Shown here in pieces: positions 1-32,000 of a stretch of 32,000 bases of DNA. Positions within the stretch are counted from its first letter, which is position 1. Each line of letters opens with the position of its first letter. Where the stretch lies: assembly GCF_008065095.1 (NCBI RefSeq), contig NZ_CP042911.1, positions 5,730,001-5,762,000 on the forward strand, written 5' to 3'. The stretch comes from Gemmata obscuriglobus. GTDB taxonomy: Bacteria; Planctomycetota; Planctomycetia; Gemmatales; Gemmataceae. The notes under the pieces were generated by a model that saw only the letters and a list, made by a program, of their open reading frames with translations, was not told where the DNA came from and ran no database searches. A program made the position numbers and the translations under genes.

Positions 1-110
1 CCCTTGATGCCGATGAGCGCGGTGAACAGCGCCAGCACAGCGGCGAAGCCGATCCACGGTCCCGCCGGGAGCTTGAACGCGGTGGAAGCAGGCGCAGGAG
101 AGGTTGCCAT
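1..110 (-). CDS. Sugar ABC transporter permease, N-terminal 36 codons only; the gene continues past the left edge of the window
   Basis: Manual reverse-complement of 1-110 gives ATG (110-108) followed by MATSPAPASTAFKLPAGPWIGFAAVLALFTALIGIKG. This is a short polar leader followed by a hydrophobic helix. It lies directly downstream of the ABC ATPase once the IS at 119-1375 is removed. It is too short to appear in the ORF track. Confidence 0.45.
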   Translation of the reverse strand, partial: MATSPAPASTAFKLPAGPWIGFAAVLALFTALIGIK

Positions 111-118
111 CGGTACTT

Positions 119-1375
119 CAGTAGTTTCAAGTTGGCGGCTTGGTTTTGTTGGCCGATCGTGCAGTAGTAATGGACTTATTTTCGCCATCTGTAGGTGCCA
201 GCCCATCGGCCAACAGTATCAGGCATACCGCCGCCAGTGTCCACCCGAGGCCGCGGGCTGAGCGGGACCACAACCAGGCGTTACGCAGGATCAGCCCGAC
301 GGCGACCCACAGGAGTCGCACGACCCCATCGGTGGTCGAGGTCCGGGGCCGAACCTGCCCCAACTGGCGGTAGCTGCTCTCGATCCCGAATCGGGTCCGG
401 TACAGGTCCCGAATCGCCACCGGGCTCCCGCTCACCCGCCACGCCGCGTACAGTAACTTCTTGCTCCGCCGGCCCCCGGTCCGCCGGTACCGGTAGCTCT
501 TGTGAGCGATCACCACGTGCACCCGCACCGAGGTGCCCCGATCCGCGTGGGTGTACGCATATCGACCCGCGCCCCGCCGCCGCACGGCCCGCAACCCGAC
601 CCCCTTCACCCCGGGCCGGGGCTTGCGGCCCCGGACCACGGCCGGGATCACGAACGGCACACCCCGCGCCTGGAGCAACCGCATCACCGCGATCGAGAAG
701 AACGCCTTGTCCAGCAGCGCGACCCGGACCGTAACCCGTGCCGCCGTCACCTGATCCAACAGCCGGGTGAGCACCGCGGTCATCGGCTCCTTCTCGCCCA
801 CGGCCGTCAACCCGAGCGTGTACCGGTCCGGTCCCCCGACGAGGCACGCGGTGGCGTACGTGTGGAACGTGTGGGTGCCGCCGGCCCCCTTGGACCGGGT
901 GGTGTCCCGGTTCGGCGTCCCGAAGTACCCGATCCGGTGGTAGTCGATCGCGACCCGAGCCGCCCGCTTCCGCTTGCCGAGCGGGGCGTGGAGGGCCGGC
1001 CGCAACCGCCGCTCGAGGGTGCGGCGCCGCTTGGGCAGCGTGAGGTACAAGCAATCCCAGATGGCCTGCCCGGACGGGGCGTCGGCGATCGCGGCACAGG
1101 CCGCGGCCACCGAGCGGGCGAACGCCGCGGCGAACAGCACCACCCGCCACACCACCTCGGGTGTACAGGTGCGGCGACGCTTGGGCAGTTGGACCGCACG
1201 GCCGAGCCAGTCGGTCAGGACCGGACGGAGGTGCCGGGTGGCGTGGGCCGGGGTGGCTCGGATAGACTGACGTTTGGGTCGCATGGGGGCTCCGACAGTG
1301 GAGGCGTGGTAACCACCATTGACCGGTAAACCCATGCGGCCCGCTACTCATAAATCGCCCAACTTGAAACTACTG
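119..1375 (-). mobile_element. Complete insertion sequence of the IS4-superfamily (ISH3-like), 1257 bp
   Basis: Perfect 17-bp terminal inverted repeats: CAGTAGTTTCAAGTTGG at 119-135 and its reverse complement at 1359-1375. They are flanked by a direct 5-bp duplication, TACTT, at 114-118 and 1376-1380. A single transposase ORF fills the element. Confidence 0.85.
127..1335 (-). CDS. DDE transposase, IS4/ISH3-like
   Basis: The 402-aa ORF carries a YRTRFGIESSYRQ segment matching the Y-x2-R-x3-E signature of IS4-type transposases, and it has a basic N-terminus. An alternative ATG lies at 1284. The stop falls inside the left IR. Confidence 0.85.
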   Translation of the reverse strand: MGLPVNGGYHASTVGAPMRPKRQSIRATPAHATRHLRPVLTDWLGRAVQLPKRRRTCTPEVVWRVVLFAAAFARSVAAACAAIADAPSGQAIWDCLYLTLPKRRRTLERRLRPALHAPLGKRKRAARVAIDYHRIGYFGTPNRDTTRSKGAGGTHTFHTYATACLVGGPDRYTLGLTAVGEKEPMTAVLTRLLDQVTAARVTVRVALLDKAFFSIAVMRLLQARGVPFVIPAVVRGRKPRPGVKGVGLRAVRRRGAGRYAYTHADRGTSVRVHVVIAHKSYRYRRTGGRRSKKLLYAAWRVSGSPVAIRDLYRTRFGIESSYRQLGQVRPRTSTTDGVVRLLWVAVGLILRNAWLWSRSARGLGWTLAAVCLILLADGLAPTDGENKSITTARSANKTKPPT

Positions 1376-1396
1376 TACTTCGTTTGAGAGAACGCG

Positions 1397-2884
1397 TTAC
1401 GGGTTCCCGGTCGCGGTCGCGATGACCGCTTCCGGTGTCCATTCGGAAACGGGGCGCACGGCCGAGAGCCGGCCGCGGGTCATCACCGCGAGGGTGTCAC
1501 ACACGCCGAACAGTTCCGGCAGGTAGCTGCTCACCACCAGAACCGCCTTGCCACTCGCCGCGGCCTCGCCGATGAGGCGGTAAATGTCGGACTTGCTGCC
1601 GACATCCACGCCCTTCGTTGGCTCGTCGAGCAGCAGTACGTCGGCACGCTGGTGGAACAGCCGAGCCAGCGCGACCTTCTGCTGGTTCCCGCCGCTCAAT
1701 TCACCGACCGGCTGCCCCGCATCGCGGAACTTCACCCCGAACCGGTTCAGTACCTCACCGACCGCCGCACTCAGACGCGACCGCGACAGGAAGCCGGCGC
1801 GGGCGCCTTCGTCGAGCCGACTGAGAGCGACGTTGTCCGCGATCGGTAGCTCCAGCGCCAGGCCCTCCGTCTTGCGGTCCTCGCTGACGAACCCGAGCCC
1901 CTGCCGAATACGATCGCGCGGCGTCGCCTGCCCTCCGCCGAAGGCACCAATTCTGACGCGCCCGGAGCGAACCGGATCGAGCCCGTACACCGCCCGAAGG
2001 AGTTCCGTGCGGCCCGATCCGATGATCCCGGCCACACCAAGAATCTCACCGCGACGCAGGTGGAGCGAAACGCCGGCGGGCAGTTGCTCGCCCGCCAGAT
2101 CGGTGAGCGCCAGCACGGGGCCACCGATGTCGTGCGCGGTGCGCGGGTACTGCTCCGCAACCGCTCGCCCGACCATCAGTTCCACGATCCGCTCGCGCGT
2201 GACTTCGCCCACCCGGCCGCTGCCGACGGCCTCGCCGTCGCGAAGCACCGTGAACCGGTCCGCAACCGCCTCGACCTCTTCGAGGAAGTGGCTGATGTAA
2301 ACGACCGTTACCCCCTTCGCCTTCAGCGCCCGGATCAGTTCGAACAGGTGTTTGGCGTCTTCCTGACTGAGAGCGCTGGTCGGTTCGTCGAGGACGAGAA
2401 CCTTGACATCCGACAACAGGGCACGGGCTATCTCGACCACCTGGCGTCCGGCGGGTGAAAGCGTTGCGACGGGCGTGTCCGGGCTGATCTCGGGGTGACC
2501 GAGTTGCGCGAGGGCGGCGACGACCCGCGTGCGGTTCGCCTCGCCCGTCAGGAAGCCGAAAACGTTTCGCTCCTGCCCGAGCGTGACGTTGGCCTCGACT
2601 GTCAGGTCCGGGCAGATCGCGAGTTCCTGGTAGATCATCACGACGCCGCGCTGGCGCGCGGCGTGCGGCCCGGTGGGAAGGTATGCCGTGCCGTCCAGTT
2701 CCATCGTGCCGGCGTCGGGCCGTTCGGCCCCGCTGAGCACCTTCATGAGGGTCGACTTACCGGCCCCGTTCTCACCGACGAGCGCGTGAACCTCACCCGG
2801 CAGCAGTTCGAGGTCCACCCCGCGGAGCGCGGCGGTGGGGCCATAGCTCTTGCGGATGCCGGTGAGCCGGAAGCGCGGCGCCAT
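1397..2884 (-). CDS. Sugar (ribose/galactoside-type) ABC transporter ATP-binding protein with two ABC domains
   Basis: Walker A GENGAGKST is present, with LSGGNQQKV and LSPAGRQ signature-like motifs and LLLDEPT / LVLDEPT Walker B motifs in the two halves. I place the start at the ATG at 2884 (MAPRFRLTGIRKSYG). The 60 upstream codons in the ORF track are Cys/Arg-rich and cover an intergenic hairpin region. Confidence 0.92.
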   Translation of the reverse strand: MAPRFRLTGIRKSYGPTAALRGVDLELLPGEVHALVGENGAGKSTLMKVLSGAERPDAGTMELDGTAYLPTGPHAARQRGVVMIYQELAICPDLTVEANVTLGQERNVFGFLTGEANRTRVVAALAQLGHPEISPDTPVATLSPAGRQVVEIARALLSDVKVLVLDEPTSALSQEDAKHLFELIRALKAKGVTVVYISHFLEEVEAVADRFTVLRDGEAVGSGRVGEVTRERIVELMVGRAVAEQYPRTAHDIGGPVLALTDLAGEQLPAGVSLHLRRGEILGVAGIIGSGRTELLRAVYGLDPVRSGRVRIGAFGGGQATPRDRIRQGLGFVSEDRKTEGLALELPIADNVALSRLDEGARAGFLSRSRLSAAVGEVLNRFGVKFRDAGQPVGELSGGNQQKVALARLFHQRADVLLLDEPTKGVDVGSKSDIYRLIGEAAASGKAVLVVSSYLPELFGVCDTLAVMTRGRLSAVRPVSEWTPEAVIATATGNP

Positions 2885-3005
2885 GCGAAGAACCCCTCTT
2901 CCCCGCCCCCTGGCGGGGAGGAACTTGAAACCAAGGGCGAGTCCGGCGCGATCTCTGGGAACGCGACAGCACAGCAACCATGGCTGTTGTTTTTGGCACA
3001 GCAGC

Positions 3006-3052
3006 CCTGTCTGTGCCGCCACCAGCACCGCACAGACAGGAATGTCTGTGCC
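3006..3052. repeat. Cluster of inverted and direct repeats able to form mutually exclusive hairpins, in the intercistronic region between the binding-protein and ATPase genes
   Basis: CCTGTCTGTGC (3006-3016) is the exact reverse complement of GCACAGACAGG (3030-3040). TGTCTGTGCC (3043-3052) is a direct copy of 3008-3017 and can pair with 3030-3038 instead. GGCACAG at 2995-3001 is a further partial inverted copy. Confidence 0.5.
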
Positions 3053-3109
3053 ACAAGATAACAAACACGACTAACCGGAGCGGGTACGAGGAACAGTTCT
3101 TCCCCCCCC

Positions 3110-4159
3110 TTATTTCTTCGGCCCCTTCCGCAGTTCTTCCGTCGTCCGGCGTGCCTGGGCCTCCGGGTCGTACAGCCCGAGCGTGAACGCTGAGGTCACG
3201 TTCTCCGCCGTGATCAGATACTCTCCGGTCCCCTCGCTCATTTCCCGGCGCCCGTTGTTCATGTCCTCGCCGCGCAAGTGCCGCACACAGTACCACGCCG
3301 ACAGATACCCCATTCGGTACGGGTCTTGAAGAATGCTGCCGATAACGTCGCCCTGCTGGATCGACTGGAGCAGCGGTTTGCTCCCGTCGAACGCCATCAG
3401 TGCCACCTTCTGGTTCAGCCCCTGTGCCCGTAGAACATCGGCGGTGCCCGACGCCGACGATTCGTTCGGCGCGAAGATGCCGTCCACTTGGTTCCCGAAC
3501 TGGAGGATCAATGGCCCGGCCTCGCGCATCGCGGAGTCGCGAGTGGCACCGGCGTACTTGTCGGTGGAGAGCCACTCCGCCCCGGGGCAACGCTCCTTCA
3601 CCTCGTCCTCGAAGCCCCGCTCACGGTCTTCCGTGGCCTGTGATCCGACCGCGTACCGGAAGAGGATGAGTTTCGGCTTATCCTTACGGCGCCGCTGGAG
3701 CTCGCGGATCAGGTGCCGGCCCGCCAGTCGGCCGCCGTTGTAGTTGTCGGTGGCGACGTACTTGACAAAGTGGTTCGGGTCGTCCAGCCCCGAATCGATG
3801 ATGACCACCGGGACGCCGGCGTCCGCCGCCCGCTTCACACACGCGGTCATGGTCGCGCTGTGCTGCGGGGCGAGCACCAGCGCGCTCGCCCCCGTCGCCA
3901 CGCGGCGGTCCACGATCCGGATCTGTTCGAGGGCGTCGCGCTCGCGCAGCGGGCCGTCGAAGATCACGCGGACCCGCGTGCCGTCCTCGGCTTCCAGGTC
4001 GGCGGCGCAGCGTTCGGCGCCCCGTCGCACCGACTGCCAGTGTTCGTGCGACAGGCCCTTCGGGATCACGACGATCGTGTACTCCTCCCCCCGCCGGGCG
4101 CAGCCGGACGCGATCGGAAGCACGGCCGCCAGCAGGAGATAGAGGTGAACACGCGCCAT
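3110..4159 (-). CDS. Sugar ABC transporter substrate-binding lipoprotein (type-1 periplasmic binding protein, RbsB-like)
   Basis: The N-terminus MARVHLYLLLAAVLPIASGC has a lipobox-like IASGC. The body resembles ribose/galactose-binding proteins (VVIPKG, VPVVIIDSG, ATDNYNGG, MAFDG). It sits upstream of the ABC ATPase on the same strand. Confidence 0.85.
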   Translation of the reverse strand: MARVHLYLLLAAVLPIASGCARRGEEYTIVVIPKGLSHEHWQSVRRGAERCAADLEAEDGTRVRVIFDGPLRERDALEQIRIVDRRVATGASALVLAPQHSATMTACVKRAADAGVPVVIIDSGLDDPNHFVKYVATDNYNGGRLAGRHLIRELQRRRKDKPKLILFRYAVGSQATEDRERGFEDEVKERCPGAEWLSTDKYAGATRDSAMREAGPLILQFGNQVDGIFAPNESSASGTADVLRAQGLNQKVALMAFDGSKPLLQSIQQGDVIGSILQDPYRMGYLSAWYCVRHLRGEDMNNGRREMSEGTGEYLITAENVTSAFTLGLYDPEAQARRTTEELRKGPKK

Positions 4160-4190
4160 CGGGTTTCCAGGGAGAGGGTGCGAAGAGCGT

Positions 4191-5440
4191 CAGGGCCTTT
4201 CCTTGATTCACTCTACGTAACTCCGATAAGTCCCTTGGCCATTGCCGGGTCCATCTGGAGCCGCTCGATCGCCTCCGGGCAACTCACCGCCTTGACCTCA
4301 CGCCACAGGTGCACCACGGCGTTCCGCAACGCCGCCAGCACCTGTGGTGCGTGCCCCATGCGCACACGACACACGTCCTCGCCCAGTGTCACGTCACGCA
4401 CGTAATGCAGTTCGTTCTCGATGCGCCAGTGCGTCCGCACATGGTTCAGGAGTGTGGCCGCATCCGCCTTCTCGGCCGACAGGCTCGTGATGCCGAAATG
4501 CACTTCGACCGTCGTTTGGCCTCGGACCGTCCGCTCACGCGTCAACTGGAAGCCCTGCTTCACCCCCGCCCACGTCGGCGAGCACGTCAGAATCGAGGTC
4601 GTTTGCAGCGTCCGCTTCTCGATGCGGCCGTGACCCTTATCGACGGTCGTGGCGATGCGGCTCGGGGCGGGCGGAGGCCGATCCCCAGGGGGAAGTGGCC
4701 GCCGCGATCGATCGGGCGGCGGTCTCGAAGGCGAACCCGGCTCGGATGTCGATCCCCAATCCGGGTTGGTTGTCCTTCACCGTGAGCACGTAGTCGCCGC
4801 CGGCCCCGACCACCTCCTCGGCCAGGTCTCGCTGGCAGAACATGGCGTCGCCGACCACGACCTTCCCTCGCAGCGGCAGAATGCCGAGGAGCGTCAAGGC
4901 GGCCTTGTGCCCGTTGGTGCTCGCATCGACCTTGACCTGGGCGAGTACGGCACCGACGGTGGGGGCGTATGCGGCCAGCAGGTGCTGACCGGGGATCGCG
5001 CCGTTGCGAGAGCCTCGAAGGGTCTTGCCGTCGATGGAGATGTGTGTGAAGGCGGCCGGGTCGACGCGGCTGGCGATCCAGTACGAGAGGACGTGCTCCA
5101 GTTGGTCGGCGTCGAAGCGTCGCAGGGTGCGGGAGAGCGTGGAAACGGCCGGGGTCTTGCCGCGTCGGAAGCCGAGGGCATGGGCGAGGGCGGGTCCGTG
5201 CTGTCGCCCGAAGCGAGCGATGCCATTGAGGCTGGTGCGCCCCATGAGCATGGCGAGGGCGACGAGTCCGAGGAAGGGGGCGAGTGGGTGGATAAGGCCG
5301 TGCTTGCTGCGGGGATCGGGAACCGCCGCCAGGGCATCGACCAGGGTGCAAGGAGACATGGGTACCTTCCTGGCTGCGAGAAGGCGCCCCACATAGCCAC
5401 GTTCCCTCGTGTAAGCAAGGTGAAATAAGGAAAGGCCCTG
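4191..5440 (-). mobile_element. ISAs1-family insertion sequence, 1250 bp, with a frameshifted transposase
   Basis: Terminal inverted repeats start with CAGGG: CAGGGCCTTTCCTTGATTCAC at 4191-4211, versus the reverse complement of 5420-5440, CAGGGCCTTTCCTTATTTCAC (19 of 21 identical). A perfect 10-bp direct duplication, CGAAGAGCGT, is present at 4181-4190 and 5441-5450. Confidence 0.85.
4213..5359 (-). pseudogene. ISAs1-family (H-repeat-associated type) transposase, split by a frameshift near 4640-4700
   Basis: The N-terminal part (4637-5359, MSPCTLVDALAAVPDPRSKHG ... VLTVKDNQPGL) and the C-terminal part are in different reading frames. The C-terminal frame reads TTVDKGHGRIEKRTLQTTS ... THWRIENELHYVRDVTLGEDVCRVR from about 4650 down to 4213. 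ISAs1 transposases are normally encoded by one ORF. Confidence 0.8.
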
Positions 5441-5532
5441 CGAAGAGCGTAAACGCCCGGTGAGGCCGGGTCAAGTTGCTATCGCCGTGGAGTCGATAGA
5501 CCTGCGTTAGCGCCACCGCGAGAACCGAAACC

Positions 5533-6168
5533 GTGCCGCCCGAGCAGCCGCCGATCAACCTGATTCGCGTGTTCGACTTCTACGTCACGCTGATGTTCGT
5601 CATCAGCCTCGTGCGCCGCTGGGACGTGTACCTCAACGCGGTCCGCATCCTGATCGGCGTGCAGGGCCGGTGGCCCAAACTCATCGCGCGGCTGTCCGAG
5701 CACAGCAGCCTCATCTTGAACTGGTCCTTCTTCCGGCCCGCCCTCTTGGCCCTGGTGCTAACCCTCGTTCAGCTCCTCTTCTCGCGGCTCATTTTCCCCT
5801 TGGCGGTGCTCACCGGCCCGCAGCTCCAACGGGAGTGGTGGTGGGTGCCGGTCGTCCTCGTCCCGCTCCTGCCGATGCTGGCGGTGGACATCTACTTCGT
5901 AGTGCGGGTGAGCAAATTTGATCACGATGAGACGGTCAAGTACCTGGACCAGGCCGAAACGTGGCTCGGCTGGAAAGGTCCGCTAGTCCGGGCGGTCACC
6001 CTGGGCTTCGTCGACCCGTACAAGATGGTCGACGAAGAGGTGAAAAAGAGCCTTGAGGGCTACCGCACCACGCTCAACGCCTCACTGTGGTGGGTCGCGG
6101 TGCAGATCGGCCTGCGGTTACTGTTCGGCCTTACACTCTGGATCGTATGGGCAATTCACAGCTACTAA
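5533..6168 (+). CDS. Hypothetical multi-pass membrane protein
   Basis: A 211-aa ORF with a GTG start, several hydrophobic helices (FYVTLMFVISLV, ALLALVLTLVQLLF, VPVVLVPLLPMLAVDIYFVV, LWWVAVQIGLRLLFGLTLWIVWAI) and GC-typical codon usage. I recognise no family. Confidence 0.6.
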   Translation: MPPEQPPINLIRVFDFYVTLMFVISLVRRWDVYLNAVRILIGVQGRWPKLIARLSEHSSLILNWSFFRPALLALVLTLVQLLFSRLIFPLAVLTGPQLQREWWWVPVVLVPLLPMLAVDIYFVVRVSKFDHDETVKYLDQAETWLGWKGPLVRAVTLGFVDPYKMVDEEVKKSLEGYRTTLNASLWWVAVQIGLRLLFGLTLWIVWAIHSY

Positions 6169-6324
6169 ACCTTACACGACAAGCAGCGGCACAACGAAAA
6201 GATACAAATTCAATCGATAAACAATTCAGACAAAATATCATTGTCACTAACGGATTTCTGGAGGCATGGCAAGAGATTCTATCTCCGGTTGTGATTTCCC
6301 TTCCGCGGTCGAATTGGATCGGTC

Positions 6325-6722
6325 ATGGACGACCTGATTTGGTTCTGTTGGCTCAACACGGATTGCCCGGACCACGGGAAGTGGAACTATGGTAACCGGA
6401 CCGTGCCGGCCCATCACGGGCCGAACCGGACGCGGGTACTGCGCGACCGCATGTGCAAGGTCCGGTTTTCCGAACGTAAGGGCACGCCCCTGTCTGACGC
6501 CCGGCTCCCGGCCAACCAAGTGGTTGCGGTTCTGGTCCATGAGGCCAAAGGCGTCGGCCCCCGCAAGACGGCGCGGCTCACCGGGGGCACGCGAATACCG
6601 TGACCCGATACATCCGCCGGGCCGGGTCGCACACCCGCGACCTCCACGACGAGCGCGTGGCCTTTTCCCCCGAGGGCCGTGAGGTCCTGTTCGACGAGAA
6701 GTGGGGCTTCGTGGGCCGCAAG
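6325..6722 (+). pseudogene. IS1-family transposase remnant: an InsA-like zinc-finger/HTH ORF plus the first part of an InsB-like ORF in the -1 frame, truncated at about 6722
   Basis: The 92-aa ORF contains NTDCPDHGK ... MCKVRFSERKGTP (Cys/His zinc-finger-like) followed by an HTH-like segment. The next frame reads VLFDEKWGFVGRK, resembling the IS1 InsB segment MDEQWGYVGAK. The similarity stops abruptly where an ISAzo13-like sequence begins. Confidence 0.55.
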
Positions 6723-6723
6723 A

Positions 6724-7085
6724 TTCCAGATCGAGTTGGACAACGGTCCGGAGGTCGCCAGCTCGCGGACGCAGTTCATGAGTCGGTTGGTGGAATCCGT
6801 GGACCGCCACCGTGTGGAGGTCGAACGGGTGTACCTGCCACCGCACCACAGCAAGTACAACCCGGTCGAGCGGTGCTGGGGCGTCTTGGAACAACACTGG
6901 AACGGAACCCTTCGCAGTGGGCGGGGAGCATGACCCGGCGGAAGTTCCACCCGTTGATCCGCGAGATCACCGCGACGTACGAACGCGGCATGCGCTTGAC
7001 GAAGGCAGCGTTCCGCCCGTTCGCACAGCGGTTGAGTCGGTCCCAAAGCCTCCCGAAGTGGAGCCTCTGCATCCAGCCACAATGA
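6724..7085 (+). pseudogene. ISAzo13-family transposase, 3' fragment, frameshifted
   Basis: FQIELDNGPEVASSRTQFMSRLVESVDRHRVEVERVYLPPHHSKYNPVERCWGVLEQHWNGTL matches the conserved ISAzo13 catalytic C-terminal region. After a frame change it continues as WAGSMT...ITATYERGMRLTKAAF...LPKWSLCIQPQ. The N-terminal two thirds of the transposase are missing. Confidence 0.7.
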
Positions 7086-7185
7086 CGAGTAACTCGGTTT
7101 CACGCCACTGCCCAATGCCTCGCGGTGACGTTCGCATGGCGAGCGGCTACTGTGAGAGAACACCCTAAACTCACGCGCAACACTC

Positions 7186-7650
7186 ATGCTGTACGAAGGC
7201 GACTTCTCTTCCCCTCCCGGACGGTTCGTGCTGGTCGCGGCCCGGTTTAACGGCTTCATTGTCGATCAACTCGTTTCCGGCGCGAGTGACGCGCTGCACC
7301 GTCACGGCGTCGGCCCCGATCGCATCGACCTCGTGCGCGTTCCGGGTTCTTACGAGATCCCGCTCGTCGCACAGAAACTCGGCCGGAGCGGTGAGTACGC
7401 GGCCGTGATCTGCCTCGGCTGCGTGATCCGCGGCGACACCGACCACTACGACCACGTCGCCGGTGCCACCACGAGTGGTATCGCCCAAGCCGGGCTCAAC
7501 AGCGGCGTGCCGGTGATCTTCGGTGTGCTGACGTGCGACACGCTGGAGCAGGCGATCCACCGCGCCGGGGCGAAGGCCGGGAACAAGGGTTTCGAGGCGG
7601 CCGTGTGCGCGATCGAAATGGTCAACCTGCTCCACAAGCTACCGGGCTGA
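7186..7650 (+). CDS. ribH: 6,7-dimethyl-8-ribityllumazine synthase
   Basis: A 154-aa protein with FVLVAARFNGFIVDQL, VPGSYEIPL, ICLGCVIRGDTDHYD, VIFGVLT and KAGNKGFEAA. All are characteristic lumazine synthase segments. Confidence 0.95.
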   Translation: MLYEGDFSSPPGRFVLVAARFNGFIVDQLVSGASDALHRHGVGPDRIDLVRVPGSYEIPLVAQKLGRSGEYAAVICLGCVIRGDTDHYDHVAGATTSGIAQAGLNSGVPVIFGVLTCDTLEQAIHRAGAKAGNKGFEAAVCAIEMVNLLHKLPG

Positions 7651-7724
7651 ACCGAGGCCTGCACAGATGCACGCCGCCGAAACGAATCCGGACCTGGAGG
7701 CTCTCTGATGGCGGCGAGCGCCTG

Positions 7725-8777
7725 TTACTTTACATCTCGCACGCAGCGGAACCCGGTGTGGTTGGCGCTGCTGTCGGTCGGGTTCTTGTCGCGCGCACCG
7801 GGCACGTACCGCGAGCAGTAAGAATCGTCGCACAGGAACGAGCCGCCACGCCGCACTTTTTGGGGCTGCCGTTCGCCGCCCACGAGCGGCCCGGTGTCCG
7901 GCCCCCGCGGGTTCTCTTTCGGCGAACGCGCGTAGTACCCCGGGTCGTACCAGTCGGCGCACCACTCCCACGCGTTGCCGCTCATGTCGTAGAGCCCGTA
8001 CCCGTTGGGCTGGAAGCTCTTCACCGGCGATAATCCTGCGAAGCCATCGGAGCCGGCGTCGCGAGCCGGAAACTGACCCTGGTAGACGTTCGCGTACCAC
8101 TTCCCATCGGCCCCGTTTTTATGATCGCCCCACACATAAGTCTTGCGGTCCAGGCCGCCCCGCGCCGCGAATTCCCATTCAGCCTCAGTCGGTAGCCGTT
8201 TCCCGGCCCACTTGGCATAGGCAGTTGCGTCGTCCCAGGTGATCTGCACGACCGGATAGTTCTTTTTGCCCTTAACGGAACTCTGCGGCCCCTCAGGATA
8301 GCGCCAGTTCGCACCGCCGACGTACCGCCACCACACCGGTATATCGAGGGGCACGTCCATCGGGACGAACACCGCTGATCCTGGTTTGAGGTATGCGGGG
8401 TCTGAGGAGGGGTAGCGGCGTGGGTCCGGCGCTTGCTCGGCCGTGGTCACGTAGCCAGTTGCCTTTACGAACGCGGCGAACTGCCCGACGGTTACTTCGG
8501 TCGCGTCCATCTCGAAGGCAGCGATCACGACTTCGTGAAGCGGTTGTTCGTCCTCTGCGCCGCTCGCGCGCCCCATCCAAAACGTGCCCCCGGGAATGCG
8601 AACTGTCTCAGCCGGCGTGGCGTCCGAGTCGGATGCAGGGTCGAACTCACCGCCCCAACCGATCGCCAGAACGACGATAATCAAGCCAGCAACCAAGAGT
8701 AGTGGCACAAGCCAGATCACGTTGCCGCGACGTGTTCGAAGCGCTGAGACGGCCGGTCGCGGATCGGGCTTTCCCAT
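7725..8777 (-). CDS. Formylglycine-generating enzyme (SUMF1/FGE-sulfatase domain) family protein with an N-terminal membrane anchor
   Basis: Motifs present: RIPGGTFWMG, PLHEVVIAAFEMDATEVT, LPTEAEWEFAARGG, YGLYDMSGNAWEWCADWY and VRRGGSF. The N-terminal TM segment is VIWLVPLLLVAGLIIVVLAI. Confidence 0.9.
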   Translation of the reverse strand: MGKPDPRPAVSALRTRRGNVIWLVPLLLVAGLIIVVLAIGWGGEFDPASDSDATPAETVRIPGGTFWMGRASGAEDEQPLHEVVIAAFEMDATEVTVGQFAAFVKATGYVTTAEQAPDPRRYPSSDPAYLKPGSAVFVPMDVPLDIPVWWRYVGGANWRYPEGPQSSVKGKKNYPVVQITWDDATAYAKWAGKRLPTEAEWEFAARGGLDRKTYVWGDHKNGADGKWYANVYQGQFPARDAGSDGFAGLSPVKSFQPNGYGLYDMSGNAWEWCADWYDPGYYARSPKENPRGPDTGPLVGGERQPQKVRRGGSFLCDDSYCSRYVPGARDKNPTDSSANHTGFRCVRDVK

Positions 8778-8862
8778 AAAACAGCTCGCGCAGTAGCATT
8801 AACGTGACAAAGTTCATCGCTGAACTTGCCAACAGATGCTGATCCGGCGAAAACGAGAAGGA

Positions 8863-9696
8863 ATGTCACAGGCTAACCCGCGAGTCCTCCCCGGCTACCG
8901 GCTGAGTATCAGCTTCACGCTCCTCTATTTGAGCGTGCTGGTGATTATACCGCTAGGCGTGTGCGTGGTGACCGCGACGCAACTCAGTTGGGATCAGTTT
9001 CGAGCCGCGGTGTGGACCGAACGGGCCAGAGCGGCTTACGCGCTCACGTTCGGCGCGTCGCTCGCAGCGGCGTGTATCAGTGCGGTACTGGGATTGCTCA
9101 TCGCGTGGGTACTAGTGCGTTACGAGTTCCCCGGACGGCGGATCGTGGACGCGCTGGTGGATCTACCCTTCGCGCTACCGACGGCCGTTGCAGGACTGGT
9201 GTTCTCGAACCTGTATGTGGCGAACGGTTGGCTCGGACGGTTCCTCGTGCCCCTAGGCGTTGAGGGAGCGTACTCGCGGCTCGCGGTGGTGCTGGTGTTG
9301 GTGTTCATCGGGTTCCCGTTCGTCGTGCGAACCCTTCAGCCGGTACTGGCGGCCCTGGACGGCGAGGCCGAGGAAGCGGCTGCGCTGCTCGGCGCGTCGC
9401 GCTGGCAGACGTTCCGGCGGGTCACATTCCCTACGCTGCTTCCCGGGTTGCTCACGGGCTTCGCACTGGCGTTCGCCCGTGGCCTGGGTGAGTACGGGAG
9501 CGTCGTGTTCGTCTCCGGGAACATGCCGTTCAAAACGGAGATCGCGGCGTTCCTCATCGTGAGCCGGCTCGAAGAGGGTGGCCCGAACTCTTACCGCGAG
9601 GCGACCGCGATCGCGACCGTGTTGTTGTGCGCGTCGTTCCTGATGCTGGTGTTCATCAACCGGCTCGAAGCCCGGTCGCGGAAATGGAGCGGGTGA
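8863..9696 (+). CDS. cysT: Sulfate ABC transporter permease CysT
   Basis: The N-terminus RVLPGYRLSISFTLLYLSVLVIIPL and the EAA-loop region EAAALLGASRWQTFRRVTFP are typical. It is followed by cysW and cysA. I prefer the ATG at 8863, which follows GAGAAGGA. An alternative ATG lies at 8836. Confidence 0.9.
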   Translation: MSQANPRVLPGYRLSISFTLLYLSVLVIIPLGVCVVTATQLSWDQFRAAVWTERARAAYALTFGASLAAACISAVLGLLIAWVLVRYEFPGRRIVDALVDLPFALPTAVAGLVFSNLYVANGWLGRFLVPLGVEGAYSRLAVVLVLVFIGFPFVVRTLQPVLAALDGEAEEAAALLGASRWQTFRRVTFPTLLPGLLTGFALAFARGLGEYGSVVFVSGNMPFKTEIAAFLIVSRLEEGGPNSYREATAIATVLLCASFLMLVFINRLEARSRKWSG

Positions 9697-9699
9697 CGT

Positions 9700-10584
9700 A
9701 TGGCTCTTCCCCCCCCCACACGAGCGCACCGGCGTACCGAGCCGGTGTGGCTGCGCGTTACGCTCACCGTCCTGGCGCTGCTGGCGATGACCGTTCTGGT
9801 TGTGGTCCCCGTGATCAGCGTGTTCGTTGAAGCACTGGCGGACGGCGTCGGCGCCTACTGGCGGAACCTGACCGCCGACGCCGACACGCGGCACTCAGTA
9901 CTGCTCACCCTGACGGTTGCCCCGATCGCGGTGCTGCTGAACCTCGTCTTCGGGGTAGCCGCGGCGTGGGCGATCACGCGGTTCCGGTTCCGTGGGCGCA
10001 CGCTCCTGGTTACGCTCATTGATGTACCGTTCAGCGTCTCGCCGGTGGTCGCGGGCTTGATGTTTGTGCTGCTCTTCGGTCTCCAAGGGCTGCTTGGTCC
10101 TTGGCTCCGTACGAACGGGCTTCAGGTGCTGTTCACGGTTCCGGGGCTCGTGATCGCGACCACATTCGTGACGCTACCCTTTGTAGCCCGCGAGTTGATT
10201 CCGGTGATGGAGGCTATCGGCCCGGACGAGGAACTGGCGGCCCTCAGCCTCGGCGCGAGCGGGCGGCAAATCTTCTGGCGCATCACGCTTCCCAACATCA
10301 AGTGGGGCCTGCTGTACGGCGTGATCCTGTGCAACGCCCGCGCGATGGGCGAGTTCGGCGCCGTGTACGTGGTGTCGGGGCGCATCGCCGGCGAGACCTG
10401 CACGATGCCGCTTCAGGTAGAGGTTCTGTTCCAGGACTTTAACAGCCCCGCTGCGTTCGCGCTCGCGTCCGTCCTGACGCTCCTCGCCGTTGTCACCCTC
10501 TTGCTCAAAGTATGGGTTGAGGGACGGGTCCGAGGTCAGAAGACAGAAGAGAGAGAGCCGAACGAGGAGAAGCCTCCATCCTGA
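9700..10584 (+). CDS. cysW: Sulfate ABC transporter permease CysW
   Basis: It is a paralog of the preceding permease, with the EAA loop EELAALSLGASGRQIFWRITLP. Its ATG lies 3 nt after the cysT stop. Confidence 0.9.
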   Translation: MALPPPTRAHRRTEPVWLRVTLTVLALLAMTVLVVVPVISVFVEALADGVGAYWRNLTADADTRHSVLLTLTVAPIAVLLNLVFGVAAAWAITRFRFRGRTLLVTLIDVPFSVSPVVAGLMFVLLFGLQGLLGPWLRTNGLQVLFTVPGLVIATTFVTLPFVARELIPVMEAIGPDEELAALSLGASGRQIFWRITLPNIKWGLLYGVILCNARAMGEFGAVYVVSGRIAGETCTMPLQVEVLFQDFNSPAAFALASVLTLLAVVTLLLKVWVEGRVRGQKTEEREPNEEKPPS

Positions 10585-10641
10585 GGACCGGTTGCAGCAG
10601 GTACCTGTCATCTGAACTCTGTCCTCTGACCTCTGGTTGCT

Positions 10642-11709
10642 ATGTCCATTTCCGCTCAGAACGTGACCAAACGGTTCGGGGATTTCGTCGCGCTCGACAA
10701 CGTCAGTGTCGAATGTCCCGCCGGGGAACTGGTCGCCCTGCTCGGGCCGTCTGGGTCCGGGAAGACGACCCTGTTGCGCGTCATCGCGGGGTTGGAGGTG
10801 CCCGACGCCGGCACGGTTCTGTTTCGCGACGACGACATTACCCGGCGCTCGGCCGGCGACCGCAACGTCGGGTTCGTGTTCCAGCATTACGCGCTGTTCC
10901 GGCATATGACGGTGTTCGAAAACGTCGCGTTCGGGCTACGAGTGCGGAAGTGGCCGGAGCAACAGGTTCGCGAGCGGGTGCGCGAACTGCTCCAGTTGGT
11001 GCGCCTCGAGGAGAAAGCCCAACAGTACCCCGCGAACCTATCCGGCGGGCAGAAGCAGCGGATCGCTCTAATCCGCGCGCTGGCCCCGGAGCCGAAGGTG
11101 CTCCTACTCGACGAGCCGTTCGGGGCGCTCGACGCGAAGGTGCGCGCCGAGCTCCGCGACTGGCTCCGGCGGTTTCACGACGAGGTCGGCGTGACCAGCA
11201 TATTCGTGACGCACGACCAAGAAGAGGCGTTCGATGTGTCCGACCGCGTGGTCGTGCTCAACCAGGGGCGCATCGAGCAAGAGGGTACGCCGATCGAGGT
11301 GTTCGAGCACCCGAAGAACGAGTTCGTGATGGACTTCCTCGGAAACGTGAACAAGCTGCCGGTTCGCGTGGAGGGCGGGCGGGCGCTGCTGGGCGAGACC
11401 GGTTCCGTCGAGCTACCGGCCAAACTGTTCGGGTCCAACGAGAACGGCCGGACCGATGCTTACATTCGTCCGCACGAACTCGACATTTCGCGGACCGCAG
11501 ACGGTGGCAACTGTATGCTCGGCAAAGTTGTTCACGTCAACCCCGCGGGGTCGGTTGTTAAAGTGCGGCTGCTCGCTGAAGATTTCGGGCTGATGATTAA
11601 CGTTGACATTACCCCGGAGCGACACAGGACTCTGGCTCTGAAACAGAACGAACTCGTTTACGTGACTCCCAAGTCAGCTCGCATTTTCGAAGGGGATTAC
11701 TCGATCTAG
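10642..11709 (+). CDS. cysA: Sulfate/thiosulfate import ATP-binding protein CysA
   Basis: Walker [10 protein letters not shown], signature [11 protein letters not shown], Walker [12 protein letters not shown] and the H-loop VTHDQ are all present. There is a C-terminal regulatory (TOBE-like) extension. Confidence 0.95.
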
Positions 11710-11735
11710 TCAGTGATCATTCGCAGATTTCCGCG

Positions 11736-11768
11736 CGGCTTGCAGAGTTAACTGCAAGCCGTTTCTGC
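11736..11768 (+). terminator. Intrinsic terminator candidate downstream of cysA
   Basis: A perfect 10-bp stem, CGGCTTGCAG (11736-11745) with CTGCAAGCCG (11752-11761), and a 6-nt loop, followed by TTTCTGCATTT. It lies 27 nt after the cysA stop. Confidence 0.6.
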
Positions 11769-12096
11769 ATTTATATGCTTAGATCCCGGAAACATGATAT
11801 TTCGCACTTGTTAAGTAATGAATTGGCGGCTACATTACTCCACACGACAACAATGATGTTTGATGTCGTGATTCGGAGACGGGCCATGATTGAGGGCTTA
11901 TTCGATCGCTACTTCCGCCTCCTCGCAGGCCAGTTGCCTGCCGCGGAATATGGCGTGATCGCAGACCAAACCGACGATGCGGTCGGAGCCGTCGTCTCCG
12001 AAATGCCGGAGTGTCTTTGTTGACCTTCCGCTTGCGCCTTCCTCCCGAATTTCATCACTGCCGACCGTCTCCAACCTGCCGACAAGGAGTTTGCCT

Positions 12097-13059
12097 GTGA
12101 ACCGGACCGAGACCGAGAGCCTCTCCCGCCGCGGTTTCACTCTGATCGAGTTGCTGGTGGTGATCGCGATTATTGCGATCCTGATCGGCCTCTTGCTGCC
12201 CGCCGTCCAGAAGGTGCGCGAGGCCGCCGCACGCATGAGCTGCTCGAACAACCTCAAGCAAGTGGGGCTGGCGCTGCACAACCACGAAAGCGCACTGGGT
12301 ACGTTTCCCTCCAGCGTCCGCCCAGCCGGCAGCACGACTTTGCCGCGGGTAAGCTGGACCATTCCGGCGCTGGCGTACATCGAGCAGGACAACCTTCGAA
12401 AGAACTACGACACCAACCAGACGTGGAGCACGACCACGAATCTGGCGGTTACGGCGCAGAAGATCAAGGTTTTCCAGTGCCCGTCGGCTGCCAACGCCGA
12501 ACGCCTGGACGGGGACCCCCAGACGAGCGTGTGGAACATCGTGGCGGTGACGGATTACGCCGCAGTGACCGGTGTGGCGGCGTACGCGAACGCCCCGGGC
12601 GCGGGGCAGCCGGGCATCCTCCAGAAGAACTTCACGGTGAAGATCAACGGGGTGACGGACGGGCTCTCGAATACCATCACGGTAGTGGAGTCGGCGGGGC
12701 GCCCGCAGATCTTCCGCCTCGGTAAAGCGGTGGGGACAGTACCGACTCAGAAGGTGAACGGCGGTGGCTGGTGCCGGCCGGCGTCGGACATCGAGTTCGC
12801 TCCGGCGACCGCCGACGGCACCACGTACACCGCCGGCACGGTCGCGGTGGGTGCGACGAACGGGTTCGATTACCCGACGTACAACGGGGCGCCCTACGGG
12901 ACCGAGGGCACGGGCCAGCCGTACTCGTTCCACACCGGTGGGGTGCAGGCGCTGTTCGGCGACGGTTCGGTTCGGTTCGTTCGCTCGTCGGTCTCCGTCG
13001 CGACCTTCGCCGCGCTCTCGACCCGATCCAACGGCGAAGTGCTCGGTAACGATTTCTGA
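12097..13059 (+). CDS. DUF1559 protein with a prepilin-type N-terminal cleavage/methylation domain and an H-X9-DG C-terminal motif
   Basis: [45 protein letters not shown] is the typical planctomycete pseudopilin-like N-terminus. [14 protein letters not shown] fits H-X9-DG. The GTG start at 12097 is preceded by AAGGAG at 12084-12089. The longer track ORF from 11977 has no such support. Confidence 0.9.
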
Positions 13060-13075
13060 TTCCGCGTAGCGGCTG

Positions 13076-14521
13076 CTATCCGGTATCGGTTCGCTCCGCA
13101 ATTGCGGAGCGAATTGTGTTTCGTACCAGCTCCAGTTTGTCGTCCCAGCGGAATTCACGCGTAACCCGTGAGCGCCCGCTCTCACCGAGTCGGCGACGCA
13201 ACTCGACATCGGCCACGAGCCGGCCGAGTTGCGCCGCAAGCTCGTTCACGTCGCCGCACGCGGCATGAAGCCCGTCGGTGCCGTCGCGGATAAGTTCCGC
13301 CGGACCGCCGGCGCGGTAAACAAGGTTGGGCTTCGCGTTGGCCCAGGCTTCGAGCAGCACCAGGCCGAACGAATCCGAGCGAGACGGCAGCGCGAAACAG
13401 TCGATGCCGGCGAAGAAGTCGAGCTTTTGAGTTTCGCTCAGCCGCCCCAGTCGAGTTACGTGTGCCTTCGGTCCGAACGTGTCCCAGAACGACCTAAAGT
13501 TCGGCATCTCGGGTCCGGCGAGTACCACTCGGAACCGCTCCCCTCGCGCCCAGAGCCGTTCGGCTGCGCGGAGCAGGTCAACCGTTCCCTTCTCGGCGCT
13601 ATTGTTCGCCAGGTGACCGACGACTACTTCCGTCGGATCTACACCCCACTCGTACCGGACGGTTTCACGGTTCCCGCCGGTACACTCGGCCGGATTAACA
13701 CCCAACCCCTGAAGAACCAGTCGTTCATGCGCGACGCCGAGCGCCACGGCGGCGTCGCATTCGGTGTGGGTCTGCACGAACACACGGTCCGCCTGATTCA
13801 GAAGCCAGCGGAGGTACGGTTTCGTGTACTGGCGACGGGTCCGGTCGTACGGGTCGTGCGGGTCGCCAAGGTGAAGGAATGGTGTGAGCAGGAACGGCAC
13901 CCCGCGTCGTCGCGCGAGCCGCAACCCACACGCGATCGGGAACCCATACGGGAACGCCGTGGCGTGAACCGCGTCGAGGGGGCCGTTGTAGGTCCAGGCG
14001 TCGCGCCACATTTGCGGGCACACCGGGTTGCACGGTACAGTCAGGCACTGCCAGCGACGGTGAGGAAGCAGTGAGAGGGCTTTAAGTAAGTACCGGCGAG
14101 CAGGGAAGTGGAGGGGCGTATAGCGGTGAAGCCCTACCCCTCCCAGTCCCCCCTCCCGGACGGCAAGGGGGGAGAGAGACGCTTCGGAATCAGATGGCAC
14201 ATTGGGCACGTTGAACGTCAACGGCGAAGGCTCCCCCCTGCCTGAAAGGAAGCTGGGGCCGGGGGAGGTAGATCTTCCCCACATCTCTCTCAGCTCGATG
14301 GCGGTGCTGGTCCACACGTCCACGCGATCGCCCTGTGCGGCGAGGTACGCGCACAACCGGGCCGTGTACGTCTCTGATCCACCTAATGCAGGTGGAAACC
14401 GTTGCACGAACTGCGCGACGTGCAGCGCCTGCTTGGTCGAGCGATTGGGGATTCCAGTGAATGGCGAATCCGGTACGATGCTCTTGTACGGCCCGTCAAC
14501 GGCCGTTCCTCCCCGTTTCAT
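13076..14521 (-). CDS. Glycosyltransferase, family 4 (GT-B, group 1), with an internal low-complexity insertion
   Basis: The N-domain reads LHVAQFVQRFPPALGGSETY. The C-domain reads GHLANNSAEKG, LAGPE and PSRSDSFGLVLLEAWANAKP (E-x7-E region). The start is assigned to the ATG at 14521 because it is the closest in-frame canonical start before the first beta strand. Confidence 0.8.
   Translation of the reverse strand: MKRGGTAVDGPYKSIVPDSPFTGIPNRSTKQALHVAQFVQRFPPALGGSETYTARLCAYLAAQGDRVDVWTSTAIELREMWGRSTSPGPSFLSGRGEPSPLTFNVPNVPSDSEASLSPLAVREGGLGGVGLHRYTPLHFPARRYLLKALSLLPHRRWQCLTVPCNPVCPQMWRDAWTYNGPLDAVHATAFPYGFPIACGLRLARRRGVPFLLTPFLHLGDPHDPYDRTRRQYTKPYLRWLLNQADRVFVQTHTECDAAVALGVAHERLVLQGLGVNPAECTGGNRETVRYEWGVDPTEVVVGHLANNSAEKGTVDLLRAAERLWARGERFRVVLAGPEMPNFRSFWDTFGPKAHVTRLGRLSETQKLDFFAGIDCFALPSRSDSFGLVLLEAWANAKPNLVYRAGGPAELIRDGTDGLHAACGDVNELAAQLGRLVADVELRRRLGESGRSRVTREFRWDDKLELVRNTIRSAIAERTDTG
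13090..13120 (+). terminator. Intrinsic terminator candidate for the DUF1559 gene, embedded in the 3' end of the convergent glycosyltransferase CDS
   Basis: A perfect 24-bp palindrome, TTCGCTCCGCAATTGCGGAGCGAA (13090-13113), is followed by TTGTGTT on the plus strand, 31 nt after the DUF1559 stop. Confidence 0.45.
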
Positions 14522-14534
14522 GATGGCGCGACCA

Positions 14535-15731
14535 ATGATCCGCATTTCGCAACTGGCCAACTCTGTCAAGCCGTCCGCCACGATAGCCGCGGGCACGAAG
14601 GCCCGTCAACTGAAGGCCGCCGGCATCAAAGTGCTCGACTTCAGCCTCGGGGAGCCGGACTTCAACACCCCCGAACACATCTGCGCCGCCGCGGAGAAGG
14701 CCGCCGCCGGTGGGAACACCCACTACACCCCCACCGCCGGCACCGCCGAGGTGAAAGCCGCCATCTGCAAGTGGTACAAGTCGTTCCACGGCCTGGAGTG
14801 TGCGCCAGAGAACGTGATCGTCTCGAACGGGGCCAAGCACTCGATCCACAACGCCCTCGCCGCGACCGTGGGTCCGGGCGACGAGGTCATCATCCCGACG
14901 CCGTACTGGGTGAGCTATTCGGACCTCGTGAGCATGACCGGCGCGACCCCGGTGCTGGTCAACAGCACCCCTGAGAGCGGGTTCAAGATGTCGCCGGAGC
15001 AGTTGCGGGCGCACACCACCCCGCGCACCCGGATGCTCATGCTGAACTCGCCGTGCAACCCGACCGGCACTGTGTACTCCCGTGCGGAACTCGAAGCGCT
15101 GGTGGACGCGCTGAGCAACACCGACGCCGCCATCCTCAGCGACGAGATCTACGAGCAACTGACTTACGGCGACGCCAAGCCGACTTGCGTGGCGACCCTG
15201 CGGCCGTGGCTGAAGGACCGCACCATCACCATCAGCGGCGCGAGCAAGAGCTACGCCATGACGGGGTGGCGCATGGGCTGGGCCGTTGCCCCGGTTGCGG
15301 TGGTAAAGGCAATGGACACGATCCAGAGCCAGGAGACGAGTTGCCCGTCGAGCGTGTCGCAGGCGGCACTGGTCGCGGCGCTCACGGGGCCGCAGGACTG
15401 CGTGACGGAGATGCGGACGGAGTTCGCAGCCCGACGCGAACTTACCCTCGGGCTGCTGAAGCAGATTCCCGACGTGAAACTCCCCGCCCCGGAGGGCGCG
15501 TTCTACGCCTTCTTCGACGTGTCGGCGTATTTCAAGAAAACGTTTAGCGGCACGGCCGTTGCTGACTCGCTCTCGTTCTGCGCAACCCTGTTGGAGCAGG
15601 CACACGTGAACTTGGTGCCCGGCAGCGCGTTCGGCGCCGAGGGGTTCGTGCGGATGTCGTTCGCGACGAATCGCGAGACGATTGAGGCCGGCCTCAGCAA
15701 GCTGAAGCAGTGGCTCGCAACCGCGAAGTAA
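14535..15731 (+). CDS. Pyridoxal-phosphate-dependent aminotransferase, class I (aspartate aminotransferase-like)
   Basis: MIRISQLANSVKPSATIAAG...FSLGEPDFNTPEHI is present, with NSPCNPTG and SGASKSYAMTGWRMGW (PLP-lysine motif). The N-terminal 111 codons of the track ORF are antisense to the glycosyltransferase gene and are not counted. Alternative ATGs lie at 14520 and 14523. Confidence 0.9.
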   Translation: MIRISQLANSVKPSATIAAGTKARQLKAAGIKVLDFSLGEPDFNTPEHICAAAEKAAAGGNTHYTPTAGTAEVKAAICKWYKSFHGLECAPENVIVSNGAKHSIHNALAATVGPGDEVIIPTPYWVSYSDLVSMTGATPVLVNSTPESGFKMSPEQLRAHTTPRTRMLMLNSPCNPTGTVYSRAELEALVDALSNTDAAILSDEIYEQLTYGDAKPTCVATLRPWLKDRTITISGASKSYAMTGWRMGWAVAPVAVVKAMDTIQSQETSCPSSVSQAALVAALTGPQDCVTEMRTEFAARRELTLGLLKQIPDVKLPAPEGAFYAFFDVSAYFKKTFSGTAVADSLSFCATLLEQAHVNLVPGSAFGAEGFVRMSFATNRETIEAGLSKLKQWLATAK

Positions 15732-15874
15732 CGCCGCTTACTGCAACGGCACGAAGGCAGACATGAGAGAAGACCAAGGGAGTGCACCTGAGCGGGGGCG
15801 TCCCATCTCTTTCTTTGTGCCCTTTCGCGCCCGCCTTCCTGCCGTTGCGGTGAGAATCTCACACGAAGTGTGTC

Positions 15875-16831
15875 ATGCCCATCCTTTATCTGACCGAAGC
15901 GGACGTCGGCCGCGTGCTCACGATGGAGCTGGCGCTCGACGCCGTGGGCGCGGCGTTCCGCAAGCTCGCGCTCGAAGAGGCGGTGAACAACCCGCGGCAG
16001 CGGTGCCAGACCGATCACGTGATGCTGCACGTGCTACCGGCAGCCGCAAAAACGCTCGGCGCACTCGGGTTCAAAGCGTACACGGTTGCGAAGAGCGGTG
16101 AAGCGAAGTTCCAAGTCACGCTATTCGACCCCAAGCACGGCGGAATCAGTGCGGTCATCGAAGCGGATTTGTTAGGTCAGTTTCGCACCGGGGCCGCGAC
16201 CGGAGTCGCGACCAAGAAGCTCGCCCGCGCGGACGCTAGCACCGTCGGGTTGTTCGGCACCGGCAAGCAGGCCCGCACGCAACTTCTGGCGGTCTGCAAG
16301 GTACGGCCCATCAAGAAGGCACACGTCTACGGGCGCGACGCCGAACGCCGCAAGACCTTCGCGGCTCAACTGGCGCAGGAAACGGGCGTTGAGGTGATCC
16401 CCGTCGATCGGCCGGAAGAGGCCGCGCAAGGATTGGACATCGTCATCACCGCGACCACCTCACGCGAGCCCGTGTTGCTGGGCGAGTGGGTGAGTGAGGG
16501 ACAGCACCTGAACGTCGTCGGCTCGAACTTCCTGGCGAAGACAGAGACCGACGTGGAGGTGTTCCGCCGCACACAAGTCGTCAGTGCCGACAGCAAGGAA
16601 CAGGCGAAGCTTGAGGCCGGTGACTTCGTAGAGCCGGTAAAGGCCGGGGTGCTTCAGTGGGCCGACGTGCTGGAGTTCGCACCACTTCTGGTGGGTCGGT
16701 ATCCCGGCCGCGAGTCGCCGCAGGACGTGACACTGTTCAAGTCGCTCGGGTTGGGCATTCAGGACATTGCGCTCGCCGCGAAGGTGGTCGAACTGGCGAA
16801 ACAACAGGGGCTCGGGCGAGAGCTACTGTAA
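15875..16831 (+). CDS. Ornithine cyclodeaminase / mu-crystallin family protein
   Basis: MPILYLTEADV is present, together with RTGAATGVATKKLA, the Rossmann motif VGLFGTGKQA, and ITATTSREPVL and FKSLGLGIQD, which are typical of this family. Confidence 0.85.
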   Translation: MPILYLTEADVGRVLTMELALDAVGAAFRKLALEEAVNNPRQRCQTDHVMLHVLPAAAKTLGALGFKAYTVAKSGEAKFQVTLFDPKHGGISAVIEADLLGQFRTGAATGVATKKLARADASTVGLFGTGKQARTQLLAVCKVRPIKKAHVYGRDAERRKTFAAQLAQETGVEVIPVDRPEEAAQGLDIVITATTSREPVLLGEWVSEGQHLNVVGSNFLAKTETDVEVFRRTQVVSADSKEQAKLEAGDFVEPVKAGVLQWADVLEFAPLLVGRYPGRESPQDVTLFKSLGLGIQDIALAAKVVELAKQQGLGRELL

Positions 16832-16850
16832 AGACCGGCACCGCCGAACA

Positions 16851-16913
16851 GTTTTTGACAGGATTTCAGTCTACTGTCTCAATGCTGTCGATCCTGTTAG
16901 TCCTGTCAAAAAC
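16851..16913. terminator. Long hairpin between convergent genes; possible bidirectional terminator
   Basis: A perfect 13-bp inverted repeat, GTTTTTGACAGGA (16851-16863) with TCCTGTCAAAAAC (16901-16913). The stems are T-run/A-run rich, and the element sits in the 97-bp gap between the OCD-family stop (16831) and the ggt stop (16929). Confidence 0.4.
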
Positions 16914-16928
16914 CGGTTAATACTCGCA

Positions 16929-18602
16929 TCACTCTCCGACGGCTTTCCCGTCCAGGCGCTTGTCGGCGGCACCGGTCCGTACCCCCGTCTTCGGATCGAT
17001 CAGGATTGAGTGCGCGTCACCCTGGCGGTGTTCGACCAGAGTGTGGCCCAGCGCCTTCAGTTTCATGACCAGTTCCGGATGCGTCTTGCCGCCCTCGAAG
17101 CGAGTCACGTCCGGGAGCCACTGGTGGTGGAACCGCGGGGCACTCACGGCTTCGTCAACCGGCATATCGAACGCCAGTACGTTCAGAACCACGCTCAGCA
17201 CGGTGTTGATGATTGTTCGCCCGCCCGGGCTGCCGGTGACGAGGTAGGGCTTGCCGTCCTTCAATACGATCACCGGTGTCATGGAGGACAACATCCGCTT
17301 GCCCGGTGCGATCTGGTTAGGCTTGGTGCCGATCTCGCCCGTCGTGCCGGTGAAGCCGGGACGCGGGTTGAAGTCGGTCATCTCGTTGTTGAGGATGTAC
17401 CCCGCGCCGCGCACCACCACCCGGTTCCCGTAGCTGTTCTCCAGGGTGTACGTGTTGCTGACCGCCAACCCGTCCTTGTCGATGACCGAGAAATGCGTGG
17501 TGCTGCCGCTCTCGGTGTTCAGCTTGATTTCAGGGGCAAGGTCCGCGCTCGGGGTGGCTTTCCTCGTGTCGATCTTTTGCGCCAGCTTCTTGGCGTAGTC
17601 TTTCGTGGTGAGTTCCACCGGGATCTTCGTGAAGTCCGGATCGCCGAGGTGCCGCGCGCGGTCTACGAACGCCCGCTTCATCGTCTCGATCACGAGGTGT
17701 GACGTTTCCGGGGACCATCGGTCCTTGGCCTTCAGGTCAAAGGTTTCGAGGGTGTTGAGCATCTCCGCGAGCGCGACCCCGCCGGAGCTGGGCGGGGGCG
17801 GACCGTACACGTCGAACCCGCGGAAGGTGGTGTGGATCGGCTCGCGCTCGTTGGCCTTGTACATCGCCAAGTCGTCTTTCGTGATGAGCCCGCCCCCGGC
17901 CTTCATTTCTTTATCGAGCAGTTCGGCCAGTTCGCCGGTGTAGAAGGCGTCCGCACCCTTCTCGGCGATGATGCGCAGTGTGCGACCCAGGTCTTTCAGA
18001 ACGAGCCGGTCGCCTCCCTTCCACGTCTCGCCGTTCGGCTTGCCGTATGTGAGCTTGAAGGCGACGTTGGTCGTTTTCGGGTCTGCAAGAACGCGATTCA
18101 GTCCACCAGCGAGGGCCGTGTTGACGACGAAGCCCTTCTCGGCAAGTTCCGCCGCCGGCGCCACAACGGTTTTCCATTCGAGCTTACCGTATTTCTTGTG
18201 CGCGAGAGCGAGTCCGCGAACGGTGCCCGGCACCCCGGCGGCCTTGTGATTGAGCCACGTCACCTTGCCGTCGGCGAACAGGTCCACCTTCGCCGATGCC
18301 GGAGCCGTTTCACGGTACTCGAAGCACGTCGGCGCCTTCCCAGGTGCCGCGACCATCATGAACCCGCCGCCGCCGATGTTTCCGGCCTCGGGCCACGTCA
18401 CCGCCATCGCGAACGCGGTCGCCACGGCCGCATCGACCGCGTTTCCGCCTTCTTTGAGGATGGCCAGGCCGACATCGGCCGCGGGCGGCGACACGCACAC
18501 CACTACGCCGCCCTTCGAGGTTACGGTTTCGGCCTTCGGCTGTGCCGAAACGAGCCCCGCGGAACACAGCAGCAGCGCGATGAGCAGCGCGGAACGAAGC
18601 AT
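16929..18602 (-). CDS. ggt: Gamma-glutamyltransferase
   Basis: Signal peptide MLRSALLIALLLCSAGLVSAQP. The autoprocessing region reads GSTTHFSVIDKDG, followed by MLSSMTPVIV and TGSPGGRTIINTV. The start is set at the ATG at 18602. Confidence 0.93.
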   Translation of the reverse strand: MLRSALLIALLLCSAGLVSAQPKAETVTSKGGVVVCVSPPAADVGLAILKEGGNAVDAAVATAFAMAVTWPEAGNIGGGGFMMVAAPGKAPTCFEYRETAPASAKVDLFADGKVTWLNHKAAGVPGTVRGLALAHKKYGKLEWKTVVAPAAELAEKGFVVNTALAGGLNRVLADPKTTNVAFKLTYGKPNGETWKGGDRLVLKDLGRTLRIIAEKGADAFYTGELAELLDKEMKAGGGLITKDDLAMYKANEREPIHTTFRGFDVYGPPPPSSGGVALAEMLNTLETFDLKAKDRWSPETSHLVIETMKRAFVDRARHLGDPDFTKIPVELTTKDYAKKLAQKIDTRKATPSADLAPEIKLNTESGSTTHFSVIDKDGLAVSNTYTLENSYGNRVVVRGAGYILNNEMTDFNPRPGFTGTTGEIGTKPNQIAPGKRMLSSMTPVIVLKDGKPYLVTGSPGGRTIINTVLSVVLNVLAFDMPVDEAVSAPRFHHQWLPDVTRFEGGKTHPELVMKLKALGHTLVEHRQGDAHSILIDPKTGVRTGAADKRLDGKAVGE

Positions 18603-18691
18603 GGATTGGCTCGCGGCGGGAATACGGTTCCCGTTTTGGTACGGGCGGGGCGCCCGGTTTCCACGCCACGGTGCGTTTTCGCCGGATGGCG

Positions 18692-20773
18692 TCACGCGAC
18701 GGACGCGGCACGCTGGTCGGGGAAGTAAGAATCGAGGAGATCGAACGTCTGGCCGTCGAACCCCTTGACGTGGACCCGCCCGTTGATCTCGGCGGCGGCG
18801 AGGATGTCGTCCCCGTCCACCTGCACCGCCATCACGCCCAGGAACCGGTCCTCGAACGCGTCGAACGACCCGCGAGCGGCTCCGGTGCCCCCGTCGATCA
18901 CGGTGACGCGGGTGCCCTGCGCGACGACGAGGTCGGCCCGGTCGTCGCCGTCGAGGTCGCCGGCGGCGAGCGCGAACCGGGCGCCGCCGGCCCCGGCCAC
19001 GACGAACGAGCGGCTCACCGCGAGGATCGCCGGGTCGAACGCCTTGACGTGGGCCCCGGCCGCCGCGCCGGCAGCGACGATCAGCTCGTTGCGCCCGTCC
19101 CCGTCGGTGTCGCCCACGGTGGCCGCGACCGCGCCGCGGTAGCCCTCGAACGCGAAGAAGCTCGCGACCAGCCCGCCGGTGGCCCCGTCGAACACCTTGA
19201 CGTGCCCGTTGGTGTCGGCGGTGACGACCAGGTCGGCGACCCCGTCACCGGTCAGGTCGCCGGCGCCCAGGTGGAGCCCGCCCCGATACCCGTCAAACGC
19301 GAAGAAGCTGTGGGCCTCGGTCCCGGTGGTCCCGTCGAACACCTTGACGTGCCCGTCGGCCCCGGTGACGACGTCGGCGGTTCCGTCGGCGGTCATGTCG
19401 GCGGCGGTCGTGACCACGCGCCCAGCGTACCCGGTGTACGGGGTGACCGTCGCGCGGGTCGTGCCGTCGGGGTTGAGCACGCGGATGGTGCCGGTGCCAT
19501 CGGGCGCGTTCAGTACCGGCCCTGGTACCGGAGACGGTGAAGGCGTGGGGGCCGGTGAAGGCGCGGGATCCGGTCCCGGCGGCGGCGGAGGAGGTGGCGG
19601 AGGCGGCGGGTCGGACAGCAGCACCCCGCGCAACTCGAACGCGCCCGAGCCGTCGGGGCTTGCGAACACAACCAGGCTCTGGTTAGCGGCCGCGCCCAGG
19701 CCGAGCGAGTACGACTCGACCGCCGTACCCGAGAGCGTAACTGCGGCCCCGACCGGCGCCCCGGCCGCAGAGAACGTCTCGGCGACCAGCGCCCCGGACG
19801 CGAGCGCGTACACCACCACCGTGTTGCCCGCGGCGTCGGTCCGGGCCGAAAGTGGCGCGGTGCCGCTCACCCCGGTCGCCAGCACCACCTGTGGGTCCAG
19901 TGTGGGGCTGCTGCTGGTGTACGTGACCGCTCGCGCGACCAGTTGGTAGGTGCCGCCCGAGTCCTCAACAGAGATCACCCGCCAGGCGTCCGCGCCGGGC
20001 GCGCGGGTGATGACCGGGGCGACCGCCGCGGTGAGGGTCAGGCTGGTGGATGCTGATATTAAGCTCCCACCCGCGCGCCGGAACGGGGCCGTGCCCCCGA
20101 CCCCGGACAGCAACGTCCCGGAGACCAGCGCGTTGCTCGCATCACCGAACTGGGCCGTCGGCAGGAGCGCACCGGTCGAACTGATGCTGGTGGTGGTGGT
20201 CGAGGCGGTGTCGGTGAACGCGTTATAAACCTGGTAGTCGAACCGGTGCGTCAGGCCGTCGCTGGTTGTTTTCCGGTAGGCCACGAGCACGCTCCCGGTG
20301 TCGGAAAGGCTAACGACCGGGAGCGATTCGACGCGGGTCGCCACGCCGACCGCGCTGACGGTGCCGACCGGGGTTCCGTCGGCCGCGTACCGCTGGAGCC
20401 CGATGTCGGTGAGGCTCCCGCTGTCCGGGAGCTGGTCGAACGCCACGACGAACCGGCCGGTCGGGTCCATGTCGACAGCGACCCGCGCCGGGGTGCCGGC
20501 GGTGACCGGCACCGTGGCGACCGCGAGGGGCGCCCCGAGCGCGGCCCCGGCTGCGTCGTACAGCCGGGCGTTCACGGTCGCAGTACTCGTCATGGCGTCG
20601 GTGTCCGCCCACGCGACGACGAACTGCTGGCCGTTGCCGGCCACTGCGACCGACGGGTGATCGGCGCCGATGCCGCCGGCAGTCGCCAGGACGCCGAGGA
20701 ACTGGGCCGGAACGTCCCGGGGCTCAAGCGGCTCGAGTCCGAGGCGCGCGGGGGCGGGGCGGCGGGTGGCCAT
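18692..20773 (-). CDS. FG-GAP/VCBS repeat protein with degenerate N-terminal repeat modules and a proline-rich linker
   Basis: The C-terminal third has repeated DxxGDGxxDLVV...HVKVFDG units (for example DLTGDGVADLVVTADTNGHVKVFDGATG). The linker PPPPPPPPPPPGPDPAPSPAPTPSPSPVPGP separates it from an N-terminal region with repeated FVVA...YxAxG modules. I prefer the ATG at 20773 (MATRRPAPARLGLEPLEPRDVP). Confidence 0.75.
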   Translation of the reverse strand: MATRRPAPARLGLEPLEPRDVPAQFLGVLATAGGIGADHPSVAVAGNGQQFVVAWADTDAMTSTATVNARLYDAAGAALGAPLAVATVPVTAGTPARVAVDMDPTGRFVVAFDQLPDSGSLTDIGLQRYAADGTPVGTVSAVGVATRVESLPVVSLSDTGSVLVAYRKTTSDGLTHRFDYQVYNAFTDTASTTTTSISSTGALLPTAQFGDASNALVSGTLLSGVGGTAPFRRAGGSLISASTSLTLTAAVAPVITRAPGADAWRVISVEDSGGTYQLVARAVTYTSSSPTLDPQVVLATGVSGTAPLSARTDAAGNTVVVYALASGALVAETFSAAGAPVGAAVTLSGTAVESYSLGLGAAANQSLVVFASPDGSGAFELRGVLLSDPPPPPPPPPPPGPDPAPSPAPTPSPSPVPGPVLNAPDGTGTIRVLNPDGTTRATVTPYTGYAGRVVTTAADMTADGTADVVTGADGHVKVFDGTTGTEAHSFFAFDGYRGGLHLGAGDLTGDGVADLVVTADTNGHVKVFDGATGGLVASFFAFEGYRGAVAATVGDTDGDGRNELIVAAGAAAGAHVKAFDPAILAVSRSFVVAGAGGARFALAAGDLDGDDRADLVVAQGTRVTVIDGGTGAARGSFDAFEDRFLGVMAVQVDGDDILAAAEINGRVHVKGFDGQTFDLLDSYFPDQRAASVA

Positions 20774-20881
20774 GGGATGGTCCGTGTCCTGATGGGGCCA
20801 GCCGACGGGCCGGCGCATACAGGACTTATCGTGCCGGGCGGCGAGCAATTGCGGGGCTTATGGCTCGCGCGTTCGCGCCGC

Positions 20882-21784
20882 TCACCCCGCCCGCAGCGCG
20901 ACGGAGCTTTCGACCCCGAGGTTCTGGTAGATCAGGCGCGTCGCGTCGGACTTGTTCAGGGTGTAAAAGTGAATCCCGCGGATGTTGTTGTGCAAAAGGT
21001 CGGCGCACTGCTCGGTGGCCCAACTGATGCCCACCCGGGCCACCGCCGTGTCGTCGGCGCAGCGGCTCACCGCCTTTAACAACTTGGCCGGTATGCGCGC
21101 GCCGGCCGCCAGGTCCGCCATCCGGACCATACCAGCCTTGGTGGTGACCGGCATGATACCCGCGATGATCGGCACCTTGATCCCGGCCAAATCGCACCGC
21201 TCACGGAAGTCGTACAGGTCGCGGTTGTCGAAGAACAACTGGGTGCAGATGTAGTCCGCACCGGCGTCGATCTTACGCTTCAGGTGGTCCATCTCTTGGA
21301 GCCGGTTCGGGCACCCGGGGTGCCCTTCGGGGAACCCCGCTACACCCACACCGAACCCGCGGCCGTTCGGACCCGGGCGCGAGCGGATGAAGTCCACCAG
21401 TTCGTTCGCGTACCGGAACGCGTCCTTCTCGCGGTCGTGGGCGCTGTTCTTGGGTGGGTCACCGCCGAGCGCAAGGATGTTCTCGATGCCGCTCGTGGCG
21501 TACCGATCGAGTATCGCGATCATCTCGTCGCGGGAGTGGCACACGCAGGTGAGGTGCGACACGGCGGTGAGGTTGGTTTCGCGCTCGATGCGCACCACGA
21601 GGTCGTGGGTGCGGTCGCGCGTGGAACCGCCGGCCCCGTACGTGACGGACACGAACGACGGGTGCAGCGTCTGGAGCGCCGCGATGGTTGTAAACAGTTC
21701 CTCACCGGCCGCGTCAGTCTTCGGTGGGAAGAACTCGAAGCTGAAGGTGGTGCGGTGCTGAGCGAAGATGTCCTGAATGTGCAT
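20882..21784 (-). CDS. metF: Methylenetetrahydrofolate reductase
   Basis: FSFEFFPPKT, FVSVTYGAGGSTR, SHLTCV, NILALGGDPP and ICTQLFFD are all canonical MetF segments. The start is the ATG at 21784, with an alternative at 21808. Confidence 0.93.
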   Translation of the reverse strand: MHIQDIFAQHRTTFSFEFFPPKTDAAGEELFTTIAALQTLHPSFVSVTYGAGGSTRDRTHDLVVRIERETNLTAVSHLTCVCHSRDEMIAILDRYATSGIENILALGGDPPKNSAHDREKDAFRYANELVDFIRSRPGPNGRGFGVGVAGFPEGHPGCPNRLQEMDHLKRKIDAGADYICTQLFFDNRDLYDFRERCDLAGIKVPIIAGIMPVTTKAGMVRMADLAAGARIPAKLLKAVSRCADDTAVARVGISWATEQCADLLHNNIRGIHFYTLNKSDATRLIYQNLGVESSVALRAG

Positions 21785-21866
21785 AGCGGCTACAAGCGTG
21801 GGGTCCAACCCGGAACGGTTTGTACCTTGACAGTGTATTCAAATTGCCGCGCCGAGATAGGCGAAG

Positions 21867-24407
21867 TTATGGTGCGCGCTTCGGGAACAGGACAGGGAGT
21901 GTCGGAACGGTCCCAGCGGTCGGGACGAGTTTTACCCCGGAAGCCGGCTCAGTCCCGCCCCCGGGCTTTGTGAGTCGCGGCTCGTGAGTCAGGCGGTCGA
22001 ACTGAAAAACGCTTGTCGGACCGGTGTCCCACAGCAGGTTCAACTCCCGCGCACCGGCGCGGACCGGCAGTTCCGCACGGAGCGAGTCTCCCGCTCGGTA
22101 CGACAGTTTCGTCGGCCCGTCCGGCACGAGCGGGTAAACCGTCGTGGTGCCCCGAACCGTTCCCTTGCCGACCGTGAACTTTGCCGTCGCCCCCTGCCCC
22201 CTGTGGGTCACAGTGATCGTGAACGGCCCGACGGGCTCGACTCGCTCGAAGGTGAGGTCGAGCGGAACCGCCAGTTCGAAGCCGCGCGGGTCCAGCTCGA
22301 ACGTCTTTTTGTCAAGGTCTCGCAGGAGCACGGCCAACTCAGTGACCGGGTCAGGGACGTTCGGGTTTTGCAACTTCGCCAAGAGGTGCAGGAACCGGCC
22401 CCAATCGCGGAACCGTGGCTCCGCCAGCGTGGCGCCCAATGCGTTCCAGCCGGCAAGGGTGTCCTCGACCCGCATCAGCTTTTGGGTGTGACGAACACCG
22501 TTTACGAACGACGTTTGTAGCAGGCCGGTGATCTCGCCGCGCACCGGGTCCGGAAACCGCCACGCTTCCCACTCTGCATAATCGGCGGACTGTCGCGGGT
22601 AAGTTCGGGCGAGGGTCGCCAGTCGCTCTGCCGGGTCGGCGCCGCCCGACTCGGGCAGGCTCAGCACCGCCGGCGGTCGGTCCGGAGCGCGCACCAACCC
22701 AAGTGCGTCGAGCAGGTCGCGCAGGTGAACGAGTAAGTCGCGGGTCTGCTCCCAATACCGACGCGCCCGGTACACCTCGTCGAATTCGAGCGGCACCTGG
22801 TACGTGATCGCCTCCCCGCGCGGCTGCTTGAGTTCGGGTGAACCAGGGATCGGTTCCTCGGGAGGAAAAGGTGATTGTGTGTCCCGTGTCAATAGCGCGT
22901 CCAGGTCGCGGATCCAGCCCGCGTCGAACGTGCGCTTCAGCGTCAGCTCCGTGCCCGCGCGGTCGCGATCACGGTACCGGTCCACGCACGCCTGCTGCGC
23001 CGCTTCGAGGGCGGCGCAGTCGGCGAGCCACTTGTCACGGAGCTGTGCCGCCGCAGTCTCCCCCCAGGAGTATTCGCCCGGGAGGGCGAGCGCGGTTTTC
23101 AGTGTTTCGCGGATCTGTACCAAATCGGGCAGGCTCCGGGCTGACACTGGCGCCGTCGCGCCGGCCAGCCGCGCGCGGTACGCGAGGTAGTCGTCGATCT
23201 CTTTTAGCCGGCTCTCGACGAACCCTCGCCGGTCGTTCGAGAGCGAGCGGAACGCCGCATCGTTGGCGAACCGCCGCAACGTCTGGCGGTTGCGGTCACG
23301 TTCTGGGTCGGACAGGCGCACCGCCGCCGGGGGTTCGTGTAGCTCGTAGTCGTCGACCCGCGCCGCGAGATCGGGCGCGCTACCCTGGGGCGGGAACAGC
23401 GCGATCGACCCGAACGCCAGGACGAGGAAGCACAGCGCGGTAAGTGCGGCGCGCACGGTCCACCAGAGCCGGGCCTCGGACCGGCGGTGCCGCTCGTGGT
23501 GCGCCTTGGCGGCCGCGAAACAGTCGCGGAACAGTTCCGCCACAAGATAGGGTTCGTCCGCAGGCGTCGGCGCTTCGAGCAGCGGCGGGGGGCGGAGCGC
23601 GACCGCGGCCACCGTCAGGTCGATGCTCCCGAATGAGAGGAACGGAGCCGCCGGGGCGTCGCCGTGGTCGGCCTCTTTGAGGAACTCGTCGAACTCCGCC
23701 CAGGCGTAATCGACGCGGTCCGCAACGCGGGCCTCCCACTCCCGACGTGTGTCACCCTTCTGAGCCAGTCTGTCGCACTGCGTTAGGACCAGGAACACCG
23801 GGAACCCGCCGACCGTCCGCGCGTCTGTTTTCGCCCGTTCGACGGTTGTGAGGAACGCGTCGAACGCCTTGAACGCTTCCGCCAGTTGCGCCCGGGTGCT
23901 GGCCGCATCGACGAGGAGCACGATGGCGTCGGTCTCGACCACCGCGCGGGCCAGTTCGCTGTCGGGGTGACGCTGGGTGATCGGCTCGGAGTGTCGGATC
24001 AGGTCTTCGGCGGCCTTGCCGTCGCAGTCATCAAGGATCACCGTGAGCGGGTCCGAAACGGCCCGCGTGCCGACCCGCCAGGGGCGTAGCCGGACGGTAA
24101 AACTCGTCAGCTCGGCAGAGCTGGATTCGAGCGTGCCGCTGTAAGCGGCGTCGCGTATGAGTGGCAGTTCGGGCGAAGTAGGTACTACCTCCCCGCGGAG
24201 AGTTTCGCCCTGCACTTCGCCGGCGCGCATTAGCGCGCCGATCAGCGCGGATTTGCCCGCGCCGCGGTGCCCAAACAGCAGCACACGGGGAGCATCGAGC
24301 GGTAGACTGCCGGGGTGCGAGGCCACGCGCGTAACCTCCGTCCGTGGTGGCCGCGTTACGGGTGGTCGGTTCGCGGCATCGGTCGGGGCCACGCCCCGAC
24401 ATCTCAT
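21867..24407 (-). CDS. Membrane-anchored P-loop GTPase-like protein (846 aa) with a large C-terminal domain of unknown function
   Basis: G1 is GHRGAGKS (24249-24272), G3-like is DCDG (24018-24029) and G4-like is TQCD (23772-23783). AIVLLVDA lies between G3 and G4. One predicted TM helix, WWTVRAALTALCFLVLAFGSIALF, lies at 23394-23465, followed by about 500 further residues ending in a beta-rich segment. The ATG lies 1 nt after the stop of the upstream gene. Confidence 0.7.
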   Translation of the reverse strand: MRCRGVAPTDAANRPPVTRPPRTEVTRVASHPGSLPLDAPRVLLFGHRGAGKSALIGALMRAGEVQGETLRGEVVPTSPELPLIRDAAYSGTLESSSAELTSFTVRLRPWRVGTRAVSDPLTVILDDCDGKAAEDLIRHSEPITQRHPDSELARAVVETDAIVLLVDAASTRAQLAEAFKAFDAFLTTVERAKTDARTVGGFPVFLVLTQCDRLAQKGDTRREWEARVADRVDYAWAEFDEFLKEADHGDAPAAPFLSFGSIDLTVAAVALRPPPLLEAPTPADEPYLVAELFRDCFAAAKAHHERHRRSEARLWWTVRAALTALCFLVLAFGSIALFPPQGSAPDLAARVDDYELHEPPAAVRLSDPERDRNRQTLRRFANDAAFRSLSNDRRGFVESRLKEIDDYLAYRARLAGATAPVSARSLPDLVQIRETLKTALALPGEYSWGETAAAQLRDKWLADCAALEAAQQACVDRYRDRDRAGTELTLKRTFDAGWIRDLDALLTRDTQSPFPPEEPIPGSPELKQPRGEAITYQVPLEFDEVYRARRYWEQTRDLLVHLRDLLDALGLVRAPDRPPAVLSLPESGGADPAERLATLARTYPRQSADYAEWEAWRFPDPVRGEITGLLQTSFVNGVRHTQKLMRVEDTLAGWNALGATLAEPRFRDWGRFLHLLAKLQNPNVPDPVTELAVLLRDLDKKTFELDPRGFELAVPLDLTFERVEPVGPFTITVTHRGQGATAKFTVGKGTVRGTTTVYPLVPDGPTKLSYRAGDSLRAELPVRAGARELNLLWDTGPTSVFQFDRLTHEPRLTKPGGGTEPASGVKLVPTAGTVPTLPVLFPKRAP

Positions 24408-24408
24408 G

Positions 24409-25059
24409 TTACTCAAACCTGTTTTGAATGCCCGCTTCTTGCACCCACGCGGTGAGCCGCTTCATTTCGGGGTGGGTGGTAGACAAGCGGTCCTTGGCGA
24501 ACCGAAACACCAGTACCGGCGCGGGCTTGTCCTTCGGGCGCTCGGCGACAGCTTTCTTCAGTTCGTCGAGCGTACGCGGCGTCGGGTCACCGTCGAACAC
24601 GTAGAACTTGGCGTCACTCACGTCCGCGCCGCTGAGGATCGAAACGCGCACGTCACCCGGAGTGGGTTTCGGTTCGACCTTCGGCTCGATTTTCGGCGGC
24701 TCGGTTTTCTTATCGTCCTTCGGAGGTGCCGTGGGTTGTTGCTGCCGGTTCTGATCGTCTCCGGTGCTTTTCAGCTCGCCCCCGCCCCCACCGCCGAACA
24801 GTCCGCTGCCGCCGGACCCGAATACGATCAACGCCACGACGATCGCCGCCAGCACGCCGCACAGCAGTCCGCAGAGGCTCTTGAGTTGCGCCGGGGCCTT
24901 GTGCGCGAACACCCACCGGTCGAGTGCCCAAGCGATCAGCCGGCCGCCGACGTAGCCGGCCAGGAAGCCGCCGCCGACGGCCAGCGCTTTGATGACGAAC
25001 TCGGCCAGTTTGTTCGACGCCGCGGACGCGATGCCGTCGGCCAGGAGTGTGTCGAGCAT
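24409..25059 (-). CDS. TonB/TolA-like membrane protein: two hydrophobic helices, a Gly-rich then Pro/Lys/Glu-rich linker, and a small C-terminal alpha/beta domain
   Basis: The helices are ALAVGGGFLAGYVGGRLIAWAL and LCGLLCGVLAAIVVALIVF. The linker reads GSGGSGLFGGGGGG...PTAPPKDDKKTEPPKIEPKVEPKPTPG (24652-24819). The C-terminal domain of about 80 aa reads VRVSILSG...FYVFDG...VLVFRFAKD. It sits between the ExbD-like gene and the GTPase gene. Confidence 0.55.
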   Translation of the reverse strand: MLDTLLADGIASAASNKLAEFVIKALAVGGGFLAGYVGGRLIAWALDRWVFAHKAPAQLKSLCGLLCGVLAAIVVALIVFGSGGSGLFGGGGGGELKSTGDDQNRQQQPTAPPKDDKKTEPPKIEPKVEPKPTPGDVRVSILSGADVSDAKFYVFDGDPTPRTLDELKKAVAERPKDKPAPVLVFRFAKDRLSTTHPEMKRLTAWVQEAGIQNRFE

Positions 25060-25078
25060 GGGGACCTCGGGCGCGGCG

Positions 25079-25591
25079 CTACTGGAACTCGTGCGGCACG
25101 TCGCGGAACCAGTGGTGGATCTGATCTTCCTGCTTCTTAGTCGGGAACCCGCTCGGGTTCTGGGGGTACAGAATCAGGAAGAACACGTCCTTCACCCCGC
25201 CAGACTTGCTCGCCAGCGTTTTCTGGTGGGCGATGAGGCGCTGGGCGTCGGCTTCGGTGCGAATCTCCTGCCGGTCGGGGTCGAAATAGTAGAGCGTGCC
25301 GTCCTTGCGGTCGGTGTGCAGCACCCGGACCACCAGCCGGTCTGTGACGCGTGCTTGAGCGGCCTTTTCCATGCGCAGCAGCCGGTCGCGGGCCTCCGTC
25401 AGTTGCCGCTGGAGCTCGCGCACGTCCGCGGAAAGCGACTCTTTCGGTGGTGCGGCCTTCTCCTCCGGCACGTCGGCCGACTGGGTGCCGCCCACGAACG
25501 GCATCAACAGGAAGATCCCGAACAGCAGGATTAGCACGTCGATGAACGGCACAAAGAACCGCGTCACGGCGCGGCGGGGCGGCGCGATCAC
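25079..25591 (-). CDS. ExbD/TolR-family biopolymer transport protein (divergent)
   Basis: The N-terminal TM segment has the conserved acidic residue, FFVPFIDVLILLFGIFLLMPF. A coiled-coil-like segment (ADVRELQRQLTEARDRLLRMEKAAQ) follows, then a periplasmic-domain-like segment (LVVRVLHTDRKDGTLYYFD...VFFLILYP). The GTG start overlaps the upstream stop (GTGA at 25588-25591). Confidence 0.65.
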   Translation of the reverse strand: MIAPPRRAVTRFFVPFIDVLILLFGIFLLMPFVGGTQSADVPEEKAAPPKESLSADVRELQRQLTEARDRLLRMEKAAQARVTDRLVVRVLHTDRKDGTLYYFDPDRQEIRTEADAQRLIAHQKTLASKSGGVKDVFFLILYPQNPSGFPTKKQEDQIHHWFRDVPHEFQ

Positions 25592-26118
25592 GACTTTCCC
25601 TCGCGCGACTCAACAGGGGCCGGCGTGCCCGCCAGCGAGCGGATCAGGTCCCGACCGATGGTGACCACCCACACCGGCAGTATGTTGATGAACGCCATGT
25701 ACAGCCCTCCGCCGGTGGCGGTGATCGCGGGCGCGTATTTGCGAATGATCTCCTGCGGGGTCGGGTTGGCGCCGGGGGTGATCGAGTTAAAGGTTTGCAG
25801 GATCGCCGCGACGGTGCCGATTAGCCCCAGCAGCGGGAACCACTCGGCCGCCTGGCACAGGTTCCCGAGCCAGCGGTCGGCCCGCAGGTCGAAGTCCGTT
25901 TCCTGCCACCGCAGCGCGCGCCACGCGAACGCCGTTTGCACGGTGAAAAGGGTGAACCCGATGGCGATGATGATCCAGTCGATGGGGGACTCGGCGACTC
26001 GCGCGAGGTAGTCGCGGCGCGCGTCGGAGGGCACCGCCACAAACACCAGAGCCGCCGTCAGCACCGGGACCGCGGCGAACACCAACGGCAGCACCTGATG
26101 GATCCAGAGCCGGCGCAC
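25588..26118 (-). CDS. MotA/TolQ/ExbB proton-channel family protein (short, divergent)
   Basis: FPLLGLIGTVAAILQTF followed by ITATGGGLYMAFINILPVWVV resembles the conserved last two helices of ExbB/TolQ (PLLGLLGTV ... TT..GL). Four hydrophobic segments are present. The GTG start at 26118 is preceded by GGAGG. Confidence 0.72.
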   Translation of the reverse strand: MRRLWIHQVLPLVFAAVPVLTAALVFVAVPSDARRDYLARVAESPIDWIIIAIGFTLFTVQTAFAWRALRWQETDFDLRADRWLGNLCQAAEWFPLLGLIGTVAAILQTFNSITPGANPTPQEIIRKYAPAITATGGGLYMAFINILPVWVVTIGRDLIRSLAGTPAPVESREGKS

Positions 26119-26271
26119 GGAACCTCCCCTCGCGAGCGGCCGATTCCTCCGGCCGTGAACGCATTAACGGTAGTCGACAGGCCCGCCAGGATAAACGGGG
26201 GCGTGAAGGCAAGGGACGTCTTTTTTGTTACTGTTTATCTTGGCGGGTCCGTCAACGCGTCCGGTTGCGCA

Positions 26272-26658
26272 TCACTTCGCCTCCGCAAGCCATGCGGGCA
26301 TCTCACGGAGCTTGCCGTCACGGCCAACGCACGCGAGTGTGGTGAGCCCCTCTGCGATCAGGACGGCGCCCCGGAACACCTCGTACTTGTGCTCGAGGCG
26401 CACCGGCGAGGTGCGGGTCACCGTGGTGCGGATCGTGAGCACGTCGTCGTAGTGCGCCGGGCTCTTGTACTTCACCTCGGCTTTCGCCACGACCAAAAAG
26501 AACCCCTGGTCTTCCAGTTCCTTATACGACTCCTGCCGCGCGCGGAGCAGTTCCGTGCGGGCCTGCTCGAAGTACACTAGGTAGTTCGCGTGGTGCAGCA
26601 GCCCCATGCGGTCGGTCTCCGCATAACGCACGCGGATCTGAATTTCACCGGTCAGCAT
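26272..26658 (-). CDS. YbgC/FadM-type acyl-CoA thioesterase (4HBT hotdog fold)
   Basis: IQIRVRYAETDRMGLLHHANYLVYFEQARTELLR contains the catalytic Asp context typical of YbgC-like thioesterases. The start is the ATG at 26658, with an alternative GTG at 26670. Confidence 0.85.
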   Translation of the reverse strand: MLTGEIQIRVRYAETDRMGLLHHANYLVYFEQARTELLRARQESYKELEDQGFFLVVAKAEVKYKSPAHYDDVLTIRTTVTRTSPVRLEHKYEVFRGAVLIAEGLTTLACVGRDGKLREMPAWLAEAK

Positions 26659-26727
26659 CTCGGACCTCACAAACGGCCCGCTCGGGCCGGGCCAGTCACG
26701 CGCCCCGTCGCCCGGCGGCGCGGGCGA

Positions 26728-28554
26728 TTACTTGATGAACCCGACGCGGTTCTTTCCCGGGGTCGGTCGGACCGGCGGCCAGCCGAGCTTCCAGTCGAGG
26801 TACAACGGGAAGAACACGAACACCGCCTTTCCCAACATGAGTCGGTCGGGGACGGTCCCCCAGGAGCGGCTGTCGGAACTGGCCGCGCTGTTGTCGCCCA
26901 TGCAGAAGTAGTGCCCGGGCTGCACATAGTAGATGTCGCCCTCGTTGTAGTTGGGCGACGGACCGGAACCCGCGGGCGACCGCAGGCTGAGCGGCAGCGG
27001 GCTGGCGTCCGGGTCCGCGTACTTGGAGCTCTGATCGCGGTTCCAGGTGTAGTAAATGTCGCGGTGCAGGGTGATGTGCCGGACTGTGGCCCCGCCTTTC
27101 GCACCGATCCCGGCCGGCGCCTCCACGTCGTTGGCCCTAATCCACCCCTCTCTGTTGGTGTCGAACTCGTCGTAATCGGTCTCCTTGAGCGGCGTGCGCT
27201 CGTAATCGGCGGCGCCGCCGAAGTCGATCCGCTGACCATCCACCCACACCCAGAGCCGGGCGTCCACGTTGGCGAACCGGAGCCGGTGCGTCCCGGCGGT
27301 CACCGCGCAAGGCCGAGCGCTCAGCTCGGCGTTCTGGCCACCGGACCGCGTGAGTGTGACCTTCCCGTTGCCGAAGGTGGCGCGGAACCGGTCCATTCCG
27401 CGCGACAGTTCCAGGGAGACCTCGGCACCGGGCGCCAACTCGGCCTCGCACTCCAAGATCAGGTCGCCGACCCAGAGTTGCTCGTCGGACTCGGTGGGGC
27501 GGCTGACGTTGTAACCCAGGAAGTTGTCGATGAGCCGGTCGGTGACCTTGGCCTTGTCGGTCGGCCACTCGCCCCGGAGGTGCCTGGCGTCGTCATCGTC
27601 CACACCCCGGCCGCGCTCCCCGACCCGCCACTCGGTGCGGGAGTGCCGGTACCGGAGCCAGTCCAAGCTGTCGCCCTTGTGAGCGAACGCGCGTGGGGCA
27701 GTCGGCGCGTCGGTGGTCCACGCCTCGGGCCGCTCCGGCGCGTGCCACCGCGGTCGGGCCAGTTGTGCGATGTCCTCCGGCTGTCGGTCGTTGTCCCAGA
27801 CGATTCGGCGGTCCGCGAGCAACTGCCCTTCCTCTTTCCGCACGATCCGGAAGCCGCCGTCAATGTGGGGGGGGAAGCCGGCGTTCCGCGACGCCTCGAA
27901 CCGCGCGACCGCCTGCGGGCTGTTCCGGTGCCGGAACCGGGGCTGCCACCAGTCCAGTTTCGGCGCGTCCGGGACGGGGTACGACAACGACGACGTGACA
28001 TACAGGTCGCCGCGGTGGACGGCCAAGGTTTCCCCTCCGGAGCCCATCATCCGCTTGATGTAGTTCTGGGCCGTCTGCTGCGTCTGCGGCGCCTCCGGGT
28101 ACTTGAACACCACCACGTCGCCACGTTCGGGTTCACGGAGGTGGTAGAGCGGTTTCAGCACCAGCACCCGGTCACCGCTGTTGTTACGCGGCCACTCCGG
28201 GAGGTCATCGATTTGCCCCCGGTGCCGGCAGTTGGGGCACACGTAATGCGTGAGCCGCACGAGCTTTCGGTTCTGTAGCGGGTTGTCCGGCGCGTCTCCC
28301 TCGACCTCGCTATGCGAGTTGAGCGGGAACGTGTGGCCGCACTTCGGACAGGGTATAATCTTCTGATAGCCGTAAAGCGTTTCAGCCATCGACCCGGTGG
28401 GGATGACAAACGCTTCGGTGATGAACAGCTTCAGCAAGAGAACCAGAACGACGACGAATACGATCGTCTCGACGACCTCACGGGCCGGATCGCGGTGCGC
28501 CTTTTTCTTCTCGTCTTCGGCGGTCTTGGCGGGATCGGCGGTCGCGGTTGGCAT
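26728..28554 (-). CDS. lepB: Signal peptidase I (S26), giant paralog 2 with a zinc-ribbon insertion
   Basis: Box B is VIPTGSMAETL, box C is GDVVVFKYP, box D is YIKRMMGSGGETL and box E is GDNSAASSDSRSWGTVP. A CPKC...CPNC insertion follows the catalytic Ser motif, and an insertion of more than 300 aa lies between boxes D and E. The ATG at 28554 is preferred over the GTG at 28659. Confidence 0.85.
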   Translation of the reverse strand: MPTATADPAKTAEDEKKKAHRDPAREVVETIVFVVVLVLLLKLFITEAFVIPTGSMAETLYGYQKIIPCPKCGHTFPLNSHSEVEGDAPDNPLQNRKLVRLTHYVCPNCRHRGQIDDLPEWPRNNSGDRVLVLKPLYHLREPERGDVVVFKYPEAPQTQQTAQNYIKRMMGSGGETLAVHRGDLYVTSSLSYPVPDAPKLDWWQPRFRHRNSPQAVARFEASRNAGFPPHIDGGFRIVRKEEGQLLADRRIVWDNDRQPEDIAQLARPRWHAPERPEAWTTDAPTAPRAFAHKGDSLDWLRYRHSRTEWRVGERGRGVDDDDARHLRGEWPTDKAKVTDRLIDNFLGYNVSRPTESDEQLWVGDLILECEAELAPGAEVSLELSRGMDRFRATFGNGKVTLTRSGGQNAELSARPCAVTAGTHRLRFANVDARLWVWVDGQRIDFGGAADYERTPLKETDYDEFDTNREGWIRANDVEAPAGIGAKGGATVRHITLHRDIYYTWNRDQSSKYADPDASPLPLSLRSPAGSGPSPNYNEGDIYYVQPGHYFCMGDNSAASSDSRSWGTVPDRLMLGKAVFVFFPLYLDWKLGWPPVRPTPGKNRVGFIK

Positions 28555-28646
28555 GCGGGCCTCGGTACGAGCAGAGCGAGCGTCGTTCGGTATTCGCTGG
28601 CGCGGGCGGTCAATTTCTGCGCGGTGGCCCGCGGTTGGGGAGCCTG

Positions 28647-30194
28647 TCAGTGCAGCCACCGGAGGCGGGACCAGTCGAGCGACTGGAACACGTGATCACG
28701 CCCGCCGACCGACACCCGACTCAGCCGGAGCGGTTGGTGAATCAGGAATGGTTTACCGATGAACGCGTCCTCCGGCACGCCCGGGTTGGGCCATTTCCGG
28801 CTGTCTTCGGAACTCTGGGTGTTGTCGCCGAGTACGAAATACTCGTGCCGGCCCAGCCGCGCCGGCCGGCTCCCGTGGTCGCGCTCGTCGGTGGTCGTGT
28901 AGTGGATGTCACGGCTCAGCTTCAGGTCGCGAACGATCACCTTGCACCCCCGCGCGGCGATCCGGCGGACGGGACGCGACTCCGGCGATCGGGGCTTCCC
29001 AACGGGGTCCAGATCTGCCGGGGGAATGACCATCCGCCCGTCGAGCGCAAGGGTGACCCGGCGGTCAACGAAGGCGAACTCGAGCCGGTGCTTGTTGCCG
29101 GGGGTGAGCGAGACACCGCCCGCAATGCCCAACCCGCCGCGGCCCTCCTGAACGAGCCGAGCCTGCCCCGCCCCGCGGGCGCCGACGCCGAGCTCCGCCG
29201 TTACGACATCGGCGCCGTCGGAGAGCCGGCACTCGAACGCCGCGTCCCCGGGCGCGCCGACCGCGGCGGCGACCTCGACCTCGCACGTGAGGTAGAAGTC
29301 GTGCGCGGCCGGCTCGCGGTCGCGGCGGATGGGGTATCCGTTGTACGCGTTCCACACGCGCACCGGCTCGGAGTCGCGCGCGTCCAGGTTCCAGTGCCGA
29401 TACCGCACCGCGGCGACCGCTTGCGGGCCGTCGGAAGCGTCGAGGACCAGCGCCCCGTCCTCGATTACGGGGCCGCTCGCCGCGCTGGCGCCGTGCGGAA
29501 GCCGCGGGTCGCCCGGTTCGACCAGCCACCGCGCGCTCCACCCGTCGGGCTTGGGCGCGAAGTTCATGTCGAACACCGGAACGAGAGTCTCCCGGAGTTC
29601 GGCCAGTCCCTTGCGTACCAGCACGTCGTTGGCGTACACGTCGCCGTCGCGGATGGTGATCACCTCACCGGGTAGCCCCACGAGGCGCTTGACGTAGGGT
29701 TTGCCGAACTCCGACCGCTTCGGGTTCGGGCACCGGAAAACGACCATCTCCCAGCGCCGCGGCGCGCGCAGGTCGTAGACGTTCTTGTCCACCAGGAGCC
29801 GGTCGCCGCTCAACTCGCGGGCCGCGGCCAGCGAGAGCGTCTGCTCGCAGTTCCAGCAGAGCACCTTGAGGAAGTGTTCGGTTTCGCTGCCGGAACTGGG
29901 GCGCCCGACGCGCGCCGTCGCGCCGCACCGCGGGCAGAAGCCGTCGCGGTGGTGCCCGCTGAGCGCCGGCGACATGCTGCCGGTCGGGACGCCGAACGGC
30001 TCAAGCGCCGCAGTGCGAACGACGAGAAACAGCCCGACGAACGCGGCCATCACCACCAGCCCCGCGCGGAACGGGGACACGTTCTTGGTGGGCGGCGGGA
30101 GTTCGGCGGTCGGCTCTTTGTGTTCCGCGCGTGGCGTGGGCGCCGCCCCGTCGGGGTCGCCCGGGTTCGTAGCGGGTGTCGGCGTGTCGGTCAT
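28647..30194 (-). CDS. lepB: Signal peptidase I (S26), giant paralog 1 with a zinc-ribbon insertion
   Basis: Box B is GVPTGSMSPAL, box C is WEMVVFRCP, box D is YVKRLVGLPGEVI and box E is GDNTQSSEDSRKWPNPGVP. A CPRC...CWNC insertion is present. It lies directly downstream of lepA. Confidence 0.85.
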   Translation of the reverse strand: MTDTPTPATNPGDPDGAAPTPRAEHKEPTAELPPPTKNVSPFRAGLVVMAAFVGLFLVVRTAALEPFGVPTGSMSPALSGHHRDGFCPRCGATARVGRPSSGSETEHFLKVLCWNCEQTLSLAAARELSGDRLLVDKNVYDLRAPRRWEMVVFRCPNPKRSEFGKPYVKRLVGLPGEVITIRDGDVYANDVLVRKGLAELRETLVPVFDMNFAPKPDGWSARWLVEPGDPRLPHGASAASGPVIEDGALVLDASDGPQAVAAVRYRHWNLDARDSEPVRVWNAYNGYPIRRDREPAAHDFYLTCEVEVAAAVGAPGDAAFECRLSDGADVVTAELGVGARGAGQARLVQEGRGGLGIAGGVSLTPGNKHRLEFAFVDRRVTLALDGRMVIPPADLDPVGKPRSPESRPVRRIAARGCKVIVRDLKLSRDIHYTTTDERDHGSRPARLGRHEYFVLGDNTQSSEDSRKWPNPGVPEDAFIGKPFLIHQPLRLSRVSVGGRDHVFQSLDWSRLRWLH

Positions 30195-30258
30195 TAGGAG
30201 CGCCGTTGGAAACTGCCGAAAGGGTGACCCGCTCCCGGTCCGCCGAAGACACCAAACG

Positions 30259-32000
30259 TCAGTCGTCCGATTCTAATACCGCGAGGAACGCCTCTTGCGG
30301 CACCTCGACCTGCCCGATCTGCTTCATCCGCTTTTTGCCCTCGGCCTGCTTGGCCCACAACTTGCGCTTGCGGGTGATGTCCCCGCCGTAGCACTTCGCG
30401 GTCACGTTCTTGCGCATCGCCGCGATGTTCTCGCGGGCCACCACGCGCGCCCCGATGGCCGCCTGCAGCGCGACCTCGAACAGGTGCCGGTCGATCTCCT
30501 CGCGGAGCTTTTTCAGCACCTGCCGGCCCCGCCGCTCGGCAGACGTCCGGTGGACGATCACCGACAGCGCGTCCACCTTCTGCCCGTGGACGAGGATGTC
30601 GAGCTTCACGAGGTCCGCCGGGCGGAACCCGAGCACCTCGTAGTCCATCGTGCCGTACCCGTGCGTCACCGACTTGAGCTTGTCGTACAGGTCGTAAATG
30701 ACTTCCGCGAGCGGCATCTCGTACACGAGGATGACGCGCTGCTGGCTCAGGTACTCGGTGCGGACGAAGGTGCCGCGGCGCTCCGTACACATGCCCATCA
30801 GGTCGCCGATGTTCCCGGCCGGGATCAGGAAGCTGATGCGCACGATGGGCTCGCGGAACTCCTCGATCAGCCCCGCGTCGGGCACCTCCTGCGGCCCGTG
30901 GACGGTGATCACCTCGCCGTCCCGCTTCTTGATCTCGAACGTCACGTTCGGGGCGGTCTGCACGAGGTTCAGCTCGCTGTCGCGCTCCAGCCGCTGCTGG
31001 ATGATCTCGCGGTGCAGCATCCCGAGGAACCCGCACCGGAAGCCGAACCCGAGCCCGTCCGACACCTCCGGCTGGAACGTGAAGGAGCTGTCGTTGAGCT
31101 TCAGCTTGCCGAGCGCCTCACGCAGGTCCTCGAACTCGTTGTTGTTGACCGGGAACAGGCCCGAGTACACCATCGGCTTCGGCTCTTTGTACCCCGCCAT
31201 CGGTTCCGCCGTGGGGGCGACCGCGTCCGTCACGGTGTCGCCGATGTTGACGTATTCGATGTTCTTGATGTTGGCGGTGAAGAACCCGACCTGCCCGGCG
31301 GACAGCTCGTCGACCTTGGTCGGCTCTGGACGGAACTGCCCCATCTCTGTGATGACGTACTCGCGCCCGGTGCGCATGAGCTTGATGCGCTGGCCCGGCT
31401 TCAGCACGCCGTCCATCATGCGGATGTAAACGACCACCCCTTTGTACGTGTCGAAGTGGCTGTTGTAGATGAGCGCTTTGAGCGGCGCGGCGGGGGAACC
31501 CGCGGGCGGGGGGACGCGGTCGATCACCGCCGCGAGCAGGTCCTCGACGCCGACGCCGGTTTTGCCGCTGACGCGCATGACCTCGTCGGGGTCGACCATC
31601 AGCGCCTGCTCCATCTCGCCGATGACGAAGTCCGGGCGCGCGTGCGGGAGGTCGATCTTGTTCAGCGTCGGAATGATTTTCAGGTTCGCGTCGATCGCGA
31701 GGAACGCGTTCGCGACGGTCTGCGCCTGCACACCTTGGAACGCATCGGCGAGCAGGATCGCCCCCTCGCACGCGGCGAGCGAGCGCGACACCTCGTAGTT
31801 GAAGTCGACGTGCCCCGGCGTGTCGATCAGGTTCAGCTCGTACTTCGTGCCGTTCAGCTCGTAGTAGACCGTGACCGGGTGCATGCGGATGGTGATCCCG
31901 CGCTCCCGCTCCAGGTCCATACTGTCGAGGGTCTGGGCCTTGATGTCGCGCTCAGACACCGCCCCGGTTTTAAGCAGGAACTGGTCGGCCAGCGTGCTCT
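30259..32000 (-). CDS. lepA: Elongation factor 4 (LepA), 5'-truncated by the window edge
   Basis: LDSMDLERERGITI, NLIDTPGHVDF and LNKIDL form the GTPase core, and the C-terminal LepA-specific region GYGTMDY...CYGGDITRKRKLW is present. My manual translation upstream of the track start continues in frame to position 32000 (STLADQFLLKTGAVSERD). Confidence 0.95.
   Translation of the reverse strand, partial: STLADQFLLKTGAVSERDIKAQTLDSMDLERERGITIRMHPVTVYYELNGTKYELNLIDTPGHVDFNYEVSRSLAACEGAILLADAFQGVQAQTVANAFLAIDANLKIIPTLNKIDLPHARPDFVIGEMEQALMVDPDEVMRVSGKTGVGVEDLLAAVIDRVPPPAGSPAAPLKALIYNSHFDTYKGVVVYIRMMDGVLKPGQRIKLMRTGREYVITEMGQFRPEPTKVDELSAGQVGFFTANIKNIEYVNIGDTVTDAVAPTAEPMAGYKEPKPMVYSGLFPVNNNEFEDLREALGKLKLNDSSFTFQPEVSDGLGFGFRCGFLGMLHREIIQQRLERDSELNLVQTAPNVTFEIKKRDGEVITVHGPQEVPDAGLIEEFREPIVRISFLIPAGNIGDLMGMCTERRGTFVRTEYLSQQRVILVYEMPLAEVIYDLYDKLKSVTHGYGTMDYEVLGFRPADLVKLDILVHGQKVDALSVIVHRTSAERRGRQVLKKLREEIDRHLFEVALQAAIGARVVARENIAAMRKNVTAKCYGGDITRKRKLWAKQAEGKKRMKQIGQVEVPQEAFLAVLESDD

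Follow-up and report, generated by a model that had tools for sequence, protein, structure and literature searches.

A Tol-like stator cluster encoded with a transmembrane GTPase in Gemmata obscuriglobus: a candidate envelope motor of Gemmataceae-type planctomycetes

Does a stator driven by the proton motive force (PMF) belong to one machine with a large membrane GTPase encoded beside it? The question arises from the window, a 32,000-nucleotide stretch of Gemmata obscuriglobus DNA, in which five minus-strand ORFs are present at the positions given in a preliminary description. Their order is a YbgC/FadM thioesterase, an ExbB-like protein, an ExbD-like protein, a 216-aa protein (hereafter Lnk) and the GTPase. 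The spacings described earlier were all read in the sequence: the ExbB-like GTG comes 153 nt after the end of the thioesterase gene, the stop of the ExbB-like gene shares the letters GTGA (25588..25591) with the start of the ExbD-like gene, the ExbD-like TAG (25079-25081) is followed after 19 nt by the ATG at 25059, and a single base separates the TAA of Lnk (24409-24411) from an ATG (24405-24407). Of 30 related loci, 25 keep this 4-nt overlap, and the conserved homologues of each ORF number in the tens to hundreds. Because the homologues and this overlap are conserved, the ORFs are real genes rather than chance long ORFs in GC-rich DNA.

The first two genes are the most readily classified. 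The 132-aa thioesterase (26272..26670), an acyl-CoA thioesterase of hotdog fold, matches PF13279 (8e-17) and PF03061 (5e-14), passes TIGR00051 with 92.5 bits (cut-off 68.7) and shares 42% identity with E. coli YbgC (E 4e-18), which bears out its assignment to the YbgC type; its score for the narrower model TIGR02799 thio_ybgC is 97.5, under the cut-off of 141. In all 25 loci that have this gene it lies directly upstream of the ExbB-like gene and in the same direction, with a gap of 2-185 nt. The ExbB-like protein (25588..26118, 176 aa) is a compact channel subunit of the MotA/TolQ/ExbB family. It passes PF01618 (5e-9; 36.4 bits, gathering cut-off 22.9), its best PDB profile match is TolQ (0.0027), followed by ExbB and then MotA, and its hhalign comparison with E. 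coli TolQ gives a probability of 87.5% (E 3.6e-6), in agreement with the earlier TolQ/ExbB-like call. The invariant T102 and T135 align with T145 and T178 of TolQ, and by this alignment the protein retains the Thr pair of TolQ/ExbB/MotA together with the predicted helices that line the channel. Hydropathy gives four segments (9-27, 46-64, 96-114 and 136-159) with a short cytoplasmic loop. The large cytoplasmic domain of TolQ, ExbB and MotA is absent, a point against the reading that we prefer below.

The 170-aa ExbD-like protein (25079..25591) is a single-pass subunit of the TolR/ExbD/MotB kind, with an N-terminal membrane helix, a helical or coiled segment and a C-terminal domain of about 85 aa that has no family assignment. 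The helix, PRRSVTRFFIPLIDVLILLF, hardly varies, and its Asp18 is invariant. In the hhalign comparison with E. coli TolR (E 2.6e-4) the match covers the helix only, with D18 aligned to D23; PDB profiles matched C. jejuni MotB (0.0067) and TolR (about 1). The sequence thus shows a predicted membrane helix that keeps the essential Asp. The score for PF02472 is 11.5, under the cut-off of 25.4, with a weak match in 18 of 24 members. Of the TolR/ExbD call made earlier, the helix and its Asp stand, the Pfam cut-off was failed, and the call is one for the helix. The failed cut-off and the unassigned C-terminal domain likewise count against the preferred reading.

Lnk (24409..25059) had been described as TonB/TolA-like, and its general layout agrees: this accessory membrane protein has a helical hairpin as its anchor, a disordered spacer of about 50 aa that is rich in Gly, Pro and Lys (G11, P9 and K7 in 54 residues) and a C-terminal alpha/beta domain. 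In the AF2 model (pLDDT 75) these correspond to helices 3-49 and 57-81, a disordered stretch 84-121 and a domain 137-215. The detail of the description did not hold. The best Foldseek match of the C-terminal domain is ExbD 8vgc_A (TM 0.71, rmsd 2.7 A, probability 0.94, E 0.24), followed among the best by 8vgd_B, 8p9r_A and TolR 5by4; these matches have non-significant E-values of 0.2-1, which weighs against the preferred reading, and the modelled domain resembles the periplasmic fold of ExbD/TolR. Lnk had no match in sequence searches of Pfam, NCBIfam or PDB. TolA and TonB dock onto their motors through an SHLS/His motif. Neither Lnk nor the GTPase protein carries this motif, again a point against the preferred reading. 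With its ExbD/TolR fold match and no SHLS/His anchor, Lnk resembles TonB or TolA in layout only.

The GTPase gene occupies 21867..24407 and, read from its ATG at 24407, encodes 846 aa; the protein is 100% identical to G. obscuriglobus C1280_09150. The profile search put its family at 863 representative clusters, almost all of 780-860 aa. Motifs and Foldseek place a G domain, confidently predicted in its fold, at residues 41-290 or thereabouts (23538..24287), with G1 GHRGAGKS (46-53), G3 DCDG (127-130) and G4 TQCD (209-212). Among 232 family members G46, G51, K52 and S/T53 are each more than 99% conserved; D127 is found in 223/229, G130 in 216/229 and D212 in 232/232. The position equivalent to Gln61 of Ras is Arg or Lys in most members, which does not favour the preferred reading. 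A single membrane helix follows at about residues 318-340 (23388..23456; hydropathy peak 2.41 at 320-338), inside a long model helix 289-337. Since its N-side flank is strongly basic (KAHHERHRRSEAR), the protein is predicted to be oriented N-in, C-out. The part beyond the membrane (residues 347-846, 21870..23369) is modelled as an all-helical domain (347-695) followed by a beta-sandwich (702-830) and by a conserved C-terminal tail that contains Pro, mostly at pLDDT 85-97 (86 for the whole model); invariant residues, including P835 and P838, span the whole length. Motifs, hydropathy and the AF2 model together show a bitopic protein with a predicted cytoplasmic G domain whose nucleotide-binding motifs are complete, one helix and a large, well-folded domain of about 500 residues predicted to be periplasmic, as the preliminary description had proposed.

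Profile searches, structure prediction and Foldseek yielded no known family beyond the G domain. For the GTPase protein no family in Pfam, NCBIfam, PADLOC or PDB scored above its cut-off, none of these resources covers the gene combination, and the periplasmic part had no structural match among the best 50 listed for PDB or BFVD. The G domain matched SR-beta, YcjX, BDLP, G-alpha and Arl (E 1e-4 to 1e-3) and also viral dynamin, Ran and Rab. YcjX, dynamin-like proteins such as BDLP, FeoB and SR-beta likewise have a TRAFAC-type G domain that is attached to a membrane or acts there, and three of them, YcjX, BDLP and SR-beta, rank among the best structural matches; however, the matches are weak (TM 0.13-0.18 on the query) and cover the G fold only, and none of these proteins combines a G domain, a single helix and a large periplasmic domain or is encoded with a stator. 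Neither the GTPase protein nor the gene combination is covered by any paper in the literature searched, so the claim of novelty stands for the databases and literature covered.

The true start of the GTPase is more likely a GTG that lies 82 nt past the preceding stop. A GGAGG (24339-24335), an 8-nt spacer and the GTG (24326-24324) were read in the sequence (24324..24339), giving a protein of 819 aa. This GTG is favoured because homologues begin about 14 residues ahead of the P-loop strand, the position that it matches. The NCBI annotation differs again, with a GTG at V42 and 805 aa. In most relatives the GTPase ORF starts about 1-20 nt after the preceding stop. In G. obscuriglobus the spacing to the ATG is as described, whereas the co-translation across a 1-nt gap that was read from it is doubtful, since the start is probably the later GTG.

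Overall, gene order and strand are common to about 30 loci of Gemmatales type, even where GTPase identity falls to 25-35%, which supports the preliminary description. In most of them the genes of the four-gene core overlap or lie a few bases apart. In three loci (L027, L030 and L044) the GTPase gene is separated from exbB/exbD, an observation against the preferred reading; in L030 Lnk remains beside it. The scope proposed earlier, planctomycetes at large, proved too wide: within the reach of the searches the family was seen only in Gemmataceae-type genomes. After removal of the trend shared with the neighbouring signal peptidase, evolutionary distances still co-vary for ExbD-Lnk (0.74), ExbB-GTPase (0.63) and Lnk-GTPase (0.62), which is soft evidence only. 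Upstream on the same strand lie lepA (30259-31959; Pfam LepA_C, GTP_EFTU) and two long genes of the S26 signal-peptidase type (28647-30194 and 26728-28659; Pfam Peptidase_S26), in an order repeated in related loci; this block (26728..31959) is probably outside the module. Downstream, no tolB or pal follows, as had been noted. The minus-strand metF gene (MTHFR; 20882..21808, PF02219 3e-91) sits where they would in a Tol cluster and is next after the GTPase gene in 19 loci. Gene order alone is therefore weaker evidence than it looks, because the block sits in a longer housekeeping string from lepA-lepB-lepB to metF.

With a little better than even confidence, we read the five genes as a vertically inherited module of Gemmataceae-type planctomycetes, a lineage-specific, Tol-derived PMF motor with the transmembrane GTPase as its output or regulator. 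Its apparent ancestor is the ybgC-tolQ-tolR portion of a Tol-type cluster. The inner membrane would contain a proton-driven 5:2 motor built from the ExbB-like and ExbD-like proteins, Lnk would join this motor through its ExbD-like domain, and the GTPase protein would replace TolA-TolB-Pal as the periplasmic output. The GTP/GDP state of this protein might set when or where the motor engages, or report the periplasmic state to the cytoplasm. A complex of stator, Lnk and GTPase is what we infer from gene order only. The module probably functions in the envelope, most likely in linking or remodelling outer membrane, peptidoglycan and inner membrane; specific roles in remodelling, budding or uptake are speculation. 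Tol-Pal has been reported to be largely reduced in Planctomycetes (PMC8871954), and other TolQR-type motors with non-TolA transducers, recently described, show that such swaps occur (PMC12204202). The pairing of stator and GTPase is undescribed in the literature and databases covered and offers a testable candidate envelope machine where the usual Tol-Pal and FtsZ systems are missing.

Comparison with known systems delimits this reading. With the proteobacterial Tol-Pal cluster (YbgC-TolQ-TolR-TolA-TolB-Pal-CpoB) the locus shares the order ybgC, tolQ-like, tolR-like on one strand, the similarity to YbgC, the TolQ channel helices with their Thr pair, the TolR helix with its Asp, and TolQ as the best-scoring solved relative of the ExbB-like protein. 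Unlike Tol-Pal, it has no TolA (neither the SHLS/His helix nor the C-terminal domain), TolB, Pal or CpoB; the channel subunit is short, with almost no cytoplasmic domain; the stator scores far under the TolQ/TolR equivalog cut-offs; and two new proteins follow. The nearest precedent for stator-GTPase logic is the Agl-Glt system of Myxococcus xanthus, a TolQR-type motor that engages according to the nucleotide state of the GTPase MglA (PMC11135422), and the gating proposed here would be comparable. MglA, however, is small, soluble, encoded elsewhere and acts via adaptors such as GltJ, whereas in the Gemmata protein a membrane helix joins the G domain to a 500-aa periplasmic domain, the gene being part of the stator operon, and Glt-type proteins are absent from the cluster. 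Similar in gene arrangement are the vWA force transducers of PVC bacteria, found in Planctomycetes and Verrucomicrobia among others, which adjoin tolQ and paired tolR-like genes; there too a TolQ-like gene and two differing TolR/ExbD-like proteins are followed by a non-TolA output (PMC12204202). That output consists of a vWA protein, which has either an SHLS helix or a helix with Asp like that of TolR, plus a TPR gene, and the term GTPase is absent from that paper (PMC12204202). The Gemmata cluster, by contrast, has neither vWA nor TPR, the Asp is missing from its second TolR-like protein, and its output carries a GTPase.

Stator and GTPase might instead be unrelated in function, their adjacency a frozen housekeeping order (lepA-lepB-lepB-ybgC-tolQ-tolR-...-metF) in one bacterial order, with the GTPase working alone, with or without Lnk. 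We consider this unlikely. The conserved block does reach clearly unrelated genes on both sides, the GTPase gene stands apart in the three loci named, and its start in G. obscuriglobus may be 82 nt past the preceding stop. Nevertheless, the core junctions are tight in most loci while the outer thioesterase-ExbB gap is longer, the distances show residual co-variation, and Lnk, which carries an ExbD-like domain and stays with the GTPase gene in L030, ties both halves together. Moreover, the ExbB-like protein has no cytoplasmic domain of its own, and the cluster offers the stator no other candidate output protein. A rather improbable reading makes the cluster a TonB-like uptake energiser, in which the motor and periplasm-spanning proteins power outer-membrane import, for example of macromolecules taken into the enlarged planctomycete periplasm, and the GTPase regulates. 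Like ExbB-ExbD-TonB, the cluster has a PMF stator of the same superfamily, an ExbD-type periplasmic fold and a partner in which a Pro/Lys-rich spacer connects the membrane anchor with a small C-terminal domain, and the ExbD periplasmic domain binds a TonB peptide (PDB 8vgc, 8p9r). But Lnk ends in an ExbD/TolR-like domain rather than TonB_C and has a hairpin anchor without His; no TonB-dependent receptor gene was found in the conserved block, either in this window or in the related loci examined; the scores favour TolQ somewhat over ExbB; and linkage to ybgC is a Tol trait.

The conserved neighbours also invite a reading as protein export or membrane-protein biogenesis, in which an SR-beta-like GTPase acts with LepA and the signal peptidases and the stator supplies energy. 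The lepA gene and the two S26 peptidase genes are indeed conserved immediately upstream, and the SRP receptor beta subunit is the best G-domain match (E 1e-4). This match is barely ahead of YcjX, G-alpha, Arl and dynamin-like proteins and extends over the generic G fold only, lepA-lepB linkage is widespread in bacteria without any stator, and the cluster has no SRP or Sec component, so that we give this reading little chance. Least credible, and very improbable, is a Zorya-type anti-phage defence, with a MotAB-like stator sensing envelope perturbation and an NTPase effector. Zorya does use a MotA/MotB-like 5:2 motor, and in 9 of 21 members the G domain has weak, sub-threshold matches (3e-4 at best) to the DO-GTPase2 of conflict systems. 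PADLOC, however, matches no stator or partner protein, a nuclease or other effector domain and signs of mobile elements are absent, and the position of the locus is stable in its housekeeping context across the family.

The module is real and conserved, and is best placed as a putative 5:2 motor system with a swapped output module. Its conservation was followed over 39 genome loci and several metagenome contigs, for which the genomes were scanned with two exact peptide patterns. Wherever the upstream DNA sufficed, we recovered the order lepB-lepB-thioesterase-ExbB-ExbD-216aa-GTPase, often then followed by metF, and this synteny held down to GTPase identities of 25-35%. Two of the homologous loci, L027 (6962-9514) and L044 (7001-9412), carried the GTPase gene alone, and another, L030 (6344-9442), kept only 216aa-GTPase-metF. 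Conservation of the module order is strong, not absolute. A nucleotidyltransferase-like gene lay upstream in both L027 and L030, which suggests a single rearrangement in a sub-lineage. The known distribution of the module is narrow. Named records came from Gemmata, Frigoriglobus, Fimbriiglobus, Zavarzinella and unclassified Gemmataceae, together with loosely labelled MAGs; two of the MAGs, labelled Isosphaera and Singulisphaera, showed 51-64% identity, within the Gemmata-like range. The best 120 of the 2162 matches in a profile search with the ExbB-like protein were all close relatives. The preliminary description had proposed a Tol-like operon that lacks TolB and Pal at its end. This was borne out: metF follows the GTPase gene, and no PD40/TolB or OmpA/Pal domain was found in the conserved block, the window or the related loci. 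Across Planctomycetes, a large reduction of Tol-Pal has been reported (PMC8871954).

The ORF call of the window reproduced the five minus-strand ORFs and their coordinates, and reading the junctions in the sequence gave the same packing as before: a GTGA overlap of the ExbB-like stop and ExbD-like start at 25588-25591, a distance of 19 nt from the ExbD-like TAG to the ATG at 25059, and 153 nt from the thioesterase stop to the ExbB-like GTG. The 4-nt ExbB/ExbD overlap was conserved in 25 of 30 loci. The 846-aa and 216-aa ORFs are 100% identical to C1280_09150 and GobsT_48940 of G. obscuriglobus, respectively. The start of the GTPase gene fared differently. The TAA, single base and ATG at 24405-24411 were read as described, but this ATG is probably not the start. 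GTPase homologues start about 14 residues ahead of the P-loop strand, and the equivalent position in the window holds a GTG at 24326, which has GGAGG upstream of it at a spacing of 8 nt. The 27 codons 5' of this GTG were matched among the homologues solely by the 94%-identical G. algarum, and the NCBI annotation uses a different GTG, giving 805 aa. The gap ahead of the GTPase gene may therefore be 82 nt in the G. obscuriglobus window. Despite this possible gap, tight linkage of the 216-aa and GTPase genes is a family trait, because the GTPase ORF begins 1-20 nt past the preceding stop in most relatives. Between the thioesterase and ExbB-like genes, the 153-nt spacer (26119-26271) contains the AT-rich stretch AAGATAAACAGTAACAAAAAAGACG in a window of about 66% GC, and it is just 2-60 nt long in many relatives. 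The spacer may hold an internal promoter, although a sigma-70 scan found no sigma-70 promoter in it. Overall, the promoter, Rfam and tRNA scans of the sequence returned nothing informative, and terminator-like sites occurred at chance level.

The stator calls were then compared with profiles and solved structures. The thioesterase proved to be a YbgC/FadM-type hotdog enzyme as proposed, with TIGR00051 over its cut-off and 42% identity to E. coli YbgC; the score of the tol-pal-specific thioesterase equivalog was under its cut-off. The ExbB-like assignment also survived the profile search (PF01618 at residues 79-149, 36.4 bits versus a gathering cut-off of 22.9), and homologues carry PF01618 as precomputed annotation. 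When a profile of 24 members was compared with solved structures, TolQ ranked best, then ExbB, then MotA. Residues 93-141 were aligned by hhalign to E. coli TolQ 136-186 with a probability of 87.5%, and the invariant T102 and T135 aligned with the TolQ channel threonines T145 and T178, which line the ion path in its last two transmembrane helices. As TolQ proper, the protein scored under both cut-offs (TIGR02796, 20.8 versus 221; PRK10801, 12.4 versus 403). At 176 aa it is unusually small. Its four hydrophobic segments follow the N-in topology of MotA, and where TolQ, ExbB and MotA carry a large cytoplasmic domain, between the first helices and those of the channel, it has a loop of only about 30 residues.

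The ExbD assignment failed in the profile search, in which PF02472 scored 11.5 versus a cut-off of 25.4. Across the family, 18 of 24 members matched PF02472 weakly (best 0.0041), and the matches were confined to the helix. This N-terminal membrane helix of the 170-aa protein, PRRSVTRFFIPLIDVLILLF, is nearly invariant, and its Asp18 is invariant. It aligns with residues 18-40 of E. coli TolR, placing Asp18 on TolR Asp23, and it also matches the C. jejuni MotB helix. The C-terminal 85 residues have no family assignment. At the level of motifs, the hallmarks expected of a proton-conducting TolQR-type stator are present. Scores that favour TolQ, together with linkage to ybgC, speak for an origin in a Tol cluster.

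For the GTPase, the motifs G1, G3 and G4, the fold model and the topology all agree with the architecture that had been proposed, namely a G domain, one membrane helix and a periplasmic part of about 500 aa. The AF2 model was confident (pLDDT 86, and about 90 over residues 41-240, numbered from the ATG at 24407). Its G domain spans about 41-290; a long helix then leads into the single membrane segment (320-338), beyond which lie a helical domain (347-695) and a beta-sandwich (702-830). An N-in orientation is indicated by the basic residues that flank the membrane segment on its N side. Among 232 members, G1 GHRGAGKS, G3 DCDG and G4 TQCD were conserved almost without exception, and the G4 Asp was found in 232 of 232. 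Foldseek matched the G domain with probability 1.00 to SR-beta, YcjX, G-alpha, Arl, Rab and EF-Tu. Searches with the full model returned generic G-domain relatives, with E-values of 1e-5 to 1e-3, from the PDB (SR-beta, YcjX, BDLP, G-alpha, Arl) and from BFVD (dynamin, Ran, Rab); the periplasmic half had no structural match among the 50 best listed in the PDB or in BFVD. Motifs and model together point to a cytoplasmic-side guanine-nucleotide-binding domain on a bitopic protein.

Named families did not account for this protein. The window protein missed the cut-offs of MMR_HSR1 (11.5 versus 21.9) and DO-GTPase2 (16.4 versus 27), the best E-values among 21 members were 9.6e-4 and 3.2e-4, respectively, and no dynamin or YcjX match was found in Pfam. 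We rejected a known family for the 846-aa protein, since Pfam, NCBIfam, PADLOC and PDB profiles yielded P-loop-level or sub-threshold matches alone. A search of 1.8 billion representatives with the GTPase profile retrieved 863 clusters, 415 of them under 1e-30. Nearly all were full length, at 780-860 aa, and the GTPase therefore represents a large, uniform and unannotated family. Several local features were seen along the protein. Residue 131 (window 24015-24017) comes just past the G3 DxxG, at the place of the catalytic Gln61 in Ras. In 148 of 229 members it is Arg or Lys, which hints that hydrolysis follows a non-canonical mechanism or requires a partner. After the beta-sandwich, the C-terminal 22 residues (window 21870-21935) form a conserved tail, ...GS.VP.LP.L.P, with invariant P835 and P838, and this tail could be a docking peptide, for instance for an ExbD-like domain. 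A D-box-like flexible peptide just past the membrane helix was considered and dropped, as the model confidently shows a helix there.

A candidate link between the stator and the GTPase is the 216-aa protein, which had been called TonB/TolA-like; one rival reading takes the module for a TonB-like uptake energiser. The general layout of the protein stood. In its AF2 model (pLDDT 75) a disordered spacer, rich in Gly, Pro and Lys, joins a helical hairpin to an alpha/beta domain, and this spacer (residues 83-136) has the extended, Pro-rich character of TonB/TolA. The identity did not stand. The protein matched no sequence family in Pfam, NCBIfam or PDB sequence profiles. The structures closest to its alpha/beta domain were the ExbD periplasmic domain 8vgc_A (TM 0.71, rmsd 2.7 A) and TolR 5by4, with E-values that were not significant, as expected for about 80 residues. 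The C-terminal domain of the ExbD-like protein (85 residues) aligned weakly with that of the 216-aa protein (E 0.012, probability 3.5%). In TonB and TolA, an SHLS motif or conserved His in the membrane helix docks to the motor; the helices of both the 216-aa protein and the GTPase lack SHLS and a conserved His. We ruled out TonB/TolA itself, because there is no TonB_C or TolA C-terminal domain in Pfam or NCBIfam, no His helix, and the best folds are ExbD/TolR. A second Asp-bearing TolR paralogue was ruled out as well, the 216-aa protein having no conserved membrane Asp. With an ExbD/TolR-like head and neither a membrane Asp nor a membrane His, the protein is TonB-like in layout alone.

Other rivals set the stator and the GTPase apart or give them other work. 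A frozen housekeeping gene order would hold them together without any functional link. The thioesterase and ExbB evolve slowly, and the GTPase and the 216-aa protein evolve fast. With the neighbouring signal peptidase regressed out, co-variation of pairwise distances persisted for ExbD-216aa (0.74), ExbB-GTPase (0.63) and 216aa-GTPase (0.62), which gives soft support only, since sequence pairs are not independent. The module might also have an export role alongside lepA/lepB. A Zorya-like defence function is poorly supported: PADLOC models gave zero matches for four of the proteins and, for the GTPase, a P-loop-level match only (E 0.016), and the locus context together with this result ruled out a defence island.

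Against these rivals we set the mechanism that seems most likely, drawn from gene order, motifs and models. The ExbB-like and ExbD-like proteins would assemble as a 5:2 motor, which the 216-aa protein would enter through pairing of ExbD-like domains, and the GTPase protein would act as the motor output in place of TolA-TolB-Pal. The models show a large conserved periplasmic domain on the GTPase and, in the 216-aa protein, an ExbD-like head carried by a flexible spacer. The nucleotide state of the GTPase might gate engagement, or might pass the periplasmic state inward. The nearest precedent in logic is the control of the Agl-Glt motor by MglA (PMC11135422). The reported reduction of Tol-Pal fits this mechanism, and so does a recent description of PVC-bacterial motors with non-TolA transducers, which are vWA proteins accompanied by paired tolR-like genes and by no GTPase (PMC12204202).

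The boldest version of this mechanism is a novel trans-envelope machine in which a proton-driven rotary stator and a transmembrane GTPase switch are joined by mechanical coupling and together drive or position membrane and wall remodelling in the FtsZ-less, budding Gemmatales; we consider it unlikely as a whole. Within the rotary-stator/GTPase-switch reading, possible sites of action are bud-neck constriction, the deep inner-membrane invaginations and macromolecule uptake. If true, this reading would amount to a prokaryotic counterpart of membrane remodelling under GTPase control, with ion flow as its power source.

Motors of the TolQR/ExbBD/MotAB 5:2 type drive flagella and gliding, constrict the outer membrane, import nutrients and serve in phage defence, and to our knowledge every new output protein so far has shown this engine in a further role. 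In the present module, a GTPase that crosses the inner membrane and is encoded in the same operon as the stator would be the output or regulator. The components can be placed in known superfamilies, and their homologues are already labelled 'MotA/TolQ/ExbB family' or 'GTPase domain-containing' in databases. In the literature and libraries searched, we found no description of the architecture of G domain, membrane helix and 500-aa periplasmic domain, nor of a fixed pairing of a stator with a GTPase spanning the inner membrane. With about 860 sequence clusters and no annotation, the periplasmic domain makes up a candidate new fold family of considerable size. Gemmata and its relatives have no known FtsZ, divide by budding, possess unusually folded inner membranes and reportedly retain no more than a remnant of Tol-Pal. 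For this group without the standard machinery, the module is a conserved, compact and genetically tractable candidate for envelope maintenance or division, with clear point-mutant targets in the stator Asp18 and the P-loop Lys52.

Several features of the neighbourhood were also recorded. Two tandem S26 signal-peptidase-I-like proteins on the minus strand (26728-28659, 643 aa; 28647-30194, 515 aa) are unusually long, and both have a Cys-rich, zinc-ribbon-like insert near the N-terminus with weak zf matches. The pair lies between lepA and the thioesterase gene in nearly all related loci. On the other side, a minus-strand gene for an FG-GAP repeat protein of 718 aa with a run of 12 prolines (18692-20848) separates metF from the gamma-glutamyltranspeptidase gene. 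It looks like a lineage-specific insertion, because two related contigs have the transpeptidase gene directly after metF or the GTPase gene. In L042 and L043, homologous loci on long contigs from samples ERZ25039465 and ERZ25039468, the corresponding regions are split into many short ORFs. The breaks, which made both loci uninformative, probably stem from frameshifts introduced in long-read assembly and not from gene decay. L042 also carries an IS (DDE_3) insertion past the cluster.

What the first reader, a model, noticed from the sequence alone, without database searches (positions are those of the whole stretch)
21867..24407. 846-aa protein: N-terminal TRAFAC-like GTPase, a single TM helix, then a domain of about 500 aa with no recognisable motifs
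Read directly from the translation:
- G1 GHRGAGKS, then a G3-like ILDDCDG about 75 residues later, then AIVLLVDA, then a G4-like LTQCD. This is the order expected for a Ras/Era-like GTPase rather than an ABC or AAA ATPase.
- There is an insertion of about 70 aa between G1 and G3.
- One strongly hydrophobic helix lies at residues 318-341. It is followed by an Arg/Asp/Glu-rich helical region and a beta-rich C-terminus (FTITVTHRGQGATAKFTVGKGTVRGTTTVYPLVPDG).

The topology implied is a cytoplasmic GTPase with an extracytoplasmic effector domain, loosely analogous to TssM/IcmF. No other T6SS gene is nearby. The T-Q-x-D variant of the N/T-K-x-D box could change nucleotide specificity.
Basis: partly seen in the sequence, partly recalled or inferred. 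Interest (0 to 1): 0.7.

Follow-up and report, generated by a model that had tools for sequence, protein, structure and literature searches.

The report
Membrane GTPase in TolQR-like operon
An uncharacterised protein conserved in Gemmata-type planctomycetes joins a cytoplasmic GTP switch, through one membrane helix, to a large periplasmic domain with no match among solved structures, and its gene usually sits in an operon with a very divergent Tol/Ton-type proton-driven motor, which suggests a GTP-controlled envelope machine that I did not find described.

Summary
In 259 relatives the G1 (GxxxxGK[ST]), G3 (DxxG) and G4 motifs are nearly invariant. The family's G4 consensus is the canonical TKCD, so the window's TQCD is a minority variant, not a specificity change.

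An AlphaFold model (pLDDT 88.5) places residues 41-268 among TRAFAC GTPases: all of the top 50 Foldseek PDB hits are of that class. A conserved juxtamembrane helix and one TM helix (316-338, N-in by charge bias) follow. Then come about 350 helical residues and a beta-sandwich (pLDDT 93.9), with no credible match in PDB, BFVD or Pfam.

The gene is the last of a module: YbgC-type thioesterase, minimal MotA/ExbB/TolQ protein, TolR-like protein with an invariant TM Asp, a two-TM protein with a Gly- and Pro/Lys-rich linker, then the GTPase. Of 64 genome loci, 54 keep the motor genes upstream, and 33 of 44 loci do so in the reciprocal test.

My best reading is a GTP-switch subunit of a Gemmatales-specific, PMF-driven, Tol-like envelope machine. 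This is inferred from context, not shown. It is not TssM/IcmF, DO-GTPase, dynamin, TolA or TonB. I found no literature on it. Interest is moderately high.

The parts
21867..24407 (-). Target gene: 846-aa bitopic membrane GTPase (G. obscuriglobus C1280_09150). The ATG at 24407 lies 1 nt after the stop of the upstream gene.
23553..24302 (-). Cytoplasmic TRAFAC-type G domain (residues ~36-285; structured core 41-268)
   Evidence: AF2 model, pLDDT mostly above 90. All top 50 Foldseek PDB hits are TRAFAC GTPases, including SR-beta, an entry I take to be Arl2, YcjX, RagC/D, G-alpha, GIMAP2 and EngB.
24249..24272 (-). G1 / Walker A, GHRGAGKS (residues 46-53)
   Evidence: G46, G51, K52 and S/T53 are invariant or nearly so in 259 sequences.
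24018..24029 (-). G3 / Walker B, DCDG (residues 127-130). No catalytic Gln follows it.
23772..23783 (-). G4, TQCD (residues 209-212). The family consensus is TKCD and D212 is invariant.
23463..23552 (-). Cytoplasmic juxtamembrane helix PYLVAELFRDCFAAA... (residues 286-315). One of the best conserved stretches of the family.
   Evidence: (chosen as a scan pattern)
23394..23462 (-). Single transmembrane helix (residues 316-338), N-in / C-out
22320..23369 (-). Periplasmic all-helical domain (residues 347-696), no fold match in the PDB
   Evidence: Model md35cb4968b4b, pLDDT 93.9. No Foldseek hit at E<=1e-3.
21909..22304 (-). Periplasmic C-terminal beta-sandwich (residues 702-833), followed by a conserved Pro-rich tail
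   Evidence: Only weak similarity to C2/PLAT/Ig-like sandwiches.
24409..25059 (-). p216: two TM helices (invariant GxxxxG), a Gly-rich and Pro/Lys-rich linker, and a small alpha/beta C-terminal domain. It is the gene most tightly linked to the GTPase.
25079..25591 (-). p170: TolR/ExbD-like protein. Its N-terminal TM helix FFVPFIDVLILLF has an invariant Asp18.
25588..26118 (-). Minimal (176 aa) protein of the MotA/TolQ/ExbB proton-channel family. It overlaps p170 by 4 bp.
   Evidence: Pfam PF01618, 5e-9, above the cut-off
26272..26670 (-). YbgC/FadM-family acyl-CoA thioesterase, first gene of the module
   Evidence: Pfam 4HBT. NCBIfam TIGR00051 92.5 bits against a cut-off of 68.7. The best model is the tol-pal thio_ybgC, but below its own cut-off.

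Best explanation
The 846-aa protein is a bitopic inner-membrane GTPase. A cytoplasmic TRAFAC-class G domain, predicted to be guanine-specific, is joined by a conserved juxtamembrane helix and one TM helix to a periplasmic module of about 500 aa (helical domain plus beta-sandwich).

It is the last gene of a Gemmatales-specific operon: YbgC-type thioesterase, minimal TolQ/ExbB-like channel, TolR/ExbD-like protein with the proton-carrying TM Asp, a two-TM protein with a Gly/Pro/Lys-rich linker (p216), then the GTPase.

Proposed mechanism (inferred):
1. The ExbB-like and p170 proteins form a PMF-driven 5:2-type motor.
2. p216 and the periplasmic arm of the GTPase are its periplasmic output. They occupy the gene-order positions that tolA and tolB hold in ybgC-tolQRAB.
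3. The cytoplasmic G domain lacks a catalytic Gln. It therefore probably works by nucleotide-dependent dimerisation or needs a partner for hydrolysis.
4. Through the rigid juxtamembrane/TM helix, the G domain acts as an on/off switch that sets when and where the motor is coupled to the envelope.

Shown: the domain architecture, motif conservation, fold class, topology bias and operon linkage.
Inferred: GTP binding and hydrolysis, physical contact with the motor, and the envelope target.
For: G domain:
- G1, G3 and G4 are nearly invariant in 259 relatives, and the G4 consensus is TKCD.
- The AF2 model has pLDDT 88.5.
- All top 50 Foldseek PDB hits are TRAFAC GTPases.

Topology:
- K+R is 5.4 before the TM helix and 2.7 after it; D+E is 1.7 before and 3.4 after.

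Periplasmic part:
- It is confidently folded (pLDDT 93.9, pTM 0.81).

Motor neighbours:
- PF01618 hits above the cut-off.
- The p170 TM helix aligns with the E. coli TolR TM helix, and Asp18 is invariant.
- The thioesterase passes the YbgC/FadM cut-off.

Linkage:
- The same gene order holds in homologues down to 26-34% identity.
- 54 of 64 GTDB loci have ExbB and p170 upstream on the same strand, including 32 of 39 in the 25-35% identity bin.
- In the reciprocal test, 33 of 44 metagenome loci fetched through p170 have the GTPase within 1.6 kb downstream.
- ExbB and p170 overlap by 4 bp in 41 of 61 loci.
- The p216 stop and the GTPase ATG are 1 nt apart in the window.
- Over 96 loci, the median distance from the p216 stop to the P-loop codon is 92 nt.
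- p216 and the GTPase tend to be present or absent together.

Not a mobile or defence element:
- GC content matches the rest of the window.
- No PADLOC hit.
- The flanks are housekeeping genes: lepA-lepB on one side, metF and ggt on the other.
Against: - Gene order in this clade is conserved over long stretches that include plainly unrelated genes (lepA, S26 peptidases, MTHFR, GGT). Synteny alone is therefore weak evidence of function.
- 10 of 64 GTPase loci lack the motor genes upstream. Seven of these also lack p216 and sit among unrelated genes. 11 of 44 p170 loci lack the GTPase downstream.
- No physical interaction was tested.
- The TM helix has no SHLS-type His motif like the one TolA and TonB use to dock on their motors (motif as described in PMC12204202).
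- The candidate switch-I Thr (position 98) is conserved in only 132 of 225 sequences and is Ala in this protein. Catalytic competence is therefore uncertain.
- A short form of the family (~530 aa) lacks the C-terminal ~300 aa, including the beta-sandwich, so that part is dispensable in one lineage.
Confidence: 0.55

Rival explanations
1. A stand-alone transmembrane signalling GTPase. The periplasmic domain senses an envelope or external cue and switches the cytoplasmic G domain, which then acts on cytoplasmic targets. Adjacency to the TolQR-like genes would be inherited gene order, not function.
For: - Long-range synteny in the clade also includes unrelated genes.
- About 15-25% of loci are uncoupled.
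- The GTPase occurs alone among housekeeping genes in L044 and L048.
- The TM helix has no TolA/TonB-type docking motif.
Against: - The junction with p216 is tight: a 1-nt spacer in the window and a 4-bp overlap in a 26%-identity homologue.
- The module survives at 27-30% identity, after the downstream MTHFR and GGT neighbours have been lost.
- No cytoplasmic effector domain or partner is encoded nearby.
Confidence: 0.2
2. A dynamin/atlastin-like membrane-remodelling GTPase that shapes the heavily invaginated Gemmata cytoplasmic membrane through GTP-dependent dimerisation of membrane-anchored G domains.
For: - BDLP, atlastin-1, EHD2 and GIMAP2 are among the Foldseek hits.
- The G domain is membrane-anchored and has no catalytic Gln, as in GTPases activated by dimerisation.
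- The host clade is known for complex endomembranes (PMC3660258).
Against: - Those hits are no better than Ras/Arf/G-alpha-type hits, and their TM-scores are low.
- There is no dynamin or GBP Pfam hit.
- The helical region that could serve as a stalk lies on the periplasmic side of the membrane.
- This reading does not explain the operon with a motor.
Confidence: 0.12
3. A TssM/IcmF-like core of a secretion apparatus, or a Zorya-like anti-phage system built on a MotAB-type motor.
For: - It loosely shares the TssM layout of a cytoplasmic P-loop NTPase plus a periplasmic helical and beta domain.
- Zorya also uses a MotA/MotB-type pair (my own knowledge).
Against: - No IcmF, T6SS or PADLOC model is hit.
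- It has one TM helix, not three.
- No TssM structure appears in the top 50 fold hits.
- The location, GC content and vertical pattern of divergence are those of a core genome region.
- There are no effector, nuclease or helicase genes nearby.
Confidence: 0.03

Closest known systems
Tol-Pal inner-membrane complex (YbgC-TolQ-TolR-TolA, then TolB) of Proteobacteria
   Same: - The gene order is thioesterase, MotA/TolQ/ExbB-family channel, TolR-like protein with a TM Asp, then bitopic proteins with periplasmic domains.
- The thioesterase scores best against the tol-pal YbgC model.
   Different: - The channel protein is minimal (176 aa against 230).
- All equivalog scores are far below their cut-offs.
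- p216 and the target show no sequence similarity to TolA or TonB.
- No TolB or Pal gene is present.
- Tol-Pal has no GTPase.
ExbB-ExbD-TonB, and the vWA 'force transducers' next to tolQ plus two tolR-like genes in PVC bacteria (Mol Biol Evol 2025, PMC12204202)
   Same: A divergent 5:2-type motor gene pair is followed by lineage-specific membrane-anchored periplasmic proteins. This is the concept of novel motor-driven transducers in Planctomycetes and Verrucomicrobia.
   Different: - There is no vWA domain.
- There is no SHLS/His motif in the TM helix.
- The periplasmic protein carries a 300-aa cytoplasmic GTPase, which that paper does not mention (0 occurrences of 'GTPase').
Myxococcus Agl-Glt gliding machinery: AglRQS TolQR-like motor, TonB-like GltG/GltJ, regulated by the Ras-like GTPase MglA (Sci Adv 2024, PMC11135422)
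   Same: This is a functional analogy: a TolQR-type motor whose engagement is controlled from the cytoplasm by a small GTPase acting on a bitopic periplasm-spanning protein. The basis is the paper's abstract and my own knowledge.
   Different: - Here the GTPase is fused to the bitopic protein instead of being soluble.
- No Glt homologues were seen.
- No homology was tested or claimed.
TssM/IcmF of type VI secretion
   Same: A cytoplasmic P-loop NTPase, membrane anchoring, and a periplasmic helical region followed by a beta-rich C-terminal domain.
   Different: - TssM has three TM helices, with the NTPase between TM2 and TM3 (my own knowledge).
- No IcmF Pfam hit, no fold hit and no T6SS genes.
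DO-GTPase2 (PF19993) and MMR_HSR1-type TRAFAC GTPases
   Same: These are the weak best G-domain sequence similarities. DO-GTPase2 is hit by 9 of 45 members (best 3.3e-6) and MMR_HSR1 by 9 of 45. The (A/T)DA-hhhh-VDA strand is typical of Era/EngA-like GTPases (my own knowledge).
   Different: - The score is below the Pfam cut-off (16.4 against 27).
- DO-GTPases are defined by a Walker-B Glu and a GAP1 partner with variable effectors (PMC7159879). Neither feature is present here.
YcjX stress GTPase, SR-beta, Arl and Rag (structural neighbours)
   Same: These are the best Foldseek matches to the G domain (E 2e-4 to 9e-4).
   Different: - Identity is 10-17%, and the TM-score normalised to the target is only 0.26-0.61.
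- No Pfam membership.
- None of them has the TM helix plus periplasmic module.

Membership tests
TRAFAC-class GTPase | Walker A GxxxxGK[ST] | tested here: met
   GHRGAGKS at residues 46-53. G46 240/240, G51 241/241, K52 240/241, S/T53 240/241.
TRAFAC-class GTPase | Walker B / G3 hhhhDxxG | tested here: met
   VILDDCDG. D127 244/249, G130 236/248.
TRAFAC-class GTPase | G4 [NT]KxD guanine-specificity motif | tested here: met
   The family consensus is T-K-C-D (T 212, K 133 / Q 99, D 255/255). The window protein has TQCD.
TRAFAC-class GTPase | Conserved switch-I Thr (G2) | tested here: inconclusive
   The candidate T98-E99 lies before strand beta2. T is present in 132/225 sequences and is Ala in the window protein; E99 is present in 204/236. 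The loop alignment is uncertain.
TRAFAC-class GTPase | G-domain fold with a beta2-beta3 hairpin next to the Walker B strand | tested here: met
   The model has strands 100-109 and 121-128 ending in DxxG. All top 50 Foldseek PDB hits are TRAFAC GTPases and none is SIMIBI, ABC or AAA. Strand polarity was not measured directly because no coordinates were available.
TRAFAC-class GTPase | GTP binding and hydrolysis | not testable with these tools
   This needs biochemistry.
DO-GTPase2 (PF19993) conflict systems | Pfam score above the gathering cut-off; Walker-B Glu; adjacent GAP1 and variable effectors | tested here: not met
   16.4 bits against a cut-off of 27. Position 126 is D, I, L or V, not Glu. 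The neighbours are the motor genes and metF. The definition is from PMC7159879.
TssM/IcmF (T6SS) | IcmF-type domains, three TM helices, T6SS gene neighbourhood | tested here: not met
   No IcmF Pfam hit in 45 members. One TM helix. No T6SS genes in the window or in related loci.
TolA/TonB force transducers | N-terminal TM helix with an SHLS/His motif, a linker, and a TolA/TonB C-terminal domain | tested here: not met
   No His or SHLS in the TM helix. No Pfam TolA or TonB hit. hhalign against E. coli TolA finds nothing. No TolA or TonB in the top 50 fold hits. Only the gene position is analogous.
Dynamin / BDLP / atlastin superfamily | Large G domain with dynamin signature, cytoplasmic helical stalk or paddle, Pfam Dynamin_N or GBP | tested here: not met
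   No such Pfam hits. The BDLP and atlastin fold hits are weak (TM-score to target 0.20-0.29). The helical region is periplasmic.
MotA/TolQ/ExbB + TolR/ExbD 5:2 motor (the neighbours, not the target) | PF01618 channel protein; partner with one TM helix bearing a conserved Asp; the two genes adjacent | tested here: met
   PF01618 at 36.4 bits against a cut-off of 22.9. p170 Asp18 is invariant in 26 sequences and its TM helix aligns with that of TolR. 4-bp overlap in 41 of 61 loci. The periplasmic domain of p170 is not recognisably ExbD-like (PF02472 E=0.33).
Known anti-phage defence systems (PADLOC, including Zorya) | Match to a PADLOC model | tested here: not met
   0 families for the target and 7 neighbours. 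p170 and the ExbB-like protein were not among the proteins scanned.

The most novel reading that the evidence does not exclude
The five-gene module is a Gemmatales-specific replacement for Tol-Pal: a proton-driven trans-envelope machine whose coupling to the outer envelope is gated by a GTPase fused directly to its periplasmic arm. It would work in outer-membrane tethering or invagination during FtsZ-less budding division, or in shaping the invaginated membrane system of Gemmata. If so, it would be the first 5:2 motor system I know of with a built-in nucleotide switch, with a periplasmic domain that matches no solved structure.
Probability: 0.12. Interest if true: 0.85.

Novelty: new variant of a known kind. 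Interest (0 to 1): 0.62.

Why it matters
Proton-driven 5:2 motors (MotAB, ExbBD, TolQR, AglRQS, GldLM, ZorAB) are being recognised as a general power source for work at the bacterial envelope. How their output is switched on and off is mostly unknown.

A motor operon whose terminal gene fuses a GTP switch to a periplasmic arm would give a genetically simple case of cytoplasmic nucleotide control over a trans-envelope machine.

It occurs in a clade that lacks FtsZ and has only a reduced Tol-Pal set (PMC5147048, PMC8871954). Envelope dynamics, budding and membrane invagination in that clade are long-standing puzzles.

The periplasmic 500 aa is confidently modelled yet has no structural relative in the PDB, so it is also a candidate new fold.

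The family is sizeable: 865 clusters at 50% identity. I found no literature on it.

Tried and rejected
- Translating the given coordinates on the + strand gives only stop-ridden sequence. The gene is on the - strand.
- The target has no hit above a curated cut-off in Pfam and no hit at all in NCBIfam, PADLOC or PDB sequences, either alone or as a 45-sequence profile. Only P-loop-level matches appear (ABC, HflX, AAA_16).
- Foldseek on the C-terminal model finds nothing credible in the PDB or BFVD. The best hit is Munc13-1 MUN-C2 (E 1.2e-3, TM 0.18), followed by generic C2/PLAT/Ig sandwiches.
- I tested whether the ~530-aa short form is a split gene whose C-terminal part is encoded downstream. 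This is rejected: hhalign finds nothing, and the downstream ORFs are DUF1559, HemD or an ORF with no Pfam hit.
- hhalign of p216 and of the target's periplasmic part against E. coli TolA, TonB and TolR finds no similarity. Only the TM helix of p170 matches TolR.
- I tried to find distant ExbB-like relatives outside Gemmataceae to see what replaces the GTPase there. The listing returned only relatives of at least 70% identity, so this was uninformative.
- Promoter and terminator scans of the operon give nothing above chance.
- Rfam and tRNA scans of the window give nothing.
- Literature searches for the locus tags, Gemmata plus GTPase plus ExbB, Planctomycetes plus TolQ, and transmembrane GTPase plus TolQ found no description of this family.
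- The defence-system and T6SS readings are rejected for the reasons given under the rival explanations.
Full report
**1. What is in the sequence**

The coordinates 21867-24407 hold an open reading frame on the minus strand. On the plus strand they translate to stop-ridden sequence. The minus-strand frame runs from ATG at 24407 to the stop at 21867-21869 and encodes 846 aa.

Codon-position GC (0.72/0.51/0.80) is that of a real gene in this 66% GC window.

The protein is 100% identical to Gemmata obscuriglobus C1280_09150, a 'hypothetical protein' annotated from an internal GTG as 805 aa. The upstream gene ends TAA-c-ATG, one base before the ATG at 24407. In a 26%-identity homologue the corresponding genes overlap by 4 bp. 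Homologues carry 10-15 residues before the first strand of the G domain. The annotated GTG would cut into that strand, so I prefer the 846-aa reading. The exact start is not proven.

**2. The motifs and their conservation**

I aligned 259 family members: hits from the word-indexed search plus cluster representatives from an exhaustive HMM search. The counts are:
- G1: G46 240/240, G51 241/241, K52 240/241, S/T53 240/241
- G3: D127 244/249, G130 236/248
- The strand (A/T)DA-hhhh-VDA: D160 243/251
- G4: T/S/A/N at 209; K 133, Q 99, H 11, R 10 at 210; C211 245/255; D212 255/255

The family consensus of G4 is therefore the canonical TKCD. The TQCD of G. obscuriglobus is a common within-family variant at a position that also tolerates H and R. 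The Asp that reads the guanine base never changes.

Two more points:
- No Gln follows DxxG (position 131 is K, R, Q or A). As in the 'HAS' or dimerisation-activated GTPases (my own knowledge), hydrolysis probably needs another residue or a partner.
- The candidate switch-I Thr (position 98) is only moderately conserved and is Ala in this protein.

**3. Structure**

With the 45-sequence alignment A1, AlphaFold2 gives a confident full-length model (mean pLDDT 88.5). Its parts are:
- an alpha/beta domain at residues 41-268
- one long helix at 289-336 that contains the most conserved sequence of the family (PYxVAELFRD...) and then the hydrophobic segment
- an all-helical region at 347-696
- a beta-sandwich at 702-833

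Foldseek against the PDB returns only TRAFAC-class GTPases in the top 50. They include SR-beta, chain G of the tubulin cofactor complex 9edt (Arl2 by my reading), YcjX, RagC/D, G-alpha, RABL3, GIMAP2, EngB, EF-Tu/EF-G, atlastin and BDLP, at E 2e-4 to 6e-3. No ABC, AAA or SIMIBI protein appears. No subfamily stands out.

By sequence the G domain is below every curated Pfam cut-off. The best G-domain similarities are DO-GTPase2 and MMR_HSR1, each in 9 of 45 members.

The G1-G3 spacer is 75 residues. By my reckoning that is about 35 more than in Ras. In the model the extra part is one strand and one helix, so the 'insertion of ~70 aa' is overstated.

**4. Topology**

Over 259 sequences, the 20 residues before the TM helix carry 5.4 K+R and 1.7 D+E. 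The 20 residues after it carry 2.7 K+R and 3.4 D+E. There is no signal peptide.

The positive-inside rule therefore puts the G domain in the cytoplasm and the C-terminal 500 aa in the periplasm. This is a prediction, not a measurement.

**5. The C-terminal 500 residues**

Modelled alone (alignment A2), the region gives pLDDT 93.9 and pTM 0.81, so it is a defined fold.

It has no match by any route I could use:
- Pfam or NCBIfam
- PDB sequences, by profile
- PDB folds: nothing at E<=1e-3. The best hit is Munc13-1 C1-C2B-MUN-C2C at E 1.2e-3 with TM 0.18, followed by generic C2, PLAT and Ig-like sandwiches at probability 0.2-0.57
- BFVD

'No recognisable motifs' is confirmed and extends to 'no recognisable fold in the PDB'. 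The beta-sandwich may be a C2/PLAT-like binding module, but that is only a hint.

**6. Neighbourhood**

The gene is part of a co-directional run on the minus strand:
- lepA
- two long S26 signal peptidases
- a YbgC/FadM-family thioesterase (NCBIfam subfamily cut-off passed; the best model is the tol-pal YbgC, below its own cut-off)
- a 176-aa MotA/TolQ/ExbB-family protein (PF01618 above the cut-off)
- a 170-aa protein (p170)
- a 216-aa protein (p216)
- the GTPase
- metF, an FG-GAP protein and ggt

p170 has the N-terminal helix FFVPFIDVLILLF. It aligns with the TolR TM helix and its Asp18 is invariant.

p216 has two TM helices, a Gly-rich then Pro/Lys-rich linker, and a small alpha/beta C-terminal domain. 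That domain resembles the C-terminal domain of p170 only weakly (hhalign E 1.5e-3).

The order thioesterase, TolQ-like, TolR-like, bitopic protein, large periplasmic protein mirrors ybgC-tolQ-tolR-tolA-tolB of E. coli. Nothing beyond the motor core and the thioesterase is homologous.

**7. Is the linkage meaningful?**

Evidence for linkage:
- Homologues at 26% and 34% identity have the same five genes in the same order.
- Among 80 loci from GTDB species representatives, 64 have at least 2 kb upstream of the GTPase. Of these, 54 have ExbB-like and p170 genes upstream on the same strand, including 32 of 39 in the 25-35% identity bin. Nearly all these loci are named Gemmata, Frigoriglobus, Gemmataceae or Gemmatales, or carry generic planctomycete MAG names.
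- In the reciprocal test I fetched 80 metagenome loci through p170. Of the 44 with enough downstream DNA, 33 have the GTPase within 1.6 kb.
- ExbB-like and p170 genes overlap by 4 bp in 41 of 61 loci.
- The p216 stop lies a median of 92 nt before the P-loop codon of the GTPase in 96 loci. That leaves little or no intergenic space.

Where the cluster is broken, it breaks in a pattern:
- Motor-only loci lack both p216 and the GTPase (L110, L113, L141, L151 and others).
- Three loci keep p216 plus the GTPase without the motor genes (L035, L051, L052).
- Seven have the GTPase alone among housekeeping genes.

So p216 and the GTPase are the tightest pair.

The caveat is that this clade also conserves the order of plainly unrelated flanking genes (lepA, lepB, metF, ggt). 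Gene order on its own is therefore weak evidence. The tight junctions, and persistence of the module after the flanks have changed, carry the argument.

**8. Size and spread of the family**

An exhaustive profile search of 1.84 billion cluster representatives finds 865 proteins at E<=1e-3 and 410 at E<=1e-30. Among the 150 best hits that are listed, most are 780-860 aa and match end to end.

A short form of ~520-545 aa (G domain, TM helix and the first ~200 periplasmic residues) exists in one lineage. It still sits behind the motor genes. Its missing C-terminal part is not encoded by the next gene.

Every named record is a Gemmata-type planctomycete, apart from one 'Alcaligenaceae' MAG contig that I take to be misbinned. 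The genome scan used family-specific peptide patterns and the exhaustive search carries no taxonomy. Absence elsewhere is therefore not shown.

**9. Mechanism proposed, with shown and inferred steps separated**

Shown:
- a conserved TRAFAC G domain with a guanine-type G4 motif
- a single TM helix with an N-in charge bias
- a confidently folded periplasmic module without known relatives
- operon-type linkage to a MotA/ExbB-family protein, a TolR-like protein with the proton-carrying Asp, and p216

Inferred:
- The ExbB-like and p170 proteins form a PMF-driven 5:2 motor.
- p216 and the periplasmic arm of the GTPase are its output elements towards the peptidoglycan or outer membrane.
- The G domain, through the rigid conserved juxtamembrane/TM helix, switches that coupling on and off, probably by nucleotide-dependent dimerisation.

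The nearest functional analogy is the control of the Myxococcus Agl-Glt machinery by MglA-GTP acting on the bitopic protein GltJ (PMC11135422). Here the switch would be fused rather than soluble.

A recent survey of periplasmic force transducers reports new vWA-type transducers beside tolQ and two tolR-like genes in PVC bacteria. It does not mention any GTPase (PMC12204202).

I put 0.55 on 'GTP-switch subunit of this Tol-like machine'. I put much less on any specific cellular role.

**10. Rivals**

- A stand-alone transmembrane signalling GTPase, with the synteny incidental: 0.2.
- A dynamin/atlastin-like membrane remodeller: 0.12. The helical 'stalk' is on the wrong side of the membrane and the fold hits are not specific.
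- A TssM-like secretion core or a Zorya-like defence system: 0.03. There are no family hits, no partner genes, a core-genome location and normal GC content.

**11. Novelty and verdict**

The G domain is a new, deeply divergent member of a known class. The motor core is a very divergent member of a known family.

The combination is not something I could find described. It consists of a GTPase fused through one TM helix to a periplasmic module with no match among solved structures, encoded as the terminal gene of a TolQR-like operon.

I rate it a new variant of a known kind of system (PMF-motor envelope machines), with moderately high interest (0.62). The most novel reading still open is a GTP-gated Tol-Pal replacement used in FtsZ-less budding or membrane invagination. 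I give it about 0.12.

Noticed in passing
window 127-1335 (-), 4213-4563 (-), 4637-5392 (-): These are DDE_Tnp_1 transposase ORFs. The last two look like the two halves of one IS4-type transposase, split by a frameshift or stop. They flank an ABC ATPase (1397-3064) and a periplasmic binding protein (3110-4159).
   Followed up: no
window 26728-28659 (-) and 28647-30194 (-), after lepA 30259-31959 (-): Two tandem S26 signal peptidases are unusually long (643 and 515 aa; E. coli LepB is about 324 aa by my own knowledge). The Pfam domain is split into 2-3 stretches. The lepA, S26, S26, thioesterase order recurs in a related locus (L001), and the second S26 gene sits just upstream of the thioesterase in many Gemmataceae loci.
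   Followed up: partly
loci L062-L082 (e.g. L064:6043-7641, L072:5995-7563): A short form of the GTPase family (~520-545 aa) lacks the last ~300 residues, including the beta-sandwich, yet still follows the ExbB-like, p170 and p216-like genes. The next gene downstream is unrelated or unassigned (DUF1559, HemD, or no Pfam hit).
   Followed up: yes
P0111-P0115 (alignment A1 columns ~165-220 and ~330-360): A subgroup of 895-938 aa carries two large low-conservation inserts inside the G domain, one after G3 and one before the strand that holds F259-G260.
   Followed up: no
loci L110, L111, L113, L125, L141, L149, L151, L156 versus L035, L051, L052 versus L002, L031, L044, L048, L056, L059, L071: The module breaks at defined points. 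Some loci are motor-only (thioesterase, ExbB-like, p170) and lack both p216 and the GTPase. Some have p216 plus the GTPase without the motor. Some have the GTPase alone among housekeeping genes. I could not check whether the missing partners are elsewhere in the same genomes.
   Followed up: partly
locus L080 (CAZFGM010000072.1): This contig is labelled as an uncultured Alcaligenaceae MAG but carries the planctomycete ExbB-like, p170 and GTPase module. It is probably a misbinned contig.
   Followed up: no
window 18692-20848 (-): A 718-aa FG-GAP repeat protein lies in the most GC-rich stretch of the window (0.71) and has a weak hit to a collagen-flanked surface repeat. It sits between metF and ggt here but is absent from that position in related loci, where ggt follows metF or the GTPase directly.
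   Followed up: no
window 11977-13059 (+): A DUF1559 protein with an N-terminal methylation motif (pseudopilin-like), of the kind that is massively expanded in planctomycetes (my own knowledge). The same family follows the short-form GTPase in L067.
   Followed up: no
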